A stretch of DNA of 64,000 nucleotides from a virus: IMG/VR virus record IMGVR_UViG_3300033146_005439, positions 47,383-111,382 of that record, one strand, 5' to 3'. The translations under genes were made by a program, and so were the position numbers. The notes beneath the pieces are model-generated. The model saw nothing but the letters and a program-made list of their open reading frames with translations, was not told where the DNA came from and made no database searches. Positions 1 through 64,000 of the stretch are shown piece after piece; position 1 is the stretch's first letter, and every line of letters starts with the position of its first letter.

Positions 1-2576
1 ACTGTTGCGGAAAGTCCTTTTGTATAAACAGCGGTATTAAGTGATTCCTGAGAATTATCATTATTAGTAGCTAAAACACTAGTAATTTCTACTAAAGAAC
101 TACTGTATAAACTTTTAGTATAAATCTCTATCTCAAATAATTTTGTACTATAATGTAAATCTGTAAAAAATCTAAAACCTTTACATTCTACAGGTGTAAA
201 TGTATATTCTAAAAAATTCCAATATAATAAATAACTACATAAATATATATCTTGAGCATGTTCTTCATAAGAAGGTAGTTTTTTAATAACAGGATTTCTC
301 CATAAATAAATATCAACATTAGGATCATCACCTTTAAAATAAGTAGTATCATTTACATTAATAGTTTCAAAAGTAGTATCTTTAATATAACTAAAACGTC
401 TATCAGATAAAACAGAACCATTAGTATAATTCAAATCATGCAAATAAGCTAAATAAAAATTTTTAAAATTATTAGATTCCTTAAAATATATAGCGATTTT
501 ATGTATAGGTAATTGTATATCTTTAGGAAAATATAAATCAAAGGCTATAGGATCTTCTTCATAATCAATTAACTTATCAGGACAAACATAAAATTCAGCT
601 ATATCTGGATAAGAGCCCCTCAACCATTCAGCATCACCATTAACATAAAAATAAGCATGTTTACCATAAGTTTCTAAGCCGTCGGTTGAGGTACCTAAAC
701 CTACATTAACATAATCTATACCTAATAATCCTGAATCTAAGAATACTTGACCATCGGATAAAGCGTCTTTACCAAAATACATATTTTTATGCTCAACCCA
801 CTGTGTATATACTCCATCACAAGTTGTCCACCTATGAAAGTGGGTTTCTTCAAATAAATCCACATCAAAACTTAAATCTTTACAAATAGCTACATTATAT
901 TCATAAAAAGAATCTTCTATATTACCTACTACAAAAATATTGGAAATATCCAAAGGCTTATCAAAAAAAATATCTAAAGATAAATCAACTGCTTTATATT
1001 TTGAATGACCATAAAAGGCTAAACCAGATAAACCTGTAGAGTGTACCTCCGTAGGAATAACAGTATCTATTATTTCTCCTTCTGCATAAAAATAAGTAGC
1101 ATCTATGGCTAAGTCACTATTTAAACTAGCTAAAATTGTAACATTATATAAACCTATAACATCTCCTTTACACAGCATAAAATTACAATCTACTTTAATT
1201 AAATTTAAATTTTTAGAATATAATTTATCTTCAGCTAAGTTAGGCGTTATCAATTTAGAATAAACCACCTTATAAGAACCATCATTTCTTGGCCTTAAAA
1301 CTTTTAAAGCTGCACCTTCATAGGCATAACCTGAAAATCTAAATATATGCATACGACCATTAGCTGTGGCTACATGTGTTATATCTACTATAGTTCTACC
1401 AATACTATTAATATTATAAAGTTCAGTTAAATTCTTAAAAGTAGAAACATCAGATAAGGTAGTAAAAGTATTTACAAAGTCTGCTCTTCCTATTTCAACA
1501 CTATAATTATCAGGTTTATGCGTATAAGCGTCTCTAAAAGCATCATTATCGCGTAATTTATTTTTAGTATTAGTATCTAATAAAACGGTAGCCTTATACT
1601 CAAAACCATCAACTATATCTAAACCTTGTTCACTTATACCAATAAAGTTAAAAGCACCGTCATAAAAACCTAATAATTCTGCACATTTGCTATATAATAT
1701 AGTAACTACACTATCCTTACCTAAAGTACCACTTATGATTTTAAAAGTAGAAGATTCTGTATAAATTACTTGAGAATAAGCATAACTACCCACACCTACT
1801 AAAGCCAAAGCATTTTCTATAAGTACTGCTAATTCTTTACCAGAAATATTTGATAAAGTGCCTAGTTCAATTTTTTCAATACCATAATTATCTATATTTA
1901 TATATAAAAAATCAGAATAATCTGTAATTAAATTAAAATAAGCATCCGTAGAAAAACCTTCTATATAACCTTCTTTACCTGCACCTAAACAATTTTTCGT
2001 ATAATTAACATAATAAGAACAATTTCTATTAGTACATAAAGAAACATCATTAGAATCAAAACTAATATGACTAATATAAAAAATATCATATAATTTAACA
2101 TCTAAACCTATATAAAATCTAATGTCCTTAATGTCATCTTGCCAAGTAATTTTTTCTCTCAAGTCTAACATATAATTATGCCAAGTATCTCTACTAGCAT
2201 CTATATTAAATTCAAAAGAGCACTCTTCTGACCAAGTAGTATCTTGTATTCTTTGCCACATAAGTTTAGCTTTAGAAATACCAGGCACTGATCTTTCTAT
2301 ATTTTTATCTTCCCATTTTAATTTAACATTAAATATATAAAAATCAGCAGCTTTAAAAGGAACAACACCATCAGATCTACCTATATAACAAAAGGTATCT
2401 AAAGCAGTGCCAAATAATATAGAATCCCAAACACCATATAAGGCTATATTAGTGTAGATATCCCAACCTTCTACATCACCATTAATACCAAAAGTAGATT
2501 GTAATATAGAGTAGGTTTCAAAACGACAACCCACACTATTACACATATTACGTGACTGTTTTAAAAAATTATACAT
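1..2576 (-). CDS. Large virion/tail-tip protein with putative carbohydrate-binding (galactose-binding/discoidin-like) domains; 3'-truncated by window edge
   Basis: Not in the ORF track. ATG at 2576 overlaps the stop of the 136-aa ORF (ATGTATAA). Reads MYNFLKQSRNMCNSVGCRFETY...; the same frame is open at the window edge (...DNSQESLNTAVYTKGLSAT). Motifs WHNYMLDLREKITWQDDIKDIRF and FTPVECKGFRF...FEIEIY resemble CBM/discoidin folds. The middle was not translated codon by codon. Confidence 0.7.
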   Translation of the reverse strand, partial: MYNFLKQSRNMCNSVGCRFETYSILQSTFGINGDVEGWDIYTNIALYGVWDSILFGTALDTFCYIGRSDGVVPFKAADFYIFNVKLKWEDKNIERSVPGISKAKLMWQRIQDTTWSEECSFEFNIDASRDTWHNYMLDLREKITWQDDIKDIRFYIGLDVKLYDIFYISHISFDSNDVSLCTNRNCSYYVNYTKNCLGAGKEGYIEGFSTDAYFNLITDYSDFLYINIDNYGIEKIELGTLSNISGKELAVLIENALALVGVGSYAYSQVIYTESSTFKIISGTLGKDSVVTILYSKCAELLGFYDGAFNFIGISEQGLDIVDGFEYKATVLLDTNTKNKLRDNDAFRDAYTHKPDNYSVEIGRADFVNTFTTLSDVSTFKNLTELYNINSIGRTIVDITHVATANGRMHIFRFSGYAYEGAALKVLRPRNDGSYKVVYSKLITPNLAEDKLYSKNLNLIKVDCNFMLCKGDVIGLYNVTILASLNSDLAIDATYFYAEGEIIDTVIPTEVHSTGLSGLAFYGHSKYKAVDLSLDIFFDKPLDISNIFVVGNIEDSFYEYNVAICKDLSFDVDLFEETHFHRWTTCDGVYTQWVEHKNMYFGKDALSDGQVFLDSGLLGIDYVNVGLGTSTDGLETYGKHAYFYVNGDAEWLRGSYPDIAEFYVCPDKLIDYEEDPIAFDLYFPKDIQLPIHKIAIYFKESNNFKNFYLAYLHDLNYTNGSVLSDRRFSYIKDTTFETINVNDTTYFKGDDPNVDIYLWRNPVIKKLPSYEEHAQDIYLCSYLLYWNFLEYTFTPVECKGFRFFTDLHYSTKLFEIEIYTKSLYSSSLVEITSVLATNNDNSQESLNTAVYTKGLSAT

Positions 2577-2979
2577 GCTTTTTTCTTAGTCTACATTTAT
2601 CTTTCAAATCTTTATAACAATTACCCTCATTATCTACACCAGAACATACACCACAATAAAATAAATCTGTATCAGCATTAATTTTTATAAATTGCTTATT
2701 ATATTTTACAAAAAAAGCCTTCTTTTTATAATATAAAGCTTGTTCTAATAAGTATAATCTTACCTTATATTCAATGTCTTTTAAGGTATACTCCACAGAT
2801 TTACCGCAAGCATCACATTTATAGTATAAAGTATCTAAATCAACATCCTCTACTTTTAACTTTAATAATTCTTCTTCAGAATAATCTTTTTCTAATTTAA
2901 ATACATAAGAATATCTAGTAGTATCTATATCTAAATCCATAAAACTACCACAATCACAAGGTATCGGTATAAAATTCAT
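2569..2979 (-). CDS. Small zinc-finger-like protein
   Basis: 136 aa with CDC, CDAC, CGVC and a further C..C pair; overlaps both neighbours. Confidence 0.65.
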   Translation of the reverse strand: MNFIPIPCDCGSFMDLDIDTTRYSYVFKLEKDYSEEELLKLKVEDVDLDTLYYKCDACGKSVEYTLKDIEYKVRLYLLEQALYYKKKAFFVKYNKQFIKINADTDLFYCGVCSGVDNEGNCYKDLKDKCRLRKKHV

Positions 2980-5900
2980 TCCTCATCTTCCTCTTCTGTA
3001 GGTTGTTCTTCTTCATACTTATTATGCGCTATATAATAATGATCAGCACCAAAATAATCAGGATCTTTTACTATATATTGATTTTTAAATATATTGTAGT
3101 AACGCGTTAAAATACCAGCTGTATTATAAAATTCTCCAGATTGATTTGCTCTAACATATCTATATTCTATAGTACCTTCACCACAAACTATAGTTTCGTA
3201 AGGAGGAAAAACATACCATTCCCATAAATGACCGCCTGGATAAAATAAAGATTTAGCTTCCACAGGTATAAGAGTACCTGTATCATTATTTCTTAATGTA
3301 AAAGACCATTCAGGCACTCGAGTAACACCTACTCTTTTAAAAAAATTACCTAAAACATCTTTAAGACAAGAATCATATACTATAATACCACTAATAAGTT
3401 GACTAGTTTTATCATAAAGCTCTTTTTGCTTATTTTCAAGTTCTAAATAATCTCCTTCAACTATAACAAACTCATCTTTAATTTCTGATAAACTACGACT
3501 ATAAAACTTACTTATGGTTTTTAATTTATGTTTAGTAACTAAAGCTGCACCACTTATACCATAACGAGTGTCTACTTGTACAAGTGTACTTATTTCTTCT
3601 GGGTGTCTATGTAAAGTTCTATATATATCTGTCCCTTGAACAGGAAAATTTCCACAAGAACCTTTTGATACTTTAAATAAACGTTCATAAGTATTTAATT
3701 TAACATCTACATCCATATAAATACTTTCTCTTAAAGAAAAACCTATTAAATGTATAAATTCTCCTAAATAATTACTTTTATTATTTTCTTCATAATAATT
3801 ATTTAAATTCCTTATATAAATAGGATCTATACTTAAAACAAGTTTTACATAAGAAATGCCATATTTAGCTTCTTCAAAGGTCAATTTATGACGCAATTGA
3901 AAATCTTTAATCGTAAAATCTAAAGTATCTTCGGAAAAAGTTTGCATTATATACTCTTTTTCTACATCTTGACCATTTATACCAAAATACAATCTTATAT
4001 TAGGTATAGCAAACCACTTATCAAAACCCAAAGCATCCGTAAATTTACCGTAATTAAAACTTAAATTCAAATACTCTATTAATTTAGGTAGTTTAAAAGT
4101 AATCAATATAGTTAAAGAAGTTAATAAACTCGCTTGTTTATATAGTAGGTCTAAAGGTATAGAACCTGGTATATCTATTAAATTATCCATAGATGAAAAC
4201 ATAGATTCTGGGTCATCAGTTGGTAAATTTAAATTAACTAAATAATCATCAATAACAAATACTTGTTTAGGTATACCAGTGTCTAATAAGTCTCTCTTTA
4301 TATGTATAGCTAGGCCTCTATTAAAAAAGTATTCTTTTTCTTCACCCATATTATTAAAGTAACCTATGGTACGTCTTTCTTTTCTAGCTAATTCCTCTAA
4401 TTCTTCTGTGGAGTCTTTTGATTCTTTTTTTTCATATAAAACCCTACCTGCTTTATATTCAGCAATATTATTAGGCATAGACAATGTATATACACCATTT
4501 AACCAATCTATACCAGAACATAACTTATAATAATGAATATCTTCTTCTATATTAGTAATATCAGAAAAAACAATACCATCTGGAACATCACTAGGATCTT
4601 CTACTATATTAAAATCAGAGTCATATAATAAAGCAGGCCCTTCATCTAAGTAAAAAGCATAATAATATAATTTTGTTTGCTCTTCCTCATTTTCTAAAAC
4701 ACCTATTCTAAAACTAATAGTATGTAGCCCTTCAGTAGGTACGCGTCGTCCTTCCCTTAATCTATAGTCATAACCATATTCAGGATAATTAATATCTAAA
4801 AAAGGTAAATAATCATAAATTAGTTCATCTAAAGTATCATTTAAAAAAGATTCTTCAAATAATTCTGTACGATCCTGCTCTATAATCACCTCTAAAGATT
4901 TCCACTCCTGTCTCCAAGCATGCATAATTGATTCATGTGGTAAAGCTGCATTAGGACTTGCAACATTTAAAGGTTTATAAGTTACATAACCATTTACTCT
5001 TTTTAAACCTTCTAAAGTTTTCTTATTATATTCTGGAACACTCTGTGGATAAGTTATACCAGCTATAGTATGATGATCATAAAAAACATCATTGTATCTT
5101 AATGACTCTTCTACAAATACCTCATCTAAATTATGGCTATCTACATTTGTACCTAATAAAATGCCTAATTGATTAATATAACTTGATATATTATCTTCAT
5201 TAAAATATTTTTTATATTGATAATCTTCTGCCGCAAAATCTAAACTTGTTAAAGCATAATTTTGTGGAACAGGCATCCATTTATCTCCTAAAAATGAAAA
5301 TATAGTATCACCAATAGTTTGATTATAGTAATAATTAAAATTACCTTCACTTCTAAAAGATATTAATTGGTCTCTATAAGTATCACCAAAAGGTGGCATA
5401 TTTTCACTAGAACATTGTTGCATATTATATAAATTTTCACCTTCTAAATGCGTTACCATACGAGCAGTACCAGAAAACCAAGCATCACTAGTACGTGTAC
5501 CATTTATAAAAGTATAATCACAGGAACAATCATTAAAAGATAAATGTGTAAATAGTACTCTTCCTAAATTATCTTCAGGCCCTAACATGCGCATATCAAA
5601 TCTATTATGTTCCCAATGATCATAACATTTTTTAGGTACCTGTCCTGGCTCAGTTTCATCATCTTCATAATCTTCAGCTGTACATTCCCATAATTCCATA
5701 ACACCTAAGTCACCACCACCTTGTATGGCTAAACTAGTTTGCTCGTATTTAGCAAAATCTTTACAAGAAACATAAGGATACCACATCCAATAATCTATAT
5801 GACAAGAAGGTGGCGGATAATAAGTATGATCACCACAAGGAGGTGCACTACCTTGAATATCCGTTCTATAATATATTTTAGATGCTTGAACTACATTACA

Positions 5901-8351
5901 ATAACCATTAGGTTTTATAATATGCCAATCATATGTAGCTGACCAAAAATATTTAATTTCTACAGAACTACAATAAGGCTGTTTAACCCAACTAACAATA
6001 TCTGTCTTAATTTGTCCTTTAATATAACCAGTTAAAGTACTTTTAAAAGGCACTGATAAAATAATAGGAGCTCTTTCTAAATTAGAAAATATGAATTTAG
6101 TACCTTGCCACTCCACTTCTTGATTAATTTTTTTTACAGCATCTCTATTAGGTTTAGGAGGTTTATTCAAAGGATAAAAAGTTATAAAAGCATCATCTAT
6201 TTCTTCATAAGAAGCATAAGGTTTTGTGTTTAACTGATCTGTATCACTATATTTTTCATATATAATAACTTTTTTTATAAATATATTAGCTTTATATAAA
6301 GTTGTAAAAGAAGCATAATCTTTAGGAGCAATAACTATAGCATTATTTTCCATAGAAGTTAAACCTACATATTTAGTCATGTAATCTATAGTTTTTTCCT
6401 CGCCAAATAAAGTTACACCTACTAAACTTAAACCTTCTAATTCTAAAGGTCTAATTAAACTATGTAATAACTTAAATTCATCTGGTATATTTAATAAGAT
6501 TAAACCACTATTACCTAAAAAATTTAAAGCATTAGTAGCAATACTTATATTTTTATATACAGTTATTTTATACAAATTATAACCTAAAGTATATGACTCT
6601 ACTGAAGGTGTATAAGTAGGTGGTTTTTCATTATGATAACAAGTATCTAAGTACCATCCTATAGGTTGAGCTTGTAAACCATCACCACAAACAGATAAAA
6701 AATTTACTTCTGCTTTTACTGAAAGTGTTTTTAAATGAAATCTTAAATCAAAATAAGGTAAATATGAATATTGATTATGTGAATTATAACAAGTAAAAGA
6801 AGTTTGAGCTAATAAAGCACCACAAAAAAGTTTCGTTATTTTTATACTATCATACTCAAAGTAAGTATCATTATAAGAAATAACTACTATAATATTTTCC
6901 CCAAAACGCGTTTCTACATCTATATCAAAATAAGAAGCCCAAATATCTTTATTTAAATTATTAAATACTTTGTCTGAATAAAAAAAAGTTAATAAAAATA
7001 AAAATTTTTGTAGTTTATTAAAAACATTATCATAATAAAGTCTAGCTTCCTCTGTATCAGGTAAATCTTTTTTTAAAAAAAATAAAGAACTATAATCTAC
7101 TAATTCTGCAGGATAACCTATATCTAGTAAACTTAAATTAATAGCTACTACTTTAGTATTTATCTTAGGATTATCACCTAATAATTTTATATACTTATCT
7201 TTTTCTCTAGATACTTCAAAAATATAATCAAACTCTTGAGAGGAAGAAGTCTTATTATAAAAAGTAGAATAAATAATAGGTAAACAAGGAGACTCTTCTA
7301 ATTCAGTAATTAATGTAGGATAATCTGCAACTATACCATCTGAAGCATTGCCTTTTGTTAATAAAGTACTCTCGTTTTCTAATTTAAAAGTATCAAAATT
7401 AGAAATATATACTCTAAAAGAATCAATTTTAAAATCTACTATTTCATTATTTAAATAAATTACATCTGGCCTATCACCCCCAAAAGTAAAAATCTCAGGA
7501 TTAATAAAATAAGTATAAAAAAAATCAGAAGTCCACCTATTACGTAAAGAATTATATCTTACCTCAAAAATACTATAAGCATTAACTTTTTCCCCAGACT
7601 GTAATTTTATATCAGATAAAGCAGTAAAATCATTATTAGCACAAACAACATAACCATTATAATACTTACACTCCGCTTTAGCGCCGTTACAAGGGTAAAT
7701 AATAAAATCTTCCTCTTCTGAAGTATCTATATTTAAAGTTTTAAATTTTTGAGTATATTCAGAATCTGAATGTGTGCATTTAAATTCTGGAAAAATAATA
7801 GTATAAAAACCACAATCTGTAAGTTGATTTTTATCTAATTTATAAAAATAATCTTCATTTCTCCACCAATAACATCTACCAAAAGATACTCTATTATTTA
7901 ATAAAGCATAATTTATAGGTAGATGATCACAAACACCAGAATAAGTGGTAAAACCTAAAATAGAAGGTGTATAACAAGAACAATTTAAAGATGTACCATC
8001 TGATATAGCATCTGTATCTGGATTATGAAACACACAATGGTCTTTATTATAACTACTAATAATAGAATAATCTATAGTAGTATCACTTATAGTAACTCTA
8101 CAACAATCTCTTATGGCATCTAACTGATATAAACTAGGTAAAATACAACAAGGTTCTACTTTATTTAGACGAGGTTTATATTTAGTACACCTAAACTCAT
8201 TACCTATTAAATTACATCTAGGATAAAAACTAGGTAAATTACCTTGTGTATAATCTACAAAAGTACAAGTAGTATCTTCAAAATTCCAATAAATACAAGT
8301 ACTAGAAGCATAAATATCCCAATACTTACAAGGGACCCCAAAATCTTCCAT
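2976..8351 (-). CDS. Large Cys-rich putative tail-tip/baseplate protein
   Basis: 1791 aa; Cys/Trp/Tyr-rich N-terminal blocks; acidic C-terminus; lies in the tail module. Function inferred from context only. Confidence 0.55.
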   Translation of the reverse strand: MEDFGVPCKYWDIYASSTCIYWNFEDTTCTFVDYTQGNLPSFYPRCNLIGNEFRCTKYKPRLNKVEPCCILPSLYQLDAIRDCCRVTISDTTIDYSIISSYNKDHCVFHNPDTDAISDGTSLNCSCYTPSILGFTTYSGVCDHLPINYALLNNRVSFGRCYWWRNEDYFYKLDKNQLTDCGFYTIIFPEFKCTHSDSEYTQKFKTLNIDTSEEEDFIIYPCNGAKAECKYYNGYVVCANNDFTALSDIKLQSGEKVNAYSIFEVRYNSLRNRWTSDFFYTYFINPEIFTFGGDRPDVIYLNNEIVDFKIDSFRVYISNFDTFKLENESTLLTKGNASDGIVADYPTLITELEESPCLPIIYSTFYNKTSSSQEFDYIFEVSREKDKYIKLLGDNPKINTKVVAINLSLLDIGYPAELVDYSSLFFLKKDLPDTEEARLYYDNVFNKLQKFLFLLTFFYSDKVFNNLNKDIWASYFDIDVETRFGENIIVVISYNDTYFEYDSIKITKLFCGALLAQTSFTCYNSHNQYSYLPYFDLRFHLKTLSVKAEVNFLSVCGDGLQAQPIGWYLDTCYHNEKPPTYTPSVESYTLGYNLYKITVYKNISIATNALNFLGNSGLILLNIPDEFKLLHSLIRPLELEGLSLVGVTLFGEEKTIDYMTKYVGLTSMENNAIVIAPKDYASFTTLYKANIFIKKVIIYEKYSDTDQLNTKPYASYEEIDDAFITFYPLNKPPKPNRDAVKKINQEVEWQGTKFIFSNLERAPIILSVPFKSTLTGYIKGQIKTDIVSWVKQPYCSSVEIKYFWSATYDWHIIKPNGYCNVVQASKIYYRTDIQGSAPPCGDHTYYPPPSCHIDYWMWYPYVSCKDFAKYEQTSLAIQGGGDLGVMELWECTAEDYEDDETEPGQVPKKCYDHWEHNRFDMRMLGPEDNLGRVLFTHLSFNDCSCDYTFINGTRTSDAWFSGTARMVTHLEGENLYNMQQCSSENMPPFGDTYRDQLISFRSEGNFNYYYNQTIGDTIFSFLGDKWMPVPQNYALTSLDFAAEDYQYKKYFNEDNISSYINQLGILLGTNVDSHNLDEVFVEESLRYNDVFYDHHTIAGITYPQSVPEYNKKTLEGLKRVNGYVTYKPLNVASPNAALPHESIMHAWRQEWKSLEVIIEQDRTELFEESFLNDTLDELIYDYLPFLDINYPEYGYDYRLREGRRVPTEGLHTISFRIGVLENEEEQTKLYYYAFYLDEGPALLYDSDFNIVEDPSDVPDGIVFSDITNIEEDIHYYKLCSGIDWLNGVYTLSMPNNIAEYKAGRVLYEKKESKDSTEELEELARKERRTIGYFNNMGEEKEYFFNRGLAIHIKRDLLDTGIPKQVFVIDDYLVNLNLPTDDPESMFSSMDNLIDIPGSIPLDLLYKQASLLTSLTILITFKLPKLIEYLNLSFNYGKFTDALGFDKWFAIPNIRLYFGINGQDVEKEYIMQTFSEDTLDFTIKDFQLRHKLTFEEAKYGISYVKLVLSIDPIYIRNLNNYYEENNKSNYLGEFIHLIGFSLRESIYMDVDVKLNTYERLFKVSKGSCGNFPVQGTDIYRTLHRHPEEISTLVQVDTRYGISGAALVTKHKLKTISKFYSRSLSEIKDEFVIVEGDYLELENKQKELYDKTSQLISGIIVYDSCLKDVLGNFFKRVGVTRVPEWSFTLRNNDTGTLIPVEAKSLFYPGGHLWEWYVFPPYETIVCGEGTIEYRYVRANQSGEFYNTAGILTRYYNIFKNQYIVKDPDYFGADHYYIAHNKYEEEQPTEEEDEE

Positions 8352-8362
8352 TAAATAAACCC

Positions 8363-9925
8363 TTAAGAATAATCAAAAAATAATCTATAAATTACTTGAG
8401 AAGCACCTGTTTCTGAAGCACCTAACTTTATACCAAACCATATAGGATCAGAAATTAAAGAGGTATTACCTACTAACTCTGAATCATCTGCATTAGTTAC
8501 TTCACTTAAATTAGCTTTTGTTGCATGTAAATAAGCCGGAGGTATATCAGAATCAATATCTGTTGGTTGTATATTAGGATAAAATTCAATACCATCTTCG
8601 TTACCTGAACCTGCCGGCTGTCCTGGACCAGCAGTACCAAAATGCATTAAGGTATCCATATTACCGGCATCATGATGTAAAAAAGAACCATGACTATGTA
8701 AACCAAAACGAACACTACTTAAAATACAAGCACCACTTAATACTTCAAAGCCCACACATTTAACATCGGATTCTGTAGATACAGTAACATTTCCAAAATT
8801 AATGCTATCTATATCGTAATATTGAGGTAAAGGCCCATGACAAGTAACTTTAAAAGTATCACCCGCCCTCAATTTATCTGAAGAACCATTTGATTTAAAA
8901 GTAATATTAACTCCTCTAGATCCTAAAGACATACTTACACCAGAAGCTGAAGTTAACGCAGCTCCTGCCATATCACCACGTGTAGAAGAATATGCAAAAT
9001 AAGCTTGACCAGGTAAAGCATCTAAATTAGTTCCTTCAGCATAATCAGGTTTATAACAATCAATTGTCCAACTTCCAGTATCAAACACTGCATCAGAAAA
9101 TTTAACCATTAAACCTAAAGTACCTACATTATACCAATAATCCGGGTATAATAACTCTGTAGCTGAAGTTGAGGAATCACTTACAGGAGAAGAACTCCAA
9201 GACATCTTTGGAACATTCCCCGTACCAGCACCCATCGTAGTACCATTAGTAGTATCTATACTCAAAGTATAAGTAGTATCAGCACTTCCATTATATATAC
9301 CACCAGTAGTTAATACACCATCATAATTTATATTAGATACTGGGTCACCTATACCACGTGAATAGCCTGAATTATCATTTGTTATTACAATAGTATAAAT
9401 TTCAGGCAAAAAACCTTTATACACGCCAGATACATCTAAATAACCTTGATAATTATTATTACTAGCAGCACCCCCAACTTCATCACGAGTATCAAAACCC
9501 AAAACTTGATAAGCATTATGATCACCTGAAGTACTTATGGCCACAGATGAAGATAAACCTAAACTACCAGAATATATTTTAAAACTATTACCAATACTTT
9601 TATTATTTTCCCATAAACATAAAGATTTATCCCAAGTGTCATCATTTTTACCTAAACTTCTTAATTTATTAGTAATATCTTGAGCTATCATACGTGGATC
9701 TAAATCTATACCAGAAGTTAAAGTTATGTAAGGTCCTGAAGAACCATCTAATTGTAAATATAATCTATTTGTTGTAGGCCCTATATTAATTGTATCTCCT
9801 ATATTACTAAGAGCTGTAGCTGTTCCTGATGTACCTTTACAGCCTGCACCTCTACCATCACTTATAGTACCACCCAGAGTTACATCATATTGTACCCACC
9901 TTGTTTCAGCTGCACACATACACAC
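8363..9925 (-). CDS. Virion structural protein (beta-rich, G/S/T/D-rich)
   Basis: 520 aa; AGGAGG upstream (true start may be an internal codon a few residues in); shares a domain with the 327-aa protein and the 1-2576 ORF. Confidence 0.6.
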   Translation of the reverse strand: MCMCAAETRWVQYDVTLGGTISDGRGAGCKGTSGTATALSNIGDTINIGPTTNRLYLQLDGSSGPYITLTSGIDLDPRMIAQDITNKLRSLGKNDDTWDKSLCLWENNKSIGNSFKIYSGSLGLSSSVAISTSGDHNAYQVLGFDTRDEVGGAASNNNYQGYLDVSGVYKGFLPEIYTIVITNDNSGYSRGIGDPVSNINYDGVLTTGGIYNGSADTTYTLSIDTTNGTTMGAGTGNVPKMSWSSSPVSDSSTSATELLYPDYWYNVGTLGLMVKFSDAVFDTGSWTIDCYKPDYAEGTNLDALPGQAYFAYSSTRGDMAGAALTSASGVSMSLGSRGVNITFKSNGSSDKLRAGDTFKVTCHGPLPQYYDIDSINFGNVTVSTESDVKCVGFEVLSGACILSSVRFGLHSHGSFLHHDAGNMDTLMHFGTAGPGQPAGSGNEDGIEFYPNIQPTDIDSDIPPAYLHATKANLSEVTNADDSELVGNTSLISDPIWFGIKLGASETGASQVIYRLFFDYS

Positions 9926-9940
9926 AACCTCCTTATAAAA

Positions 9941-10591
9941 TTATTTTTTTTGTTCTATAGTAAAAATATACTTAACTGTAGGCATATAATTATTATTCAT
10001 ATCTCTTACTCCAGAAATAGTTACAGTATAAGTTCTTCCATACATAAAATACATACTTTGAGGTGTTATACTACAAATTAAATCTTTATATGCAGAACCT
10101 GCAGCAGATATTGTAGCTTTTAAATACTTATGTCTAAAATTATAGGTTCTAAATGATGCTGAAAAAAAAGAGGACTCTTTAAAAGTAACATCATTAACCA
10201 TATTAATACCAAAAGTAAGCACGTAATCAGTAGGAAAATATTTAACTTTATTATAAATAACTTTATAACCAAAAGTTAAAATATACTCTTTTTCAATACT
10301 ATCTACACCATTAGTAGCTACTGCTCTAACTACACAAGATTTTTTAGGATAAAACTTATACTTTATATTATATCCTCCTAAAATAGGTGTATATATACCA
10401 GATAAAGTTATAATACCACTTGTAGTAGGTAAAAAACAATGAGTTACCTTAGAATTATCTATATAAAGATATGTTCCTGAACAAGTGACACTATTACTAT
10501 AATCTACAAGATCTACACTTAAAGATAACCCTTTATCAATATTTACTATTTCATCTTTTGCTATATTAAAATTCTTAATTTCTATACTCAT
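9941..10591 (-). CDS. Virion protein with Ig-like C-terminus
   Basis: 216 aa; C-terminal ITPQ...YGRTYTVTISGVRDMNNNYM...YIFTI resembles SbsA/Big_5-type Ig-like strands. Confidence 0.55.
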   Translation of the reverse strand: MSIEIKNFNIAKDEIVNIDKGLSLSVDLVDYSNSVTCSGTYLYIDNSKVTHCFLPTTSGIITLSGIYTPILGGYNIKYKFYPKKSCVVRAVATNGVDSIEKEYILTFGYKVIYNKVKYFPTDYVLTFGINMVNDVTFKESSFFSASFRTYNFRHKYLKATISAAGSAYKDLICSITPQSMYFMYGRTYTVTISGVRDMNNNYMPTVKYIFTIEQKK

Positions 10592-10622
10592 AATATACCT
10601 ACTTATTAAAAGGTTAGATTAA

Positions 10623-13202
10623 TCAACTTAAACGTTTCATTATAGGTCTAAATTCGACATCAACTTTAGTGTTATCTAAAACAAAAATACATTGGTCTGG
10701 ATCTATACCATCATATTTTGAAAAAATATTAAAAGTCAAATAAGTTAATCTTGTAGGAATAACATCAGCACAAATAGGTAGTAATATAGAATCGGTATCT
10801 AAAATTGGTTGTTCTGAAATTTTTGTATAAAAAACCCAACTTTTCTTCAATTTATTACCTTTAACAGAATTATCAAAAACTTCTACATAAACAGATACTT
10901 TATCTGAAAAATTATAACTATGTAAATCACTATAAATAGTATAACCACCAGAAATAGTAGTATAACTATAGTTACTAAACCTATTGTTAATCTTTAAAAT
11001 TAAAGTATCTAAATTAATACCTGTTCCTTTATCTATAATATCAAAAGTTATACTGTTTTCAATTAAAGCATAGGTACTATTAGGTAAAGGTTCTATATTA
11101 CATATATATGGCAATATATAATCTTCTATCAAACTAAACCAATAATCTAACCTAAATAAATTAGGCTCAGGTGCAGTATCATACACTTCTAAATAAACAT
11201 ACACTAAAGCATTATAGTGGTACTTATTAGGATTTTTAAAAGAAATCTCTAAACCTTTTAAACCTACACCAACATTAAATTCAGTCACTTTAAAAAAAGA
11301 AGATTCTTCTAATAAAATATAACCTGTGTCACCAATATAAGAAACTTCTCTTACTTTAAAAATTAAAGAAGTTTTATCTAAACTATAACCATAAGGACTT
11401 AGTCGTAACCATATTTCAGAATTAAGTGCATTACCATCAGAATAAGGTACAGGCTTAATAGCTTGTATAAAACTAAACTGTGCTATTGTAGAAGTTACTT
11501 CATTTGACCCTATAGGTAAATGCCTACTTAAATAGTTATAAAAAAGAGAAGTATCATCACTAAACTCACTTAAAAAATTTATAGGGCTGGTATGTACTGA
11601 ATCACTTAACATAGTACAAAAAATAGCACTGCTTTTTTCAGTTAATTGTAAACAAAATACATTTGATTTAAATAAATAATCTAAATAAAGAAGATTTAAA
11701 TAAGAAATATACTCTTTATAGTAATTAACTTTAAAATAACCAAAAAAATCTAAAGGTTTAAATGTAATAATCTCATAACCATGCGGAGAACTTTCAGCAC
11801 CTGCTATAAAACTAGGTTGTAATTTAATAGAAAAAGTACCTTTAACTAAATCTGTACCTAAATTAATATTACCACCATCAGTTGAAGCATAAAAAGTAAC
11901 AACTTGATCATAAATCACATCTTTAGTGGTATCATACCAACCACTGGTATAATTTATAAGGCACCAACCATCTATATCTGTTAAAACCTTACCATCAGGA
12001 TCAGAAAAGGTACCACCTTGATCTCCTGTTCTTGAAAAAGTTACTTCTTTATTAGAAACACCTACATTATATTGATCTAAAACCAGAGCTTTTAAAGTAA
12101 TTGTAGTATTATTACACATAAAACTCGGACCATCCACATAAAGGGTGATGGTATTAACATATGGTAACATAGTATCACTTATAATATTATAATAAGACCA
12201 AGGCTTAATACCTAAAGAACCGTCTATTTCACTTCTAGCCATATAGTACTTTTGTAATCTTACTACTTCATCTTTATACAAAGCTATATCATCAATAACT
12301 AAATAATTACCATAAGCATCCACAGTATTCAAAATATAAGATCTTTGTACCTCTTTTTTAATTAAATCATAATACAATAATTGACTTTTTTTTACTATAC
12401 ATAAAAAACTTATATAGTAAGAACTAAAACTTAAAGCCTCCACATCTTTAAATAAACCTGACTTAAAAAAGGTAAGCACAGCACCAGAAGATTTATCTAA
12501 TTTATATAAAATACCTTTATCTTTATTTAACTCATTATATTCTGCACTTTGTAAATATAAATCATTAAAAATAACAACAGAATCATTTATATTATAATAA
12601 TTAAAAGGAGCTTGCTTATTTTTTAAATATACTAAAGTACCTGAAACAGAAGAAACTTCTACTTTTTCCAAAGCATTTAAATTATTAACATTAGAACTTA
12701 AACCTAAGTATAAATAACTAGTAGAAGTTATATTAGAAGTATCCGCTATATTTATATAACCTGTACCAGAAACTGTAGAACTACTTAAATGTGTATAATA
12801 TACTTCAGGTGTAAAAGATTGAGTATTAAAAATATAAGAAGAATCACTATAAGATTTAACTAATGAATAATACTTTACTAAAGTACTAGTACTAACTTCT
12901 AGTTGCCAAAAAGTCACTTCTGTATAATAACCAGAAATTGTAGTATAAAGATACTGACTAGTAAGAAACAACATATTATCGACATATACAGTAGTATCTC
13001 TAGGCCCAATGTAGTCTAACGATATAAAAGTAGTATGTTGTTTAAAATTAGTATTAAAAGAAAAACTATCAATTAAAGTACCACTAGTATTTTTTATATA
13101 TAAAAAAGAATCTATATTAGACGTATCAATACTACCATAAGTTCCTAAAATAGGCGTAATACAAAAATTAGAATTATTAAACCTAACATTCTCTTGTACC
13201 AT
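10623..13202 (-). CDS. Virion protein, paralog 3, with invasin-type Ig (Big_1-like) domain and further Ig-like domains
   Basis: 859 aa; ITLKALVLDQYNVGVSNKEVTFS...TDIDGWCLINYTSG; N-terminal domain shared with the 606-aa and 618-aa neighbours. Confidence 0.6.
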   Translation of the reverse strand: MVQENVRFNNSNFCITPILGTYGSIDTSNIDSFLYIKNTSGTLIDSFSFNTNFKQHTTFISLDYIGPRDTTVYVDNMLFLTSQYLYTTISGYYTEVTFWQLEVSTSTLVKYYSLVKSYSDSSYIFNTQSFTPEVYYTHLSSSTVSGTGYINIADTSNITSTSYLYLGLSSNVNNLNALEKVEVSSVSGTLVYLKNKQAPFNYYNINDSVVIFNDLYLQSAEYNELNKDKGILYKLDKSSGAVLTFFKSGLFKDVEALSFSSYYISFLCIVKKSQLLYYDLIKKEVQRSYILNTVDAYGNYLVIDDIALYKDEVVRLQKYYMARSEIDGSLGIKPWSYYNIISDTMLPYVNTITLYVDGPSFMCNNTTITLKALVLDQYNVGVSNKEVTFSRTGDQGGTFSDPDGKVLTDIDGWCLINYTSGWYDTTKDVIYDQVVTFYASTDGGNINLGTDLVKGTFSIKLQPSFIAGAESSPHGYEIITFKPLDFFGYFKVNYYKEYISYLNLLYLDYLFKSNVFCLQLTEKSSAIFCTMLSDSVHTSPINFLSEFSDDTSLFYNYLSRHLPIGSNEVTSTIAQFSFIQAIKPVPYSDGNALNSEIWLRLSPYGYSLDKTSLIFKVREVSYIGDTGYILLEESSFFKVTEFNVGVGLKGLEISFKNPNKYHYNALVYVYLEVYDTAPEPNLFRLDYWFSLIEDYILPYICNIEPLPNSTYALIENSITFDIIDKGTGINLDTLILKINNRFSNYSYTTISGGYTIYSDLHSYNFSDKVSVYVEVFDNSVKGNKLKKSWVFYTKISEQPILDTDSILLPICADVIPTRLTYLTFNIFSKYDGIDPDQCIFVLDNTKVDVEFRPIMKRLS

Positions 13203-13206
13203 TTAA

Positions 13207-15027
13207 TTATACCACCTTAGCCTTAATTAATACTATCCTATCTTCGATACCAGAAGTATAAGCAGTTTGTGCTTTTCCAGAATAATCAAAATAACTTGTA
13301 AATACTACAGAACTAGTAACATACCCTATGGTATCATCATCGGATACTAAAACTTTCTGACCTATCATACCATCTGTATATTGATCCTTTATTACTATAT
13401 CTATAGTAGAATAATTATGAGTAGTAGCAGGAAGAACAGTAGGATACACATGCATAGATATAAAATCCTGATAAGGTCGTAAAGGAGTTATTTGATAATT
13501 AAAATATTTTCCAAAGTCATAAGTTGTCCCATAAAAAGTAGCTTTATTTTGTAATCTATATATGTTATCATCAAAAACAGCTAAAGCTTTTACAGGTATT
13601 ATAGTGTTTCCTATAGTCTCTAAATTGTCTAAAGTAATACTACCATAATAATTAACGTTATCTAAATTTTTTGTTACTACTCCTGAAATAGCTGTAACAT
13701 AATCTATATATGTAGCATTAATAGAACATACATTAGCTTCCACCAATAACTCCATAGATAAAGCATAATCATTTAAAGAAATCTCAATAAAATTAGAATC
13801 TTCTAAAGAAGTAACTTTCAAAAAAGCATTATTTTGAAAACGTTCAATATTAAAAACATATGACACACCTGATAAAGAACTAAAATAATATATTTGATCA
13901 TCTATTAAAGTATAAGGTCTTCCTCCTACAGAATAAGTATCTTCATTTATTATATAACCAAATTCATAATTCTTATGTTCATACACTTCAGAAAGTTTTA
14001 TACAAAACTTATAAAAAGAAATTCCAGAACAATTAACATAATTAGGTGTTGAAACTTTAACTTCGAAATTAATGTTTTCTAATAAGTAATAATTAGACCT
14101 TAAAGAACTTAAACCTGTAATAGGTGTTTGTAATATTAAATTAGAACCATCCATATAATAAGATCCTGAAACTAAGGACCATTTATCTAAATCTAAAGTT
14201 AAAGCATTAAAATTATCAGAAAAAGTTGTAGCAGCAGAGTAACCTAATAAATAATCCATTGATAATAAATTTAAAATATTACCTTTTACATATAAAGTTG
14301 TATGAATATCTTTATAAAAATTTAATTTGTCCACTATATGAGTAAACATAGCAGCACTTACATTCTTATATTGATCAGAAACACTAGTTAAAAGCAAAGA
14401 ACCATTCATACTAGAATATCTAGATAAAGTACCATTATTATAATTACTAAATATAAAAAAACTACTTATAATAACAACAGAATCACCTTTTTTATAATTA
14501 TAACTTAAAGTATTATCAAAAAATAAAGTGTCATCGACTACTTTAACAACACATAAAGTATCAAAAAAGCCTTCCTTATTAAAACCTAATATCACAAAAT
14601 TATTTGTAAAAATACACTTATCAAAATAAGCATCTACTTTTATAAAATTATCTGATATAAAACAGTCTTCCGATAAAGTAGTTACATAACTTTCTACAAA
14701 AAAAGCTGAAGAATCTTCTACAAAAGGTTGATCTATTAAAAAAAATTTATCCAGACTAACTATTCCTTGATTTCTATATAAATGTAATCTTATAACATAA
14801 AAATAAGTAGTTTGTTTTTCCTTAACTAAACACCAAAAACCTATACCATCATATACTAAATGATATAAGTCATATAAATATAAATTAAAATCAATAGTAA
14901 AAGTATAAACTTTCTTACCATTCGAAGTTATAGCATATAATAAACAGGCCTTATTATCAATATAATAAAAATATATTCCATCAAAAGCCATATGAGAATA
15001 GGGGACATTTAAATTAGAAAAATCCAT
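13207..15027 (-). CDS. Virion protein, paralog 2 (ConA-like middle, Big_1-like C-terminus)
   Basis: 606 aa; FSDNFNALTLDLDKW; PTVLPA...IKDQY...GKAQTAYTSG. Confidence 0.6.
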   Translation of the reverse strand: MDFSNLNVPYSHMAFDGIYFYYIDNKACLLYAITSNGKKVYTFTIDFNLYLYDLYHLVYDGIGFWCLVKEKQTTYFYVIRLHLYRNQGIVSLDKFFLIDQPFVEDSSAFFVESYVTTLSEDCFISDNFIKVDAYFDKCIFTNNFVILGFNKEGFFDTLCVVKVVDDTLFFDNTLSYNYKKGDSVVIISSFFIFSNYNNGTLSRYSSMNGSLLLTSVSDQYKNVSAAMFTHIVDKLNFYKDIHTTLYVKGNILNLLSMDYLLGYSAATTFSDNFNALTLDLDKWSLVSGSYYMDGSNLILQTPITGLSSLRSNYYLLENINFEVKVSTPNYVNCSGISFYKFCIKLSEVYEHKNYEFGYIINEDTYSVGGRPYTLIDDQIYYFSSLSGVSYVFNIERFQNNAFLKVTSLEDSNFIEISLNDYALSMELLVEANVCSINATYIDYVTAISGVVTKNLDNVNYYGSITLDNLETIGNTIIPVKALAVFDDNIYRLQNKATFYGTTYDFGKYFNYQITPLRPYQDFISMHVYPTVLPATTHNYSTIDIVIKDQYTDGMIGQKVLVSDDDTIGYVTSSVVFTSYFDYSGKAQTAYTSGIEDRIVLIKAKVV

Positions 15028-15035
15028 TAAAACTA

Positions 15036-16892
15036 TTAAGTCTGAGGTGCACGAGCAGTAACTAAACCTTTACCATATTGTGTTCCAGCAGTTAATTCTG
15101 TAACAGCTTTACCATTTTCATCAGTATTAACATAAGAAGGACCAGAGATATCTCCTAAATTAGCATCAAAACTAACACGACGTCCTACTATAGGCTGTAA
15201 GTATTGATCTGTTACATAAGCTGTAATTATACTTTTACTATAACTATCTGCGGGTAACACTGCCGGTGAAGCAGTTAATGCTATAGCTGCTATAAAAGAT
15301 TTCATAGGACTTAATATATAACCATGTCCAGTAGTTAATATATAAATATTTCCTGAATCAACGCTTAAATCTTTAATCCTTGAAAAATCAATATCATTAT
15401 CTACTATTTCTGACACATAAGCTGAACCATAATAAGGTAAATCATTGGTAAAACTTTTTATATATACTCTACCTCGTGTAAAAATAAAATTGTCATAGAT
15501 TAAATCTAAAGAACTAGTACTATCTGTTTTAACACTAAGAATAAATTGTGCTTCTGTATCATACATATCTACTGTATATAAAGTAGTTTCAGAACTTACT
15601 ATACCTGATTCTACAGTTTTATAAAAAAAGCTTACTTTTGTATCATCTAAGCCCTGATTCCTACGCATACCTAATATATAATTAGTAGCGTTAGTACTAA
15701 TGCCTGAAGCTACAGTGTCTGTTTCTTTTCTATAAACCACTGAAAAATTACTAAAAGTATTACTACCAAATTCTGTACTATAACCCCTAGAAATAATACA
15801 ATATCTATTAGATTCCTGAGGAAAAAGTAAACCTAAAGACTGTTGATAATATTCACCTGAAGAAATATTACTATCAATAATAGAACCACTCACAGTAACT
15901 TCAAAATAATCATCAGTATAATACTTAGAAATAATAGTATTATTAGTTTCAGAAGTAGAATAAGACCTTAAAGTATTATTATTTATAGTCAAAGAACCAC
16001 TTAAAGTAACCCATTTATTTGAATCAGGTAAACTACCATTAGTACCTGTAAACTCATCATCATATGTAGACCCTTCAACATAAGTTTTATTAATAGTACT
16101 AACATCTAAAAAAAGTATAGAAGGCCCTTTTAAATATAATAAAGCATCTACTTCTCCGACATCTTTAAATATATCAATGGTTGTAAATGTAGCAGCTTTT
16201 ACATCTTTATATACACCACTACCATATTTTTCTTTAAAAAAACCTGAATGAGAGTCGAACTTATATAAAGCTCCTGAAGTTTCATCTGAACCATTATAAT
16301 TATTAAACATAAATAAATGTTTATGAAATAATATTGAAGTGTTTTGTGCATAATCATGTTGTAAAGAAGAAGTTAAACGTACTCCTCCATATAAAACACT
16401 ATCCACAACCACTTCTTCTGATTTACCTAAAGCATTAGGCCCTATAAATAAAGTTGCTCCTTCTATTAAAAAAATATTATTGTAATATTTATTTAAATAT
16501 AATACGGTATCTCCTTGAGAAGCATTCTTACTTAAAGTTGTATGATAATGTTCCACAGTAAACGCATCAGCATTATATTTATGAGAACTATTTGCTTCAA
16601 AATTAAATGTTTGCTTTAATTTACAAATGTAATTCTCTACTCTCCAACGTTTAATAACCATAGAAGTAGAAGGTTTTTGCTCATCATCACCATCTAAATA
16701 TAAAGGTTGTAAAGACCAAAAATTAATCCCATCATATTCCATAGATACAACAGGCTTATATAAAACTGTATCTAAAGGATAAGTATAAGCATAATTACCA
16801 TTATCAACCTCTATAACCAAAGCATCTACGTCAACATCAAATGTATAGAAATAACCCTCTTTTACACTAAAATTATCACTATTTATAACCAT
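15036..16892 (-). CDS. Virion protein, paralog 1 (ConA-like middle, Big_1-like C-terminus)
   Basis: 618 aa; YDDEFTGTNGSLPDSNKW; LTASPAVLPADSYSKSIITAYVTDQY...TDENGKAVTELTAG is a typical invasin Ig motif; AGAGG RBS. Confidence 0.65.
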   Translation of the reverse strand: MVINSDNFSVKEGYFYTFDVDVDALVIEVDNGNYAYTYPLDTVLYKPVVSMEYDGINFWSLQPLYLDGDDEQKPSTSMVIKRWRVENYICKLKQTFNFEANSSHKYNADAFTVEHYHTTLSKNASQGDTVLYLNKYYNNIFLIEGATLFIGPNALGKSEEVVVDSVLYGGVRLTSSLQHDYAQNTSILFHKHLFMFNNYNGSDETSGALYKFDSHSGFFKEKYGSGVYKDVKAATFTTIDIFKDVGEVDALLYLKGPSILFLDVSTINKTYVEGSTYDDEFTGTNGSLPDSNKWVTLSGSLTINNNTLRSYSTSETNNTIISKYYTDDYFEVTVSGSIIDSNISSGEYYQQSLGLLFPQESNRYCIISRGYSTEFGSNTFSNFSVVYRKETDTVASGISTNATNYILGMRRNQGLDDTKVSFFYKTVESGIVSSETTLYTVDMYDTEAQFILSVKTDSTSSLDLIYDNFIFTRGRVYIKSFTNDLPYYGSAYVSEIVDNDIDFSRIKDLSVDSGNIYILTTGHGYILSPMKSFIAAIALTASPAVLPADSYSKSIITAYVTDQYLQPIVGRRVSFDANLGDISGPSYVNTDENGKAVTELTAGTQYGKGLVTARAPQT

Positions 16893-16909
16893 TACTATAA
16901 CCTCTTATT

Positions 16910-17413
16910 TTAGTCATTATGCGCTCTTTCTGGTTGCCATTTAAATTTAACATTAAAAGGATCTCCCTGCAATAAAAACTTATCTGTAACATCAAAAATA
17001 AAATCACCATTATTTAAAGTAACTACCATTTCTGAAAAATCTAAACCAGAAGCAGGCATAGTATCCTCTATACCAAATTCTATATAAGAAGTTATACTAA
17101 CATTATTACCTTCTGGATAAAAATAATACAAATTAGGTGCTTCTGTATCTTCTAAAATATCATCCCAATTAATTTTTTTACATAAAGCACTAACAATATT
17201 ATCTATAATATCATCTAAATATTTAACATTTAATACACCTACATAAACAGGAGCTATTTTATTACCTTCTAAATCTAATTCTAATGTGCCTACTTCTAAA
17301 TACCAACGAGATTCACCGTCTTTTTTATTAAAGTCTACAAATTCTTTTAAACTTATATTAAATTTAACTGCCTTATAAGGATTTAAATTAGACTTAACAA
17401 ATAAATCAGCCAT
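16910..17413 (-). CDS. Hypothetical virion protein (Ig-like C-terminal half)
   Basis: 167 aa; DTEAPNL..FYPEG...IEFGIED...GLD resembles the C-terminal Ig-like domain of the 859-aa protein. Confidence 0.55.
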   Translation of the reverse strand: MADLFVKSNLNPYKAVKFNISLKEFVDFNKKDGESRWYLEVGTLELDLEGNKIAPVYVGVLNVKYLDDIIDNIVSALCKKINWDDILEDTEAPNLYYFYPEGNNVSITSYIEFGIEDTMPASGLDFSEMVVTLNNGDFIFDVTDKFLLQGDPFNVKFKWQPERAHND

Positions 17414-17415
17414 AT

Positions 17416-18399
17416 TTAACTAGAAAAATCTATCTGATTAATTAAACTTTTAGACATGTAGCGTAATAAAGCATCAATATCCTCAAAATAATTATCAGGT
17501 TTATTATCAGGATCTTGTTTTCTCAATATTTGAACATAAGAACCATCAGTTACAGCATAACTATGTTGTATACCAATAAAACCATTAGCTGCTTGAGTAG
17601 GAACTGTAATTTGAGTACCAGAAACAGTTATGGCCGTAAAATAATCAAAATTCTCACCATCTGTAATATACAAACTATCACCATCTTGAACACCAGTACC
17701 TAAACCTATATTTAAAATAGATGTACCTGCATTATAATCAGCTGTTATAGAAGCTTCTGCTATAGTAGTGCCCCATAAATCTTCAGAAGTAACTGCATGA
17801 TCAAAACCTAAAACTTCTGTACAATTATTTGTAGGTGCGGAAGCTACTGCTACTGAAGTTCTATTTGGTCCCACATAATCTGAACTTATGGTACCAGATG
17901 TTATATAAAATTTTCCTGATTTAAAAGTAACATCACAATTAGTATAAGCTAATTGAAAACCTTTATCACCATCCACACACTGAATGTCTCTTATTTTGTC
18001 CTGCATATCTGCAGCTATATCTTCACCAGTCTTCAAAGTATTATCCGTATTATATTCTAATTCGATCTCATAATAAGCCTTTCCATTATAAGTATAAGTT
18101 CCACTAACTGTAGCATCCATACTAACACCCATACGATTAGTTGCTGCTGTTAAATTAAATTTTCCAGCTACACCGGCCAAACCAGAAGATTTGGCCCAAC
18201 CAACATAAGGATGCATAACATATAAGTCTTGTATAGGTGTTCTATTTGTATTATTAGCATATGCTGTTGTTGAAGCTATAAGCATTAATTTTTCATCACC
18301 ATAAGTATTTGTAGGTACTATTTGATCTACATCTAAAGTAACTCTTTTTGTTATCCCTGGATAAAGTATTAAGTCTTGCACATCTTGATTAATAGCCAT
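17416..18399 (-). CDS. Virion structural protein
   Basis: 327 aa; GAGGAG RBS; shares the IAxD...FxIxSG...VLGFD domain with the 520-aa protein. Confidence 0.6.
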   Translation of the reverse strand: MAINQDVQDLILYPGITKRVTLDVDQIVPTNTYGDEKLMLIASTTAYANNTNRTPIQDLYVMHPYVGWAKSSGLAGVAGKFNLTAATNRMGVSMDATVSGTYTYNGKAYYEIELEYNTDNTLKTGEDIAADMQDKIRDIQCVDGDKGFQLAYTNCDVTFKSGKFYITSGTISSDYVGPNRTSVAVASAPTNNCTEVLGFDHAVTSEDLWGTTIAEASITADYNAGTSILNIGLGTGVQDGDSLYITDGENFDYFTAITVSGTQITVPTQAANGFIGIQHSYAVTDGSYVQILRKQDPDNKPDNYFEDIDALLRYMSKSLINQIDFSS

Positions 18400-18427
18400 A
18401 ATTATAATCTCCTCTAATAACTAATTT

Positions 18428-18775
18428 TTATTTATAAAAGTAAGCAATACCCTTATTCAATTTATGAGGGCAATTATCAAATGTACATCTATACCCCCAA
18501 GAAACTTGTGAAGCTGTCTCCATGTAATAGGCCCTCCCAGTAAGATCTGTATGATCAACTTTAGTAGGTAAAGGATCTGTAGCAGACAACCCTAACATGT
18601 AACGTGTTTTTTCATCAGACACTCTAATATCATAAGGACAAGGCATCCAACAGTGCCCAGAATGTTGATTTTTTTTATATTGTGGTAAATTACCATAAGC
18701 ATCAGTTCCATAAATTAACTTCCATTTTTCTTCTTTAGTTAAATTAGGATTAGAACAAATATCTTTACTTCTCAT
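18428..18775 (-). CDS. Hypothetical Cys/His-containing protein
   Basis: 115 aa; HCWMPCP and CTFDNCPH. Confidence 0.55.
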   Translation of the reverse strand: MRSKDICSNPNLTKEEKWKLIYGTDAYGNLPQYKKNQHSGHCWMPCPYDIRVSDEKTRYMLGLSATDPLPTKVDHTDLTGRAYYMETASQVSWGYRCTFDNCPHKLNKGIAYFYK

Positions 18776-19184
18776 AATTATATACCTGAGTATCTAAATT
18801 TACAATATAAGTTTTATAGTTAGGGTGCCAATCATGAACACTTCTATCATGATCACTACAATCTATAACCATATAATCAGTATCACTTAATTTAGGTGCT
18901 TTATTTAACTCTGTTTTATGTTCTAACTTACAATTATTTAAATATACTTTATCATTTTTATATAAAATTTTTTCCCAAGATAATTTCCCTATATACACAT
19001 TTTCTACCACTATATAATACTGTTCAAAAAAATCCAAATGTATACTATCATTATCTTGAATTTTCTCTGCTATAGTTAATACTGGACCACAAAAATAAGC
19101 ATCCTCAAAAAAACAAACGCCTTCTTTATATAAAACCTTAGACCAATGCACTTCAAGTCTAAATAAGTCATTTAATAATCTCAT
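18765..19184 (-). CDS. Hypothetical protein with internal duplication
   Basis: 139 aa; LEVHWSKVLYKEGVCFF resembles GKLSWEKILYKNDKVYL. Confidence 0.55.
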   Translation of the reverse strand: MRLLNDLFRLEVHWSKVLYKEGVCFFEDAYFCGPVLTIAEKIQDNDSIHLDFFEQYYIVVENVYIGKLSWEKILYKNDKVYLNNCKLEHKTELNKAPKLSDTDYMVIDCSDHDRSVHDWHPNYKTYIVNLDTQVYNYEK

Positions 19185-19193
19185 AAAGCTCTC

Positions 19194-19850
19194 TTACAAA
19201 TATAAAGGTGTATAAGGCATAGAACAACTACCTTGACCTATATCACCAGAACCACTTTGAGAATTACCTACACTAGATACAACAGCTGTCTGCACTCTAT
19301 CTGCTCTACCTATCTGCCCTGCGGATACACTACCTGAAGTTCCTTCTGAAATGGAACCTCCAAAATTAACACCAACAACACCTTGATCTGGAGGATCACC
19401 TGTAACTGAACCTTCAGAAATACCTCGCAGTACATAATCAGGTAACACAACTTCTGTATCGCCCAAAGTAACATAATTCATCATTGACCAAGTCTCTTGG
19501 CCTGGTTGTCTAGCATCACCCTTAGAAAAACTATAACTAGTAACAAACCATTGCGTAGAACTAGGCCCTAAGTCATCTCCTGTAGTACATCCAGCTGGAA
19601 ATACTCTACAAAACATAGTATTAGCATCAATACAAGTTGTAGTAGGAGTAGTATCGTAAGTTGGTGTATTACCAGAATACAATGTTATATTTATAGTTTC
19701 TGTAGGACTTTTTATCTCTGCTGGATCATAAGGTAACCAATCACCTAACACATAAGCTCTCTGCACATTAGGATTAATTTCCCATGATACTTGAGTAGGA
19801 TGACCTCCTCCCATATCAACTATAGTTCCTGCACCTATTATAACTCCCAT
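19194..19850 (-). CDS. Putative minor tail protein
   Basis: 218 aa, G/S/T-rich; GAGG RBS; tail-tip context. Confidence 0.5.
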   Translation of the reverse strand: MGVIIGAGTIVDMGGGHPTQVSWEINPNVQRAYVLGDWLPYDPAEIKSPTETINITLYSGNTPTYDTTPTTTCIDANTMFCRVFPAGCTTGDDLGPSSTQWFVTSYSFSKGDARQPGQETWSMMNYVTLGDTEVVLPDYVLRGISEGSVTGDPPDQGVVGVNFGGSISEGTSGSVSAGQIGRADRVQTAVVSSVGNSQSGSGDIGQGSCSMPYTPLYL

Positions 19851-19901
19851 AAATTTTACCTCTAAAAATAAAGTTAAATAATTTATTATATTATAGTTAG
19901 A

Positions 19902-20093
19902 TTATTTAGATTTACATTTTTTATACATAACATAATTACATATATATCTTTTATCACATTTTTTACAAAATCTTTTTTTAAAAATATTTAAACGAGCTCT
20001 AATTTGTCTATCAGGTAAATAAGCATAACCACCCATAACATCATATTCTTCTTCTGTTAAATTGCGACGTTTAACACATTTAGAGCAACCCAT
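19902..20093 (-). CDS. Small basic Cys-rich protein
   Basis: 63 aa; CSKC and CKKC....C.....KKC; tightly packed in the operon. Confidence 0.5.
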   Translation of the reverse strand: MGCSKCVKRRNLTEEEYDVMGGYAYLPDRQIRARLNIFKKRFCKKCDKRYICNYVMYKKCKSK

Positions 20094-20095
20094 GT

Positions 20096-20335
20096 TTAAT
20101 CTGTTGTAGCTATTAAAGTTACTCTAGTCTCATACCAATTTACTGTATCTCTTACAGGTGAAAGAGACATATCAGTAATATATCCAGAAAAATGTTGTCC
20201 GCCGGCGTTTAATTCTGTAACATAACAATAGTCTGCATTTTTATGTACCATCGTATAAGATATAGATACAATACCCATAATATTATAATTAAAAGACAAT
20301 GATGTACAGTCTATAAAAGATTCTTCACAAGCCAT
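20096..20335 (-). CDS. Hypothetical tail-tip protein
   Basis: 79 aa; 2-nt spacing to both neighbours. Confidence 0.5.
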   Translation of the reverse strand: MACEESFIDCTSLSFNYNIMGIVSISYTMVHKNADYCYVTELNAGGQHFSGYITDMSLSPVRDTVNWYETRVTLIATTD

Positions 20336-20337
20336 AA

Positions 20338-20622
20338 TTATCTAACAAACTCCTCATCAACATAAACTGGATTATGTATAATTTTACCTTGAAAACTTTC
20401 TTGTTCTTTATCTAAAAGTCTAGTAAAATTAGCTGATACGTAATCACCATCTTGACCTCTAAAATCAGAACTAGAAGGTAATTCAGTAGTATATAAAAAA
20501 TTATCTACTGTATTCTCCTCTGCCATAAAAGTCTGTAAAACAAAATGACCTATAGAAATAGGCATAGGAGCTCCAGCTCTTAATTTATAAGTATTACTAG
20601 TTATCTTAATCTCATTTGCCAT
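20338..20622 (-). CDS. Hypothetical protein
   Basis: 94 aa; AAGGTG RBS. Confidence 0.5.
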   Translation of the reverse strand: MANEIKITSNTYKLRAGAPMPISIGHFVLQTFMAEENTVDNFLYTTELPSSSDFRGQDGDYVSANFTRLLDKEQESFQGKIIHNPVYVDEEFVR

Positions 20623-20631
20623 AATAACACC

Positions 20632-21252
20632 TTATTCTTTAATATTATATATAAAATCAAAAGAAACTATTGGTATTTTTCCTGGAGTACATTGTAAATT
20701 TATACTTTGTAACATACAAACACCGTACCCACCTATACCATAATTAGTTAAATTAATTTTACAATTAGCTTCATTAGATGTATTTATATGCCAAGGATTA
20801 CCAGAATAAACTAAACCTATACCATCATATTGAGTATCTTCAGTATATAAAGAAGCAGGACCAGAAGACGCTGAAGCATCAACAACATCATAAGAAATTA
20901 TAGGGTTAGATATACCTCCTAAACTAGGAAATGATGCTAACCCTTGTACATCACCAGATATAGTAGACCTACCAGCACCCCCAAATAAATATATAAAATG
21001 ATCACAATCAGTTCTTCTTTGCCAATTAATACTTACAGTAGCTTTTCCAGCACAACCACTATGAACTTTAGAACTAGCATAAGCTGAAATAGACACTGTA
21101 CCTGAACTAGGTTCCACTGCAACACTTGCATTATTACCTATAAAAAAATACTGAAATCCTGTATTACCCCTAGAAGATACAGAAATCAAACCTTTTGCTG
21201 TAGTAGGAAAATTACCTACAAGTTTACAACAATCTACTTGTGCCTTAACCAT
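20632..21252 (-). CDS. Putative minor tail protein
   Basis: 206 aa, beta-rich, Cys-containing; AAGGT RBS. Confidence 0.5.
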   Translation of the reverse strand: MVKAQVDCCKLVGNFPTTAKGLISVSSRGNTGFQYFFIGNNASVAVEPSSGTVSISAYASSKVHSGCAGKATVSINWQRRTDCDHFIYLFGGAGRSTISGDVQGLASFPSLGGISNPIISYDVVDASASSGPASLYTEDTQYDGIGLVYSGNPWHINTSNEANCKINLTNYGIGGYGVCMLQSINLQCTPGKIPIVSFDFIYNIKE

Positions 21253-21263
21253 CTAAATTACCT

Positions 21264-21665
21264 TTAATTAGTATTATCTACATTATAGTCTACAAAATAA
21301 GTACCAAAAGCAGGACCACCCTGAACAATACTTGAATGATCATGTATTGGTATGTTTAATACATCTACTGTTTGATAAATCTTATTATCCGAAAAAAAAT
21401 ATATTTTATTTTCTTGTTGTTTTAAATGAGTATAAATAATTTCAGGATCTCCAGTACGTAAATTTGAAGGTACCACATGTAATTCCCCTATATTAGAATA
21501 CCTTATAGCAAAACCATTAACTAGCTTCAATTCTTTACCATCTATATAAATAGTATCTTCTTGTGAAGGAAAAAAACCATGACCTGATTTTAAATCAGAA
21601 GGCACCCTTAATTTAATACTTGTTCCAGCAGGTAAAGAAATAGTATAAGAACTTTGACCTTCCAT
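21264..21665 (-). CDS. Putative spike/needle-like tail-tip protein
   Basis: 133 aa with C-terminal IPIHDHS; an HxH motif like this ligates metal in phage central spikes (inference). Confidence 0.4.
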   Translation of the reverse strand: MEGQSSYTISLPAGTSIKLRVPSDLKSGHGFFPSQEDTIYIDGKELKLVNGFAIRYSNIGELHVVPSNLRTGDPEIIYTHLKQQENKIYFFSDNKIYQTVDVLNIPIHDHSSIVQGGPAFGTYFVDYNVDNTN

Positions 21666-21667
21666 TA

Positions 21668-22246
21668 TTACTCCAAATTAATATTAGTAACTTCTAATAA
21701 AATAGATTGCCCAGGACCACTGGTTATAGGCACACCATAACGACTTAAATCTGTTATATAAAATTGTTTATCACTTTTTTGATCATCCGTTGCAATATCA
21801 CCATCTGTAGGTAATAATACGTCCTCTTTAACCAGTTTAAATTGTGCTCCTTTTGGTGCTTTCCGTTGAACTCCTGTAATTAAAGCCCAACGACTAGACA
21901 TAGATGTCTGTCTTCTAGTATAACGTTCATTTTCTAATCTATATAAAATATCCGAACCTGATAAATTTAATATCACATACTTAGGGTCATCCCAACAAGG
22001 ACTAGGTGTTGAATTTAATATAAAACCAGTAAAAATTTTTTTTTGCTTTCTTTTAGTACCTGCTAATATAATTATAGTATTATCAGATATATGCTGTAAG
22101 TCATAAGCATCTATTTTTAAAGAAGCAGAAAAAGTAGATTTACTATTACGCACTTTATTAACATTAAAACTTAAAACATACGGTGTCTCAACTTCAATAT
22201 TACCTAATCTAACCGTTGCTCTTATAGGTTCTTCACGTATTGACAT
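21668..22246 (-). CDS. Putative baseplate hub-like protein
   Basis: 192 aa; VLSFNVNK...STFSASL...KIFTGFI...LNLSGSDILYRL fits the N-terminus of phage hub (gp27/gpD-like) proteins. Confidence 0.5.
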   Translation of the reverse strand: MSIREEPIRATVRLGNIEVETPYVLSFNVNKVRNSKSTFSASLKIDAYDLQHISDNTIIILAGTKRKQKKIFTGFILNSTPSPCWDDPKYVILNLSGSDILYRLENERYTRRQTSMSSRWALITGVQRKAPKGAQFKLVKEDVLLPTDGDIATDDQKSDKQFYITDLSRYGVPITSGPGQSILLEVTNINLE

Positions 22247-24235
22247 TTAAACCTCCACTGCATTATTATGTATAACAACATTAACTTTATCTCCTATATC
22301 TAACACACCTGGATAACCATTAATTGCTATCATATCACCAACTCCATCAACTCTAATCTTAAAATGTACATGATCTCCAAATTGTTGTATAATTGTTCCA
22401 GTAGCTGTAATATCTTCTACTTGTTTTTTATACATACCACCACCTATACCAGAAAAATTACCAAAAGAAATGTCACCTTCTACAACAGTTATTAAATAAG
22501 AACCACTATCAGAATAACTATAAGTAATTGTATTTATAATCTTACCTTGCGGTCCTTTAGAACCTACCTTAGGAACACTATTAGGGCCACAAGTATGTGT
22601 ATAATTAATACCAGCATCTTTTTTTAATAATTTATATAATTGATTTGATAAATTTTTAGTACCTCTTTCATCTAAAGAAGCCATATTAATAGAAAGTGTC
22701 CTACCTCTCATACTATTTTGAGCACGTTCCATAGGTGTATCATCAAAATCCTGCTGTGTTGTAGGATCATTATCTTTAATACCTACAGTTTGATCTACAA
22801 GTTCTCCATTTAAAGCTATAGGAGGAGGTTTTTCTTCTAATACTATGGGTGTTATAGAAATCTCCATATTATTTGCAATTTCAAAAGCTTTACCCATAGG
22901 ATCACTAACTATAAAACAAGGTGTATCTAAGTCCACTTGTGCCCATACTTGTAAAACTAAATAACCTGTACCATTACCATCTGTAGGCAATAAATTACCC
23001 TTAGCTACATAACCTAAATTATTTTCTTCTATTATAGGATTTAAAAAATCTAATAAATCTGATGAAGTATAATCTACATAAAAATTAACATTAGATCCAT
23101 AACGCCCATTATCATTATACATAGCATTATTGGCAAATTGTATTTTTATAATACCACTAGCCTCTTCAAAAGAAGCGTCCGTATAGTCTTCTATATAATG
23201 TATTCCTGGACTTAACTTATATATATTAGTTTCAGCAGAATTAGCTGACACAAAAACAACTGTATTTTCAGGTTTATTTCCTTGATAAGCTTTAGAAGGT
23301 ATAGGAATGCCTCTACACATATCTAATTTTATTCCCACTATATAAAGCTGATTTATACCCATAAATTTATTAACTAAAGTACCTCTATAAGATTCATAAG
23401 TTAAATTTTCTATCATAGGCACAAAAAACTCTACAGGGTAACCTTCATAAGAATTATTTAAATCTTCAAAAGGCTGACAATCTACAGTATCACCTGTCAT
23501 ATTAACATACTGTCTTCTACGAGGAATACCCAAAGAACCATTTTCTGATACCATTATAGGTACCGAAGAAGTATTTCTTTGTATTATATTAACTGCAGGA
23601 TTAGTTTCTGTATTCAAAGTTACTTGCCAAGCCCACCCAATTATACTTTGAAAAGGTGAAGTTAACTCAAATTTATTAGGAATGCCATCACGATAACTTG
23701 TTTTACCAGTAGTCAACAAAGGATCATCATAAGTTATAACTACGGATGTAGAAAAACCAGGAACTGTACAAGAAGAAGTAAGCCTAGTTGTGTCCCATAT
23801 AGTATATTTAGAATCACCTCCTATAATATGTTTAAATTCATAAGATACCCTAGTAGCTTTAGGTTTACCTCCTGTAACCATAACATTTACTTCTCTTGGT
23901 AGATAACCAACAGATTTAATTGTATAATATATATCTAAACTTGTAGATTTCTTACCTACAGCATAAACTTCCACTTCACCTTCAGAATTAACTCTTAATT
24001 CATATAAAGTACCTTCTATAGCTAATAATTCTAACAAAGAAGCTTTCATGGCTTCTAAAGGAGGCACTCTTTTTAAATCAACATTCTGCAATTTACCTGA
24101 TTTAATAAAACCATAAGGAATATCATAAGTATCAAGCACTTCTTCTATTATAGGCTTTGTATCAACATCTAAAGGTATTTCATAAGAATTATCTTGAAAA
24201 GTAGGCCATACAGTACTTGTATTAACTTCACCCAT
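22247..24235 (-). CDS. Tail-tip/hub-like protein immediately downstream of the tape measure
   Basis: Start re-called at ATG 24235 (MGEVN...), which has a GGGGGT RBS and an 8-nt overlap with the tape measure stop (ATGGGTGA); 662 aa; C-terminal OB-fold-like segment (GTIIQQFGDHVHFKIRVDG...IGDKVNV). Confidence 0.55.
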   Translation of the reverse strand: MGEVNTSTVWPTFQDNSYEIPLDVDTKPIIEEVLDTYDIPYGFIKSGKLQNVDLKRVPPLEAMKASLLELLAIEGTLYELRVNSEGEVEVYAVGKKSTSLDIYYTIKSVGYLPREVNVMVTGGKPKATRVSYEFKHIIGGDSKYTIWDTTRLTSSCTVPGFSTSVVITYDDPLLTTGKTSYRDGIPNKFELTSPFQSIIGWAWQVTLNTETNPAVNIIQRNTSSVPIMVSENGSLGIPRRRQYVNMTGDTVDCQPFEDLNNSYEGYPVEFFVPMIENLTYESYRGTLVNKFMGINQLYIVGIKLDMCRGIPIPSKAYQGNKPENTVVFVSANSAETNIYKLSPGIHYIEDYTDASFEEASGIIKIQFANNAMYNDNGRYGSNVNFYVDYTSSDLLDFLNPIIEENNLGYVAKGNLLPTDGNGTGYLVLQVWAQVDLDTPCFIVSDPMGKAFEIANNMEISITPIVLEEKPPPIALNGELVDQTVGIKDNDPTTQQDFDDTPMERAQNSMRGRTLSINMASLDERGTKNLSNQLYKLLKKDAGINYTHTCGPNSVPKVGSKGPQGKIINTITYSYSDSGSYLITVVEGDISFGNFSGIGGGMYKKQVEDITATGTIIQQFGDHVHFKIRVDGVGDMIAINGYPGVLDIGDKVNVVIHNNAVEV

Positions 24236-27200
24236 TATATAAACCCCCCAATGCAGATACAGAATAAACATGTGTTAATATACGATTTAATTTAGCTTCT
24301 TGTTCCATAAAACGTGTATTCATTTCTTGAGAAAGACCTGATTTATCCGAACGAAGAACATTTAAATCAGAAATTAAGTCATTTATTTGTTTTTCTAAAT
24401 AGGCAGTATCTAAAGTATGTTTTTCTTGTATATCTGATAATACTGCTATACTAGAGGTATCTTCTATCTTAGTATTTAACATAGTTATATCTTCTGTATG
24501 CCTTACCTTTAAATCAGTTATTTGATTACTTAAATTATCTAACACAGTAGCTAATTGATCATTTTTTTCCGCACCTACTGCTGCACCAACACCTTCTAAG
24601 TTAAGGGAGGTTAATTTATTAACAGCCGCCTCAAAAGAAGATGTATCCACCTTTATAGTTGCCTCAGGTAAATCTACAGGTACTTTAACTCCTGTAACAT
24701 CTACACCAATTTTAGCTTCACCTACATCAACTGAAACTTTCGCATCATTAACATCCACAGGAACTTTAGCATCACCTACATCAACCTTAACTGTAGCATC
24801 ACTTACATCAACAGGCACTTTTGTATCAGAAACATCCACTTTAAATTCTACAGATTTTAATTCTTCTATAGCTTTATTTAATTCACCAATATTATCAATT
24901 GTTATAGAAGTAGTTGGTATATTTAAACTTTTACTATCCAATTCATCAGATAAAGCTAAACCTCCATTCTTAAAATTTTTAGAAACAACCAGTTCCCCTT
25001 TTTCTAAGAAATAATTACCTGTAGAGTTAATCATACCTCCAGTATGCTTATGTCCTTTTACAAAACCGCCTAAAAGATGCTTCTTTAAAAAAGCTTCAGG
25101 TGAATAATCTTTAGTAATAATATTCATAAAAGCATTTTCCTCAGTGCCCGCTTTTATTACAGAAGATTTACTAGAAATACCTGGCGTTTTAAAATAAGAG
25201 GAGCCTATAAAAGAACTAAACTCTTTTCTATCTACATAAAGTTTTCCTGTTTTAGTATCTTTATAAATAGAACCATCTTTAATACGTTGATTTATACCTG
25301 CTGAATCAATGCCTATGTGCTTTAAATAAGAAACGCTTACTGGAAAATACCTTCTATTTCTTCCCCCTGATAAGTCAAAAGTATCTCTTTTTTCAGCTAC
25401 ATTTTTAAACACTGTACCTGCTAATTTATCTTCAAATAAATAACGCATATTAGCAAAAAGATTACTTTTTTCAACTACGTCAGAAGTATTCTTATATTGA
25501 GACATCATGCCTTGTAAAGTCTTAGTACCTTCAACTAAAGATTTCATCATAAGTGCTTTAGTTTTTGGATTCTTTACATCTGCCCAATTCTTAATATTAG
25601 CTACATCAGTATCCCCAAATACAGCAATATTCATATTACCTTTATTAGCTTCTATAAATTTAGTTAACTTAGCTTCATCACCACCAAAACGTAACAATGA
25701 GTCTATATCTTTAAAAAGTTTTCCAGATTTAGTTGTAACATCATACTTAGTATTTTTAGCTCTACTAGGCATAGCTTCTACATCGGCAGAAGCTTTCCCA
25801 AAAATATCTATACCTCCGGACATCTTATACTTATTTAAGTCGTCTTTCCTTAAAGCTTCATAATCAGGACGAGCAGCAGATAATTGTCTCGATCTCAAAA
25901 TTCTACGAGCTTTCATTTCTTTTTTCTGCTGATCAAAAACATTAGCTCTATTAGCTACATGCATATCATAAGAATTAGTATAATAACCTAAATAATTATC
26001 TTTTATCATAGGTGATGCGTTATTTACTTTAACACCGCCACGTAAACCTGTATTACCTACCATTTTTAATAAAGTAGCATCACTTATAGTTTTAAAACCA
26101 GCTTTAGTTATACGTTTTCTTTGACTGTTTAAATCCATAAAACTAGGTGCTGGTGCAAACATTGTTCTATTTGTAGCTCTTGTTACGTCTTCACCACGAT
26201 ATTTCTTTTTATTTCTATAATAATTATCTATTTTATTAGCATCTATACCTTGAGATTTAAAATATTCTGAGATAGTCTGTAACTCTGGTAAAACCATTTC
26301 TTCCCAAGCTCCTTTACTATTCAATTTTTGTATCCCAGGACCAAATAAATTGGTATAAACATGCTTTTTATTTTTTATAGAACCACCTAAAGCGAACTTA
26401 TAAAAGTCTTTTGTTGCATCACCTACATAAGGAACTCCTTTAGGTACTTGTCTATTTATTTTAAATTCTTTTTGAACATTCTTATTTGTTAAAATCTTAA
26501 CAAACATCTTTTTTATTTCATTAGGTGTTTGTGCAGAATACATAGGTTCTTTAATACCTGCTAAATCATGTAGTCTAAATAATTCTGCTAAAGGTTCGTC
26601 CGAAAGTTTAAGTTCATCTGCGCCCATACTTCTATAATTTTTTAAACTTTCCTTAGCATATTCCGTAGCATATTTATCTTTTAAAGCTAAATTTCTCCAG
26701 TATTTATGAAGATCAGGAGCATCTTCTAAAAATTTACGAGAAGCTACATGACCTATTTCATGCACCATAGTAGCTCTTAAAAGTTTATCTTGATCTTGAG
26801 CTATACTACGCATATGACCAGAAAGAACTTTTACATTAGGATTATAAATATTACCCGCAGCTATATCTACTTTAGAACGCCCAGTACGTAAATCTTTATA
26901 AGCTCTGCCTAAGTTACCTTTCTTTTTATTTATAGCACTTAAAGCTGATACATCTAAATCAACATCACCTAAAATATCTTTATACTTTGACATAACAGAC
27001 GATACTGTTTTAGTATAACCAGGTAAAACATCTGCGGGTAATCCTGATGCTCTAGCCATTAAAGAAGCTATAGAACTGCCTCCAGATTTAACATTTGTAC
27101 CAATAGCTCCTATCTCATTAGACAAAGGATTAAAGCCCTTTAAACGAGAAGCTACACCCCCAGATAGAGCTGTTCCAGCTAAAGCACTTAAAATACCTGA

Positions 27201-30200
27201 AGTTACTCCTAAACCACCTTTTTTAATATCCCCCATAAAACTAGTTTTAACACTAGCACCTATTTCCTTCAATTGTTCAATATTAAGATTAGAAACAAAA
27301 CTACCAACACCTTTAGCCATAGAAACACCTTTAGCTAAAGTGGTTTTCATACCTTTCTGTGCTTGATATGTTGAAATATTCTCTATAGTCTTAAGAGGGT
27401 CTAAAGCTAAAGTTTTACCTACTCTAGCACCTAGTTCTAAAGTAGCAGCACCAGCTTGACCTAAAATATTATGAGTTCCTTTTAGTCTATAATCTTCTAA
27501 AGATTGTATTCCTTTACCAGCTTGCGTAGATAGCCAATTAAAAACACCACCACCAGAAGCGTAGCCTTTACCTTGATTCAACTTTCTAGCAGCAGTAACA
27601 CCACCTATAGCTTTAACTTCATCAGGTGTTAAAAGTAATTCACCATTACTAACATTTACAGGAACACCTCCCTTAGCAAAATTATTTAAAGAAGTTTTAG
27701 CCTTATTAGCATATTTAGATTGTATAATAAAAGAACCTTCTGGCACACGCATACTGATACTATCAGAGGTACCTGTTCCTGGACCCTTTATAGTGGTTCC
27801 TATAGTACCACCTAAAGCTTTTTCTTCAGAAGTTAACTTCTTAAAATAACGAGCTGGTGAAAAAGGCATAGTTTTAGAACTAAAAGGTATACTACCAGGA
27901 AGAACATGTTGAAATAAGGTTTTTAATTTGTCGCCAAAAGATTTTAATTCATCTTCCGGAAAAAATTTAGTTGAATCTATACCTAAAGTACTTAGAGTAT
28001 CTTTTGCCTGTTCCTTACCTCCAGACATAACTTCTAATATCTTAGCCAAAATAAGTGTTTGAGAATCTAAAGCATTAACTACAGGTGTATTAGCATTTTT
28101 AAAATAATCAGCATATTTAGTTTCATCACCACCAAAAGCTTTATTAATTAAACCTGTCTTTATATCTTCTAAAATAGTCATGTCAGGTTTTTGAGCTACA
28201 GCATTATTACGTGTATTTTCACCAGCCTGTTTAATCATATCATATAACTTAGAAGCCTGTTGCCCAAAATAACCTCGTTGCTCTTCATTAAAATTATAAT
28301 TAGGATTATTAGCAAAAGAAGACAACTTATCAGCAAATTCTTTTATAGGAGCAAAATTAGTTCTTGTTATATCTGAAATTTGTTGTAATTTTTCAGACTT
28401 CTTATAAGCAGCTTTTTCAGAAGGTATTAAATTAAGTTGAGTTAAAATATCAGAACGTTGAGTCCCTTTAGAAGTTCTTAATTGTTCCATTAAATTTGCT
28501 CTTTTTATATCAAACTGATTGGATGCGCCTAAAGTAAGTTGAACACCCGCTTTAGATGCCTTGTATTGAGCATAAGGATCAATAAATTGAGGAGCAAAAG
28601 AAGAAGAACCTCCATACATAGATTCTAAAGAACGTTTAGCTTCAAAACTACCATACTTCAAACCAGATAAAGAATCTGTAGCCTGCGAAATACCTTGTTC
28701 TAATTGAAGCATAGCAGCAGACAAACTTTTAAAACCATTTAAAGTTAAAGAAATGGAAACTAATTCTTTTTTCAATTTATTTAAAACATTATCAGTTTCT
28801 TTTGCAGATTTGGATAAAAGTTCAAGTTCAAGTCTAACCTGTTTTTGCACTACTGATTCTGAAGTTGAAAACCAACCTTTATTACTAGGTAAAGCATTAT
28901 ACTCCTGAGTCTTTAAAGCTAACTGTTTAGCTATACTAGAACGTTCAGCTAACTTAGCTTCATATAAAAATTGCCTATCTTTATAAGAACGCATTAAATT
29001 TTTAGCTTTAGCTCCTCCAGCCAAACCCATAAATTGTTCAACATTTAAATCATTAATATTATTAGGAATTAATTGTAAACCTGAAGGAGTACCACGTAAA
29101 TTACCATTAAATCCTTGATTTTGTAAAGAATTTAAATCATCTAATCTTTGTGACATTAATTCTGCTGTCATATCTGTAGCAGAACTAAAACGATTCAAGG
29201 CTTGTTCTGCTAAAAGTGATGCTTTTAATAAAGCTCCGCCATGGGCTAGTTGAGATTTAACCAATTTAGCTAATTTATCAGATTCTTTTTTAATTAAGGT
29301 ATCCCATTTTTTCTGTTCACCTGAATTAACAGCTTGAGATCTATTAGATACCATAGCATTAATTCTACTTTGTGCATCTATTATAAGTCTATCTAAAGAT
29401 TTATAAGCAGTTAAAGCTTTTGTTGTATCTGTAGGAGATTTAAAAAAAGAACTCGTTTTTTCAACTAAAGTTTTAGGCTCTTTACGACCTTCTAATAACT
29501 GCATCAACTGGAACTTATCTAAACCTCGCATAGATGTTTCACCTAAAGAAATATTAGTAGAAGGTACACTCATACCAGCATAAATACCTTTACCTATTTT
29601 TAAAGAATCTTGTATATCTTTAGCAAAATTAGTATTTTTTATATCTCTTTCTATAGTTTCTAATTGAATCTTAAATTTCTCTGCTAATTCTAATTTAGTT
29701 AATTCTGCTTTTAATTTTTTAACATCTTCTGTAGTATCATCAAAAGTAGTTTCAAGATTCTTTTTTAATTTTTCAGTATCTTTTACAGCTTTTTTATAAG
29801 CCTCTTCAGAATCCAATATAGTAGATTCTTTTACAGTAGATTGATTACCACCAACTTTAGTACTATTAACCGTCTGTTTATGTAATTCATCGTAAACTTG
29901 TTGTGCTGCAACCGAATTTTCTGAAATAATGGCACGTAACTTAGCAGCTTCTACATCAGCCCCTTGTTTTAAATCTGCTGCTCTAACTTTTTGAGTATCC
30001 TTTTCTGCTACATAACGTGCTAAAGTGGAAGCTGTTGCTGCAGTAGCTATTTGAGCCACTTTATTATAATCTATAGGATCTACAGATACAGTAGGACCTT
30101 TAACTTCTCCCCCTGCAGCAAAACTACCAATAATACCACCGTGAGCTAAAGTATCTAATTGACCTTTTTGTAATTTAAGTAACTTGTCCCTACCTATAGC

Positions 30201-33200
30201 CTTAGCCATAGTAGGTGGTATAATTAACTCACCATTACTAACTCGTATAGTGGCAGTTTTGCCAGAAGAACCTGTATTATTAGTAGCATAACTAGATTTA
30301 GCAATCAATGCTTTTGCTTTATTAGCATATTTAGAAGGTATTACAAAAGAACCTTCAGGCACATCTTGCAAAAGTATAGAATCAGAAGTACCTGTGCCAG
30401 GCCCTTTAACAACACCTCCTTGAGCAAAAGATTGCACGTAGCCTCCAAAAGCTTTATTATCTTTTTTAGTAGCCATCTTATCAACAGCTTCTTTCATTTT
30501 ATCAGCAGCTTCATTCATCTTGTCCGAAGCTTTTTCCATACCAGGTTTAATATAGTCTTCCCTAACAGATTTAGGTTTAGTAGCACCTGCAACTTCTTTA
30601 ATCCCTAAAGATTCTTCTGCAAAATCTTTCATAAAAGTTGATGAAGCTTTTTTCAAACCTCTAAAAGCAAAAAATTCTTTAACTTTACCAAATATACCTT
30701 CGGATTCTGATACAGTTTTAGCAAAATCTTTTAAAGCTTGTCCATATTTCTTAAAACTTTCGGGTAGTTCTTCACCAGTTAAACCTGTTTGCATTTTAGC
30801 TGCAGCATAAGTCCCTATAGCTCCTCCAACTGCTCCGGAACGCATAGACCATTTATCACTAAGGCCCATTTTACGCGCAAATAAAGTTGCTGCACCAGTA
30901 CCTGCAGACATACCTTGTAAAGAACCATAAAAACGAGCTTTTTTATACTCTTGAGCTTTTTGAGCTAATAACTCTTCTTGACGTTTTCCATACTCTCCTG
31001 ATAGTTTATATTTCTTACCTTCGGGTGTAATAGTAGAAGATACTACTTCACCTGCCTTTAAAGCGCGTTCTGATAATTTTTTTAATTCTTGATCAATAGC
31101 TTCTATCTTTTTACTAGTATAATTTCTTTTATATGTAGCAAATACTGCTGTTCCTGCAGCTAAACCGGCCATATTTTTAGAATTAAGTAAAGAACTCTCT
31201 GCTACCTTAGTTTTATTCTCTTTTTGTAGAGCTTCTAAAGTGGCTACTTGTTTATCAAACTCCGGAGTACCTCCCTTACTTCTTAAACCAAACCATTTAC
31301 GTTCATCTGGCATTTTATTACGTAATTCACCTAATAACGTATTAGCATTCATACCGGCAAACGCTCTACTATACATTTCTTTACTAGAATATGATCCTGG
31401 ACCACCAACACTTTTATTGTCTATCATCTTAGCAGCGCCAGCCAAACCTTCTCTAGAAATGAGTCGTTTAGTCAATAAATCTAAAGCTCTATTAGATTTA
31501 ATTAACATCTCAGAATCACCTGTTTTTGCAGCGGTATCTCTTATTTTGGCTACTCTATCTAAAGCGGATACTATTTTACCACTTTCTGTAACAAAGCCCG
31601 GTAATAAAGCAGAAACTATATCATTAGGTGTAAGCATTAAATCATCTAATAAAGTAGAAAGATTACGTACTTCACCTTGTTTATCAAAACGCTCTATTAA
31701 TTTGTCTAATCTATCTACGGTATTAGCTGTATTTTCAGCAGTTTTTGTAGTATCTACTTTTAATTCTTTTAATTCATTACCTGGCCCTGCTACTTCAGTT
31801 AAATACTTCTGAAAATCTTCAGGTTTAACAGCTGTTCCAAAACCTTTAGATACCTTTCTAATACTATCCAAAGCTACTTTAGTTTTATCTATAGCGTAAA
31901 TATTATTTGCTGTACCTTCACGTTTAGCTTCTAAAACCTTTAATTGTTTGGCCATAGCCTCAAACTTAGGATTTTTAATAAGCAATCTTTGCTGAGCAGT
32001 TAATTTAGTTTTATCTTGTATGCCTAAATCTAAATTAGCTAACTCTTTACTTTTTCCTGACATTAAACCAGCAGTTTCTCTAGTTAATTTTAAACGTGAT
32101 TCTGTAACAGCAACATTCTCAGCAGTAGCTCTACTATTAGCTTCCATAGCTTTAGTTAAATCTACAAAAGCAGCTCTATATTGCATTATAATTTGATTAT
32201 TCTTCAAAACATTCTGAAGTTGTACAATCTGATCATATAAACCAGTAGTCATTTTTATAGATTTAGCGTCTATACCATCTAACTTCATTTTTTGAAGACG
32301 TTCTAATAAGAAACGATACTCTTCCATAGGTTTAGCATAATATTTCTTAAAATCAGCTGCCCAACCCTTTTGAAAAGGTGACTTACCAAAAGATTTTTCT
32401 AAAGGATTATAACCTTTTGCACCTTGTAAAATAGTAGAAGTACTTATTTCACTAAAAAAACGTTCTCCTAGATTAAAATTACGCTTAAAATCTTTTGGTG
32501 AAATACCTCGTAATCCAGCCCCCGCTCCTGCCATAAATTCATTTAAAGCACCTATTCTATCAGATAAATCTTTTTCTATTTGTCTAACAGGTAATACAGA
32601 ATCAACGATAGCTTGCATATTACTATCAAACTTATGTGTTTCTACTTTTAAAGTTTTAGTGTTAAAGTAAGTAGCTACCCAATCATAAGTTCCATCAATA
32701 GTCTTTTTATATTCTACTATAGCTTGACGACCTGCCATATTAAATTTCTTAGCTGCATCATCCATAAAAGTTACAATATCACCACTTAACACTTTACCTT
32801 GACGCTTAGCAATACCAGCACTTTCAACATTAGCTGTAGTTAATTCTTTAGTAACATCTAATAAACCAGATTTAGTAGGATAAACACGTTTCATTACTTC
32901 TTGACCTAAAACATCTTGCCAAGAAGCTTTACCTTTCATAGCACCTACTTGAAATTTTGGTTCTATTTTAAGAGCCATCTCATAACCTTTTTGTAGTTCA
33001 GGACTACTTAAAATTCTTGAAATTTCATCAGTAGGTAAACCTTTTAGTGACATACTACTTAAAGTTTTTCTAAAACCTTCATAAGAACCCTTAAGTTTAT
33101 CACTTAATTTTGTTACTTTCTCTTGTAATTTAGAAATATCTTTATCATAAATATCACTTAAAGAATATTTATTTTTCTGTGACATCATATAATTAAGTTC

Positions 33201-36200
33201 TTTTACTGCCTCTTTTAAAGCCTTGGCTGGTGTTACATTTATACCTTTTGATAATAAACCACCAATAGCAGGAACCTCTTTAGCTAAAGCTTTTAATTCA
33301 TATTTCCATTTCTCTGAACCACCCGTAGCAGTCATATCTTTTATATATTTAGAAGCAATACTTACATCAGTTTTAGCCATTTCCCGTAATTTTGATTTTT
33401 CTAAAACAGAAAATAAATTTTCAAAATCTCCAGAAGCTTTTAATACAGCATTACCTAGTTCATCATAACCAGCTACTAAAGAGTTATTTACTTTAGCTAA
33501 ATCATTAGCCATCTTTGTAGCTTCCTGTTGTTTATCCACCATTTCAAGTAGAGGACTTCTATAAGTTCCTAAACGTTTAGATTCTTTTTGGGCTGCTGGA
33601 GACATACTTTTAATTATGTCTTGATAACCTTTTTTAAAAGTAGAATAACCATGAGCTACATTACGTAATGTTTTTAATTGATCTTCTTGTGAACGTTTTA
33701 AACCATACATAGATTTTTCAAAAGCTTCTGCAGATTGCATAGAAGCTATAAACTCTTTACTTAAAGATTTAAAAGCAGGAAGTAAAGTCATAATAGTTAA
33801 ACCTAAAGGTGCTATAGACTCAACTAAACCTGAATTCTTTCCTGCCCATTCTTTAAATAAATCGCCTCCGGCTCCTAATTTTTTGCTAAAAGCATCTACA
33901 AACATACCTGCAGCAGAAGCTCCTAAACCAACAAATTCACCGGCAACAGCCGTAGTTGCTCCAGCTAGTTTACCTAAACTCTTAAAACCGTATTTTTTAA
34001 ATAATTCTTTAACTCCTTTAGCAGAACCATAAGTTCCTGCAGCACGAAGACCTATATCTTTCCAGGTAGTATCTTCACCCTTATCTTTAACGCCAGCAGA
34101 ACTTGCCCCAGACAATGCAGTTGAAGTAAAACTTAAAAAATTACCAATTTTCTTTAAAGTTTTTCCTACAAAACCTGTGGCACTTGCAGTACCTTTTGCT
34201 GTGGCTGCAACATAAGAATTAAACTTCTTACCTAAATTAGCTATTAAATAAGTGGACTTGCCTAAAGCAGAATTAAAATCAGATAATTGTTTTCCTCCAG
34301 CAACACCACTTACTACTCCTGGAGTTACAGTTTTTAAACCTCTGACTGAAGTAGTGCCTGCTCCAGCTCCTAAAATTTCAAAAGCCGCTGTTTTTAATTC
34401 ATCTTTAATAGAACCAAATAAACCTCCAGCAACAGGTGTTCCTGTAGATAAAGTATCAGCTATTGAACTAATAATTTTATCGCCTTTAGATAAGAAAACT
34501 AAGAAACCTAACATTGCGGCGCCGGCAGCTTTTATAGAATCAGGGATACCTGCTAATGTTTCAGCTATAGTCTTTACTGCCTTTAAACCAAATTTAAATA
34601 CAGGAAAAGCTACTTTTCCCACAGAAGTTTGTAATTCTACCATAGCAGCTTTAGTTTGCTCTAACTGTTTAGCATAAGTTTTCATTAACTCTTGATTTTT
34701 ACGCTCAGCTGAACCTTTTGAATCTACACTATGCCTAATAGCCTCTAAAGCTTGTCCCCAATTATCCATTAAAACTAATAAAGCATTATATTGACGAGTA
34801 CCACCTATGGCTTGAGCGATATTCATCTTTTGTGCTTGAGTTAAATCTTTCCATTTACCGGCTAATTCATCTAAAATATTAAAACCACCTTTTAACTCAC
34901 CAGAACCTGTAATTGTAGAAATACCTAATTTACCTAACTCTTTAGGACCTTTCTCTGAAGTTAATCTACGCATAATAAAACGCATAGAAGTACCAACTTC
35001 TTTACCAGACTGTCTTGTAGTAGAACCTATAGCAGCAACAATACCATTTAATTGATCAAAAGTAAATCCAGCATTTTTTGCTGCAGAAGCCGCCTTCTTA
35101 ATAGCATCCGCCATATCACCAGCAGTAATAGCATGTTTAGATTCTACCTCTGACCAAGCATCTAAAAAATGCATAGAAGTTTTACCTTCTTTATTAAATA
35201 CTTTCATAGCTGCAGTTAAAGCTTCTGTAGCATCTTTAGCATTCAAAGTAGTAACATTAGCTGCTAAAGTAGCTGTTTGTGTTCTTTCTAGTATTTGAGG
35301 TTCAGGTAAACCTTGTTGTGCAAATACTTTCATACCTTGAAGAACATCTGTTACAGCTACTCCATATTGTTTAGCCATATTAATAGCTGATTTTTGTAAA
35401 TTATCAAAATCACTAGTTAAAGGATTCATAACCATTCTTAAACTAGCCATTTGTACTTCTATATCAGCTAATACGCCCACAGACTCTTTTAATTTATTAA
35501 AACCTCCATAAACTATGGTAGAAGCAGCTCCCCACATAACAGCTCTTTTAATAGCTCCTTGAATACCTCTATGAGAACCTGCTAAAGATTCATTCATATC
35601 AATTTGCTTCGTTGTAAATTTACCTATAGTATTACCAGTTGCATCTACAACTTCTTTATATTTTGTAAAAGCTGTCTGAACATTTTTTACAGCATTACCA
35701 GCTTGATCAAATACTTTTGCTTTATAAATGTAAGTCTCTCCTACTTTAGCACCACCTTTTGCTGCAGGAGTCTTCATGTAATCCCTTATTTTAGCTATAT
35801 TACGTTTATTTAAAGCTTCTTGTGTTTTTGGATCTAACCATTTAGGAACACTAACAACACCAGTTTCTCCCCAAGCTCCTGGACCTTTTTTAGTGGTTTG
35901 ACGACCTAAATCCATATAAGTAAGCTTATTTTCAGCATCCTTTAACATTTTAATAGTCTGTTCTAAATTCTTACGTTCTACAGACAAAGGAGAATCTGAA
36001 ACATTATACTGCTTAAATAATTCTAAAGCATCCCTTAAACGTGTTATCTTTTGAGCACCACCTTTAAAATCCCAAGCCTCTGCTATTTCAGGTCCTAAAC
36101 GTTCTAATAATTTACCATCTTCCATTAATTTTATAAGTTCATCATCCATAGAAGTTAAAGACTTGATAGCAAAACGAGCTTTTTCCATAGGAGAAGCCAT

Positions 36201-39200
36201 TGCATCACGTTTATCACCAGAAAGATCACCAACTATTTTTTTATAAGTTTCATATAAATCGGAATCACCTTCTATATCTACAGCAGCCTTGGACTCTATC
36301 TCTGAAGGAGACATGTAAACACCAGCGGCTTTAGCTATATCTGGTTGTGACCATACTTTATTTCTAGTGTATATATCACTACGTTTACCCACACCTTTTT
36401 TAACATGTGCTTGAACATCACCAACAGCCTTTGTAAAATCAGTATAAGCTAAACTTATTTGTCTAGAATCTTCAGTCTTCTTTACATTTTCTAAATACTG
36501 TTTTGCTTGCTCTGCTTTTTTAATTAAGTATTCTAATTGAGCGTCTTTAAAAAGTTTCCAAGCATTAGCTAATTTAGCACCATCTAATTCAGGGTTTTCT
36601 CTAGATTTATCTAATATTTGAACATCTTTTATATACTTAAAAAAATCAGAAGCCTTAACATTACCAGTTTTAGCCCCTTCTATCATATCTTGTGCTTGAC
36701 GAGGTAATTCTTTCGCAGCTTTTTCTAAATCAACTCCATGAGAAGCTTGCATAGTTTTAGCTGCAGCACGCAATAATTTTATATTCTTTAATTCTGCTAC
36801 AGGTCCCGAACCACTATAAGGTGTTAAATTTAAAGTTTGTGGTTTTTGATATTCAGGTTTTGTAAATTTATTAATTTGATCTTGAGAAATACCTGCAGAA
36901 CCAGTACCTTTAGACTTATAAAAAGCACCCTTATTTCTATAAGCTTCATAGTAAGAACGGCCACCTTTTAATAATTCTTGAATTTCACTTTTAGAAGGTC
37001 TGCCAGGAACTTGTGCACCCTTAGCTTTATAAAGAGATTCTTCCTTAGCTATTTTTGATAAAGTCTCTAAACTCCCTGTTTTAGCAAATGAAATAGGTTT
37101 ACCAGAAGCAATTTCTTTTTGTATAGCTTCTCTAGCAACCTTTATGGCTTTCATATCTTTTTTAAATAAATTCTCATCAAACTTAAATCTAACTACTACA
37201 GGCTTTTCATTTTTTGGATCTCCCATCCTATCATAAAAATGAACTTCTGCTTGCTGCACATCATCACCAGCTTCCTGTAAAGCCTTCATATAAAAATTAA
37301 GTTGTGAACGAACTTCTTCTATCTTATAACGAGCATAACTAGATGACTTTTTATTGCCTAATTTACCTAAAACAGCTCCTACATCTGCAGATCCAGCGCC
37401 TTCAACAGCTTTACCTAAAGTATCTTTTAATTTACCACTAACTGTTTTAATATCAACTGCTGTAGTCATCTTACCTTCAGCATTAGTTAATATAGCATCC
37501 ACATGCCCTGTAATAGCACCCACAGCATCATCAGCATAACTAACAAATTTTTCTATTATAGGTGTTCCTTGACCTTTAATTTTATTAGAAGCTTCTACCA
37601 TACGATCTTCAATCATCTCATGTAAAGCAGTACCAATCAAAGAGGTAGAATCTAATAAATCCTTATCAACATCTTTCATTGCTGTTCCCAGCATAGTTTC
37701 TTTAATACTAGCTACTTGTTTTTCAAAATCAGGGCCTTTATAATTCTCTTTAAAACTAAATTTGCCGCCGCCATGAAAAGCACTAGCTCTATACATAGTT
37801 TCAAAAGAAGCATCTTTTAATTCATTAGCACCACCAGAAGCTCTAGCAGCAATGTCTTTCAATTTATTTATATAAGTAGTTTGATCACTTCCTGCACTTA
37901 CAGTATTTGCAGCAGCTTTAACCATAGAAAAAGTATTAGCAAATTTAGTAAATACATCAGAATTAACACTAACTAAATGAACAGGAACTATACCAGAACC
38001 CATAGAGTACTTACCTACACTAGGTTCTGTGGGTGTAGGAGGTAAAACACCTCCAGATTTTGATTGAGCACCACTTAAACCCTTGGCTCTATTATATTTA
38101 GCCTCTGCAAGCTTAGCTCTAGTTTCCTGTATTTGATTCCTTCTTGGTAATTCTGTAGTACTAGTAGAAGTAATATCTTTTGCTTGCACTGATAAAGCTG
38201 TATTTAAACGCTTTATTCTTTCTGTCAAAAGAGCTTTAGTTTCTATAAAAGAATCATAAGCTTTATAAAAAGAAATTAATTCTTCCTCTGACATACCACT
38301 TTTAGGTGGGGCAGGCTTATTAGTTAATTTACCTATAACAGATTTACTCTGAAGAATTTGCGTTCTTTTATTAACACTTATAGGAGCTATTCTTAAAGCA
38401 GTTTCTAAAGAATCTAGTTCATCAATAAAAGCCCTCAAAGATTGTACAGATTTAGCACTGTCAAAAGTGATATTTTCTATAGCTAACCCCATAGCTTCTA
38501 ATTTTTTAGAATCTATAGAAGAATTAACTCTTTGTAAATCTTTAGAAAAACTACCAGTCATTAAAGAATAAGCACCTCCTCTAGTATCTTTAGTTGGGTG
38601 CTTAATATCGGAAGCAAATGTTTCCATTAAACCACTTTTTAAACGGCCTGAAGCTGCTCCTGTTCTATATTTATATAAAGGATCAAAAGGTTCTGTAACC
38701 ATCTTTGACATATTAATACCTTTACCCTTTTCATATAAAGAAGTTAAATACTTTTTAGCTCCGGCTTCACCTAAGGGTTCTCCTGTCTTCTCATCTTTAG
38801 TTTGAGATAAATAAGCTATAGCTTGTTTTTCTATCGATTTTTGTAAACTACGTAAAAAACCCTCAAAACCCATAGCTTTTACCATAGCATTAACTAATTC
38901 AGGTCTATTTAGCTGCTCAGCATTTTGAATATTCATATAAGGTTCTTGAGCAGCTTTTCTTAAATCTTCTGTTTTATACCTACCTAAATTTAATTTAAGT
39001 GCTTTATCATTCTCTTCCATAAAATCTTTTAAACCACCATAATTCCCCCCAGCTTTAATTTTACCAATTAAAACCTCTAAAGCTTTGGGACCTTTAGTTA
39101 AAAGAGAAGATAACTCCCCGGCTACAGGAGTTTCACCAGCATGTTTAACATCCATACCTTTTTGCACAGCAAATCTATATAACTCATTTAACTGTGTCTG

Positions 39201-42200
39201 TCTTTCTCTTAATAAATTAGTCCTATCTAATTTATTACCTGAACGAGCATTATTTATTTCCCCAGAACCAAAACCTATTTGAGCCTCATAGGAACGCATC
39301 AATTTTGTTAAACTCTCAACATCAGTACCTGTATGTAGTTTAAATAACTGAGCATTAACTGCATTATCGAATTTTAAATTAGATAAAGATTCCTTTAAAT
39401 AACCTTCTACTAAACCAGCCATAGGTTTATCTTGTTCTGTTAATTTATCTAGGGCTTCAGCTGCTTTTTGTGCAGCTTCATCTAAAGTTTCTACACCTTC
39501 TATAGATTTAAAAGAAGCTCCCGCTTTAGTAAACATTTCAGTCATCAAAGTATTTACAGCATCTGGACCAGTTAAATTATCAGTATCTACTTTCTTACTA
39601 GCTAAAATATTTATTTTTTCTTTATTAGACAAATAACTTAAATTTTCCGTATAAAAAGGTTTTTGTAGATAATCAAAACCATGTTCTTTTGGAAATTTTT
39701 TAGTATAAGCTTTTGCCATAAATGCTAAAGGTGCTGCACCTTGAGTAGGCTGCATAGCATCATAAGTAAAAACGTCTCTAAAACGAGCTGCAGTGCTATC
39801 AACTTCTTTCGTTAAAAGATCAAAATGACGTTTTATTTCTTGTCTAGCTTCTTTTATGGTAGCAGTATGTATTTCTATTTGATCACCATCATAATCCAAT
39901 TTTTGAGCTTGAGCAATGTATTTCGGTAAAGCATCTGATAAAGCTTTACTTAAAGCATCAATGTATTTTGTAAGCTCATCTGCTTTTTGATTAGTTTCTG
40001 GAGTACCTATAGTTCTAAGTTCTTCTCGTTTAGTAGAAGCCTGTTCCATACGAGCCTTAATACTCTTAAATAAAGCATCAAATTTATTTACATCCATTTC
40101 AGGAACGCCAGGTACTAATAAAGAATCTTCGTTTAAACCTTTAGTTGTTTTTAATAACTTAGCTTTGTAAGGTTGAACAGAAGAAGTTCCTGTAAAAGGA
40201 AATCTTACAGACTCTATATAAGGAGCCAACTCTTTATCAATATAATCCCTAACTTCTGGTTGGGCTGAACCTTCAGCTAAAGACTTCTCTAGTTTTTCAA
40301 CATAAGTTAATAAAGATGTTAAAGTACTTTTTACATCAGAAGATTTTGTAACTTGACCTTTAGTATCAAATTTTTTGGTATAAGAAACCGATAATTTATC
40401 AGCTAATTTCTTTGGAATACCCAATTCATTTTGCTTTAATACTGGAAGTCCTATCTTTTTATAAGAAGCTACTTTCTTTGCATGTTCAGCCCCTAAGCTC
40501 TTTACTAAAGAAACGTCTTTAGTAAAATCAGCTTGACCTAAATCCTTAATTACTCCAGCATATTGTTTATTAATATTATCTAACATAGAACCAAATTTCT
40601 TCATATCAGCTGTTTTATCTACCATAGCATTAGTAGCTTTAGCTAATACAGCAGGAATTTTCTTAGTAAAAAAAGTTTGTGCTACAGCCCCACTTTTTCC
40701 TACAAGTTCTTGTTCTAAAGATTTAAAATATTCTTGTTTAGCTTTTTCTAATTGGGCTAATTTCTTAGTAAGAATTTGGTTCTCATCTTTTTTAAATAAA
40801 GCTACTTCATTAAAATCCATACCCATAGAAGCCTTTATATCTTCTAAAACTTTAAATTGTGCATTAGTACCTTTTTTAGAAGATACTATAGAAGGACCTG
40901 AGGAACCCTTACCTGGTTGATAATCACCTAAAAGTAAAGTTTTTAATTCTGCGGCTGTTCTATCAAGAGGGCCTAATTTATTTTTAGCTGATATTTTATT
41001 ATTTACAAAAGCCTCTTTTAAAGCTGCGACATACTCTTTTTGAGATGCTGTACCTACTCCCTGTAACCCAGCAGCATTATATTTTTTAATACTTTCAGGT
41101 AAAAGACCTTTTTCCGAAGAAGCATTCTGCTCTGCTACTTTGAATAATTGTTCTATATAAGTTTTCTTAGAAGACTCATCAGTATTTTTTAATTTACTTT
41201 GAAGATTACCCCCAAAATATTTTAAAATAGTCTTTTTATCATTCTCATTTAATAAAGATAAGTCTTTATTTTGATAAGCACTTAAAGACCTAGCAGAAGT
41301 TAATACATTTTGAAGTGCACGACCAGTACCTGTTATACCATAACCACCGGCTACATTAGGATCTGCGAAAGGCTGTCTAGCTATAGAACTAGGAACATAA
41401 AAATCTTCTTTAACATTACGATTTGCTGTAGGTAATTTAGTTTTAAAAGCAGTAGGAAATTTATCTGTATCAAAAACGGACCCTAACATTGAATTAGCAG
41501 CACCTTTTTCAAAAGTGCCAAAAGAGCCTTCAAAAGGTTTAATATCTTTTAAACTTACCGTATTTAGTTCTTTTAAAAATTGTTCGCCATAATCTTTATT
41601 AGAACTTATTAGATAAGTTAAAATGTTTTCATAGGCTTCAGCTTGTTTTGCATCATAAGCAGCGTTTATCTGCTTTAACATGTTTGAATCCGGCCCAAAA
41701 ATTGATTGATAAGCAGCATAAGCAGGTAGATTTAATTTTAAACCTTTTGCTCCTGAGGCTATATCTCCTTTAGACCATTCTTGAAATTGTTTTGCATCCT
41801 CTATGATCTGAACAAATTTAGGACCCACTAAACTTTTATGTTTATTCCCTAACTCATCTATAACATCTACATAAAAACTAGAGTCACTTTCTAACTTAAC
41901 TAAAGCATCTATAAATTCTTTATTTTCTGCAGCTTTATCACCATACATCTTTTCTATAGCTTTACGTATAGCTGCTTCAGATTTACCAGTGCCTGCATAA
42001 CCTAATGTAGCAGCATAAGAGCTTAAAGTTCCTTTTTTAGATGTAGGACCTAACAACTTTTTATAATCAATTTTATCCTTTATTACAGTAGTACCAGTCT
42101 TACTAGTTGAAGCTAAATTACCTGTGATCATTTCTAAAGCTTCTGTTTGTAAACCACGTTTAGCTGCACCAAAAGAACTTATTCTTATATCTATAGGTTT

Positions 42201-45200
42201 AGCTTTAACCAAAGATTTGGAAGGAAATATCTTAGAATATTGTGTTTTTAATTGTTGTATACCTTCTATACCATCTTTTAATTCTATACCTAGTTGTTTA
42301 AAAACTTGTTGTGTTTGTTCAAAAACTTTTTTATTTACATTAGCTTCTCCACCTACAACTAAACCTTTTTCTGGATTTTTAAAAAGTTCCAACATAAATT
42401 TATTACCTGAAGTTTTTAAAGCTTTAACTAGATCTTCTACAGGTATAGAAGCTGTACCTTTTAACTGTGAAGCATTTTGTTTAATAATTTCAGAGGCTAA
42501 CTCACCCATACTTTTAGGTAGCATTGCTACACCAAGACCGGCCTTTTTCTGCTCGGCTGCCGTCATAACCTTTATAGAAGGTTCTTTATATTTCTTTAAA
42601 ATCTCTGCCATACTTCCAGACTTAGTAGGTGTTATAGAAACACCTTTAGACCCATAACGTGTAGTAAATTTTCTGCCAAAATGGTTCATAAAAACTTCTG
42701 CAAGTTTAGCTGTCTGAACTTCAGTACTTTCACCTCTAACAGTAGATAATTCCTTTTTAACTTCTTTAATTAGTGCCACATCAGCACGACCTTTATATTT
42801 CTCAGGCACTCCCATAATACTCATAATTTCACTACCAGCTTTACTAATATCACCTTCTTGAATAGCAGTAGCCTTACCTCCTGCGGAAGTAGGCCTAACC
42901 AACTTTTTAGTAACAGTAGTAACAGCTTTAGCTAAATCACCAGCAACAACTATTTGGTCCTCAAAAGTACTAGCAGTATGACTTAACTCTGCTAAAACAT
43001 TAAAGCCATAACCTTGAGTACCCATACGGCCACTCATAATAGCTTCATTTTCTCTATTAGAACGTAATGTAGGAAATTGAGATTTAATACCTGAAGCTTT
43101 AGCGTAAGCTGTAGGATCAAAAATTTTAGCAGAAGAAACATTAGATATATTACGACCTAATTGCTGAAATTGTTGGCCGAAAGGAGCCATAGCTTTTAAG
43201 TCATCTTTATATAAAGAAATCATTTTACCATGAAGAGTATTTAACTCATTTATACCTTTAAAATCAACTTCATCTGTAAAATTATAAGTATTATTTTTAG
43301 AAAAATCTACTATAGCACCAGCAGTTGATTCTGGTAAACCTAAACTAGATAACGCACGAGCATTACCCAAATTAATTTGCTTTTTCCTGGTTTTAACTTC
43401 TGGAACATCAAGCTTATCTAAATTTTGATATTCATACAATAATTCTCTATTTCTTTTATTAACATTACGAATAAATTCTTTTTGTTGTTCAGGGCCAAAC
43501 ATAGGTTCAAATTCAGTATCATCCTTAAACTGTTTCTGATAAGCTGAAGAAGTTTGATACATAGACTTAACTATATTAGATTGATGCATACCTCTTCGAG
43601 GTTTATCATATTCAACTATAGGTAGTAAACCTTCCATTTGAGATATAGCTTTTTCAAACTTTCTAAAACCTCTTTCTGAAGTATCAGCATGTTTAGTTAT
43701 AGCTTCAATTTTTTGAGGTAAAGTCTTATTTAAAATATCATAAAAATTAGAAAAAGAAATCTCATCTAAGGACTTCACTACTTTATAGGCACTCATTCCA
43801 GCAGTATCCATAGCATCTATAAAAGCATCCACAGACTTAGCACTGGCAGCAGTTCTATTAATTAAGGCTTCAAATTCTTTTTGAGCAGTCTTAGCTTTTA
43901 CTGGTGCTACCGTCCCTGAAGTAATTCTTTGTTTCTCTATAGCCATAGGAATAGTGGCTTGTTTGTAAATCTTTTTCACATCCTCTAAACCTATATCTTG
44001 TAAATTTCTAGCACGAGTATTACCAGGTAAAGCTAAAGCTTTAACTAAAGCTTTAGTTATAGCATCCATATTAGCAGGTACTTTTCCTGAATCTAAAGCT
44101 CGGGTTCCCTTAGCTAATTCCATAGCTTTATTAGAATTTAAACTACCTCTACTCTTTAATTCTGAAACATAAGTATCAAAAGCTTTTTCAAACCCTGATT
44201 TATAAGTAGAATATGAAGATAAAGCTCTTTGTCTACCTGAAGGTGTCTCTACTATAGGAGTACCTTTAGAAGTAATTTTAGCGGAAGGTAGAGAAACCGT
44301 TTTAAGCACACCCTGCTTAGATAACAACTGACGTATCTCACCTTCACCTAAAGTAGCTCCATAAAGTTCATCTAAGTGATCCTTAAAATTTTTCTGTAGT
44401 AAATCACTAATATTTTTAGTTGAAGCTGCAGGATCTTTACTGATTTTATTTACTATCTCTTTTAATTTACCATCGTAAGTTCTAGTATTTAAATTATTTT
44501 TTAACCATTCAGCTACATTATCAAAATGCTTTTCTACTTCTTTGGACACTACATCTTTCTGACCACCCTCTCCAAAGAGTTGCTTAGATAATTTTCTTTT
44601 ATAATCATTAAGTAATTTATCTATAGGTCCTTTTTTACCCGTATAAGATTCTAAAGCTTTAGAAGAAGCGATATCTACATTCCATTGTCTGCCTCTTAAT
44701 TTAAAAGCTTGTCCTGGTGTTTTACCTACAACATTCCATCTACCAGAATTATCAGAAGATTGTTTTAAACCTTTATTTAATTCATCAAAAATTCTTTTTT
44801 GAAGTACTTGTAAAGATTTAGCTAAATTTTTAGCATTAGCATAAACTTCTTTTTCATAAGGATTTTTTATAGAAGAAGCTGCTTTAGAAGTACTTTGTAT
44901 AAAAGATTCTCCTGGATAAATAGGCATTTCTTTAAAAGCTTTAGTAGGTACTGTGCGTCTAAAGCTACGTAAGCCAGCGGTAGAAGTGCTAGCTTGTTTT
45001 CTTATATTACTTTGTATAGTCCGTGCTTCTAATTCACGTGCTTTATTTAATTGACTAGTAGTTTTAACTTCTTCTTTTCTAACTTTAACTACTTCTTTAT
45101 TAATAGTAGTAATATCTTTATAAGATTGATCAACATCATCAATAGCTTTAGATAATAAAGCACCTTGTTTAGTAGATAGTTGTTCTAATGTTTTATTTAA

Positions 45201-46640
45201 AGTAGTTAAGTCTATATTGCTTAATTGTTTTTCAAAAATAGAAATACTATTTAAAATGTCTTTTCTTAATCTATTAGCTTTACCTACACCAGCACCTCCT
45301 GGAGTAGCTTCAGGTAAAGGTTTCTGTAAAGTACTTTTTACAACACCTAATGGAGCAGAAACTTTTTTATTAGCTACAATATGATTAACACGCTGTGGCT
45401 GAGTTGTATTCTTAAAAGAAAAAGCCTGAGTCTTGTCTTGTAACTTTTGTAAACTCTTATAAGCTTGCTCTAACTCAGAAACTAAACCTTCACCTATACC
45501 TTTTGCAGATTTAAACTTAACTATCGTAGCTTTTAAAGCATCCAACTTATCAATAATATATTTTAACTGATCTACAGCTACAGCTAAAGATCTGGGATCA
45601 CCTATGACTGATGAAATAGTAGTGTCACCTTTAATTTTAAGTTTATGCTCTTCAGATAAAACTTTCTGAACTACTTCTAACTGCTGCAATAAATCTATTA
45701 AATCATTCTTTTTAACGTCTACTTTTAAAGATGCTTTTTTCTCACCTTCAATAGCTTCTATTTGATCAGTAATCTTACCTAATTTTTGAGTAGCTTCTTG
45801 GTCATCAACTTTAACTTTAACTTTAACTATTTTATCTGCTACATTTTTAAAAGTAGATACTACTGTATTTAAACTACTAACTATCTTTCTTAAATTATTT
45901 AAAGAATCTTTAGATACCTCTATTTCTGGTATATTAGCTACTTTTAATACTATATCAGAAAGAACTTTCTTTAGCCCCGAAGCATCAGCTCCTGTAGTGG
46001 AATCTAATTTTTTAATTAAAGTTGTAATTAATTTTATAAATTGTGAAAAGTCGCCTTTAAAATCTTTAAAAGGATTTTCTAACTTATAATTAGAACCTTG
46101 CTTATTATATCTGGCTAATTCTTTGGCTAAAGCTTTAGCAATAGCTTTTGCTAAAGCATTATTATCAATATTCAAATCTGTGCGTTTAGACACAGTAGTA
46201 CTAATTGATTTTGTTAAAGAAGTAATTAAACTAGCAAGTTCTTTTTGATCTTGAGATGTACCTAAAGAAGAAACAGATCGAGTTAAAGTACCTTTTAAAC
46301 CTTTTAATTCTGATAATTCTTTAGCTAATACTTTAATTACTTTTACAAGATCTTGTATTTCTTTTACATTTTGGGGTTTTTGGGTAGTTTGTAGTTTACT
46401 TAAAAGTTTAGTAATTTCTGAAATTTTATTATTATACTCTTTTAATACTGCAGCCACTTCTGAAGAAGCACTACCCTTACCTTTATCACCGGCTTTTGCC
46501 GCTTTTTCTAATATAGCTATTAATTTTTTATTAAGACGTTCTAAAGTCTGTGCAGACTTTTGTGTAGGAGCCTGAGTTTTTGTATTAGATGTAGAATCAG
46601 TATTCTTAATATTTACAGTATAAGTAGTATTATTAGCCAA
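24228..46640 (-). CDS. Giant tape measure polyprotein fused to a two-barrel (beta+beta') RNA polymerase, a PD-(D/E)xK nuclease and a zincin peptidase
   Basis: 7470 aa; TTG start with GGGAGA RBS about 9 nt upstream; canonical TMP position between chaperone-like and hub-like genes; K/A-rich helical composition; domain motifs listed in the sub-features. Confidence 0.9.
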   Translation of the reverse strand: MANNTTYTVNIKNTDSTSNTKTQAPTQKSAQTLERLNKKLIAILEKAAKAGDKGKGSASSEVAAVLKEYNNKISEITKLLSKLQTTQKPQNVKEIQDLVKVIKVLAKELSELKGLKGTLTRSVSSLGTSQDQKELASLITSLTKSISTTVSKRTDLNIDNNALAKAIAKALAKELARYNKQGSNYKLENPFKDFKGDFSQFIKLITTLIKKLDSTTGADASGLKKVLSDIVLKVANIPEIEVSKDSLNNLRKIVSSLNTVVSTFKNVADKIVKVKVKVDDQEATQKLGKITDQIEAIEGEKKASLKVDVKKNDLIDLLQQLEVVQKVLSEEHKLKIKGDTTISSVIGDPRSLAVAVDQLKYIIDKLDALKATIVKFKSAKGIGEGLVSELEQAYKSLQKLQDKTQAFSFKNTTQPQRVNHIVANKKVSAPLGVVKSTLQKPLPEATPGGAGVGKANRLRKDILNSISIFEKQLSNIDLTTLNKTLEQLSTKQGALLSKAIDDVDQSYKDITTINKEVVKVRKEEVKTTSQLNKARELEARTIQSNIRKQASTSTAGLRSFRRTVPTKAFKEMPIYPGESFIQSTSKAASSIKNPYEKEVYANAKNLAKSLQVLQKRIFDELNKGLKQSSDNSGRWNVVGKTPGQAFKLRGRQWNVDIASSKALESYTGKKGPIDKLLNDYKRKLSKQLFGEGGQKDVVSKEVEKHFDNVAEWLKNNLNTRTYDGKLKEIVNKISKDPAASTKNISDLLQKNFKDHLDELYGATLGEGEIRQLLSKQGVLKTVSLPSAKITSKGTPIVETPSGRQRALSSYSTYKSGFEKAFDTYVSELKSRGSLNSNKAMELAKGTRALDSGKVPANMDAITKALVKALALPGNTRARNLQDIGLEDVKKIYKQATIPMAIEKQRITSGTVAPVKAKTAQKEFEALINRTAASAKSVDAFIDAMDTAGMSAYKVVKSLDEISFSNFYDILNKTLPQKIEAITKHADTSERGFRKFEKAISQMEGLLPIVEYDKPRRGMHQSNIVKSMYQTSSAYQKQFKDDTEFEPMFGPEQQKEFIRNVNKRNRELLYEYQNLDKLDVPEVKTRKKQINLGNARALSSLGLPESTAGAIVDFSKNNTYNFTDEVDFKGINELNTLHGKMISLYKDDLKAMAPFGQQFQQLGRNISNVSSAKIFDPTAYAKASGIKSQFPTLRSNRENEAIMSGRMGTQGYGFNVLAELSHTASTFEDQIVVAGDLAKAVTTVTKKLVRPTSAGGKATAIQEGDISKAGSEIMSIMGVPEKYKGRADVALIKEVKKELSTVRGESTEVQTAKLAEVFMNHFGRKFTTRYGSKGVSITPTKSGSMAEILKKYKEPSIKVMTAAEQKKAGLGVAMLPKSMGELASEIIKQNASQLKGTASIPVEDLVKALKTSGNKFMLELFKNPEKGLVVGGEANVNKKVFEQTQQVFKQLGIELKDGIEGIQQLKTQYSKIFPSKSLVKAKPIDIRISSFGAAKRGLQTEALEMITGNLASTSKTGTTVIKDKIDYKKLLGPTSKKGTLSSYAATLGYAGTGKSEAAIRKAIEKMYGDKAAENKEFIDALVKLESDSSFYVDVIDELGNKHKSLVGPKFVQIIEDAKQFQEWSKGDIASGAKGLKLNLPAYAAYQSIFGPDSNMLKQINAAYDAKQAEAYENILTYLISSNKDYGEQFLKELNTVSLKDIKPFEGSFGTFEKGAANSMLGSVFDTDKFPTAFKTKLPTANRNVKEDFYVPSSIARQPFADPNVAGGYGITGTGRALQNVLTSARSLSAYQNKDLSLLNENDKKTILKYFGGNLQSKLKNTDESSKKTYIEQLFKVAEQNASSEKGLLPESIKKYNAAGLQGVGTASQKEYVAALKEAFVNNKISAKNKLGPLDRTAAELKTLLLGDYQPGKGSSGPSIVSSKKGTNAQFKVLEDIKASMGMDFNEVALFKKDENQILTKKLAQLEKAKQEYFKSLEQELVGKSGAVAQTFFTKKIPAVLAKATNAMVDKTADMKKFGSMLDNINKQYAGVIKDLGQADFTKDVSLVKSLGAEHAKKVASYKKIGLPVLKQNELGIPKKLADKLSVSYTKKFDTKGQVTKSSDVKSTLTSLLTYVEKLEKSLAEGSAQPEVRDYIDKELAPYIESVRFPFTGTSSVQPYKAKLLKTTKGLNEDSLLVPGVPEMDVNKFDALFKSIKARMEQASTKREELRTIGTPETNQKADELTKYIDALSKALSDALPKYIAQAQKLDYDGDQIEIHTATIKEARQEIKRHFDLLTKEVDSTAARFRDVFTYDAMQPTQGAAPLAFMAKAYTKKFPKEHGFDYLQKPFYTENLSYLSNKEKINILASKKVDTDNLTGPDAVNTLMTEMFTKAGASFKSIEGVETLDEAAQKAAEALDKLTEQDKPMAGLVEGYLKESLSNLKFDNAVNAQLFKLHTGTDVESLTKLMRSYEAQIGFGSGEINNARSGNKLDRTNLLRERQTQLNELYRFAVQKGMDVKHAGETPVAGELSSLLTKGPKALEVLIGKIKAGGNYGGLKDFMEENDKALKLNLGRYKTEDLRKAAQEPYMNIQNAEQLNRPELVNAMVKAMGFEGFLRSLQKSIEKQAIAYLSQTKDEKTGEPLGEAGAKKYLTSLYEKGKGINMSKMVTEPFDPLYKYRTGAASGRLKSGLMETFASDIKHPTKDTRGGAYSLMTGSFSKDLQRVNSSIDSKKLEAMGLAIENITFDSAKSVQSLRAFIDELDSLETALRIAPISVNKRTQILQSKSVIGKLTNKPAPPKSGMSEEELISFYKAYDSFIETKALLTERIKRLNTALSVQAKDITSTSTTELPRRNQIQETRAKLAEAKYNRAKGLSGAQSKSGGVLPPTPTEPSVGKYSMGSGIVPVHLVSVNSDVFTKFANTFSMVKAAANTVSAGSDQTTYINKLKDIAARASGGANELKDASFETMYRASAFHGGGKFSFKENYKGPDFEKQVASIKETMLGTAMKDVDKDLLDSTSLIGTALHEMIEDRMVEASNKIKGQGTPIIEKFVSYADDAVGAITGHVDAILTNAEGKMTTAVDIKTVSGKLKDTLGKAVEGAGSADVGAVLGKLGNKKSSSYARYKIEEVRSQLNFYMKALQEAGDDVQQAEVHFYDRMGDPKNEKPVVVRFKFDENLFKKDMKAIKVAREAIQKEIASGKPISFAKTGSLETLSKIAKEESLYKAKGAQVPGRPSKSEIQELLKGGRSYYEAYRNKGAFYKSKGTGSAGISQDQINKFTKPEYQKPQTLNLTPYSGSGPVAELKNIKLLRAAAKTMQASHGVDLEKAAKELPRQAQDMIEGAKTGNVKASDFFKYIKDVQILDKSRENPELDGAKLANAWKLFKDAQLEYLIKKAEQAKQYLENVKKTEDSRQISLAYTDFTKAVGDVQAHVKKGVGKRSDIYTRNKVWSQPDIAKAAGVYMSPSEIESKAAVDIEGDSDLYETYKKIVGDLSGDKRDAMASPMEKARFAIKSLTSMDDELIKLMEDGKLLERLGPEIAEAWDFKGGAQKITRLRDALELFKQYNVSDSPLSVERKNLEQTIKMLKDAENKLTYMDLGRQTTKKGPGAWGETGVVSVPKWLDPKTQEALNKRNIAKIRDYMKTPAAKGGAKVGETYIYKAKVFDQAGNAVKNVQTAFTKYKEVVDATGNTIGKFTTKQIDMNESLAGSHRGIQGAIKRAVMWGAASTIVYGGFNKLKESVGVLADIEVQMASLRMVMNPLTSDFDNLQKSAINMAKQYGVAVTDVLQGMKVFAQQGLPEPQILERTQTATLAANVTTLNAKDATEALTAAMKVFNKEGKTSMHFLDAWSEVESKHAITAGDMADAIKKAASAAKNAGFTFDQLNGIVAAIGSTTRQSGKEVGTSMRFIMRRLTSEKGPKELGKLGISTITGSGELKGGFNILDELAGKWKDLTQAQKMNIAQAIGGTRQYNALLVLMDNWGQALEAIRHSVDSKGSAERKNQELMKTYAKQLEQTKAAMVELQTSVGKVAFPVFKFGLKAVKTIAETLAGIPDSIKAAGAAMLGFLVFLSKGDKIISSIADTLSTGTPVAGGLFGSIKDELKTAAFEILGAGAGTTSVRGLKTVTPGVVSGVAGGKQLSDFNSALGKSTYLIANLGKKFNSYVAATAKGTASATGFVGKTLKKIGNFLSFTSTALSGASSAGVKDKGEDTTWKDIGLRAAGTYGSAKGVKELFKKYGFKSLGKLAGATTAVAGEFVGLGASAAGMFVDAFSKKLGAGGDLFKEWAGKNSGLVESIAPLGLTIMTLLPAFKSLSKEFIASMQSAEAFEKSMYGLKRSQEDQLKTLRNVAHGYSTFKKGYQDIIKSMSPAAQKESKRLGTYRSPLLEMVDKQQEATKMANDLAKVNNSLVAGYDELGNAVLKASGDFENLFSVLEKSKLREMAKTDVSIASKYIKDMTATGGSEKWKYELKALAKEVPAIGGLLSKGINVTPAKALKEAVKELNYMMSQKNKYSLSDIYDKDISKLQEKVTKLSDKLKGSYEGFRKTLSSMSLKGLPTDEISRILSSPELQKGYEMALKIEPKFQVGAMKGKASWQDVLGQEVMKRVYPTKSGLLDVTKELTTANVESAGIAKRQGKVLSGDIVTFMDDAAKKFNMAGRQAIVEYKKTIDGTYDWVATYFNTKTLKVETHKFDSNMQAIVDSVLPVRQIEKDLSDRIGALNEFMAGAGAGLRGISPKDFKRNFNLGERFFSEISTSTILQGAKGYNPLEKSFGKSPFQKGWAADFKKYYAKPMEEYRFLLERLQKMKLDGIDAKSIKMTTGLYDQIVQLQNVLKNNQIIMQYRAAFVDLTKAMEANSRATAENVAVTESRLKLTRETAGLMSGKSKELANLDLGIQDKTKLTAQQRLLIKNPKFEAMAKQLKVLEAKREGTANNIYAIDKTKVALDSIRKVSKGFGTAVKPEDFQKYLTEVAGPGNELKELKVDTTKTAENTANTVDRLDKLIERFDKQGEVRNLSTLLDDLMLTPNDIVSALLPGFVTESGKIVSALDRVAKIRDTAAKTGDSEMLIKSNRALDLLTKRLISREGLAGAAKMIDNKSVGGPGSYSSKEMYSRAFAGMNANTLLGELRNKMPDERKWFGLRSKGGTPEFDKQVATLEALQKENKTKVAESSLLNSKNMAGLAAGTAVFATYKRNYTSKKIEAIDQELKKLSERALKAGEVVSSTITPEGKKYKLSGEYGKRQEELLAQKAQEYKKARFYGSLQGMSAGTGAATLFARKMGLSDKWSMRSGAVGGAIGTYAAAKMQTGLTGEELPESFKKYGQALKDFAKTVSESEGIFGKVKEFFAFRGLKKASSTFMKDFAEESLGIKEVAGATKPKSVREDYIKPGMEKASDKMNEAADKMKEAVDKMATKKDNKAFGGYVQSFAQGGVVKGPGTGTSDSILLQDVPEGSFVIPSKYANKAKALIAKSSYATNNTGSSGKTATIRVSNGELIIPPTMAKAIGRDKLLKLQKGQLDTLAHGGIIGSFAAGGEVKGPTVSVDPIDYNKVAQIATAATASTLARYVAEKDTQKVRAADLKQGADVEAAKLRAIISENSVAAQQVYDELHKQTVNSTKVGGNQSTVKESTILDSEEAYKKAVKDTEKLKKNLETTFDDTTEDVKKLKAELTKLELAEKFKIQLETIERDIKNTNFAKDIQDSLKIGKGIYAGMSVPSTNISLGETSMRGLDKFQLMQLLEGRKEPKTLVEKTSSFFKSPTDTTKALTAYKSLDRLIIDAQSRINAMVSNRSQAVNSGEQKKWDTLIKKESDKLAKLVKSQLAHGGALLKASLLAEQALNRFSSATDMTAELMSQRLDDLNSLQNQGFNGNLRGTPSGLQLIPNNINDLNVEQFMGLAGGAKAKNLMRSYKDRQFLYEAKLAERSSIAKQLALKTQEYNALPSNKGWFSTSESVVQKQVRLELELLSKSAKETDNVLNKLKKELVSISLTLNGFKSLSAAMLQLEQGISQATDSLSGLKYGSFEAKRSLESMYGGSSSFAPQFIDPYAQYKASKAGVQLTLGASNQFDIKRANLMEQLRTSKGTQRSDILTQLNLIPSEKAAYKKSEKLQQISDITRTNFAPIKEFADKLSSFANNPNYNFNEEQRGYFGQQASKLYDMIKQAGENTRNNAVAQKPDMTILEDIKTGLINKAFGGDETKYADYFKNANTPVVNALDSQTLILAKILEVMSGGKEQAKDTLSTLGIDSTKFFPEDELKSFGDKLKTLFQHVLPGSIPFSSKTMPFSPARYFKKLTSEEKALGGTIGTTIKGPGTGTSDSISMRVPEGSFIIQSKYANKAKTSLNNFAKGGVPVNVSNGELLLTPDEVKAIGGVTAARKLNQGKGYASGGGVFNWLSTQAGKGIQSLEDYRLKGTHNILGQAGAATLELGARVGKTLALDPLKTIENISTYQAQKGMKTTLAKGVSMAKGVGSFVSNLNIEQLKEIGASVKTSFMGDIKKGGLGVTSGILSALAGTALSGGVASRLKGFNPLSNEIGAIGTNVKSGGSSIASLMARASGLPADVLPGYTKTVSSVMSKYKDILGDVDLDVSALSAINKKKGNLGRAYKDLRTGRSKVDIAAGNIYNPNVKVLSGHMRSIAQDQDKLLRATMVHEIGHVASRKFLEDAPDLHKYWRNLALKDKYATEYAKESLKNYRSMGADELKLSDEPLAELFRLHDLAGIKEPMYSAQTPNEIKKMFVKILTNKNVQKEFKINRQVPKGVPYVGDATKDFYKFALGGSIKNKKHVYTNLFGPGIQKLNSKGAWEEMVLPELQTISEYFKSQGIDANKIDNYYRNKKKYRGEDVTRATNRTMFAPAPSFMDLNSQRKRITKAGFKTISDATLLKMVGNTGLRGGVKVNNASPMIKDNYLGYYTNSYDMHVANRANVFDQQKKEMKARRILRSRQLSAARPDYEALRKDDLNKYKMSGGIDIFGKASADVEAMPSRAKNTKYDVTTKSGKLFKDIDSLLRFGGDEAKLTKFIEANKGNMNIAVFGDTDVANIKNWADVKNPKTKALMMKSLVEGTKTLQGMMSQYKNTSDVVEKSNLFANMRYLFEDKLAGTVFKNVAEKRDTFDLSGGRNRRYFPVSVSYLKHIGIDSAGINQRIKDGSIYKDTKTGKLYVDRKEFSSFIGSSYFKTPGISSKSSVIKAGTEENAFMNIITKDYSPEAFLKKHLLGGFVKGHKHTGGMINSTGNYFLEKGELVVSKNFKNGGLALSDELDSKSLNIPTTSITIDNIGELNKAIEELKSVEFKVDVSDTKVPVDVSDATVKVDVGDAKVPVDVNDAKVSVDVGEAKIGVDVTGVKVPVDLPEATIKVDTSSFEAAVNKLTSLNLEGVGAAVGAEKNDQLATVLDNLSNQITDLKVRHTEDITMLNTKIEDTSSIAVLSDIQEKHTLDTAYLEKQINDLISDLNVLRSDKSGLSQEMNTRFMEQEAKLNRILTHVYSVSALGGLYNG
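24645..24839 (-). repeat. Seven tandem 9-aa (27-nt) repeats, VDVxDAKVx
   Basis: VDVSDTKVP/VDVSDATVK/VDVGDAKVP/VDVNDAKVS/VDVGEAKIG/VDVTGVKVP/VDLPEATIK/VD. Confidence 0.85.
26560..26960 (-). other. Zincin-like metallopeptidase domain within the giant protein
   Basis: TMVHEIGHV (HExxH, nt 26748-26762, H6627) followed by YATEYA...DEPLAELF (candidate third ligand). Confidence 0.65.
27560..30450 (-). repeat. Two dispersed copies of a ~80-aa GPGTGTSDSI module (~30190-30450 and ~27560-27815)
   Basis: KGPGTGTSDSI..VPEGSF.I.SKYANKAK...VSNGEL...KAIG occurs twice. Confidence 0.85.
34490..35580 (-). other. TP901-family tape-measure core domain
   Basis: MASLRMVM...FDNLQKSAINMAKQYG...FAQQG...ATEALTAAMKVF...LDAWSEV...MADAIKKAASAAKNAGFTFDQLNGIVAAIGSTTRQSGKEVGTSMRFIMRRL...LAGKWKDLT...IAQAIGGTRQYN; flanked by hydrophobic segments. 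Confidence 0.85.
37140..37800 (-). other. Cas4/RecB-like PD-(D/E)xK nuclease domain within the giant protein
   Basis: IGTALHEMIE (H3007), IIEKFV, ITGHVDAI (D3048), AVDIKT (D3063/K3065), SQLNFY (Q3113/Y3117); no Fe-S cysteines. Confidence 0.8.
38800..44310 (-). other. Two-barrel (DPBB) RNA polymerase region, beta-like then beta'-like, within the giant protein (~aa 780-2610)
   Basis: Colinear motifs: ITSKGTPIV..GRQR (~793), RGMHQS (~1019), AMAPF..R (~1153), GFNVLAE..TFEDQIVV (E1227-D1228), KFTTRYGSKG (1324-1333), PIDIRISSFGAAKR (1482), YVPSSIAR (~1750), LVGKSG (1979), ELGIPKKLA (2072), VRFP (R2146), LDYDGDQIEIH (D2249-D2253; nt 39882-39896), QKGMDVKHAG (Q2493/M2496/H2500). Boundaries approximate. 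Confidence 0.88.
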
Positions 46641-46661
46641 TTTTATTTTCTCCCAAAATAA

Positions 46662-47684
46662 TTATCTTCTTTTTGATACAGTGCGTTTTTTTATATCAGC
46701 ACGATCTTTAATTACTTGTGCCTCACGAGGTTTATCATATTCTATATCTTGATATAATTCATTAGACTGTGTAATAATAACCTCTTCTGCATCAAAAGCT
46801 GATAAAGGTCCCTTACCTTTAGCTTTATTACTACGTGCTATAGAAGCTTCATTACTTAATTCTTTATAATATTCCTCCATAAATTTATCTAATAATTCAT
46901 CATCTTCTATCACATCATCTGAAGGCCTTTGATCAGGCATCATATTATAAACATTGTCATAAAAATTAGACCAATAAACTAAATTTAATTGATCTGTAGT
47001 ATATTCAGAAGTTGCTCTATTAAACAAACATTCTGATGTTTTCATACTAGTTGTATATCTTATTCTCCATAAGGTGCTACGCGCTAAAAAACGTATTATA
47101 CTAGTATCTAAACCATTTAATAAAGTTATAAAAGTTGATAATGCTGTATTTTTTAATGTGGAAGGAGATGCCTGCATATAAGCAGTGTAAGTTGGCCATA
47201 ATAAATTACCAGTCATATCAAATAAACTAGCCCAACACATAAATTGGTTCTTTATCTCTTCAGCTTTAGATTCCGCCGACATCATTAATTTAGAATGTTT
47301 TTTATAAATAATAGCATCTATCTCTGATTGTAAATTAGCTATTACTATTTTTATTCTTTCTTGATTAGCCCGCACCTTTAAAGTTTTAGATAATAATACT
47401 TGTTGAGCTTCTAATTTACCACGTAGTTTATTTAAAGCATCTGTGTCTTCTTCAGTAAAAACACCTCTTTCCTCTAACAACTTTTCAAATTCTTGCAAAG
47501 GTAATAAACCTTCTTTTAATGCTTCTTGATAAGCATTATCATAAATTAAATTTGCTTGTTGTTTTACCTCTAATCTAGGGTAAGTTACTACTATAAAATC
47601 TTGCCTATCTTCTACAAATAAATATTCTTTCCCAGAAGAAATTCTACTAAGATAATTATCTATCTCTTCATGACTTAAAATCAT
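46662..47684 (-). CDS. Tail assembly chaperone-like protein, long paralog
   Basis: 340 aa, directly upstream of the TMP; N-terminal ~195 aa align by eye with the 246-aa neighbour. Confidence 0.6.
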   Translation of the reverse strand: MILSHEEIDNYLSRISSGKEYLFVEDRQDFIVVTYPRLEVKQQANLIYDNAYQEALKEGLLPLQEFEKLLEERGVFTEEDTDALNKLRGKLEAQQVLLSKTLKVRANQERIKIVIANLQSEIDAIIYKKHSKLMMSAESKAEEIKNQFMCWASLFDMTGNLLWPTYTAYMQASPSTLKNTALSTFITLLNGLDTSIIRFLARSTLWRIRYTTSMKTSECLFNRATSEYTTDQLNLVYWSNFYDNVYNMMPDQRPSDDVIEDDELLDKFMEEYYKELSNEASIARSNKAKGKGPLSAFDAEEVIITQSNELYQDIEYDKPREAQVIKDRADIKKRTVSKRR

Positions 47685-47715
47685 TACTAACCTCTAAAGG
47701 TGCCGTTCCTTATAA

Positions 47716-47749
47716 TAAAAGTGGTTAGTTAAATAACCAACCACTTTTA
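47716..47749 (-). terminator. Hairpin between the two chaperone-like genes (terminator/attenuator-like), overlapping the ATTTAACTAACC motif
   Basis: Minus strand TAAAAGTGGTTGGTT-ATTT-AACTAACCACTTTTA: 15-bp stem with one G-U pair. Confidence 0.6.
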
Positions 47750-47773
47750 CTATAATTTTTTATAATTTATATA

Positions 47774-48514
47774 TTATTTTTTAGTAGAACGTTTAGCTGT
47801 AGTTTTCCTTGTGGTTTTCTTACGTGTTCTTTTAACAGGTTTTTTCACTTCAGTTTTTTCTTCGGCGGCTTCTTCTGACATTTCTGCCATAACATTAGCC
47901 AAAGTCTCTTGTTCTATTTCACGCATAACTATAGCTTCAGGTGTTTGTTCCATAAAATCACTTTCTAAACCTTGTAAATAAAGCATTACTTCAAACCTAG
48001 CTTTTTGAGCTAAACCTTGTTCTTTTTCTACAAGATACTCATCAAAACTATTCCATACTCTATTACCATCAGCATCTACAACAATACAAGAAGTTAAAAA
48101 TTCTAACCTAGTATCATCTGCTATCTGCTCACAAGTATTTGCTAAGGGAGCCTGCAAACGTTGATTCCATTGAAATAATTCATCTCTAGCAGCAGCCACT
48201 TCTAAAGCCAAAGTCTGTTTTTCTTCAGTTGTTGATGCAGCAGCTAAAGCGTCTATTTTAACATTTAAAATTTCCGCTAATTCATTAGATCTCTGCTCAA
48301 ATTCTGGCCCAATGATACCACGACGCATTAAGATATCTGTCATTTCTGCTGTAGTAGTAATACCTTCTACTAAACTTTTAGTATAAGCTTTACTATACTC
48401 CCAATCAGCCCCTCTAATATCCTCAGCTGTAGGAGCTACTATATAGTAAGTAGCATCGCCATCTATACCTAAAAAAGACCTTAAACCTTCTGTATTAAAT
48501 TCTTGTTCACTCAT
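47774..48514 (-). CDS. Tail assembly chaperone-like protein, short paralog
   Basis: 246 aa; acidic helical protein with a basic KKPVKRTRKKTTRK tail; lies between tube and TMP. Confidence 0.6.
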   Translation of the reverse strand: MSEQEFNTEGLRSFLGIDGDATYYIVAPTAEDIRGADWEYSKAYTKSLVEGITTTAEMTDILMRRGIIGPEFEQRSNELAEILNVKIDALAAASTTEEKQTLALEVAAARDELFQWNQRLQAPLANTCEQIADDTRLEFLTSCIVVDADGNRVWNSFDEYLVEKEQGLAQKARFEVMLYLQGLESDFMEQTPEAIVMREIEQETLANVMAEMSEEAAEEKTEVKKPVKRTRKKTTRKTTAKRSTKK

Positions 48515-48529
48515 AATATCACCTTTTCC

Positions 48530-48775
48530 TTATTTTTTATGTTTAATCTCAATAATTTCCTCAGTTTTAGGCACATACTTAATATCATAATCTGATAAAT
48601 TAGCATTAATTGTACGAATACAATCATTACCTACACGTAAGATTTTACTACGTAAAGCTTTAAATGTCATGGGATCTGAGCATGCAATCTGAGTATAATC
48701 GAGAACCGATTCGAACATTTTGGTTACTTCTTTTTTAACCAAACCTTCTAATTTCTTCCTATGTTTATCAACCAT
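48530..48775 (-). CDS. Hypothetical protein
   Basis: Start re-called at ATG 48775 (MVDKHRKK), preceded by GGAGG; 81 aa. Confidence 0.6.
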   Translation of the reverse strand: MVDKHRKKLEGLVKKEVTKMFESVLDYTQIACSDPMTFKALRSKILRVGNDCIRTINANLSDYDIKYVPKTEEIIEIKHKK

Positions 48776-48852
48776 AAAAACCTCCATTGTTGATAATTTA
48801 CCTTTAAATCCTGATTTACCTTTAATCAAGAAACCTTAACCTTTACATCTTA

Positions 48853-48874
48853 CTTAATACAGGGTTAGTTAAAT
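48853..48874 (-). promoter_or_regulatory. Recurring motif ATTTAACTAACC..TATTAAG (candidate phage promoter)
   Basis: Minus strand ATTTAACTAACCCTGTATTAAG; near-identical copy at 52162-52182. Confidence 0.5.
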
Positions 48875-48879
48875 CTAAA

Positions 48880-50331
48880 TTAATTATAAATATACTTTAT
48901 TTTTCCACAATCCCAAATTCTATTATAACCATTATTTAAACAATTTTGATACTCAGTTAAATTAGGATCATAATTAATAAATAACTTTTTTAATTTTTTA
49001 TGTTGAAAATTACGTTTATGTAGTAACTCAAACTGATTACTAAAATAATAATAACTAGGAGCTACTTCATGCACAAAATCAAAACCATTATTAATATATA
49101 CATTACCAGAAAAATACCTTTTATCTGCAAAAGTTATTATGGGTTTATTATTTCTTGACTTTAAAAAAAACTTAAAAAGTTTACTAAAAGAACCATACAC
49201 CAAAGTATGCTTTCTATTAACAAAACGTACTAAATTATAATAAGTATCATACTCGAACAAAACCATTAAAGACATCAAAATATCTTTATAAAAAAGACCT
49301 ATATATTTGCCTGGAGCAAATCCTTGTATGTGGTTAGCTTCTAAAAATTTTTTAGCTAATACAATAGGTACTTCTTGGATAGTGCATTGTCTAGAACCAA
49401 TTTTATATTTATAAATATTACATTGAGCTAACAACATAGACTCAAGTATAGCATATTTTAACAGATACTCTGGCTCAAAAATTGTAATTAATCTATAATC
49501 TTTATTACTACATTTAAAATATTTATCTTTATGATAATTCTTTGGTTGAGGATATCTATGTAAAGCTTGCTCTGAGTGCCAATACAAACCACAGTATTCT
49601 ATGGCTAAATTAAAATCAGGTAATACTAAGTCTAATTCATAGGGTTTTATTAAAGACCTGTCACTTTGTCTATACTTTATGTTATTATCCTTAAATAAGG
49701 AGGCTAACACATTTTCAGGTTTAAATATTTTAGTAGTACATCTAGGACAACCTTAGCCTCGCAAATGTTTGTCTGGTGATTGTTTAAACATACCGTGTTT
49801 AGGGCAACGGATACTTACGGGTAATTTACTTTTAATATAAATAGTATCCGAATAAATATACTTATTAGCATACACCTTATGTGCCAGCACAACGAAGTCT
49901 TCTGTTGATAAAGTATGTTTAAATGTATTTTTCTCTCTAGCACAAAGCGGGCATCCAGCGCCCCTTAAATGATTATTAGGGGTTTGTTTAAAAACACCAT
50001 GCTTAGAACAAATTATATCCACTTTAGTCATACAATTAATATAATTAACTTTATTATAATTATATTTATTACTATGTATTTTTTGAGCTTGTTGAATAAA
50101 AGTAGTGACATCTTTAGATTTATGATTAATATTTTTCAAACTACCACATATAGGACAACCTTGCCCCCTCATATGTGCATCAGGAGTTTGTAAAAAGATA
50201 CCATGTAGAGGACAAACTATTTCTACTTTAGTTTTTGTATTTATAAAAACTACCTTATCATAATTATAAAAATTAGAATGTTTAAGTATAGATCTTTTTA
50301 AAAAATCCGATTTAGTTAATTTCTTAGGCAT
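48880..50331 (-). pseudogene. Hef-like homing endonuclease gene interrupted by one in-frame TAA (49753-49755)
   Basis: The 192-aa and 276-aa ORFs are in the same frame; read-through gives HLRG*GCPRC, matching the upstream repeats HMRGQGCPIC and HLRGAGCPLC. Contains ELDLVLPDFNLAIEYCGLYWHS nuclease motif and a C-terminal WDCG (GNAT-like) domain. Confidence 0.8.
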
Positions 50332-50358
50332 AATATATTCTCCACAAAAATTTAAAAA

Positions 50359-50401
50359 CTATATCATATAATGATATAGCACTAAACATTTAAAAAGTCA
50401 A
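50359..50401 (-). promoter_or_regulatory. Sigma70-like promoter with a palindrome over the -10 box
   Basis: TTGACT-17 bp-TATATC, with TG upstream of the -10; inverted repeat CTATATCAT-3 nt-ATGATATAG at 50359-50379. Confidence 0.55.
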
Positions 50402-50402
50402 C

Positions 50403-50432
50403 AAAAAAACCCCATGGTTAAAAACCATGGGG
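50403..50432 (-). terminator. Rho-independent terminator after the major tail gene
   Basis: CCCCATGGTT-TTT-AACCATGGGG followed by T7 on the minus strand. Confidence 0.85.
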
Positions 50433-50472
50433 CTTAAGCGATTGATTCGTACCTTATACTAAAACTATTAGG

Positions 50473-52062
50473 TTAACCTACACGTCTAACCTTATTACCA
50501 TTTGTAACATTACCAATAGACACGTCGCCCTTAACTACATAAAGATCATTAGTAGATCTAAATGAGAAAGTCTGTGTAGCATTAGCACCCATATCTAAAG
50601 TCATACCTTCATCCGTAATCTTAAGATGCTCAACAATAACAGTCTTAAGTGGATATTCAGTATCCCCAGCAGCATAAGTTCCCATAACACCATCATGCCA
50701 ATAATTCTGACCTATTAATTTAGAACCAGCCGCTACTTTACGGGCAGAACCTGTACCACCAGCTTCCTCATCTGTTTGAGCATAAACTTTAACTATAAGT
50801 TTAAGATCTTCAGAAGTCATAAGATCAGCAAGATCTAAATCTTCTAAAGTATTAGCATCAAATTCAGCTAATTTATTAGCAACCTTAGCCCAGTTCTCTA
50901 AGTCGCCAGCAGTAGAATCTACAGATACTGTAATAGGAATAGGCATGGTAAGAGGTCTATCATAAGGAGCTAAATGCCCAAGCTCAGATAGAGGCTCACG
51001 AGTAAGGTCACAACTAATGGTACAACCAGTTAAACGCCAAGCAATATCATAAGCTGTGTCTGTTTCAGAAATTATATGAACTTCCACTTGACCCTGACGA
51101 AGAGCACCAATAAAATCAGGCCTATCAGTATCATGTAAAATTTCAAAATAAGTATTATGAGCACCAGTACCATAAGCATTAGCAGCATAAATAATTTCTA
51201 AACGATCATCTGTAGCAAATGTATTATTTGTTGGAAAATAAACACGGTGTTCTGTTCCGTTATCATGATATACAAAAGTATCAGCCGCAGCAGCTGAACC
51301 AGCAACAACTTCAATAGTTTTAGCAGTATTAGCACTTACATCATATACAGTTATACCAGGAGCACCATTCTCATCTTTTCTTAAGAAACCTAAACCCGAA
51401 GATAATACAGCTACATCATCCCCAGCGCCTAAAGAAAGAAGAACAGAACCCGCAGTTAAATCTGCAGAACTTAACTTAAATGAGTCTTGGTTAACAAAAC
51501 GACCATCATTTAATAACCACATTTTGTTATCAGTTTCAGCACCATAGTTCTCAGTTGCATTAGCACCCGAAGAATAAGCAAATTCAAGACTATTAATATA
51601 GACTTTGTCAAGAAATACTGTCTGATCAATATTATTAGCTAAAGATCCGATAGAGCACTCTTCCTGAACGGGAGCCCATAAACTAACGCCGGGCAAGTTA
51701 CCACAGGTAACAGCGAAGTCAGCCAAACAAGCACCATGTAGAAAAGTTCCTACAGGACTCATAGCGCTATCTACAACTTCAAGGTTAGCATTATTACCTG
51801 AAGCTGTCGTATCCATAGCACGTTTCTCAGGAAGAACCTGTGCTAATGTAGCAAGTGTTTTAACATCACCAAAATCATTGGTATTTAACGTTACAGCCAC
51901 ACTAGGAACATCATCAACAACGTCAATAATATCAAGGTGGCCCAATTCGAAAATATCTTCACTGGTAAAAGTAGTTGTAGAACCAAATGACTGGACTCTA
52001 TAGAGTACCTCGCCATTACACCACACACTTTGTGATGCATAAATTATTCTATTTCTAGCCAT
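50473..52062 (-). CDS. Probable major tail tube protein
   Basis: 529 aa; strong AAGGAG RBS, its own leader and terminator; RVQSFGSTTTFTSEDIFELG and CDLTREPLSELG tube-like hairpin motifs; located between completion and chaperone genes. Confidence 0.65.
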   Translation of the reverse strand: MARNRIIYASQSVWCNGEVLYRVQSFGSTTTFTSEDIFELGHLDIIDVVDDVPSVAVTLNTNDFGDVKTLATLAQVLPEKRAMDTTASGNNANLEVVDSAMSPVGTFLHGACLADFAVTCGNLPGVSLWAPVQEECSIGSLANNIDQTVFLDKVYINSLEFAYSSGANATENYGAETDNKMWLLNDGRFVNQDSFKLSSADLTAGSVLLSLGAGDDVAVLSSGLGFLRKDENGAPGITVYDVSANTAKTIEVVAGSAAAADTFVYHDNGTEHRVYFPTNNTFATDDRLEIIYAANAYGTGAHNTYFEILHDTDRPDFIGALRQGQVEVHIISETDTAYDIAWRLTGCTISCDLTREPLSELGHLAPYDRPLTMPIPITVSVDSTAGDLENWAKVANKLAEFDANTLEDLDLADLMTSEDLKLIVKVYAQTDEEAGGTGSARKVAAGSKLIGQNYWHDGVMGTYAAGDTEYPLKTVIVEHLKITDEGMTLDMGANATQTFSFRSTNDLYVVKGDVSIGNVTNGNKVRRVG

Positions 52063-52161
52063 AATTTTTTCTCCTTAAAAATTAATTAAAATTTAAATAG
52101 GTTGGTATATTTTTTAGGCCTTTTCCACGACAAGTAAATTTATCGTAATTTCATCTCTTAT

Positions 52162-52182
52162 CTTAATAAAGGTTAGTTAAAT
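52162..52182 (-). promoter_or_regulatory. Recurring motif ATTTAACTAACC..TATTAAG (candidate phage promoter)
   Basis: Minus strand ATTTAACTAACCTTTATTAAG, about 100 nt upstream of the major tail gene. Confidence 0.5.
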
Positions 52183-52184
52183 AA

Positions 52185-53600
52185 TTATCTATATTTTTTT
52201 ACATATTTTAAATTACCGCAATCCCAAATAATGTTATAACCCTGACCTAATCTATATTCTTGCTCAGTTAATTTAGTATTAATAGAAATAAGTTGTTTTC
52301 TTAAATTATACCTATAAATACGTTTAGTGTTAGTAGTAAAGTACCAATAGTTTGGAACTGTAGCTTTATCATAATTAAAACCTAATACCTCATATAATTT
52401 ACCAGAAGACCATCTTAAATCAGCATAAGATATTAAATAATTACAAATATAATTCTTTTCAAAATACTTTAATAATTTAGAAGCTATACCTATAATACTA
52501 AAACATTGTTTAGAACAAAAACGATGTAATTCATAAGTATTATTATACTGCTTAGAATAACCTTTCACTAAAGAAGGCCTAGCAAAAGTCATAACAGCTA
52601 CTAGATAACCTTCATAAAAAGCCCCTAATTTTATAGAAGCTCCTGCACCATAACCTTGAAGATGATTTTCTTCACAAAAAAGTCTAGCAGTAGTAGTAGA
52701 TATTTCTTTGATAACACATTTTCTAGCATATAATTTAATTAATAAATTAGAATTAATTAAAGAAATTAATCTAGATTTACAAATATCCTTTTTAGTAAGC
52801 CATTCATCTTCAAAAATAGTTATTAAAGTAATATCTTTTTTTAAACAAGCATCATACTTATTCCTATGATAATATTTATCTTTACCATTTTTTACACTAT
52901 GCCAAAATAGTCCATTATATTCTATAGCTATCTTTAGCTCAGGCAAATAAATATCTAATTCCTTTGGTTCTATAATGGTTCTATCATTATAAATAATAGT
53001 ACTTTTATAAATACTTTCTATAAAAAACCTTAATTCTAATTCTGAACGTGAAATTCCAGTTAAAGAACATACAGGGCATCTAACATTCTTAGAATTAAAA
53101 TTATCCCAAGAAATTTTAAATAAATGATTATTAGGACAAACACATTCTAAAAGTTGTTTATTATTAAAATAAGTAGTTGTTAATAAAGAGTACCCTTCTT
53201 TTTTAAAAACCTCTTTTATTTCAATAATAGATTTCTTTTTTCTACCAGAACACTCTGGACAACGATAGCCAGTACTCCAATTATTCCAAGATATAGTAAA
53301 TGTATGATTATTAGGACATTGTACTTTTAATAGACTACTACTATTAATATAAGATGTACTAATTAAAGTATAACCTTCTTTTTCAAAAGATTGTGATACT
53401 TGTTCAAAAGTTAAAGGACTGTTTCCAGCACATTTAGCACATCTAATTCCTCTACGCCAATGATCCATACGCATGGAGCCCTTATGACCTTTTGGGCAAA
53501 GATATTTAAATTTTTTTGTTTTGAAATCATAAGATAAACAGGTATAATTATCTATTAAAAGTTCTTTATTAATTTTAGATATAGTAAGTCTAGGGGGCAT
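52185..53600 (-). mobile_element. Free-standing Hef-like homing endonuclease gene
   Basis: 471 aa; three CPxxH...CxxC zinc-ribbon repeats; ELDIYLPELKIAIEYNGLFWHS...ITIFEDEW (Vsr-like); C-terminal ISYADLRWSSG...WDCG domain. Confidence 0.8.
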
Positions 53601-53608
53601 AAAAACTC

Positions 53609-53660
53609 CTTATTATAATTGTATTTAATAAATTATAATAAGATTTATTTAAAAAGTCAA
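53609..53660 (-). promoter_or_regulatory. Near-consensus sigma70 promoter plus RBS-occluding hairpin
   Basis: TTGACT (53655-53660)-17 bp-TATAAT (53632-53637); 12-bp inverted repeat at 53609-53642 includes the TAAG of the TAAGGAG RBS. Confidence 0.7.
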
Positions 53661-53666
53661 TACTAT

Positions 53667-54527
53667 TTAAGCATAACTTCGCAGATCACAAGTTATTTTA
53701 GCTCTATAAGCATTTAAATCAGATAACATAACTTTATCCATGCCCCGCGACATAGATAAGGGTAAACTTATATTTCTATGTGATACATTTTCAAACATTA
53801 AAGCACTAGAACCACTAATTGTTGCTCTACTAAATAAAGTTTCATCTTTATTCATATTATACCTACGTCCATAAAAAGTACCATCATAATCTAATACAGT
53901 GCCTTCAGGTAATTCATATAAAGGACAACTTTTTAAATATAAACCATCATACAAAACCTCTACAATATCATTTCTTTCTGCCGGGGAAGAAGCAAAAATA
54001 TGTAAAGTCATTTTACGATCTATTTGTTTACCACTACCAAGTTGATATCCTTTTTTATCAGTACCACTTATATCCAATACTACTACAGGAGGATCTGCAG
54101 CGGTAATAGCGCTCCATTCATCTACTAAACTAACATAATTCCAATAATAATCAATCATAACAGGTTTAACATATCTAGAAGTAATAATTCTACCATCTAT
54201 ATAATCTATCATGTACCGTGTATCATCTATAACATTACCATTCTGATCATAAACTTTAACCCTGTTACTTTGTTCAGGAGTTCCTGAATAAGTAGGCGTA
54301 TTAACTAAACAATTATCAAAATCACCATCAAAATAAACTAAACCTCTTCCTCTATCAAAGGGGGCTGGTTCTAAAACATTATCTATCTCATAAACACTTG
54401 TGTTACCTTCAGATAGTTCTTCTATATAAACTAATTTTTCTTGTTCTTGCTTCTCGATAAAAGCTTTTAAAACAACATCTTTTAAATATAAATAAACACT
54501 ATCATCTTCATGTCTTAATCTATACAT
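53667..54527 (-). CDS. Putative tail terminator/completion protein
   Basis: 286 aa; PPVVVLD...GYQLGSG...LHIFASSPAERNDIVEVLYDGL fits the tail-completion pattern; position before the tube gene. Confidence 0.55.
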   Translation of the reverse strand: MYRLRHEDDSVYLYLKDVVLKAFIEKQEQEKLVYIEELSEGNTSVYEIDNVLEPAPFDRGRGLVYFDGDFDNCLVNTPTYSGTPEQSNRVKVYDQNGNVIDDTRYMIDYIDGRIITSRYVKPVMIDYYWNYVSLVDEWSAITAADPPVVVLDISGTDKKGYQLGSGKQIDRKMTLHIFASSPAERNDIVEVLYDGLYLKSCPLYELPEGTVLDYDGTFYGRRYNMNKDETLFSRATISGSSALMFENVSHRNISLPLSMSRGMDKVMLSDLNAYRAKITCDLRSYA

Positions 54528-55171
54528 TATATTCCCCTAATATCTAAATAAGTAAGTGCGTTATTTATACCTACACTTATCCAAGAATCTATATTAGCAT
54601 TTACATAATTCTCTAAACCTTCAAACACATTTAATGGAGGCATATTTGAAAAAGGAAAAAATACTAATTTTTTATCTAAAATTTCTTGTGCTATTTGTGA
54701 TAATTCACTTTTAATGTTTAATAATCTAAAACGTCTACTTGCTGGTAAATCTGAAGAAATAACTCCAGGTAAAGACCTAAAACGCCTTTTTACTTTATCA
54801 TCTAAACCTTTAGATTTTAATATCACATTTAAATCTTTTTCTGGTAATTCTAAATAATTACCAACAACACCTTCAGTTATAAATTTTAAAATAACTAAAT
54901 CATCACTAAAATCAAAAGTATCTTCATTAGGTATTTCTAATTGTACCTGAGAAGTATCTGATATAAATTGAAACTTAGTTAAACGTTCTATAAAACTATC
55001 ATAAAAAAATTCAGGATTAGCTAAACTATCCTTTTCTATAGTTACACCTAATAATAAATCTTCATAAAGATTGGAAGCTTCCTCTATAATATCTGGTATA
55101 TGTTTATTAAATTCTTCTGAAATAAAATGTTCTAAATTATATTCTATTTTTTTAACTACTTTTTTAGACAT
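54527..55171 (-). CDS. Putative neck/morphogenesis protein
   Basis: 214 aa; located between closure-like and terminator-like genes. Confidence 0.45.
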   Translation of the reverse strand: MSKKVVKKIEYNLEHFISEEFNKHIPDIIEEASNLYEDLLLGVTIEKDSLANPEFFYDSFIERLTKFQFISDTSQVQLEIPNEDTFDFSDDLVILKFITEGVVGNYLELPEKDLNVILKSKGLDDKVKRRFRSLPGVISSDLPASRRFRLLNIKSELSQIAQEILDKKLVFFPFSNMPPLNVFEGLENYVNANIDSWISVGINNALTYLDIRGI

Positions 55172-55763
55172 AATTCTTAATTATTTCACCACTATCTATT
55201 TTAGGTTTTTCTGTAGTAAAAGCAGTCACTATCATAAGAGACTGATTACCTAAACCTCTTAATACAGGTGCCCTGGATAATTTGCATTCTACACCATCAA
55301 CTATAATTTTAGTACTATCCTTAAATAAATTATAATATTTAGGATGTGTTTTTAATTCAACAATTGTGGAACCTTCTGTCCCGGCGGCAGTATATACCGT
55401 AGCATTTTCATAACCTCTAACAGATGGGTCCCAAGTAACTTTACATTTTGCCCAAGCTCGGCGATGTACTTCTAAGTAACCTTTACCTTTACACACAGGG
55501 CATCTACCTTTAGCAAAATATTTATAACGTAAGCCTGTTCCCCCAGACTGTTCATACTCATTTTGTTTTTGTATAGCTTCTCTTAAAGTCCACTTACATT
55601 CATTAATACTTTTATCTGTTAACTTATCATAATAACAATTAGGGCACTCAGATTTTATAGGTTGCTTATATACTAAAACATTTCTACCTAAACCATCTAT
55701 AACAGCATCTCTGATGCGTCGCTGATATTTCATTTTAGTTTTTGGTCTAATTCTATTCCTCAT
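55164..55763 (-). CDS. Putative head closure/stopper protein with Zn finger
   Basis: 199 aa; CPNC and CPVCKGKG; position in the connector cluster. Confidence 0.5.
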   Translation of the reverse strand: MRNRIRPKTKMKYQRRIRDAVIDGLGRNVLVYKQPIKSECPNCYYDKLTDKSINECKWTLREAIQKQNEYEQSGGTGLRYKYFAKGRCPVCKGKGYLEVHRRAWAKCKVTWDPSVRGYENATVYTAAGTEGSTIVELKTHPKYYNLFKDSTKIIVDGVECKLSRAPVLRGLGNQSLMIVTAFTTEKPKIDSGEIIKNYV

Positions 55764-55785
55764 GATTATTTCCTAATTTTAAAAA

Positions 55786-56739
55786 TTAATCTACCCTAAC
55801 CCCTACAATACCTAACAACCTATTAGCTTTTATCGCATCATCTAATCTCTTTCTTAATTTAGATAACATGTCTGCTCTAGCTCTAAGTCCTGCAGAAGGA
55901 TCATATGTTGAACCTTCGTCTTTTATCAAAGCACCATCCTCATTAATATGTTCCCAAGATTCACTTGATAATAAATCATAAGATGTTTGTAAAATAAAAA
56001 TCTCTTGAGTACAATTAGTCATATTTAAAGGCGGTGGTGGAGGACAATGGTCATAAGCCTCCATAATATGTCTATCAGAAAATCTAAAAGTATAATACCA
56101 AAGATCTACACTATATTGCACACCACTAACTGTAGTTATAGTTGTATCTATAGCTTCTTGAAACTTTAAATATCTATAACCATTAACACTAGGATCATTC
56201 TTTTTAGTATATTGTTTTCCATACATATTAACACTAGAAGGCCATCCTGTTTCAATCATTTCATAAACGCGGCCATCAGGATGTATAGATGCTTCTGCTT
56301 CTGGACCAAATTCTCTATGAAGACCTATAGGATCACCTATTAAAATACGTATTCTATCTATAACTATTTGATCTGCGGCACTAAACGTTTTTTCTGGTGG
56401 ATATATTGGATTATAATATAGATCACCAGGATCACCTTGAACAGGATCTGACCAAGCACTAGAACCACTAGTAGTAGTATTTAAATACCTACTAATGTAC
56501 CAACTAGTATCATGCCCATTAGGATCAGTAAAATAATATTCTTCATAAGAAGACAATAATTTAACATCACTAACATTAGTACGATCACTCATATGATCTA
56601 TACCACTAATAGTAGCATAATCTGTTAAATCAATAGGTAAAGGAGGGGCTCCTTCCTTATTATATTTTAATAATTCTACAGTATCAAAAAGTTTTAATAC
56701 TTCCTTAACATTTTCTACAGTTATTGTTAAATTTATCAT
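55786..56739 (-). CDS. Putative head-tail adaptor
   Basis: 317 aa; IDRIRILIGDP...FSDRHI...IKDEGSTYDPS and a helical C-terminus resemble connector/adaptor proteins. Confidence 0.5.
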   Translation of the reverse strand: MINLTITVENVKEVLKLFDTVELLKYNKEGAPPLPIDLTDYATISGIDHMSDRTNVSDVKLLSSYEEYYFTDPNGHDTSWYISRYLNTTTSGSSAWSDPVQGDPGDLYYNPIYPPEKTFSAADQIVIDRIRILIGDPIGLHREFGPEAEASIHPDGRVYEMIETGWPSSVNMYGKQYTKKNDPSVNGYRYLKFQEAIDTTITTVSGVQYSVDLWYYTFRFSDRHIMEAYDHCPPPPPLNMTNCTQEIFILQTSYDLLSSESWEHINEDGALIKDEGSTYDPSAGLRARADMLSKLRKRLDDAIKANRLLGIVGVRVD

Positions 56740-56740
56740 A

Positions 56741-59044
56741 TCAATGTAACCTTGGTAATGGGAATTTAGGCTTTCCTATTTTCGGTGTTTCTTTTTCAAT
56801 AATATTAGGTTTATTTTCTGATTGGCCTGTTACTACAGGAACCACTTCCTTAGAATATACTACAGGCATTACTTCCTCACCTTCTATAAATATAGCTCCA
56901 GAAGAAATACCTACCATATCTACTTCACATACTTGAACTGCTTTATAGAATACTTTAACAGCACTAAAATATACTGTATCTAAATAAAGACTTACATTTT
57001 TCTCGCCGGTTAAAATTATACTTGAAACAGCGTCTTGTATAAAACCAAAATCTTCCATATTAATTATAACACGCTGCCAAGTATTAACTTCTTCTAATTT
57101 AATATAGTTACTTAATTTAAGAACATCACTATACTTACCTGATTTAGTTCTCATCTTTATATTAATATCATCATCTCTACCATTACTATATAATTTTACA
57201 TAAAAAGATAAAGACTCATAACTATTAATATCAACACCTATAGGATGTGTAAATATAATTTGATTTGTATTTAAATTTTTAGCATCTAAACCATTTGTTC
57301 CAGAATATCTAGCATAAGAAGCTTCTGTACCATAACCTAATCTTGTCCAATCAGTCGGTTTATCTAAAGCACCTGTACCATCCCAAATAATTTCTTCAGA
57401 CTCAACAGGACATACTTCATCAATAAATAAAATCTCATCATCAAAAGTTGTTCCACCACCGTAAATATAACCTACTATCTTAAAATAACCTACATCAGTA
57501 AAACCAAGTTTTTTAGTTTTTTGATCTATACCTGTAGGTGATTCCCAAATAAGTTCCCAAGGACCGATCCCTGAAGTTGTAGTATCTTTATATACTTCCC
57601 AACTATAACCACTAATAGTACCATCTAAAGAGGTTCCTATAATATCTAACACATAATAACAATCTTCGGGAGTAACAGTAACTGTAGTATCAAAAATAAT
57701 ATTATCTTCAATATAAGCTGTTCTATTATCCCAACCATCATTCCAATGCCCACGCAAACCTATTATAGAATCAACAGCAGAAGGTATTACATTATATTTA
57801 TAGTTATAACTTACATCTAATTTTTCATCTACAATAGAACCATCCTGTTTAAAAAGCCAATCATATTCAATACAATTGGGGAGCCCTGTCCCTACTCTAT
57901 CAGTATTAGTAGAAGTATTTTCAAATTCAACTATATTATCTAATAAAGCTTTTGGAGGGTCTTGTACAAAAGAAAGTTGAGGTCCTGAAAATTTCTTTTG
58001 ATTAAATACTTCTGTATAATTAATAGTTAAATCATTAAAACCATCATTCCAATAAATAATAATATCTATATTATGATTACCTGGGTTAGTAAAAGCACCT
58101 GATGTTGCTGGATTACCACACCAAGTAGTACCTTCACCTTCAGAATGATAAACTATATCATCTTTTGTTGTATTATTAATAGTTGTAGATGTATCACCAT
58201 AGGAACCAGTATCATTAATTACCCAATCTATACGTGTAATCCTATCGTTAGGATCTGTGCCTGCATATTTAAAAGATACCAAAGTATTAGGTGTAAGTAT
58301 CTCATTTGAAACTGCTTGAAAACAAGAAATATTAGGCACAGGTTCTTTAAATCTTATATCAATTCTTTTAATATCTATAGTATAGTCAGAACATTCATCT
58401 AACACTGTTAACTTTACATCATAAGAGCCGGCGGTGCTCCAATGATGTTGCCCATTAGCTACACCAGAAAGCCTCTCAATAGTACCATCACCCCAATCAT
58501 AAACAGAACCAGAAATAGTATTAATTAATTGAATATTTTGACCATATCTAGTTCTATAATGATGCATTGAAGTACCATTAAAATCCCAAGCATGTACATC
58601 ATAAGAATGGTTAGTGGCCGTATAATAATCTCCCACTAAACCATCAGTACTTAAATACCATACTAAATTAGGTAGTATATTATCTTTTACTTGTATATTT
58701 AAAGTATAAACGTCAGCACTAGTTAAAGTTACTTCTGTTGCTCCCCATTCTAATAATCTATGAGGTCCTTCACATAAACTATTTCTATCAGAAGTATCTC
58801 CTGACCAAAATACTATAACTATTTTAGAATCAACTAAAGCAACACCTTCTTGGCCTAAAAAATCTGCATCCCCTAAATTAAAATTCCAATAAGAAGAAGA
58901 TTCACAAATTCTAACCGCATTCCAAGAAGTAGGCGAAGAAGCAGTACCATTAGGATAAAATAAAGCTTGATATTTAACAGTATCTCCAGCTAAACTACCA
59001 TCTTTTAAATAGGCAAATCCTGAAAATGTTTTATTTAAAGCCAT
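56741..59044 (-). CDS. PKD-domain and CBM-like virion surface protein
   Basis: 767 aa; YDWGDGT...HHWSTAGSYDVKLTV is a PKD signature; C-terminal YESLSFYVK...WQRVIINMEDF...LYLDTVYF is CBM-like. Confidence 0.7.
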   Translation of the reverse strand: MALNKTFSGFAYLKDGSLAGDTVKYQALFYPNGTASSPTSWNAVRICESSSYWNFNLGDADFLGQEGVALVDSKIVIVFWSGDTSDRNSLCEGPHRLLEWGATEVTLTSADVYTLNIQVKDNILPNLVWYLSTDGLVGDYYTATNHSYDVHAWDFNGTSMHHYRTRYGQNIQLINTISGSVYDWGDGTIERLSGVANGQHHWSTAGSYDVKLTVLDECSDYTIDIKRIDIRFKEPVPNISCFQAVSNEILTPNTLVSFKYAGTDPNDRITRIDWVINDTGSYGDTSTTINNTTKDDIVYHSEGEGTTWCGNPATSGAFTNPGNHNIDIIIYWNDGFNDLTINYTEVFNQKKFSGPQLSFVQDPPKALLDNIVEFENTSTNTDRVGTGLPNCIEYDWLFKQDGSIVDEKLDVSYNYKYNVIPSAVDSIIGLRGHWNDGWDNRTAYIEDNIIFDTTVTVTPEDCYYVLDIIGTSLDGTISGYSWEVYKDTTTSGIGPWELIWESPTGIDQKTKKLGFTDVGYFKIVGYIYGGGTTFDDEILFIDEVCPVESEEIIWDGTGALDKPTDWTRLGYGTEASYARYSGTNGLDAKNLNTNQIIFTHPIGVDINSYESLSFYVKLYSNGRDDDINIKMRTKSGKYSDVLKLSNYIKLEEVNTWQRVIINMEDFGFIQDAVSSIILTGEKNVSLYLDTVYFSAVKVFYKAVQVCEVDMVGISSGAIFIEGEEVMPVVYSKEVVPVVTGQSENKPNIIEKETPKIGKPKFPLPRLH

Positions 59045-59455
59045 TTAAACTTCTCCCCAAGAAATAACATATGGAGGAGTACTCCCTATAACCTTTATCC
59101 AAAAACCAGTAACTTCATCACCAGTTGTATCAGTATACATCAATTTAAAATTATGAATACTATCTATAGGAGTAACACCAACTACATAAGAATAAAACAT
59201 CTGAGCATCACCAGTGAAAGTATTAGCTACTTCAACAATACCTGTTCCATATTTATCAGTTATTTGATCTAAGATATAATTTTCAAATTTGGCTAAAGTA
59301 ACATTATCGTGCACATGCTTATGCTCTATGGATGACCAATAACCATACTTTACAGGCATAGCTATTAATTGCCAACCACCTTCTAATTCAACATAACCAC
59401 TACAAATACCACTACTAGTGGCTGAGCATGGACCATAACCTCGTGTAATTATCAT
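59045..59455 (-). CDS. Hypothetical virion protein
   Basis: 136 aa; VELEGGWQLIAMP...GFWIKV. Confidence 0.55.
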   Translation of the reverse strand: MIITRGYGPCSATSSGICSGYVELEGGWQLIAMPVKYGYWSSIEHKHVHDNVTLAKFENYILDQITDKYGTGIVEVANTFTGDAQMFYSYVVGVTPIDSIHNFKLMYTDTTGDEVTGFWIKVIGSTPPYVISWGEV

Positions 59456-59480
59456 CTGTTTTTAAAACTACCTAAAAGTA

Positions 59481-59813
59481 TTACATTTGTTTTATAACTT
59501 TAGCTTTAACTTTGATTAATTCCTCTGGTGGTGGTATAAATTCAAATTCAGTGGTACCATATAAACTACCAGCACTACCTGTTAATGTAACATTAATATC
59601 TTCCCAACCATTTTCTATATATAAAGCTACTAATTTATTTATTATTTCACTATCAATATTATATCTTATAACAACAGTTATATGTCCATCAGAACTAACT
59701 GAATTGGTCTTTAACGCATGATTTATAATATCTACAAAATACCACATAGACTTTGTAGACATATAATCAACACGTGCATCTAATATTTCTGGGCCTAAAA
59801 TTGGTTTATTCAT
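59481..59813 (-). CDS. Hypothetical protein
   Basis: 110 aa, in operon. Confidence 0.5.
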   Translation of the reverse strand: MNKPILGPEILDARVDYMSTKSMWYFVDIINHALKTNSVSSDGHITVVIRYNIDSEIINKLVALYIENGWEDINVTLTGSAGSLYGTTEFEFIPPPEELIKVKAKVIKQM

Positions 59814-59814
59814 A

Positions 59815-61275
59815 TTATGTCACCGTATCTTGCATTGTTGTAGCTTCTATAATTAAAACTGCTTGATTATGTGTTATTACTTGATATTTATAAGGACCAT
59901 AATAATAGAAAGTTCCCGGAGGATAATTTCTAGGTAAAGTTATTATTGGTAAGGCTATATCAACATCAAAATATTGCCCCTGCAAAATATTTGTTGGTGC
60001 TACCCCTATAAAGTGATCTGTTCTAGTGATTGAAGTACTCATCATAACTACCTTATTAGACCAAGCATAATCACCCAAAACACCCACAGCAAAAGTAGCT
60101 CCAAACATTAAAGACCTTAATGCTGTAATATCTGAAGATAAATCTAGAGTAGAAATATAAACGGATTGAAAAGTACCTTGTAAAGTTCCTTCAAAAATTT
60201 CTATCCTATTATCATTACGTAATACAATATTATAACCTATACCAGAATCAGTCTTAATTAAATCAGCAGTTCTACCCTCTATAGGATTATCATACTGTGC
60301 TGGAGTATCTATACTACTTCCAGAATTATAAGAAGCAGCATAAGTATATAATCTAGTATCATATTTAAACTGAGCCATTATAATACCATTTTGAACTTCC
60401 AAACCAGCATGTTGAGTACAATGATCTACTTGTTGTTCGTCTGTTTGATCATCATATCTACCAGTACTCCAATAAGGTTTTCTCCAAGCAGCCTCCCTCC
60501 AATGACTCTTACCTTGATATACAGAAACAACTATTACATTACCCCCTTCTGTAGTACACCTTACATGCTCTCCATTCATCATCCACACACTATTATAAGG
60601 TGGTGCTTGTACATTATAATCATTTATTTGACAATATCTATTTCGTACTGCTGTACCATTTTCACTATAAACACCTACTAGATTTGCATGATCATCATCC
60701 CATACAACATCAGCACTTGTAGAATTACTAGTTGAAACTAATAGTTGTGAGGTTCCTAAAGTAGGCCCACTATTTAAACCATTATTACGTAAAGCTCCTA
60801 AATGAACACCTGAACCATCTACCCATATAAAACCAGCAGTATTATGATTTATTCTGCATAGTCTAATGTCTACAACATCACTACCTACATTTTTATCTGT
60901 TACTGCTGAATAAGAAACAGAACCATCAGGATTACCTTGAGCTATTATAAAATGAATGGTATCCTTAGCAGCATTACCTACCCAAGCTATAACACCCTGA
61001 TTATTACCTGAATTTAAAAAAGCAGCATCATGCATATCAACATTATCTGTTGTATACTGTGTATTCATTTCTCCACCAGTTGCTGGATATCTTTGAACAT
61101 TACCATTAACATCCATAGATAGTTCATCGCCGGCAGTTAAATCGCTTGCAGCTTTAGCATTTAACATATATTGTGGTACTAAAGTTAAATCTACAGGAGA
61201 TACGGTATTACCAGTTTCTCCATTAATTGTAGAAATTATATCTGCTTTAGTTTTATCTCTAAAATTTCTAGCCAA
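59815..61275 (-). CDS. Putative receptor-binding / beta-propeller fibre protein
   Basis: 486 aa, beta-rich; TTG start overlapping the upstream stop (start uncertain). Confidence 0.5.
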   Translation of the reverse strand: MARNFRDKTKADIISTINGETGNTVSPVDLTLVPQYMLNAKAASDLTAGDELSMDVNGNVQRYPATGGEMNTQYTTDNVDMHDAAFLNSGNNQGVIAWVGNAAKDTIHFIIAQGNPDGSVSYSAVTDKNVGSDVVDIRLCRINHNTAGFIWVDGSGVHLGALRNNGLNSGPTLGTSQLLVSTSNSTSADVVWDDDHANLVGVYSENGTAVRNRYCQINDYNVQAPPYNSVWMMNGEHVRCTTEGGNVIVVSVYQGKSHWREAAWRKPYWSTGRYDDQTDEQQVDHCTQHAGLEVQNGIIMAQFKYDTRLYTYAASYNSGSSIDTPAQYDNPIEGRTADLIKTDSGIGYNIVLRNDNRIEIFEGTLQGTFQSVYISTLDLSSDITALRSLMFGATFAVGVLGDYAWSNKVVMMSTSITRTDHFIGVAPTNILQGQYFDVDIALPIITLPRNYPPGTFYYYGPYKYQVITHNQAVLIIEATTMQDTVT

Positions 61276-62653
61276 ACCAAAAATCTGTATATACTTTAGT
61301 TCCTAATTGAGTGGCATAACCAGAAGCAGTATAAAACATATAATGTATTACAGCCTCTCCTCCAGTTAAATGAGTTAAATTACCATTATCATCGTAATAC
61401 TTTGGTATATTATCTTGAGGAGCTATAACCATTTGAGCTTGTTGATTAAAATACGGCATTAATATAGGAGTTAATCTATCACCTTCTTGTGCTACAACAA
61501 TATTATTTTGATTTTTAGGATCATTATGCCAATTAGCCCCAGGAATTAAAATAATGCCTTCTTCAACATAAACAGACAAACCTGTAGAAGGCTTAACTCG
61601 CAACCCCTCAGTTTTAGCTTCATCATTTAATATTCTAAATAAATCGGATAAAGAATGACTAGTTTGACCTATAACATAAGGGGCAGCAATAACTTTATTA
61701 ATCACATTATTAAATAGTTCTACCCAACCTAATCGTATTAAAGCATAACGATTTTCATTAGTTACATCTTGTGCAGGTATAACTAAAACAGAACCATCTG
61801 AATCAATGTATATATTATGTATTTCTTGTGTATCTACAGCTAAAGGAGTTATAGTTATTGTTTGGTCATTCCAGATAACATCTTTAAAAGTTACCTTAAA
61901 AGGATCTGTTACAGTATCTGAAACTAAACCTCTACCAGCAGCTATATCTACATCTAGATCATCTGTACCTTTTGTAATAATACCCCCATGATGAAGCCCC
62001 GTAGTCATAGGCTCTCTTCTATTATCGGTGGTGCTACTTTGTATTCTCCAAAAAAGCCTTACTCTATTACCATTAGAAAGAGTTCCTTGGTGTTCATAAG
62101 GAGACACAGGTATTTCCCAAACATCTCCATTTTTAGTAGGTGTAGCAATAATATCATATTTTTCAAATTTTTCTGTATCACGTTTAAAATGAAGATTTAA
62201 CCAATCACCTGCTCGCATCTCTTTAATAAATAAAGAAATATCACCATTAGTTTGATCACGTTCATGAAGATAAAGTACTGTAACATCATCAGGAGTATTA
62301 CCATCACGTGATAAATGTCTAGCAGAAGGTGTAGTATCTAAAGGTAAAGTTAAAGTATATTCAAATTCTTTAATACCCAAAGCACTAAAAGATCTTTTAG
62401 GTACCCAAACACCATTATCGTTATCATCTAATTCATAAGTTAAACGTTCTCCTACATAAGCAGGTTCTGTATTAACATCATCTAAATCATTAAGAAAATG
62501 TAAAAAAGGTAATTTAACAGGATTATTACTACTATCTCCCACCCAAAGATTTTTATCAACTATATTAATAGCTAATTCACCTTCCATTAGTGTTCCTGAA
62601 GCTGGAACAACCCCTGCTATACTACTCCTTTTAATTTGTAAAACGTCTGCCAT
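61268..62653 (-). CDS. Tail fibre protein
   Basis: 461 aa; N-terminal LQIKRSSIAGVVP...LMEGELAINIVDKNLWVG is a typical fibre N-terminus; LNDLDDVN linker; GGAG RBS. Confidence 0.7.
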   Translation of the reverse strand: MADVLQIKRSSIAGVVPASGTLMEGELAINIVDKNLWVGDSSNNPVKLPFLHFLNDLDDVNTEPAYVGERLTYELDDNDNGVWVPKRSFSALGIKEFEYTLTLPLDTTPSARHLSRDGNTPDDVTVLYLHERDQTNGDISLFIKEMRAGDWLNLHFKRDTEKFEKYDIIATPTKNGDVWEIPVSPYEHQGTLSNGNRVRLFWRIQSSTTDNRREPMTTGLHHGGIITKGTDDLDVDIAAGRGLVSDTVTDPFKVTFKDVIWNDQTITITPLAVDTQEIHNIYIDSDGSVLVIPAQDVTNENRYALIRLGWVELFNNVINKVIAAPYVIGQTSHSLSDLFRILNDEAKTEGLRVKPSTGLSVYVEEGIILIPGANWHNDPKNQNNIVVAQEGDRLTPILMPYFNQQAQMVIAPQDNIPKYYDDNGNLTHLTGGEAVIHYMFYTASGYATQLGTKVYTDFWFG

Positions 62654-62764
62654 TTGCTACTCCGTTATGCTTTTTTAAAATACAACAATTATATTTGATA
62701 TTTTATAAATGTTCATAAATAACATTCTAAGAATTTTTATAATTTCTAATTTCACCGCCATTAT

Positions 62765-64000
62765 TTAATTAAACACACTAACTTGACCATGTCCCAATGA
62801 TCTACTTCCTATAAATATGTAATCGTCATTTATATCAATATTTACAAAAGAATTATATCCTGCATACTCATAAGAAGTTGTAGTAAGAACTTTCTGCACA
62901 CCATTCCATGTATCAGCATTTATATCATATTTATAAAAGAAAACTCCACCTTTTTCACTCCTATCTGAAAGCAAAGCATATACAACAATTATATCTTTAT
63001 ATATCCTACAAGTATATCCAAAATAATCATGTGTTTGAGGTGTTAAACCGTAAATAAAGAGCTCTTGTTTTTGTGACCAAGTTGATCCATTGTAAGTATA
63101 AACAACAACTTTGCCTGCATCAGTAGCATAAGTATCATCATTAGCTATACCTATTACTAAAGTATTATCATAAATATCTAAATAATGAAAAGAAACATCT
63201 AACTCAGTATCCAATGTGTATGTTCCATTATTAATGTCATATTTATATAATCTTACTTTAGTACCATTATAACTTACAGCTAACCATGTTCTATCTCCAG
63301 TAAGTGATAGGACATTTCCTAAATTACCAACACTAGAAGAACCTGTTAAAGTTTGTTTAGCAACCCATGAAGAACCATTATATTCATAAGTATATATTTT
63401 ATAATTATGTGGTTCTGAAATAATAACAAAATTACCATCATCAGATATAGCCATACTACTACCAAAAGAGTCACCATTACTTTTTGTAAAACTTTGTTCA
63501 AATGACCAAGTAGCTCCAGATCTTCTATAAAAATCAACTTTACCATTACCTGTTTGACCATTTTCATTTGGAGAGCCTATAAGTAACACATCATTTGAAG
63601 TATTAATAGCTATAGCTGCCCCAAACAAATCATATTCTGAATTACTACCGGAATCATTTTGTGTAAGTACATTAACTCTATTAAATGTCGGCAAATTAAA
63701 TTCTGTAACACTTCTATAATAAACATTAGGATGAGGAGCTCCGACATATAAAGTTGTTTTATTACTATAAACACAAACACCAAAGGATCTTCCTTCATGT
63801 TGAGTATCATCTTGAAAAATAATTGTTTCCGTTAATGGAAAGGTCATAGGTTCTTTATAAACCTTAACTTTAGTATTAGCTGGATTAAAGTCAATTTTAG
63901 TTGTTTCTATAGCATAACCTAAAATATGATTATACCCTAGTACTGGTTTATTTGAACTAAAACCACCTGTATCAGAAAGGTAAACCTTTTCACCTTTAGT
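62765..64000 (-). CDS. FG-GAP-type beta-propeller protein, 5'-truncated by window edge
   Basis: The frame of the 360-aa ORF stays open to base 64000 (TKGEKVYLSDTGGFSSNKP...LGYAI...FNP...EPMTFP); repeats FGxxxAI...LLIGSP...GKVxxY...W. Confidence 0.75.
   Translation of the reverse strand, partial: TKGEKVYLSDTGGFSSNKPVLGYNHILGYAIETTKIDFNPANTKVKVYKEPMTFPLTETIIFQDDTQHEGRSFGVCVYSNKTTLYVGAPHPNVYYRSVTEFNLPTFNRVNVLTQNDSGSNSEYDLFGAAIAINTSNDVLLIGSPNENGQTGNGKVDFYRRSGATWSFEQSFTKSNGDSFGSSMAISDDGNFVIISEPHNYKIYTYEYNGSSWVAKQTLTGSSSVGNLGNVLSLTGDRTWLAVSYNGTKVRLYKYDINNGTYTLDTELDVSFHYLDIYDNTLVIGIANDDTYATDAGKVVVYTYNGSTWSQKQELFIYGLTPQTHDYFGYTCRIYKDIIVVYALLSDRSEKGGVFFYKYDINADTWNGVQKVLTTTSYEYAGYNSFVNIDINDDYIFIGSRSLGHGQVSVFN

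What the first reader, a model, noticed from the sequence alone, without database searches (positions are those of the whole stretch)
38800..44310. Complete beta+beta'-like RNA polymerase fused into the tail tape measure protein
Seen: about a dozen motifs occur in the same order as in cellular RNAP beta followed by beta', in one chain. Beta side: TSKGTPIV..GRQR ~ TDNGTFVINGTER; RGMHQS ~ RDVHPT; AMAPF..R ~ SLIPF..R; GFNVLAE..FEDQIVV ~ GQNMRVA..FEDSILV; KFTTRYGSKG ~ KMAGRHGNKG; PIDIRISSFGAAKR ~ [14 protein letters not shown]. Beta' side: YVPSSIAR ~ VLPPDLR; LVGKSG ~ IKGKQG; LGIPKKLA ~ CGLPKKMA; VRFP ~ NRAP; LDYDGDQIEIH..EARQE ~ ADFDGDQMAVH..EAQLE; QKGMDVKH ~ trigger loop QLTMRTFH with identical spacing. 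The same ORF continues into a TP901 tape-measure core. Established: two-barrel RNAPs use DxDGD plus the two beta lysines. As I recall, Thermus phage P23-45 gp96 is a tail-tape-fused virion RNAP and crAss-like phages package a single-chain RNAP, so the concept has precedent (verify). Inference: this is a virion RNAP delivered through the tail for host-independent early transcription. Its recognisably cellular-like motifs in an AT-rich phage may mark a new lineage or an independent fusion.
Basis: partly seen in the sequence, partly recalled or inferred. Interest (0 to 1): 0.95.

Follow-up and report, generated by a model that had tools for sequence, protein, structure and literature searches.

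The report
RNA polymerase fused to tape measure
The 7,470-residue tail "ruler" protein of an uncultured large phage from hydrothermal-vent samples carries a single-chain, cysteine-free version of the cell-type RNA polymerase core ahead of its ruler part. The phage probably injects its own transcription enzyme, a trick proven so far only in one unrelated Thermus phage group.

Summary
Window 24228-46640 (minus strand) is one uninterrupted 7,470-aa ORF. It reads: helical N-terminus, RNA-polymerase-like region (aa ~780-2680), nuclease-like domain, TP901-type tape-measure core (Pfam PF10145, E 7e-32), long C-terminal part.

- **Beta-prime half: shown.** The predicted structure matches RNA polymerase largest subunits from all domains (Z 11-11.6, ~270 residues, colinear with E. 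coli beta-prime 24-506, clamp included). D[FY]DGD is kept in 57 of 58 full-length relatives.
- **Beta half: sequence evidence only.** The core aligns at E 7e-12 with a compact ~1,100-aa RNA polymerase found in complete relatives, and that enzyme hits Pfam Rpb2_6 and Rpb1_2. Its barrel did not fold confidently.
- **Trigger loop: unverified.**

At least 58 full-length relatives (5.8-8.0 kaa) keep the fusion, so it is not an assembly artefact. Complete relatives are ~230-270 kb and carry two polymerases, as P23-45 does.

No similarity to P23-45 gp96 was detectable, so this is a separate, unpublished lineage. The protein has no cysteine at all, and neither does gp96.

Packaging and injection are inferred, not shown. 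This scan has already noted and followed up the same family on other genomes.

The parts
24228..46640 (-). Single 7,470-aa ORF (TTG start): tape measure protein with embedded RNA polymerase. It contains no cysteine.
44331..46640 (-). N-terminal ~770 aa: helical or coiled-coil region, poorly conserved among relatives.
   Evidence: only coiled-coil-type matches
41541..44318 (-). Beta-like module, aa 775-1700: lobe-like N-terminal part, beta barrel motifs and start of the connector.
42945..43007 (-). Beta barrel motif GFNVLAE...FEDQIVV (aa 1212-1232). It aligns with E. coli beta GQNM...FEDSI. E1227 and D1228 are invariant.
42639..42677 (-). Beta barrel motif GRKFTTRYGSKGV (aa 1322-1334), with two invariant lysines K1324 and K1332. 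It aligns with E. coli beta GDKMAGRHGNKGV.
42132..42197 (-). Motif PIDIRISSFGAAKRGLQTEALE (aa 1482-1503). It corresponds to beta [22 protein letters not shown] and lies after a ~130-aa lineage-specific insertion.
38601..41540 (-). Beta-prime-like module, aa 1701-2680: clamp-like N-terminal part, catalytic barrel and downstream region.
40170..40208 (-). VRFPFTGTSSVQP (aa 2145-2157): first half of the beta-prime barrel, corresponding to NRAPTLHRLGIQ. A ~70-aa helical insertion follows.
39882..39896 (-). DYDGD (aa 2249-2253): catalytic metal-binding aspartate triad.
39135..39164 (-). QKGMDVKHAG (aa 2493-2502): conserved motif proposed as the trigger loop. Unverified.
   Evidence: no profile or structure support
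37401..37673 (-). PD-(D/E)xK (Cas4/RecB-like) nuclease-like region, aa ~2990-3080.
   Evidence: phrog_1706, E 0.0018; a similar motif in 27 of 58 relatives
31689..35825 (-). Tape measure core, aa ~3606-4984. PF10145 covers aa 3749-3947 (window 34800-35396).
26748..26762 (-). HEIGH (aa 6627-6631): zincin-type metallopeptidase signature in the C-terminal part. Found in only some relatives.
50473..52062 (-). 529-aa upstream protein, a candidate tail tube protein. Two small genes at 47774-48514 and 46662-47684 lie between it and the giant gene.
   Evidence: lead only; same gene order in relatives

Best explanation
The giant gene encodes the tail tape measure protein of a large, probably long-tailed, uncultured phage. 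An active single-chain DNA-dependent RNA polymerase of beta-then-beta-prime (two-barrel) type is built into the N-terminal third of this protein.

Shown here:
- The fusion is real and conserved across independent assemblies.
- The beta-prime half has the cellular fold, clamp region included.
- All known catalytic residues on both barrels are under strict conservation.

Inferred:
- Like other tape measure proteins, the protein sits in the tail tube and is expelled ahead of the DNA at infection.
- The polymerase lies at the head-proximal N-terminal end. It would therefore enter last, next to the leading DNA end, refold in the cytoplasm, and transcribe the first genes without the host enzyme.
- Needing no cysteine or zinc would suit passage through the tail in an extended state.
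- In complete relatives one likely target of this early transcription is a compact ~1,100-aa paralogous polymerase, which would then take over. This is the two-polymerase relay shown for Thermus phage P23-45.
For: Fusion:
- One ORF of 7,470 aa with PF10145 at E 7e-32 and PHROG tape-measure hits.
- 22 giant relatives. Among the 110 representative clusters plus those, 58 are full-length, 5,817-7,998 aa.

Catalytic conservation:
- D[FYW]DGD in 57 of 58 full-length relatives; one has DHDGD.
- The catalytic E, D, two K, and the R-x-P and D-x-D-G-D residues are invariant in 75 sequences at 32-47% identity.

Beta-prime fold:
- The AlphaFold model of aa 1185-2384 has pLDDT 77 and pTM 0.62.
- VIA-align gives Z 10.7-11.6, 245-280 aligned residues and 15-18% identity to E. 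coli beta-prime 24-506, Thermus beta-prime and Pol I/II/III.
- An unbiased search of 48,161 chains puts Pol I (Z 11.2), Pol II (11.0), QDE-1 (10.7), archaeal A' (10.6), vaccinia (10.2) and ASFV (10.0) at or near the top. It also returns a clamp-Spt4/5 entry (Z 8.6) and a designed double-psi barrel (rmsd 2.0 A over 86 residues).
- Pfam Rpb1_2 is hit by 11 of 21 members, best E 3.4e-4.
- hhalign against an RpoC profile gives E 0.006 at DFDGDQ..H, plus colinear weaker hits.

Beta barrel:
- hhalign of the core profile against the compact paralogue gives E 7.4e-12, probability 97.5% and 401 columns. This covers all three beta motifs and the connector.
- The paralogue hits Pfam Rpb2_6 (E 0.0017-0.0048) and Rpb1_2 above its cut-off, and an RpoB profile at E 0.0016.

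Two-polymerase scheme:
- The compact polymerase is present in the 100%-complete 268.8-kb relative and the 86%-complete 228-kb relative.

Cysteine avoidance:
- 0 Cys in 7,470 aa, against 1.2% in the phage's other proteins.
- 45 of 58 relatives have 0 Cys and the rest have at most 4. gp96 has 0. The compact paralogues have 16-23 Cys.

Precedent:
- P23-45 gp96 is a tape-measure-fused polymerase that transcribes pre-early genes, including the gene for the second polymerase (PMC10770324).
Against: - No experiment or proteomic datum places this protein in a virion or shows activity.
- The beta barrel segments (aa ~1185-1240 and 1320-1335) were modelled with pLDDT below 50 in both models.
- Structural matches to beta subunits are weak, Z 4.1-5.4.
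- HMM searches against PDB sequences and phmmer against 1.84 billion proteins found no cellular RpoB or RpoC.
- Zinc sites and the CPxETPEG motif of cellular enzymes are absent. The bridge helix and trigger loop are unverified.
- This contig is only ~42% complete and lacks the second polymerase gene, so the relay is inferred from relatives.
- How a ~1,900-aa folded enzyme would be stored in, or pass through, a tail tube is unknown.
Confidence: 0.8

Rival explanations
1. Processed polyprotein. The ORF is translated as one chain, but the polymerase, and perhaps the nuclease, is cut from the ruler part during assembly. It is then packaged separately as an ejected internal protein, or released in the infected cell, so the mature enzyme is not physically tape-fused.
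For: - A zincin HExxH signature lies in the C-terminal part (aa 6627) and in some relatives. gp96 is also annotated with a metallopeptidase domain.
- The architecture is modular: coiled coil, polymerase, nuclease, ruler. The module between polymerase and ruler varies among relatives, with RNase_T in P0021 and P0022.
- A few relatives have the gene split or begin mid-polymerase (P0072; L014 and L024).
Against: - HExxH is found in only 5 of the 22 closest relatives by simple pattern.
- No conserved cleavage site was identified.
- The strict linkage in one ORF in 58 relatives argues that co-translation and co-assembly matter.
- This reading does not contradict virion delivery.
Confidence: 0.25
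2. DNA-entry motor. The main job of the fused polymerase is mechanical. Anchored at the membrane channel formed by the ruler part, it pulls the ~265-kb genome into the cell by transcribing it, as RNA polymerases do for phage T7. Gene expression would be secondary.
For: - The fusion to the channel-forming tape measure is conserved.
- Relatives have very large genomes, 228-269 kb.
- The P23-45 authors themselves propose transcription concomitant with DNA translocation through the tape-measure pore.
- T7 internalisation by transcription is established knowledge (from memory).
Against: - Nothing in the sequence distinguishes this from ordinary early transcription.
- The two roles are compatible.
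- No promoter array at a genome end could be sought, because the contig is incomplete. No repeated motif was found in it.
Confidence: 0.15
3. A different template or product. The two-barrel module works as an RNA-dependent polymerase (QDE-1-like), a primase or a DNA polymerase (PolD-like), not as a DNA-dependent transcriptase.
For: - QDE-1 is among the top structural matches (Z 10.7, 198 residues).
- The two-barrel fold is shared by these enzymes (PMC7824862).
Against: - The longest and best matches are to DNA-dependent beta-prime-type subunits. They include the N-terminal clamp region, which QDE-1-type enzymes lack.
- The motifs match beta and beta-prime, not PolD.
- The genome has its own family A DNA polymerase and DnaB helicase.
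Confidence: 0.04
4. Inactive relic or artefact. The polymerase-like region is a degenerate structural spacer that only adds length to the ruler, or the fusion is an assembly error.
For: - Very low similarity to any known polymerase by ordinary searches.
- Loss of zinc sites and of CPxETPEG.
Against: - The catalytic residues are invariant across 75 sequences at ~30-45% identity.
- The uninterrupted fusion recurs in dozens of independent metagenome assemblies.
- Near-identical fragments occur in runs of three studies.
Confidence: 0.02

Closest known systems
Thermus phage P23-45 gp96 (also P74-26, G20c, TSP4): tape-measure-fused virion RNA polymerase (Chaban et al. 2024, PMC10770324)
   Same: - A two-barrel RNA polymerase with D-[FY]-DGD sits in the N-terminal part of a giant tape measure protein, and a metallopeptidase signature lies further down.
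- A second, compact, paralogous single-chain polymerase is encoded elsewhere in the genome. Here this is seen in complete relatives.
- Both giant proteins contain no cysteine at all.
   Different: - No detectable similarity in the polymerase part (hhalign) or the ruler part (BLASTP).
- The protein is 7,470 aa against 5,002 aa. The polymerase region is ~1,900 aa (aa ~780-2680) against an active core of ~800 aa (327-1124).
- This one keeps a clamp-like beta-prime N-terminus and lobe-like beta N-terminus, whereas gp96 is described as flat and clamp-less.
- The host setting differs: AT-rich ~230-270-kb genomes from vent and sediment metagenomes, against an 84-kb thermophile phage.
Cellular multisubunit RNA polymerase beta and beta-prime (RpoB/RpoC; Rpb2/Rpb1)
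   Same: - Order and identity of the catalytic motifs: G-x-N...FED, K...R-x-G-x-KG, P-[IV]-D...R, Y-V-P..R, GK.G, G-[IL]-P, R-x-P, DFDGDQ..H.
- Beta-prime N-terminal half including clamp and double-psi barrel, at Z ~11 with 15-18% identity.
   Different: - A single chain fused to a tail protein.
- No zinc-binding cysteines and no CPxETPEG.
- Large lineage-specific insertions: ~130 aa after the lysine motif and ~70 aa of helices inside the beta-prime barrel.
- Below the detection limit of HMMER against PDB and 1.84 billion proteins.
Compact ~1,100-aa single-chain polymerase of the same phage lineage (L166:4212-7520, L167:2335-5592)
   Same: Paralogue. hhalign gives E 7.4e-12 over 401 columns (beta barrel, connector and beta-prime N-terminus) and E 1.9e-4 over the beta-prime barrel. 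Both share the unusual [FW]EDQI variant.
   Different: - Free-standing and cysteine-containing (16-23 Cys).
- Lacks the insertions and the N-terminal lobes.
- Directly recognised by Pfam Rpb2_6 and Rpb1_2.
- Not present on this 42%-complete contig.
crAss-like phage phi14:2 gp66 and N4 virion polymerases (packaged, ejected giant polymerases)
   Same: A very large virion protein that carries the phage's first transcriptase into the cell. gp66 is also a single-chain two-barrel enzyme (abstract of 10.1101/2020.03.07.982082).
   Different: - Those are head or 'cargo' proteins of short-tailed phages and are not fused to a tape measure. N4's enzyme is T7-like, not two-barrel.
- gp66 did not appear among the top 50 structural matches, which is inconclusive.

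Membership tests
Two-barrel (double-psi beta-barrel) RNA polymerases | Beta-prime-type barrel carrying the DxDxD metal-binding triad, preceded by [RK]xP | tested here: met
   - DYDGD at aa 2249; R2146 and P2148 are invariant.
- Barrel fold match to a designed double-psi barrel, rmsd 2.0 A over 86 residues, and to beta-prime, Z ~11.
- Pfam Rpb1_2 hit in 11 of 21 members.
Two-barrel (double-psi beta-barrel) RNA polymerases | Second (beta-type) barrel supplying two conserved lysines or basic residues | tested here: met
   Met at sequence level.
- K1324 and K1332 within R-K-x-T-T-R-x-G-x-K-G are invariant in 75 sequences.
- The motif aligns to GDKMAGRHGNKGV.
- The region aligns at E 7.4e-12 to a paralogue that hits Pfam Rpb2_6.

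The fold itself was not confidently modelled.
Cellular-type beta/beta-prime RNA polymerase core | Beta-prime N-terminal clamp region colinear with the barrel | tested here: met
   Model residues 497-1113 (aa 1681-2297) align with E. coli beta-prime 24-506. The clamp-Spt4/5 entry 3qqc gives Z 8.6.
Cellular-type beta/beta-prime RNA polymerase core | Beta lobes or protrusion N-terminal to the beta barrel | tested here: inconclusive
   Only weak rows to beta subunits: 8qma_A Z 5.4, 6j9e_C 4.5, 6rfl_B 4.4 and 7s00_c 4.1, for model residues 1-378. They are positionally consistent with the GTxxxxGxxR motif.
Cellular-type beta/beta-prime RNA polymerase core | Bridge helix and trigger loop | tested here: inconclusive
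   QKGMDVKHAG is conserved. hhalign against an RpoC profile reaching residue 1150 did not pair it. The region lies outside both structure models.
Cellular-type beta/beta-prime RNA polymerase core | Zinc-binding cysteine clusters of beta-prime and the CPxETPEG motif of beta | tested here: not met
   Zero cysteines in 7,470 aa. No P-x-E-[TS]-P-E pattern.
P23-45 gp96-type tape-measure-fused virion polymerase (Oshimavirus) | Polymerase and tape measure in one ORF, polymerase N-terminal | tested here: met
   Conserved in 58 full-length relatives.
P23-45 gp96-type tape-measure-fused virion polymerase (Oshimavirus) | Sequence or profile homology to gp96 | tested here: not met
   - hhalign of the 75-sequence core profile against gp96 1-1200 gave no relevant hit, best E 0.19, off-motif.
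- BLASTP of the ruler parts gave E 0.5 or worse.
- tblastn against 50,697 phage records gave no match.
P23-45 gp96-type tape-measure-fused virion polymerase (Oshimavirus) | Presence in virions and transcription of pre-early genes from own promoters | not testable with these tools
   The phage is uncultured. No RNA run holds the stretch. No repeated promoter-like motif was found on this partial contig.
P23-45 gp96-type tape-measure-fused virion polymerase (Oshimavirus) | Second, paralogous non-virion single-chain polymerase in the same genome | tested here: inconclusive
   Present in complete or near-complete relatives G029 and G028. Absent from this 42%-complete contig and from other partial contigs.
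TP901-family phage tail tape measure protein (PF10145) | PhageMin_Tail core domain, in the tail gene module | tested here: met
   - PF10145 full length at E 7e-32; phrog_4211 at E 3e-81.
- The upstream 529-aa protein resembles tail tube clusters (lead only).
- No tail sheath family was found in G000, G028 or G029.

The most novel reading that the evidence does not exclude
A widespread lineage of ~230-270-kb long-tailed phages evolved the P23-45 strategy independently of the Thermus phages. That strategy is a cysteine- and zinc-free virion RNA polymerase threaded through the tail as part of the tape measure, plus a compact paralogue that takes over transcription. Unlike gp96, this enzyme started from, or has kept, a nearly complete cellular-like beta/beta-prime architecture with clamp and lobes. 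If so, the enzyme would be a deep-branching link between multisubunit cellular polymerases and the minimal single-chain phage enzymes. Complete loss of cysteine would be a general signature of proteins that must cross the tail unfolded.
Probability: 0.35. Interest if true: 0.9.

Novelty: new variant of a known kind. Interest (0 to 1): 0.75.

Why it matters
Until now, a transcription enzyme built into the tail ruler was a curiosity of one small group of Thermus phages.

- **Distribution.** The design recurs in a large environmental phage lineage that shares no detectable sequence similarity with the Thermus phages. That lineage has about 110 clusters at 50% identity, of which about 58 are full-length. 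So the design looks like a general solution for host-independent early transcription in long-tailed phages.
- **A more tractable enzyme.** This polymerase is more cell-like than gp96. It offers a natural, zinc-free, cysteine-free, single-chain beta/beta-prime core for studying minimal requirements of two-barrel polymerases and their evolution.
- **A possible search criterion.** Both lineages purge cysteine completely from a 5,000-7,500-residue protein, while the free paralogue keeps its cysteines. This hints at a physical constraint of tail passage and could help recognise other ejected proteins.
- **A gap in annotation.** Public annotation calls these genes only 'tape measure protein', so the polymerase is currently invisible to databases.

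Tried and rejected
- **Direct searches that found no polymerase.** phmmer of aa 701-2700 against PDB. tblastn against 50,697 phage records. Profile HMMs of the whole region and of each half against PDB sequences gave only coiled-coil or chance hits. phmmer of the core against 1.84 billion proteins returned family members only.
- **Pfam on the beta module.** No Rpb2 family was hit by any of the 21 members at E up to 1.
- **Foldseek.** The beta-module model against PDB gave nothing. The core model against PDB gave no hit at E 0.001 or better, although most of the top 50 rows were beta-prime chains at E 0.3-0.9. Against viral predicted structures the best row was a 'minor tail protein' of Siphoviridae sp. 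ctnpt50, E 0.019, probability 0.72.
- **Known single-chain phage polymerases.** gp96 and phi14:2 gp66 did not appear in the top 50 VIA rows. This is inconclusive, not evidence of difference.
- **Local HMM search.** An RpoB HMM against all family proteins gave scores of 7.6 bits or less.
- **Host assignment.** The three MAG contigs carrying relatives are labelled Woesearchaeota, Fermentibacteria and Gammaproteobacteria. These are most likely binning artefacts and were not used to name a host.
- **Promoter search.** No repeated 12-16-mer promoter-like motif was found on the contig.
- **Expression.** No RNA holder was listed for the stretch.
- **Read support.** Logan contigs of three runs cover the stretch only in short pieces, and the listed joints have 20-39-base sides and look spurious. 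They neither add to nor detract from the continuity argument.
- **Other polymerase and tail types.** No T7-like polymerase family matched, but that search's control also found nothing, so it is uninformative. No tail sheath family was found in G000, G028 or G029, which is a weak negative.
- **Literature.** The 'moraphage' jumbo lineage (PMC12619734) was checked and is unrelated: T4-like, with a sheath and no polymerase.

Full report
**What is there.**
Window 24228-46640 (minus strand) is a single open reading frame of 7,470 codons starting at TTG. The window is the right-hand 64 kb of a 111,382-bp IMG/VR virus record. That record has 29% G+C, almost all genes on one strand, no terminal repeat, and a CheckV completeness of 42%.

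Pfam finds a full-length PhageMin_Tail (PF10145, TP901-type tape measure) domain at aa 3749-3947 (E 7e-32). PHROGs finds twelve tape-measure families over aa ~3600-4980, the best at E 3e-81. The only other signals are three:
- a sub-threshold Rpb1 domain 2 match exactly at DYDGD (aa 2245-2270);
- a Cas4/RecB-like nuclease PHROG at aa 3000-3071 (E 0.0018);
- an unknown-function PHROG over two copies of a GPGTGTSDS... repeat.

Almost none of the neighbouring proteins match PHROG or Pfam families. The 529-aa protein upstream resembles tail tube clusters in the protein atlas (a lead only). The order tube - two small genes - giant gene recurs in relatives. No tail sheath family was found.

**The observation.**
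They are not a selection from noise. In alignments of 21-75 relatives sharing only 27-47% identity with the window's protein, they are the conserved islands. Invariant in 75 sequences are:
- E1218, E1227, D1228 (GxNVxxE...FED);
- R1323, K1324, R1328, G1330, K1332, G1333 (RKxTTRxGxKG);
- R1495, G1496;
- R2146, P2148, G2151;
- K2247, L2248, D2249, D2251, G2252, D2253, H2258.

**The fusion is real.**
- A word-indexed search found 22 proteins of 5,817-7,955 aa with both parts.
- An exhaustive HMMER scan of 1.84 billion representatives found 110 clusters. Counting the proteins as well, 58 are full-length (5,817-7,998 aa, median ~7,430).
- 24 IMG/VR contigs, 80 metagenome contigs and 3 MAG contigs carry relatives.

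D[FYW]DGD is present in 57 of the 58 full-length proteins, and one has DHDGD. An assembly error that hides a stop is therefore excluded. A few relatives have in-frame TAG codons or frameshifts.

**Beta-prime half: fold confirmed.**
An AlphaFold model of aa 1185-2384, built on a 75-sequence alignment, reached pLDDT 77 and pTM 0.62.

Foldseek gave no significant E-value, but most of its top 50 rows were beta-prime chains. Re-alignment with VIA-align gave Z 10.7-11.6, 245-280 aligned residues and 15-18% identity. Model residues 497-1113 (aa 1681-2297) ran colinearly along E. coli beta-prime 24-506, Thermus beta-prime 12-785 and Pol I A190 18-670. All 50 listed entries were largest subunits of RNA polymerases.

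An independent scan of 48,161 cluster representatives gave the scores below.

| Match | Z |
|---|---|
| Human Pol I | 11.2 |
| Pol II | 11.0 |
| QDE-1 (198 residues, spanning model 135-1094) | 10.7 |
| Archaeal A' | 10.6 |
| Vaccinia | 10.2 |
| ASFV | 10.0 |
| M. tuberculosis beta-prime | 9.2 |
| Designed double-psi barrel (rmsd 2.0 A over all 86 residues) | 8.9 |
| Archaeal clamp-Spt4/5 entry | 8.6 |
| AR9 | 8.5 |
| phiKZ | 8.0 |

Helical-bundle rows in the same list map to a ~70-aa helical insertion inside the barrel.

At sequence level, Pfam Rpb1_2 is hit by 11 of 21 members (best E 3.4e-4), while no other family is hit by more than 3. hhalign against a 25-sequence RpoC profile pairs DFDGDQxxxH at E 0.006. 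It then pairs, colinearly, PVLKQxELGIP...RYPFTG with PYLRLHQCGLPKKMA...NRAPTLH at E 0.14.

**Beta half: established through a paralogue.**
Two lines of evidence were weak:
- The beta barrel segments were modelled poorly in both models. Structural matches of the beta module to beta subunits reach only Z 4.1-5.4, although they cover model residues 1-378 against beta ~95-695 and are positionally consistent.
- Profile-profile comparison with an RpoB profile returns, as its two best local hits, GfNV...FEDQI against GQNM...FEDSI and GRKxTTRyGsKGV against GDKMAGRHGNKGV. The E-values are only 0.21 and 0.34.

The decisive link came from relatives. The 100%-complete 268,764-bp genome and an 86%-complete 228-kb genome each carry a second gene of ~1,100 aa. 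It hits Pfam Rpb2_6 (E 0.0017-0.0048) followed by Rpb1_2 (25.6 bits, above the cut-off). It also aligns with an RpoB profile at E 0.0016 over the lysine and PVDIV motifs.

The 75-sequence core profile of the tape-fused enzyme aligns with this compact enzyme at E 7.4e-12 (probability 97.5%, 401 columns). The alignment runs through all three beta motifs, the connector and the YVPxxxR motif. A second hit at E 1.9e-4 covers RxP...DFDGD. The beta barrel is thus homologous to Rpb2 domain 6 by transitivity, and the two enzymes are paralogues.

A distant family member (P0081, 6,409 aa) even reads PWGFEDSII and GDKFISRGGNKGV.

**What is not shown.**
- The proposed trigger loop (QKGMDVKHAG) is conserved but was paired by no method.
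- The bridge helix is unidentified.
- CPxETPEG is absent.
- The protein has no cysteine at all, so the zinc sites of cellular beta-prime cannot exist.

'Complete beta plus beta-prime' is therefore only partly demonstrated.

**Cysteine avoidance.**

| Protein set | Cysteine content |
|---|---|
| This protein | 0 in 7,470 residues |
| 45 of 58 full-length relatives | 0 |
| The other 13 relatives | at most 4 |
| Other proteins of this phage | 1.2% (about 90 expected in a protein this size) |
| P23-45 gp96, 5,002 aa | 0 |
| Compact free-standing paralogues | 16-23 |

This contrast within one lineage, repeated in an unrelated lineage, fits a constraint tied to storage in and passage through the tail. 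That link is an inference.

**Relation to the known case.**
Chaban et al. 2024 (PMC10770324) showed that the N-terminal part of P23-45 gp96 is a virion RNA polymerase. It transcribes pre-early genes, including the gene for a second, paralogous polymerase (gp64). Fusions were reported only in P74-26, G20c and TSP4.

The present family shows no detectable similarity to gp96, either in the polymerase part or in the ruler part. It keeps a clamp, whereas gp96 is described as flat and clamp-less. No paper in the held library describes a second lineage.

The survey filter used in that paper was [RK]xPx{20,100}DxDxD. It would pass this protein only just (exactly 100 residues) and only 22 of 56 relatives.

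This scan has, however, already noted and followed up the same family on several other genomes, with the same conclusion.

**Setting.**
Relatives reach 228-318 kb, so these are jumbo-size phages. Near-identical fragments occur in hydrothermal-vent metagenome runs of three studies. The genome has its own ribonucleotide reductase, an intein-bearing family A DNA polymerase and a DnaB helicase. The complete relative has a sigma-70 region 2 match.

**Mechanism proposed.**
Shown: a conserved in-frame fusion of a catalytically intact-looking two-barrel polymerase to a tape measure core.

Inferred from established tape-measure biology and the P23-45 precedent:
- The protein lies in the tail tube and is expelled before the DNA.
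- The N-terminal polymerase enters with the leading DNA end and starts host-independent transcription, possibly while anchored to the channel formed by the ruler part.
- The compact paralogue then takes over.

At the usual ~1.5 A per residue (from memory, lambda gpH), the part from the tape-measure core onward would give a tail of ~0.6 micrometre, and the whole chain ~1.1 micrometre. This is speculative. Proteolytic release of the polymerase, a role as a DNA-entry motor and other template specificities remain open (see rivals).

**Verdict.**
This is a new, widespread variant of a kind known from a single published case. Function in the virion remains untested.

Noticed in passing
whole ORF, window 24228-46640; relatives P0002-P0081; L113:13288-28296: Complete absence of cysteine from the 7,470-aa protein. 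The same holds for 45 of 58 full-length relatives and for the unrelated P23-45 gp96. The phage's other proteins have 1.2% Cys, and the free compact polymerase paralogues have 16-23 Cys.
   Followed up: yes
L166:4212-7520 (-) in G029; L167:2335-5592 (+) in G028; also L169, L170: Complete relatives encode a second, compact (~1,100 aa) single-chain beta/beta-prime RNA polymerase that is paralogous to the tape-fused one. It is not on this partial contig.
   Followed up: yes
G029:C1:27239-27433 (-): The complete 268.8-kb relative has a sigma-70 region 2 match (32.5 bits) in a 259-aa ORF. This hints that part of the programme uses the host polymerase or a sigma-dependent step.
   Followed up: no
L014:13115-13117 and 14132-14134; also L053, L074: Some relatives have in-frame TAG codons inside the giant gene (two in L014). 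This could be amber recoding, read-through or sequencing error. L024 shows frameshifts instead.
   Followed up: partly
window 37401-37673 (aa ~2990-3080): A PD-(D/E)xK, Cas4/RecB-like nuclease-like region lies between the polymerase and the tape-measure core. A similar motif occurs in 27 of 58 relatives, and two relatives (P0021, P0022) carry an RNase_T exonuclease domain (PF00929).
   Followed up: partly
window 48880-49710, 49753-50331, 52185-53600: Three HNH/homing-endonuclease genes are inserted in the tail gene module. The first two look like one gene in two pieces.
   Followed up: no
L001:15725-18943 (-), genome 15725-18943: The family A DNA polymerase (1,072 aa) is interrupted by an intein with a LAGLIDADG endonuclease.
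   Followed up: no
window ~30404 and ~27785 (aa 5413 and 6286): Two copies of a ~35-aa motif (GPGTGTSDSI...VPEGSF[VI]I.SKYANKAK) in the C-terminal half match phrog_11341, a family of unknown function.
   Followed up: no
window ~24500-24800 (aa ~7290-7350): A run of short VDV-type repeats (…VPVDVSDATVKVDVGDAKVPVDV…) lies near the C-terminus of the giant protein.
   Followed up: no
P0072 (7,100 aa; DFDGD at aa 765): One relative starts in the middle of the polymerase: its residues 23-879 match core residues 322-1160. In some phages the beta part may therefore be a separate gene.
   Followed up: no
BFVD entry A0A8S5SD80_1: The best viral predicted-structure match of the core model is a 'minor tail protein' piece of Siphoviridae sp. 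ctnpt50 (E 0.019, probability 0.72, 1,177 columns). It may be another tail-fused polymerase in a gut phage.
   Followed up: no
window 39489-43088 in runs X1-X3: Near-identical sequence occurs in hydrothermal-vent metagenome runs from three studies, which suggests the habitat.
   Followed up: partly

Follow-up and report, generated by a model that had tools for sequence, protein, structure and literature searches.

Besides lytic domains, tape-measure proteins have since 2024 been known to bear an RNA polymerase, and they exit the tail ahead of the DNA; in assembled siphovirus tails the N-terminal part of the tape measure adjoins the genome end. Lambda exonuclease is a toroidal trimer that digests duplex ends processively in the 5'-to-3' direction; a trimeric ring of this kind would match the three tape-measure copies usual in a tail. 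The herpesvirus alkaline nucleases SOX and BGLF5, which share this fold, degrade host mRNA, and DXO/Rai1-like enzymes process the 5' ends of transcripts. The virion RNA polymerase of Thermus phage P23-45, gp96, is fused to the tape measure, and a function at the pore has been proposed for it (PMC10770324). The polymerase-tape-measure fusion itself, like the delivery of enzymes as tape-measure cargo, therefore has published precedent. For the crAss-like virion polymerase gp66, duplex DNA is a far poorer template than single-stranded or denatured DNA (bioRxiv 10.1101/2020.03.07.982082). A virion-associated nuclease of the restriction-endonuclease fold that packaging requires has been described for group 2 jumbo phages and for T4, where it is gp4 (PMC7824862, section 3.4.5). 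No description of a polymerase-nuclease-tape-measure fusion was found in the literature, in line with the initial annotation of this DNA, which knew of none.

The window analysed here is a stretch of 64,000 nucleotides from a 111-kb contig that has no terminal repeat and is probably incomplete. Its source phage is uncultured and known solely as this metagenomic contig. A single giant reading frame in the window contains the following modules.

24228-46640, minus strand: giant open reading frame of 7,470 codons (7,470 aa) with a TTG start, enclosing all modules below
39765-41600, minus strand: RNA-polymerase largest-subunit-like region, aa 1681-2292, from the DxDGD motif and structural alignment of a model
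39882-39896, minus strand: DYDGD motif of the polymerase-like region, aa 2249-2253, from a motif scan
37047-37880, minus strand: nuclease module as a unit, aa 2921-3198, the HMM envelope and the part deleted in nuclease-less relatives
37116-37808, minus strand: PD-(D/E)xK catalytic core, aa 2945-3175, from motifs, AF2 model and fold matches
34800-35396, minus strand: tape-measure core (Pfam PhageMin_Tail, PF10145), aa 3749-3947, E 7.1e-32
33768-34547, minus strand: two hydrophobic, transmembrane-like segments, aa 4032-4051 and aa 4272-4291, from Kyte-Doolittle prediction
26748-26762, minus strand: HExxH motif in the C-terminal third, aa 6627-6631, from the motif itself

The N-terminus of the giant protein fits the M-A-x-x-(Y/H)-N-(I/F)-N start conserved among its homologues, and PHROG tape-measure families match it with E-values down to 3e-81. 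The hydrophobic segments, called by a Kyte-Doolittle scan (window 19, mean ≥1.5), lie downstream of the tape-measure core. The HExxH motif marks a possible metallopeptidase, and a Pfam search of the protein returned no match at this position. A tape-measure domain and a DxDGD polymerase module are thus joined in a single polypeptide, as in a gp96-type fusion. The nuclease had been annotated at 37140-37800, a stretch that falls inside this reading frame, and its placement between the polymerase module and the tape-measure core was right, with the DYDGD motif beginning at aa 2249 and PhageMin_Tail at aa 3749-3947.

Of 55 giants longer than 4,000 aa, 53 contain the DxDGD motif. The model of the polymerase region (mean pLDDT 65.7) aligned in VIA-align to the first ~500 aa of beta'/Rpb1/A190 with Z 10.2-10.8 over 250-280 residues, and 49 of the top 50 rows were largest subunits. 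Pfam RNA_pol_Rpb1_2 matched the region weakly (E 0.09), a profile of the region matched no polymerase among PDB sequences, and Foldseek with a 1,200-aa model returned nothing at E ≤0.001. As modelled, the module looks like cellular beta' and unlike gp66, so that a preference for single-stranded template is here an analogy only.

The catalytic core of the nuclease spans an N-terminal (S/R)-A-S-x-L, then GTxxH, E, GxxD, DIKT and SQxNxY, followed by a conserved FD/AR. Its motifs were localised as follows.

37620-37634, minus strand: GTALH, aa 3003-3007, including H3007
37551-37553, minus strand: E3030
37497-37499, minus strand: D3048, the last residue of GHVD (aa 3045-3048)
37446-37454, minus strand: DIK, aa 3063-3065, with D3063 and K3065
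37290-37304, minus strand: QLNFY, aa 3113-3117, with Q3113 and Y3117

These motifs had been described as complete and in order, and we confirmed all five at these residues; the numbering given earlier for D3048 and K3065 is exact. The catalytic D...(D/E)-x-K, together with GxxxH and QxxxY in the same order, is the signature of PD-(D/E)xK nucleases of the RecB/Cas4/lambda-Exo clade. The four cysteines that bind the Fe-S cluster in Cas4 sensu stricto are absent, as had been claimed: there is no cysteine in the domain or anywhere in the 7,470 aa, against ~119 expected and a cysteine content of 1.6% elsewhere in the genome.

The AF2 model of the nuclease domain (m4d5199ca53c8, pLDDT 79.6), built on only 12 sequences and of low confidence over its first ~80 residues, has the restriction-endonuclease-like alpha-beta core of the PD-(D/E)xK fold. 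Foldseek matched the model to lambda Exo, Cas4 and MGME1 with probability 1.00, and VIA-align gave Z 11-12 over 160-195 residues to the best PD-(D/E)xK exonucleases. When 48,161 chains were scanned without bias, end-processing PD-(D/E)xK exonucleases took all of the first 21 places (Z about 10-12), including the phage exonuclease 3k93 (Z 11.7), Cas4 (4ic1, Z 11.7), lambda Exo (Z 11.3), MGME1, Exo5, RecE and Dna2, and restriction endonucleases reached a Z of only about 5. At the sequence level, a profile of the homologues matched Cas4 SSO0001 (4ic1) in the PDB at E 1.6e-4 and 7.6e-3. PHROG matches were limited to families 298 (exonuclease, E 1.8e-5), 1706 (Cas4-like, E 6.4e-5) and 1674, with E-values from 1.8e-5 to 1.3e-3, and the nearest language-model clusters were viral stand-alone PDDEXK_1/Cas_Cas4 nucleases. 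Pfam (PDDEXK_1 PF12705, Cas_Cas4 PF01930, YqaJ PF09588) gave no match to the domain at E ≤0.1 and no nuclease family for 12 homologues at E ≤0.05; a single-sequence phmmer search of the PDB gave chance matches alone, to FtsZ and Bcl-2-like proteins. By fold, motifs and profile match, the nuclease annotated as Cas4/RecB-like belongs to the Cas4/RecB/lambda-Exo clade, and we regard it as almost certain that this is a real PD-(D/E)xK nuclease domain. It is a module of this clade that has lost its Fe-S cysteines.

Conservation of the catalytic residues in homologues, which the initial annotation had named as a check, is complete: across 62 distinct homologous domains, whose identity spans 26-50% with values as low as 26-30%, none of H3007, E3030, D3048, D3063, K3065, Q3113 and Y3117 varies. 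All 62 are located in giant proteins between the DxDGD polymerase module and the tape-measure core, ~670-830 aa past DxDGD in every giant that carries the nuclease, and the nuclease and polymerase trees mirror each other. These homologous giants contain 0-4 cysteines each. Retention of the domain, the other point raised about homologues, is partial: among 46 giants found via the polymerase region, 10, from at least three lineages and including the sister clade of the 7,470-aa protein, do not have it. The nuclease is therefore not obligatory for the polymerase. Linker length is bimodal (579-806 aa versus 302-392 aa), the linker of nuclease-less giants consisting of the two flanks alone. Comparisons of P0042 with P0041 and of P0038 with P0022 showed that the nuclease was lost as a clean deletion of the domain plus ~15-40 aa on each side. 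The segments unique to nuclease-less giants are confined to the variable C-terminal third.

The family comprises dozens of metagenomic proteins of 7,000-8,000 residues. In tblastn searches of 50,697 deposited phage records, neither the nuclease domain nor the polymerase region found a match, and no cultured family member was detectable among these records. A search of IMG/VR with the single nuclease domain returned no related loci, and one with the domain alignment returned eight. We also considered stand-alone or split forms of the domain and rejected them: an exhaustive phmmer search against 1.84 billion representatives found only giants or short pieces, as did a profile search limited to proteins of 89-497 aa. 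The short pieces that were checked are collinear with the interiors of giants; the two that were new in the profile search come from contigs of about 1 kb.

The same genome encodes a stand-alone PDDEXK_1 nuclease, P0069 (L012:8312-9466, minus strand; Pfam E 8.8e-28), which adjoins RecA and DnaB in a replication/recombination module. This four-cysteine enzyme means that ordinary recombination already has a nuclease. BLAST detected no similarity between P0069 and the tape-measure nuclease domain, and hmmsearch --max across the 111-kb contig identified no paralogue of the latter. A PHROG and Pfam scan of the neighbours of the tape-measure gene revealed no cas genes, such as would accompany a Cas4 in CRISPR adaptation, and no match informative on tail type (sheath or not).

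Judged from its residues, the domain is very probably active, as a predicted metal-dependent exonuclease. Because tape-measure proteins leave the tail before the DNA, it should enter the cell along with the polymerase-like module, and we consider its ejection with the tape measure probable: the tape-measure core, the two hydrophobic segments downstream and the lack of cysteine all point to delivery. The total absence of cysteine also suits a protein that travels unfolded and refolds without a cluster. Once delivered, the nuclease would be tethered where the entry pore opens into the cytoplasm, ~850-1,100 residues N-terminal of the two predicted membrane segments, and only a few tethered copies would arrive per virion. 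With so few tethered copies, and with closest folds that are all end-dependent exonucleases, the likeliest reachable substrate is the phage's own DNA at its leading end; that the nuclease acts on this incoming end is a tentative proposal, which we hold at slightly less than even odds. Limited resection of the leading end, presumably 5'-to-3', could leave a 3' single strand that offers the fused polymerase a template or promoter access or, alternatively, makes the end unfit for RecBCD/AddAB-type enzymes. As a whole, our best explanation is an active, delivered exonuclease at the entry pore that probably acts on the incoming genome end, with a probability of about 0.4. A more elaborate scheme, a tail-delivered "entry-and-expression machine" in which the pore-tethered nuclease resects the end and the fused polymerase starts on the single strand and helps to draw the genome in, seems unlikely; to our knowledge, nuclease-primed, transcription-coupled genome entry has been described for no phage.

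Counting against our best explanation, cutting back one's own leading end is risky. Furthermore, hmmsearch found no nuclease domain in P23-45 gp96, which together with the nuclease-less giants indicates that a polymerase-tape-measure machine works without the nuclease. An accessory role, or one in conflict, accounts for such dispensability at least equally well. The delivered nuclease might act in trans, attacking host, plasmid, competing-phage or defence-system nucleic acids early as a take-over or counter-defence effector, possibly after being freed from the tape measure by proteolysis. A patchy distribution with at least three independent losses is what accessory conflict genes typically show. 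The giants also seem to gather nucleolytic cargo: one relative clade has a further nuclease, an RNase_T domain of the DEDD type, close to the N-terminus. The genome also encodes a PurZ-like adenylosuccinate synthetase and glycosyltransferases, so the phage DNA may be modified and the nuclease could spare it. However, the few copies per virion are covalently joined to a protein in which membrane segments are predicted, and neither a cleavage site nor a means of release is known for the domain. Its closest folds are end-dependent exonucleases rather than endonucleases, and a circular chromosome offers no ends. We consider action in trans somewhat unlikely.

The remaining alternatives are less probable. 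By analogy with the virion-associated "head completion" nuclease of restriction-endonuclease fold in T4-like jumbo phages, the domain may act before ejection rather than after it, cutting back or retaining the DNA end that was packaged last, at the junction of the tape-measure N-terminus with the head-tail connector. The packaging requirement cited above and the position of the tape-measure N-terminal part near the genome end in siphovirus tails speak for such an assembly or storage role, but relatives assemble without the domain, we saw no link between it and terminase or portal, and the fit of a folded ~30 kDa domain in the tail lumen is questionable; we judge this role very unlikely. Equally improbable is an RNA substrate, be it host mRNA that the domain would destroy or transcripts of the adjoining polymerase module whose 5' ends it would process. 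EBV BGLF5 and KSHV SOX do match the model (Z 7.6-8.3), as do DXO/Rai1 (Z 5.3-6.4), yet these scores are well below those of the DNA exonucleases (Z 10-12), and at the sequence level the matches are solely to Cas4 and phage DNA exonucleases. The clean deletions, which leave the rest of the protein in place, would also suit a relic without catalytic activity whose sole use is as a spacer or in binding DNA ends, but invariance of all seven catalytic residues over sequences so diverged is unexpected of a dead enzyme and makes this extremely unlikely.

The view of the tape measure as a vehicle for the first enzymes of infection would be broadened by a nuclease for DNA ends that is conserved, apparently active and part of the polymerase-bearing chain. 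The domain offers a testable handle on how a virion polymerase reaches its template, on what lets the first DNA end withstand host exonucleases and on why giant tape-measure proteins are kept cysteine-free. Nuclease-bearing and nuclease-less sister lineages exist naturally, such as the P0001/P0003 group beside P0033-P0037 and P0041 beside P0042, so the comparison is ready-made.

Among known systems, Cas4 enzymes (SSO0001, 4ic1; Cas4-Cas1-Cas2, 7mi5) have the same RecB-type core, with GxxxH, E, GxxD, (D/E)xK and QxxxY in the same order, and are both the best solved relatives of the domain at the sequence level (E 1.6e-4) and among its top structural matches (Z 11.7-12.3). Unlike Cas4, the tape-measure domain has neither Fe-S cysteines nor a CRISPR setting, and it forms part of a structural protein of the virion. 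P0069 shares the superfamily and motif order (SxS, GxxxH, GxID, DYK, QLSMY), whereas it is a canonical Pfam PDDEXK_1 protein with the Cas4-type C...CxxC...C set. The lambda Exo/YqaJ-type enzymes (3slp, 1avq, 3k93, LHK-Exo 3sz4, RecE 3h4r) are, like the tape-measure domain, cysteine-free phage PD-(D/E)xK nucleases; they are end-dependent and have structural scores tied with those of Cas4 (Z 11.1-12.1 over 178-195 aligned residues). They are, however, stand-alone, early proteins that function in recombination with a single-strand annealing protein, whereas the nuclease described here is no stand-alone gene paired in this way and forms a domain of a late structural protein. BLASTP of P23-45 gp96 against the 7,470-aa giant (P0001) returned nothing at E ≤0.01, and the polymerase module of gp96 (aa 327-1124) is much smaller than the one here. 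In its architecture gp96 is nevertheless comparable: this giant of 5,002 aa combines a tape measure with membrane segments, a metallopeptidase and, towards the N-terminus, a two-barrel polymerase of the DxDGD type, and, like the 7,470-aa protein, it is completely cysteine-free.

The gene for the giant tape-measure protein forms one uninterrupted frame of 7,470 codons, with a TTG start that looks plausible because the first residues of the product agree with an N-terminus conserved in homologues. The nuclease motifs listed in the initial annotation were all found, with numbering exact in the giant, and an additional conserved element, (S/R)-A-S-x-L at residues 2951–2955, is reminiscent of SxS, the N-terminal motif in nucleases of the RecB/Cas4 type. 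The proposed placement also held, the nuclease domain having the polymerase-like module with DxDGD upstream and the Pfam tape-measure core downstream.

Features of the giant gene and its product
window 24228–46640, minus: giant ORF
H3007, minus: final residue of nuclease motif GTALH
E3030, minus: nuclease motif residue
D3048, minus: final residue of nuclease motif GHVD
D3063–K3065, minus: nuclease motif DIK
Q3113–Y3117, minus: nuclease motif QLNFY
aa 3749–3947, minus: tape-measure core (Pfam, E 7.1e-32; strong PHROG tape-measure matches too)
aa 4032–4051 and 4272–4291, minus: two hydrophobic segments, downstream of the nuclease domain
aa 6627, minus: HExxH, downstream of the nuclease domain, a motif only
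aa 5413 (window ~30380–30402) and aa 6286 (window ~27761–27783), minus: repeated block of ~35 residues

The repeated block, KGPGTGTSDSI...PEGSF(V/I)I...SKYANKAK, occurs twice in the C-terminal third of the giant, and a related block, G-G-P-x-D-x-V-P-A-x-L-S-x-G-E, is conserved across homologues.

The identification of the domain as a nuclease was right. Curated Pfam models matched neither the domain nor 12 of its homologues, and a single-sequence PDB search returned only noise. PHROG matches comprised two exonuclease families (298, E 1.8e-5; 1674, E 1.3e-3) and a Cas4-like one (1706, E 6.4e-5). Profiles built from homologues matched the Cas4 nuclease SSO0001 (4ic1; E 1.6e-4 and 7.6e-3), with GxxxH, E, GxxD and (D/E)xK in register. 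The AlphaFold2 model, computed from a 12-sequence alignment (mean pLDDT 79.6, pTM 0.79; first ~80 residues weak), gave Foldseek probabilities of 1.00 to lambda exonuclease, SSO0001, MGME1 and RecE. VIA-align scored these candidates at Z 12.3 for Cas4 7mi5 (161 aligned residues, 4.0 Å), 12.1 for LHK-Exo, 11.8 for SSO0001 and 11.7 for lambda Exo (193 aligned). A Foldseek-independent scan of 48,161 representative chains placed end-processing PD-(D/E)xK exonucleases in the top 21 positions (Z 7.0–11.7), followed by DXO/Rai1 and type II restriction enzymes at only Z 5–6. The PHROG matches, the homologue profiles and the comparison of the model with solved structures are three independent lines that support the nuclease fold. 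Because Cas4 and lambda-Exo scores are tied, the predicted structure cannot separate these subfamilies; the sequence leans toward Cas4, and the missing Fe-S cysteines lean toward the lambda-Exo/MGME1 style. Language-model neighbours were viral stand-alone PDDEXK_1/Cas_Cas4 nucleases of 204–257 residues.

The reported absence of the Cas4 Fe-S cysteines extends well beyond the domain: there is no cysteine in it or anywhere in the 7,470 residues of the giant, where ~119 would be expected from the 1.6% content of the genome's other ORFs (≥150 codons). Homologous giants contain 0–4 cysteines, and the unrelated gp96 of phage P23-45 has none in 5,002 residues. This absence fits a protein that has to cross the tail and envelope unfolded, and a Cas4-like domain aboard such a cysteine-free carrier cannot keep an Fe-S cluster. 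A full cysteine ban may mark very long, ejected tape-measure proteins in general.

Searched exhaustively with phmmer, 1.84 billion cluster representatives yielded 29 proteins that match the nuclease domain; the polymerase region, used as query in a word-indexed search, recovered 46 giants of 4,271–7,998 residues. Every carrier of the domain in the searched databases was either a giant or a short fragment that lines up with the interior of one, with no free-standing version of the family; deposited phage genomes held no detectable relative of the nuclease or polymerase module. The catalytic residues, whose conservation the initial annotation had asked about, are unchanged in 62 distinct domains (H3007, E3030, D3048, D3063, K3065, Q3113 and Y3117), in which overall identity to the window's copy drops to 26–30%. 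Wherever present, the domain lies ~670–830 residues past DxDGD, and its tree gives the same clades as that of the polymerase region. The fixed position and agreeing trees fit a single old acquisition followed by vertical descent.

Retention is less uniform: most giants keep the domain, and 10 of the 46 polymerase-recovered giants lack any trace of it. Two conserved anchors are separated by a spacer of bimodal length (579–806 residues with the domain, 302–392 without), the two modes differing by the size of the domain. Pairwise comparisons (P0041 with P0042; the fragment P0022 with P0038, downstream flank 66% identical) reveal clean excision of the domain with ~15–40 flanking residues. Nothing replaces it in the nuclease-less giants, whose unique segments are confined to the variable C-terminal third. 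The tree of the giants, a quick maximum-likelihood one of 53 rows with a midpoint root and SH-aLRT as its only support measure, leaves out P0016 and P0032, which gave no DxDGD pattern match by which to anchor their extraction. On it the absences need five changes, at least three of them forced by well-supported branches, and the nuclease-less lineages include the sister clade of the window's giant. The domain is ancestral in the giants, with several losses.

The most divergent giant clade carries, besides the PD-(D/E)xK domain, an N-terminally located exonuclease domain of the DEDD type, RNase_T (PF00929, E 8.1e-8):
L009:1082–10081, aa 307–415 of that giant: extra RNase_T domain, also in homologues P0065 and P0067

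In one IMG/VR relative, the giant gene has two in-frame TAG codons (L003:5675–5677 and L003:6692–6694) and a reading-frame change near L003:14233–14266, which suggests TAG recoding or sequence errors.

DxDGD is present in 53 of 55 proteins longer than 4,000 residues. A 1,200-residue model of the polymerase region (mean pLDDT only 65.7) gave no significant Foldseek match, and a sequence profile of the region reached no polymerase among solved structures. VIA-align, used for a second look, paired residues 1681–2292 with the N-terminal ~500 residues of beta', Rpb1, A190 and archaeal A'; this held for 49 of the top 50 rows (Z 10.2–10.8, 250–280 residues, 15–16% identity). The polymerase assignment is supported but not proven.

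The contig (111,382 bp, 29% G+C, no terminal repeats) is probably incomplete. Outside the window it also encodes ribonucleotide reductase, glycosyltransferases, primase, DnaB and beta clamp.

Other genes of the contig
L011:15728–18952, minus, outside the window: family A DNA polymerase, split by an intein that contains a LAGLIDADG homing endonuclease
L011:8930–9922, minus, outside the window: protein of the adenylosuccinate synthetase family, short at 331 aa (PF00709, E 3e-29; family-level match only)
L012:15257–16336, outside the window: RecA, replication module
L012:8312–9466 (C1:28312–29466), minus, outside the window: stand-alone nuclease of 385 aa, canonical PDDEXK_1 (E 8.8e-28)
window 48880–49710, 49753–50331 and 52185–53600, minus: three HNH/homing-endonuclease-like ORFs (PHROG 559, 3339 and 681; E down to 1.6e-110)

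The HNH-like ORFs cluster directly upstream of the giant gene, and two of these resemble halves of a single gene. The stand-alone nuclease has the Cas4 cysteine pattern (one N-terminal, three C-terminal); its gene is close to those for RecA, DnaB and primase in the replication module, and BLAST finds no similarity between this protein and the tape-measure domain. A conventional nuclease for recombination or replication is therefore already present in the phage, which makes the tape-measure copy a second and highly divergent one.

The giant carries a conserved PD-(D/E)xK domain of exonuclease type, its active site intact, at a fixed place that has the polymerase-like module on one side and the tape-measure core on the other. 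From general knowledge of tape-measure proteins and the P23-45 model, we infer that the giant would be expelled ahead of the DNA, that its hydrophobic segments would help to build a membrane channel, and that the first 4,000 residues, which include both enzymes, would reach the cytoplasmic side, beside the first DNA entering. Our leading but tentative reading (probability about 0.4) is that the predicted nuclease works on the phage genome's leading end, favoured because each virion would deliver only a few tethered molecules and the close structural relatives all depend on a DNA end. Limited 5'-to-3' resection would leave a 3' single strand that could offer template or promoter access to the fused polymerase, and enzymes of the RecBCD type might act poorly on the resected end.

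That the domain was lost repeatedly and is missing from P23-45 argues for a helpful add-on and against a requirement, and keeps in contention a role as a conflict effector against host or foreign nucleic acids, which we nevertheless regard as rather unlikely beside action on the leading end. Less likely again, and about equally improbable, are a role in assembly and activity on RNA; that a domain with unchanged catalytic residues is a dead spacer appears very improbable.

The initial annotation knew of no RNAP-nuclease-TMP fusion, and our literature search likewise found none that joins a nuclease to a two-barrel polymerase and a tape measure. One polymerase-tape-measure fusion has been published, gp96 of Thermus phage P23-45, whose authors propose that transcription takes place at the pore of the tape measure while DNA enters, and mention no nuclease (PMC10770324). 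Unlike the window's giant, gp96 is without the nuclease domain, and the two proteins have no detectable similarity. The ejection-protein literature searched yielded no natural virion-delivered nuclease; the nearest case is a virion-associated restriction-fold head-completion nuclease of T4-like jumbo phages (PMC7824862). Within a nuclease clade that is well known, the tape-measure domain forms a new and divergent branch, and its architectural setting is new too.
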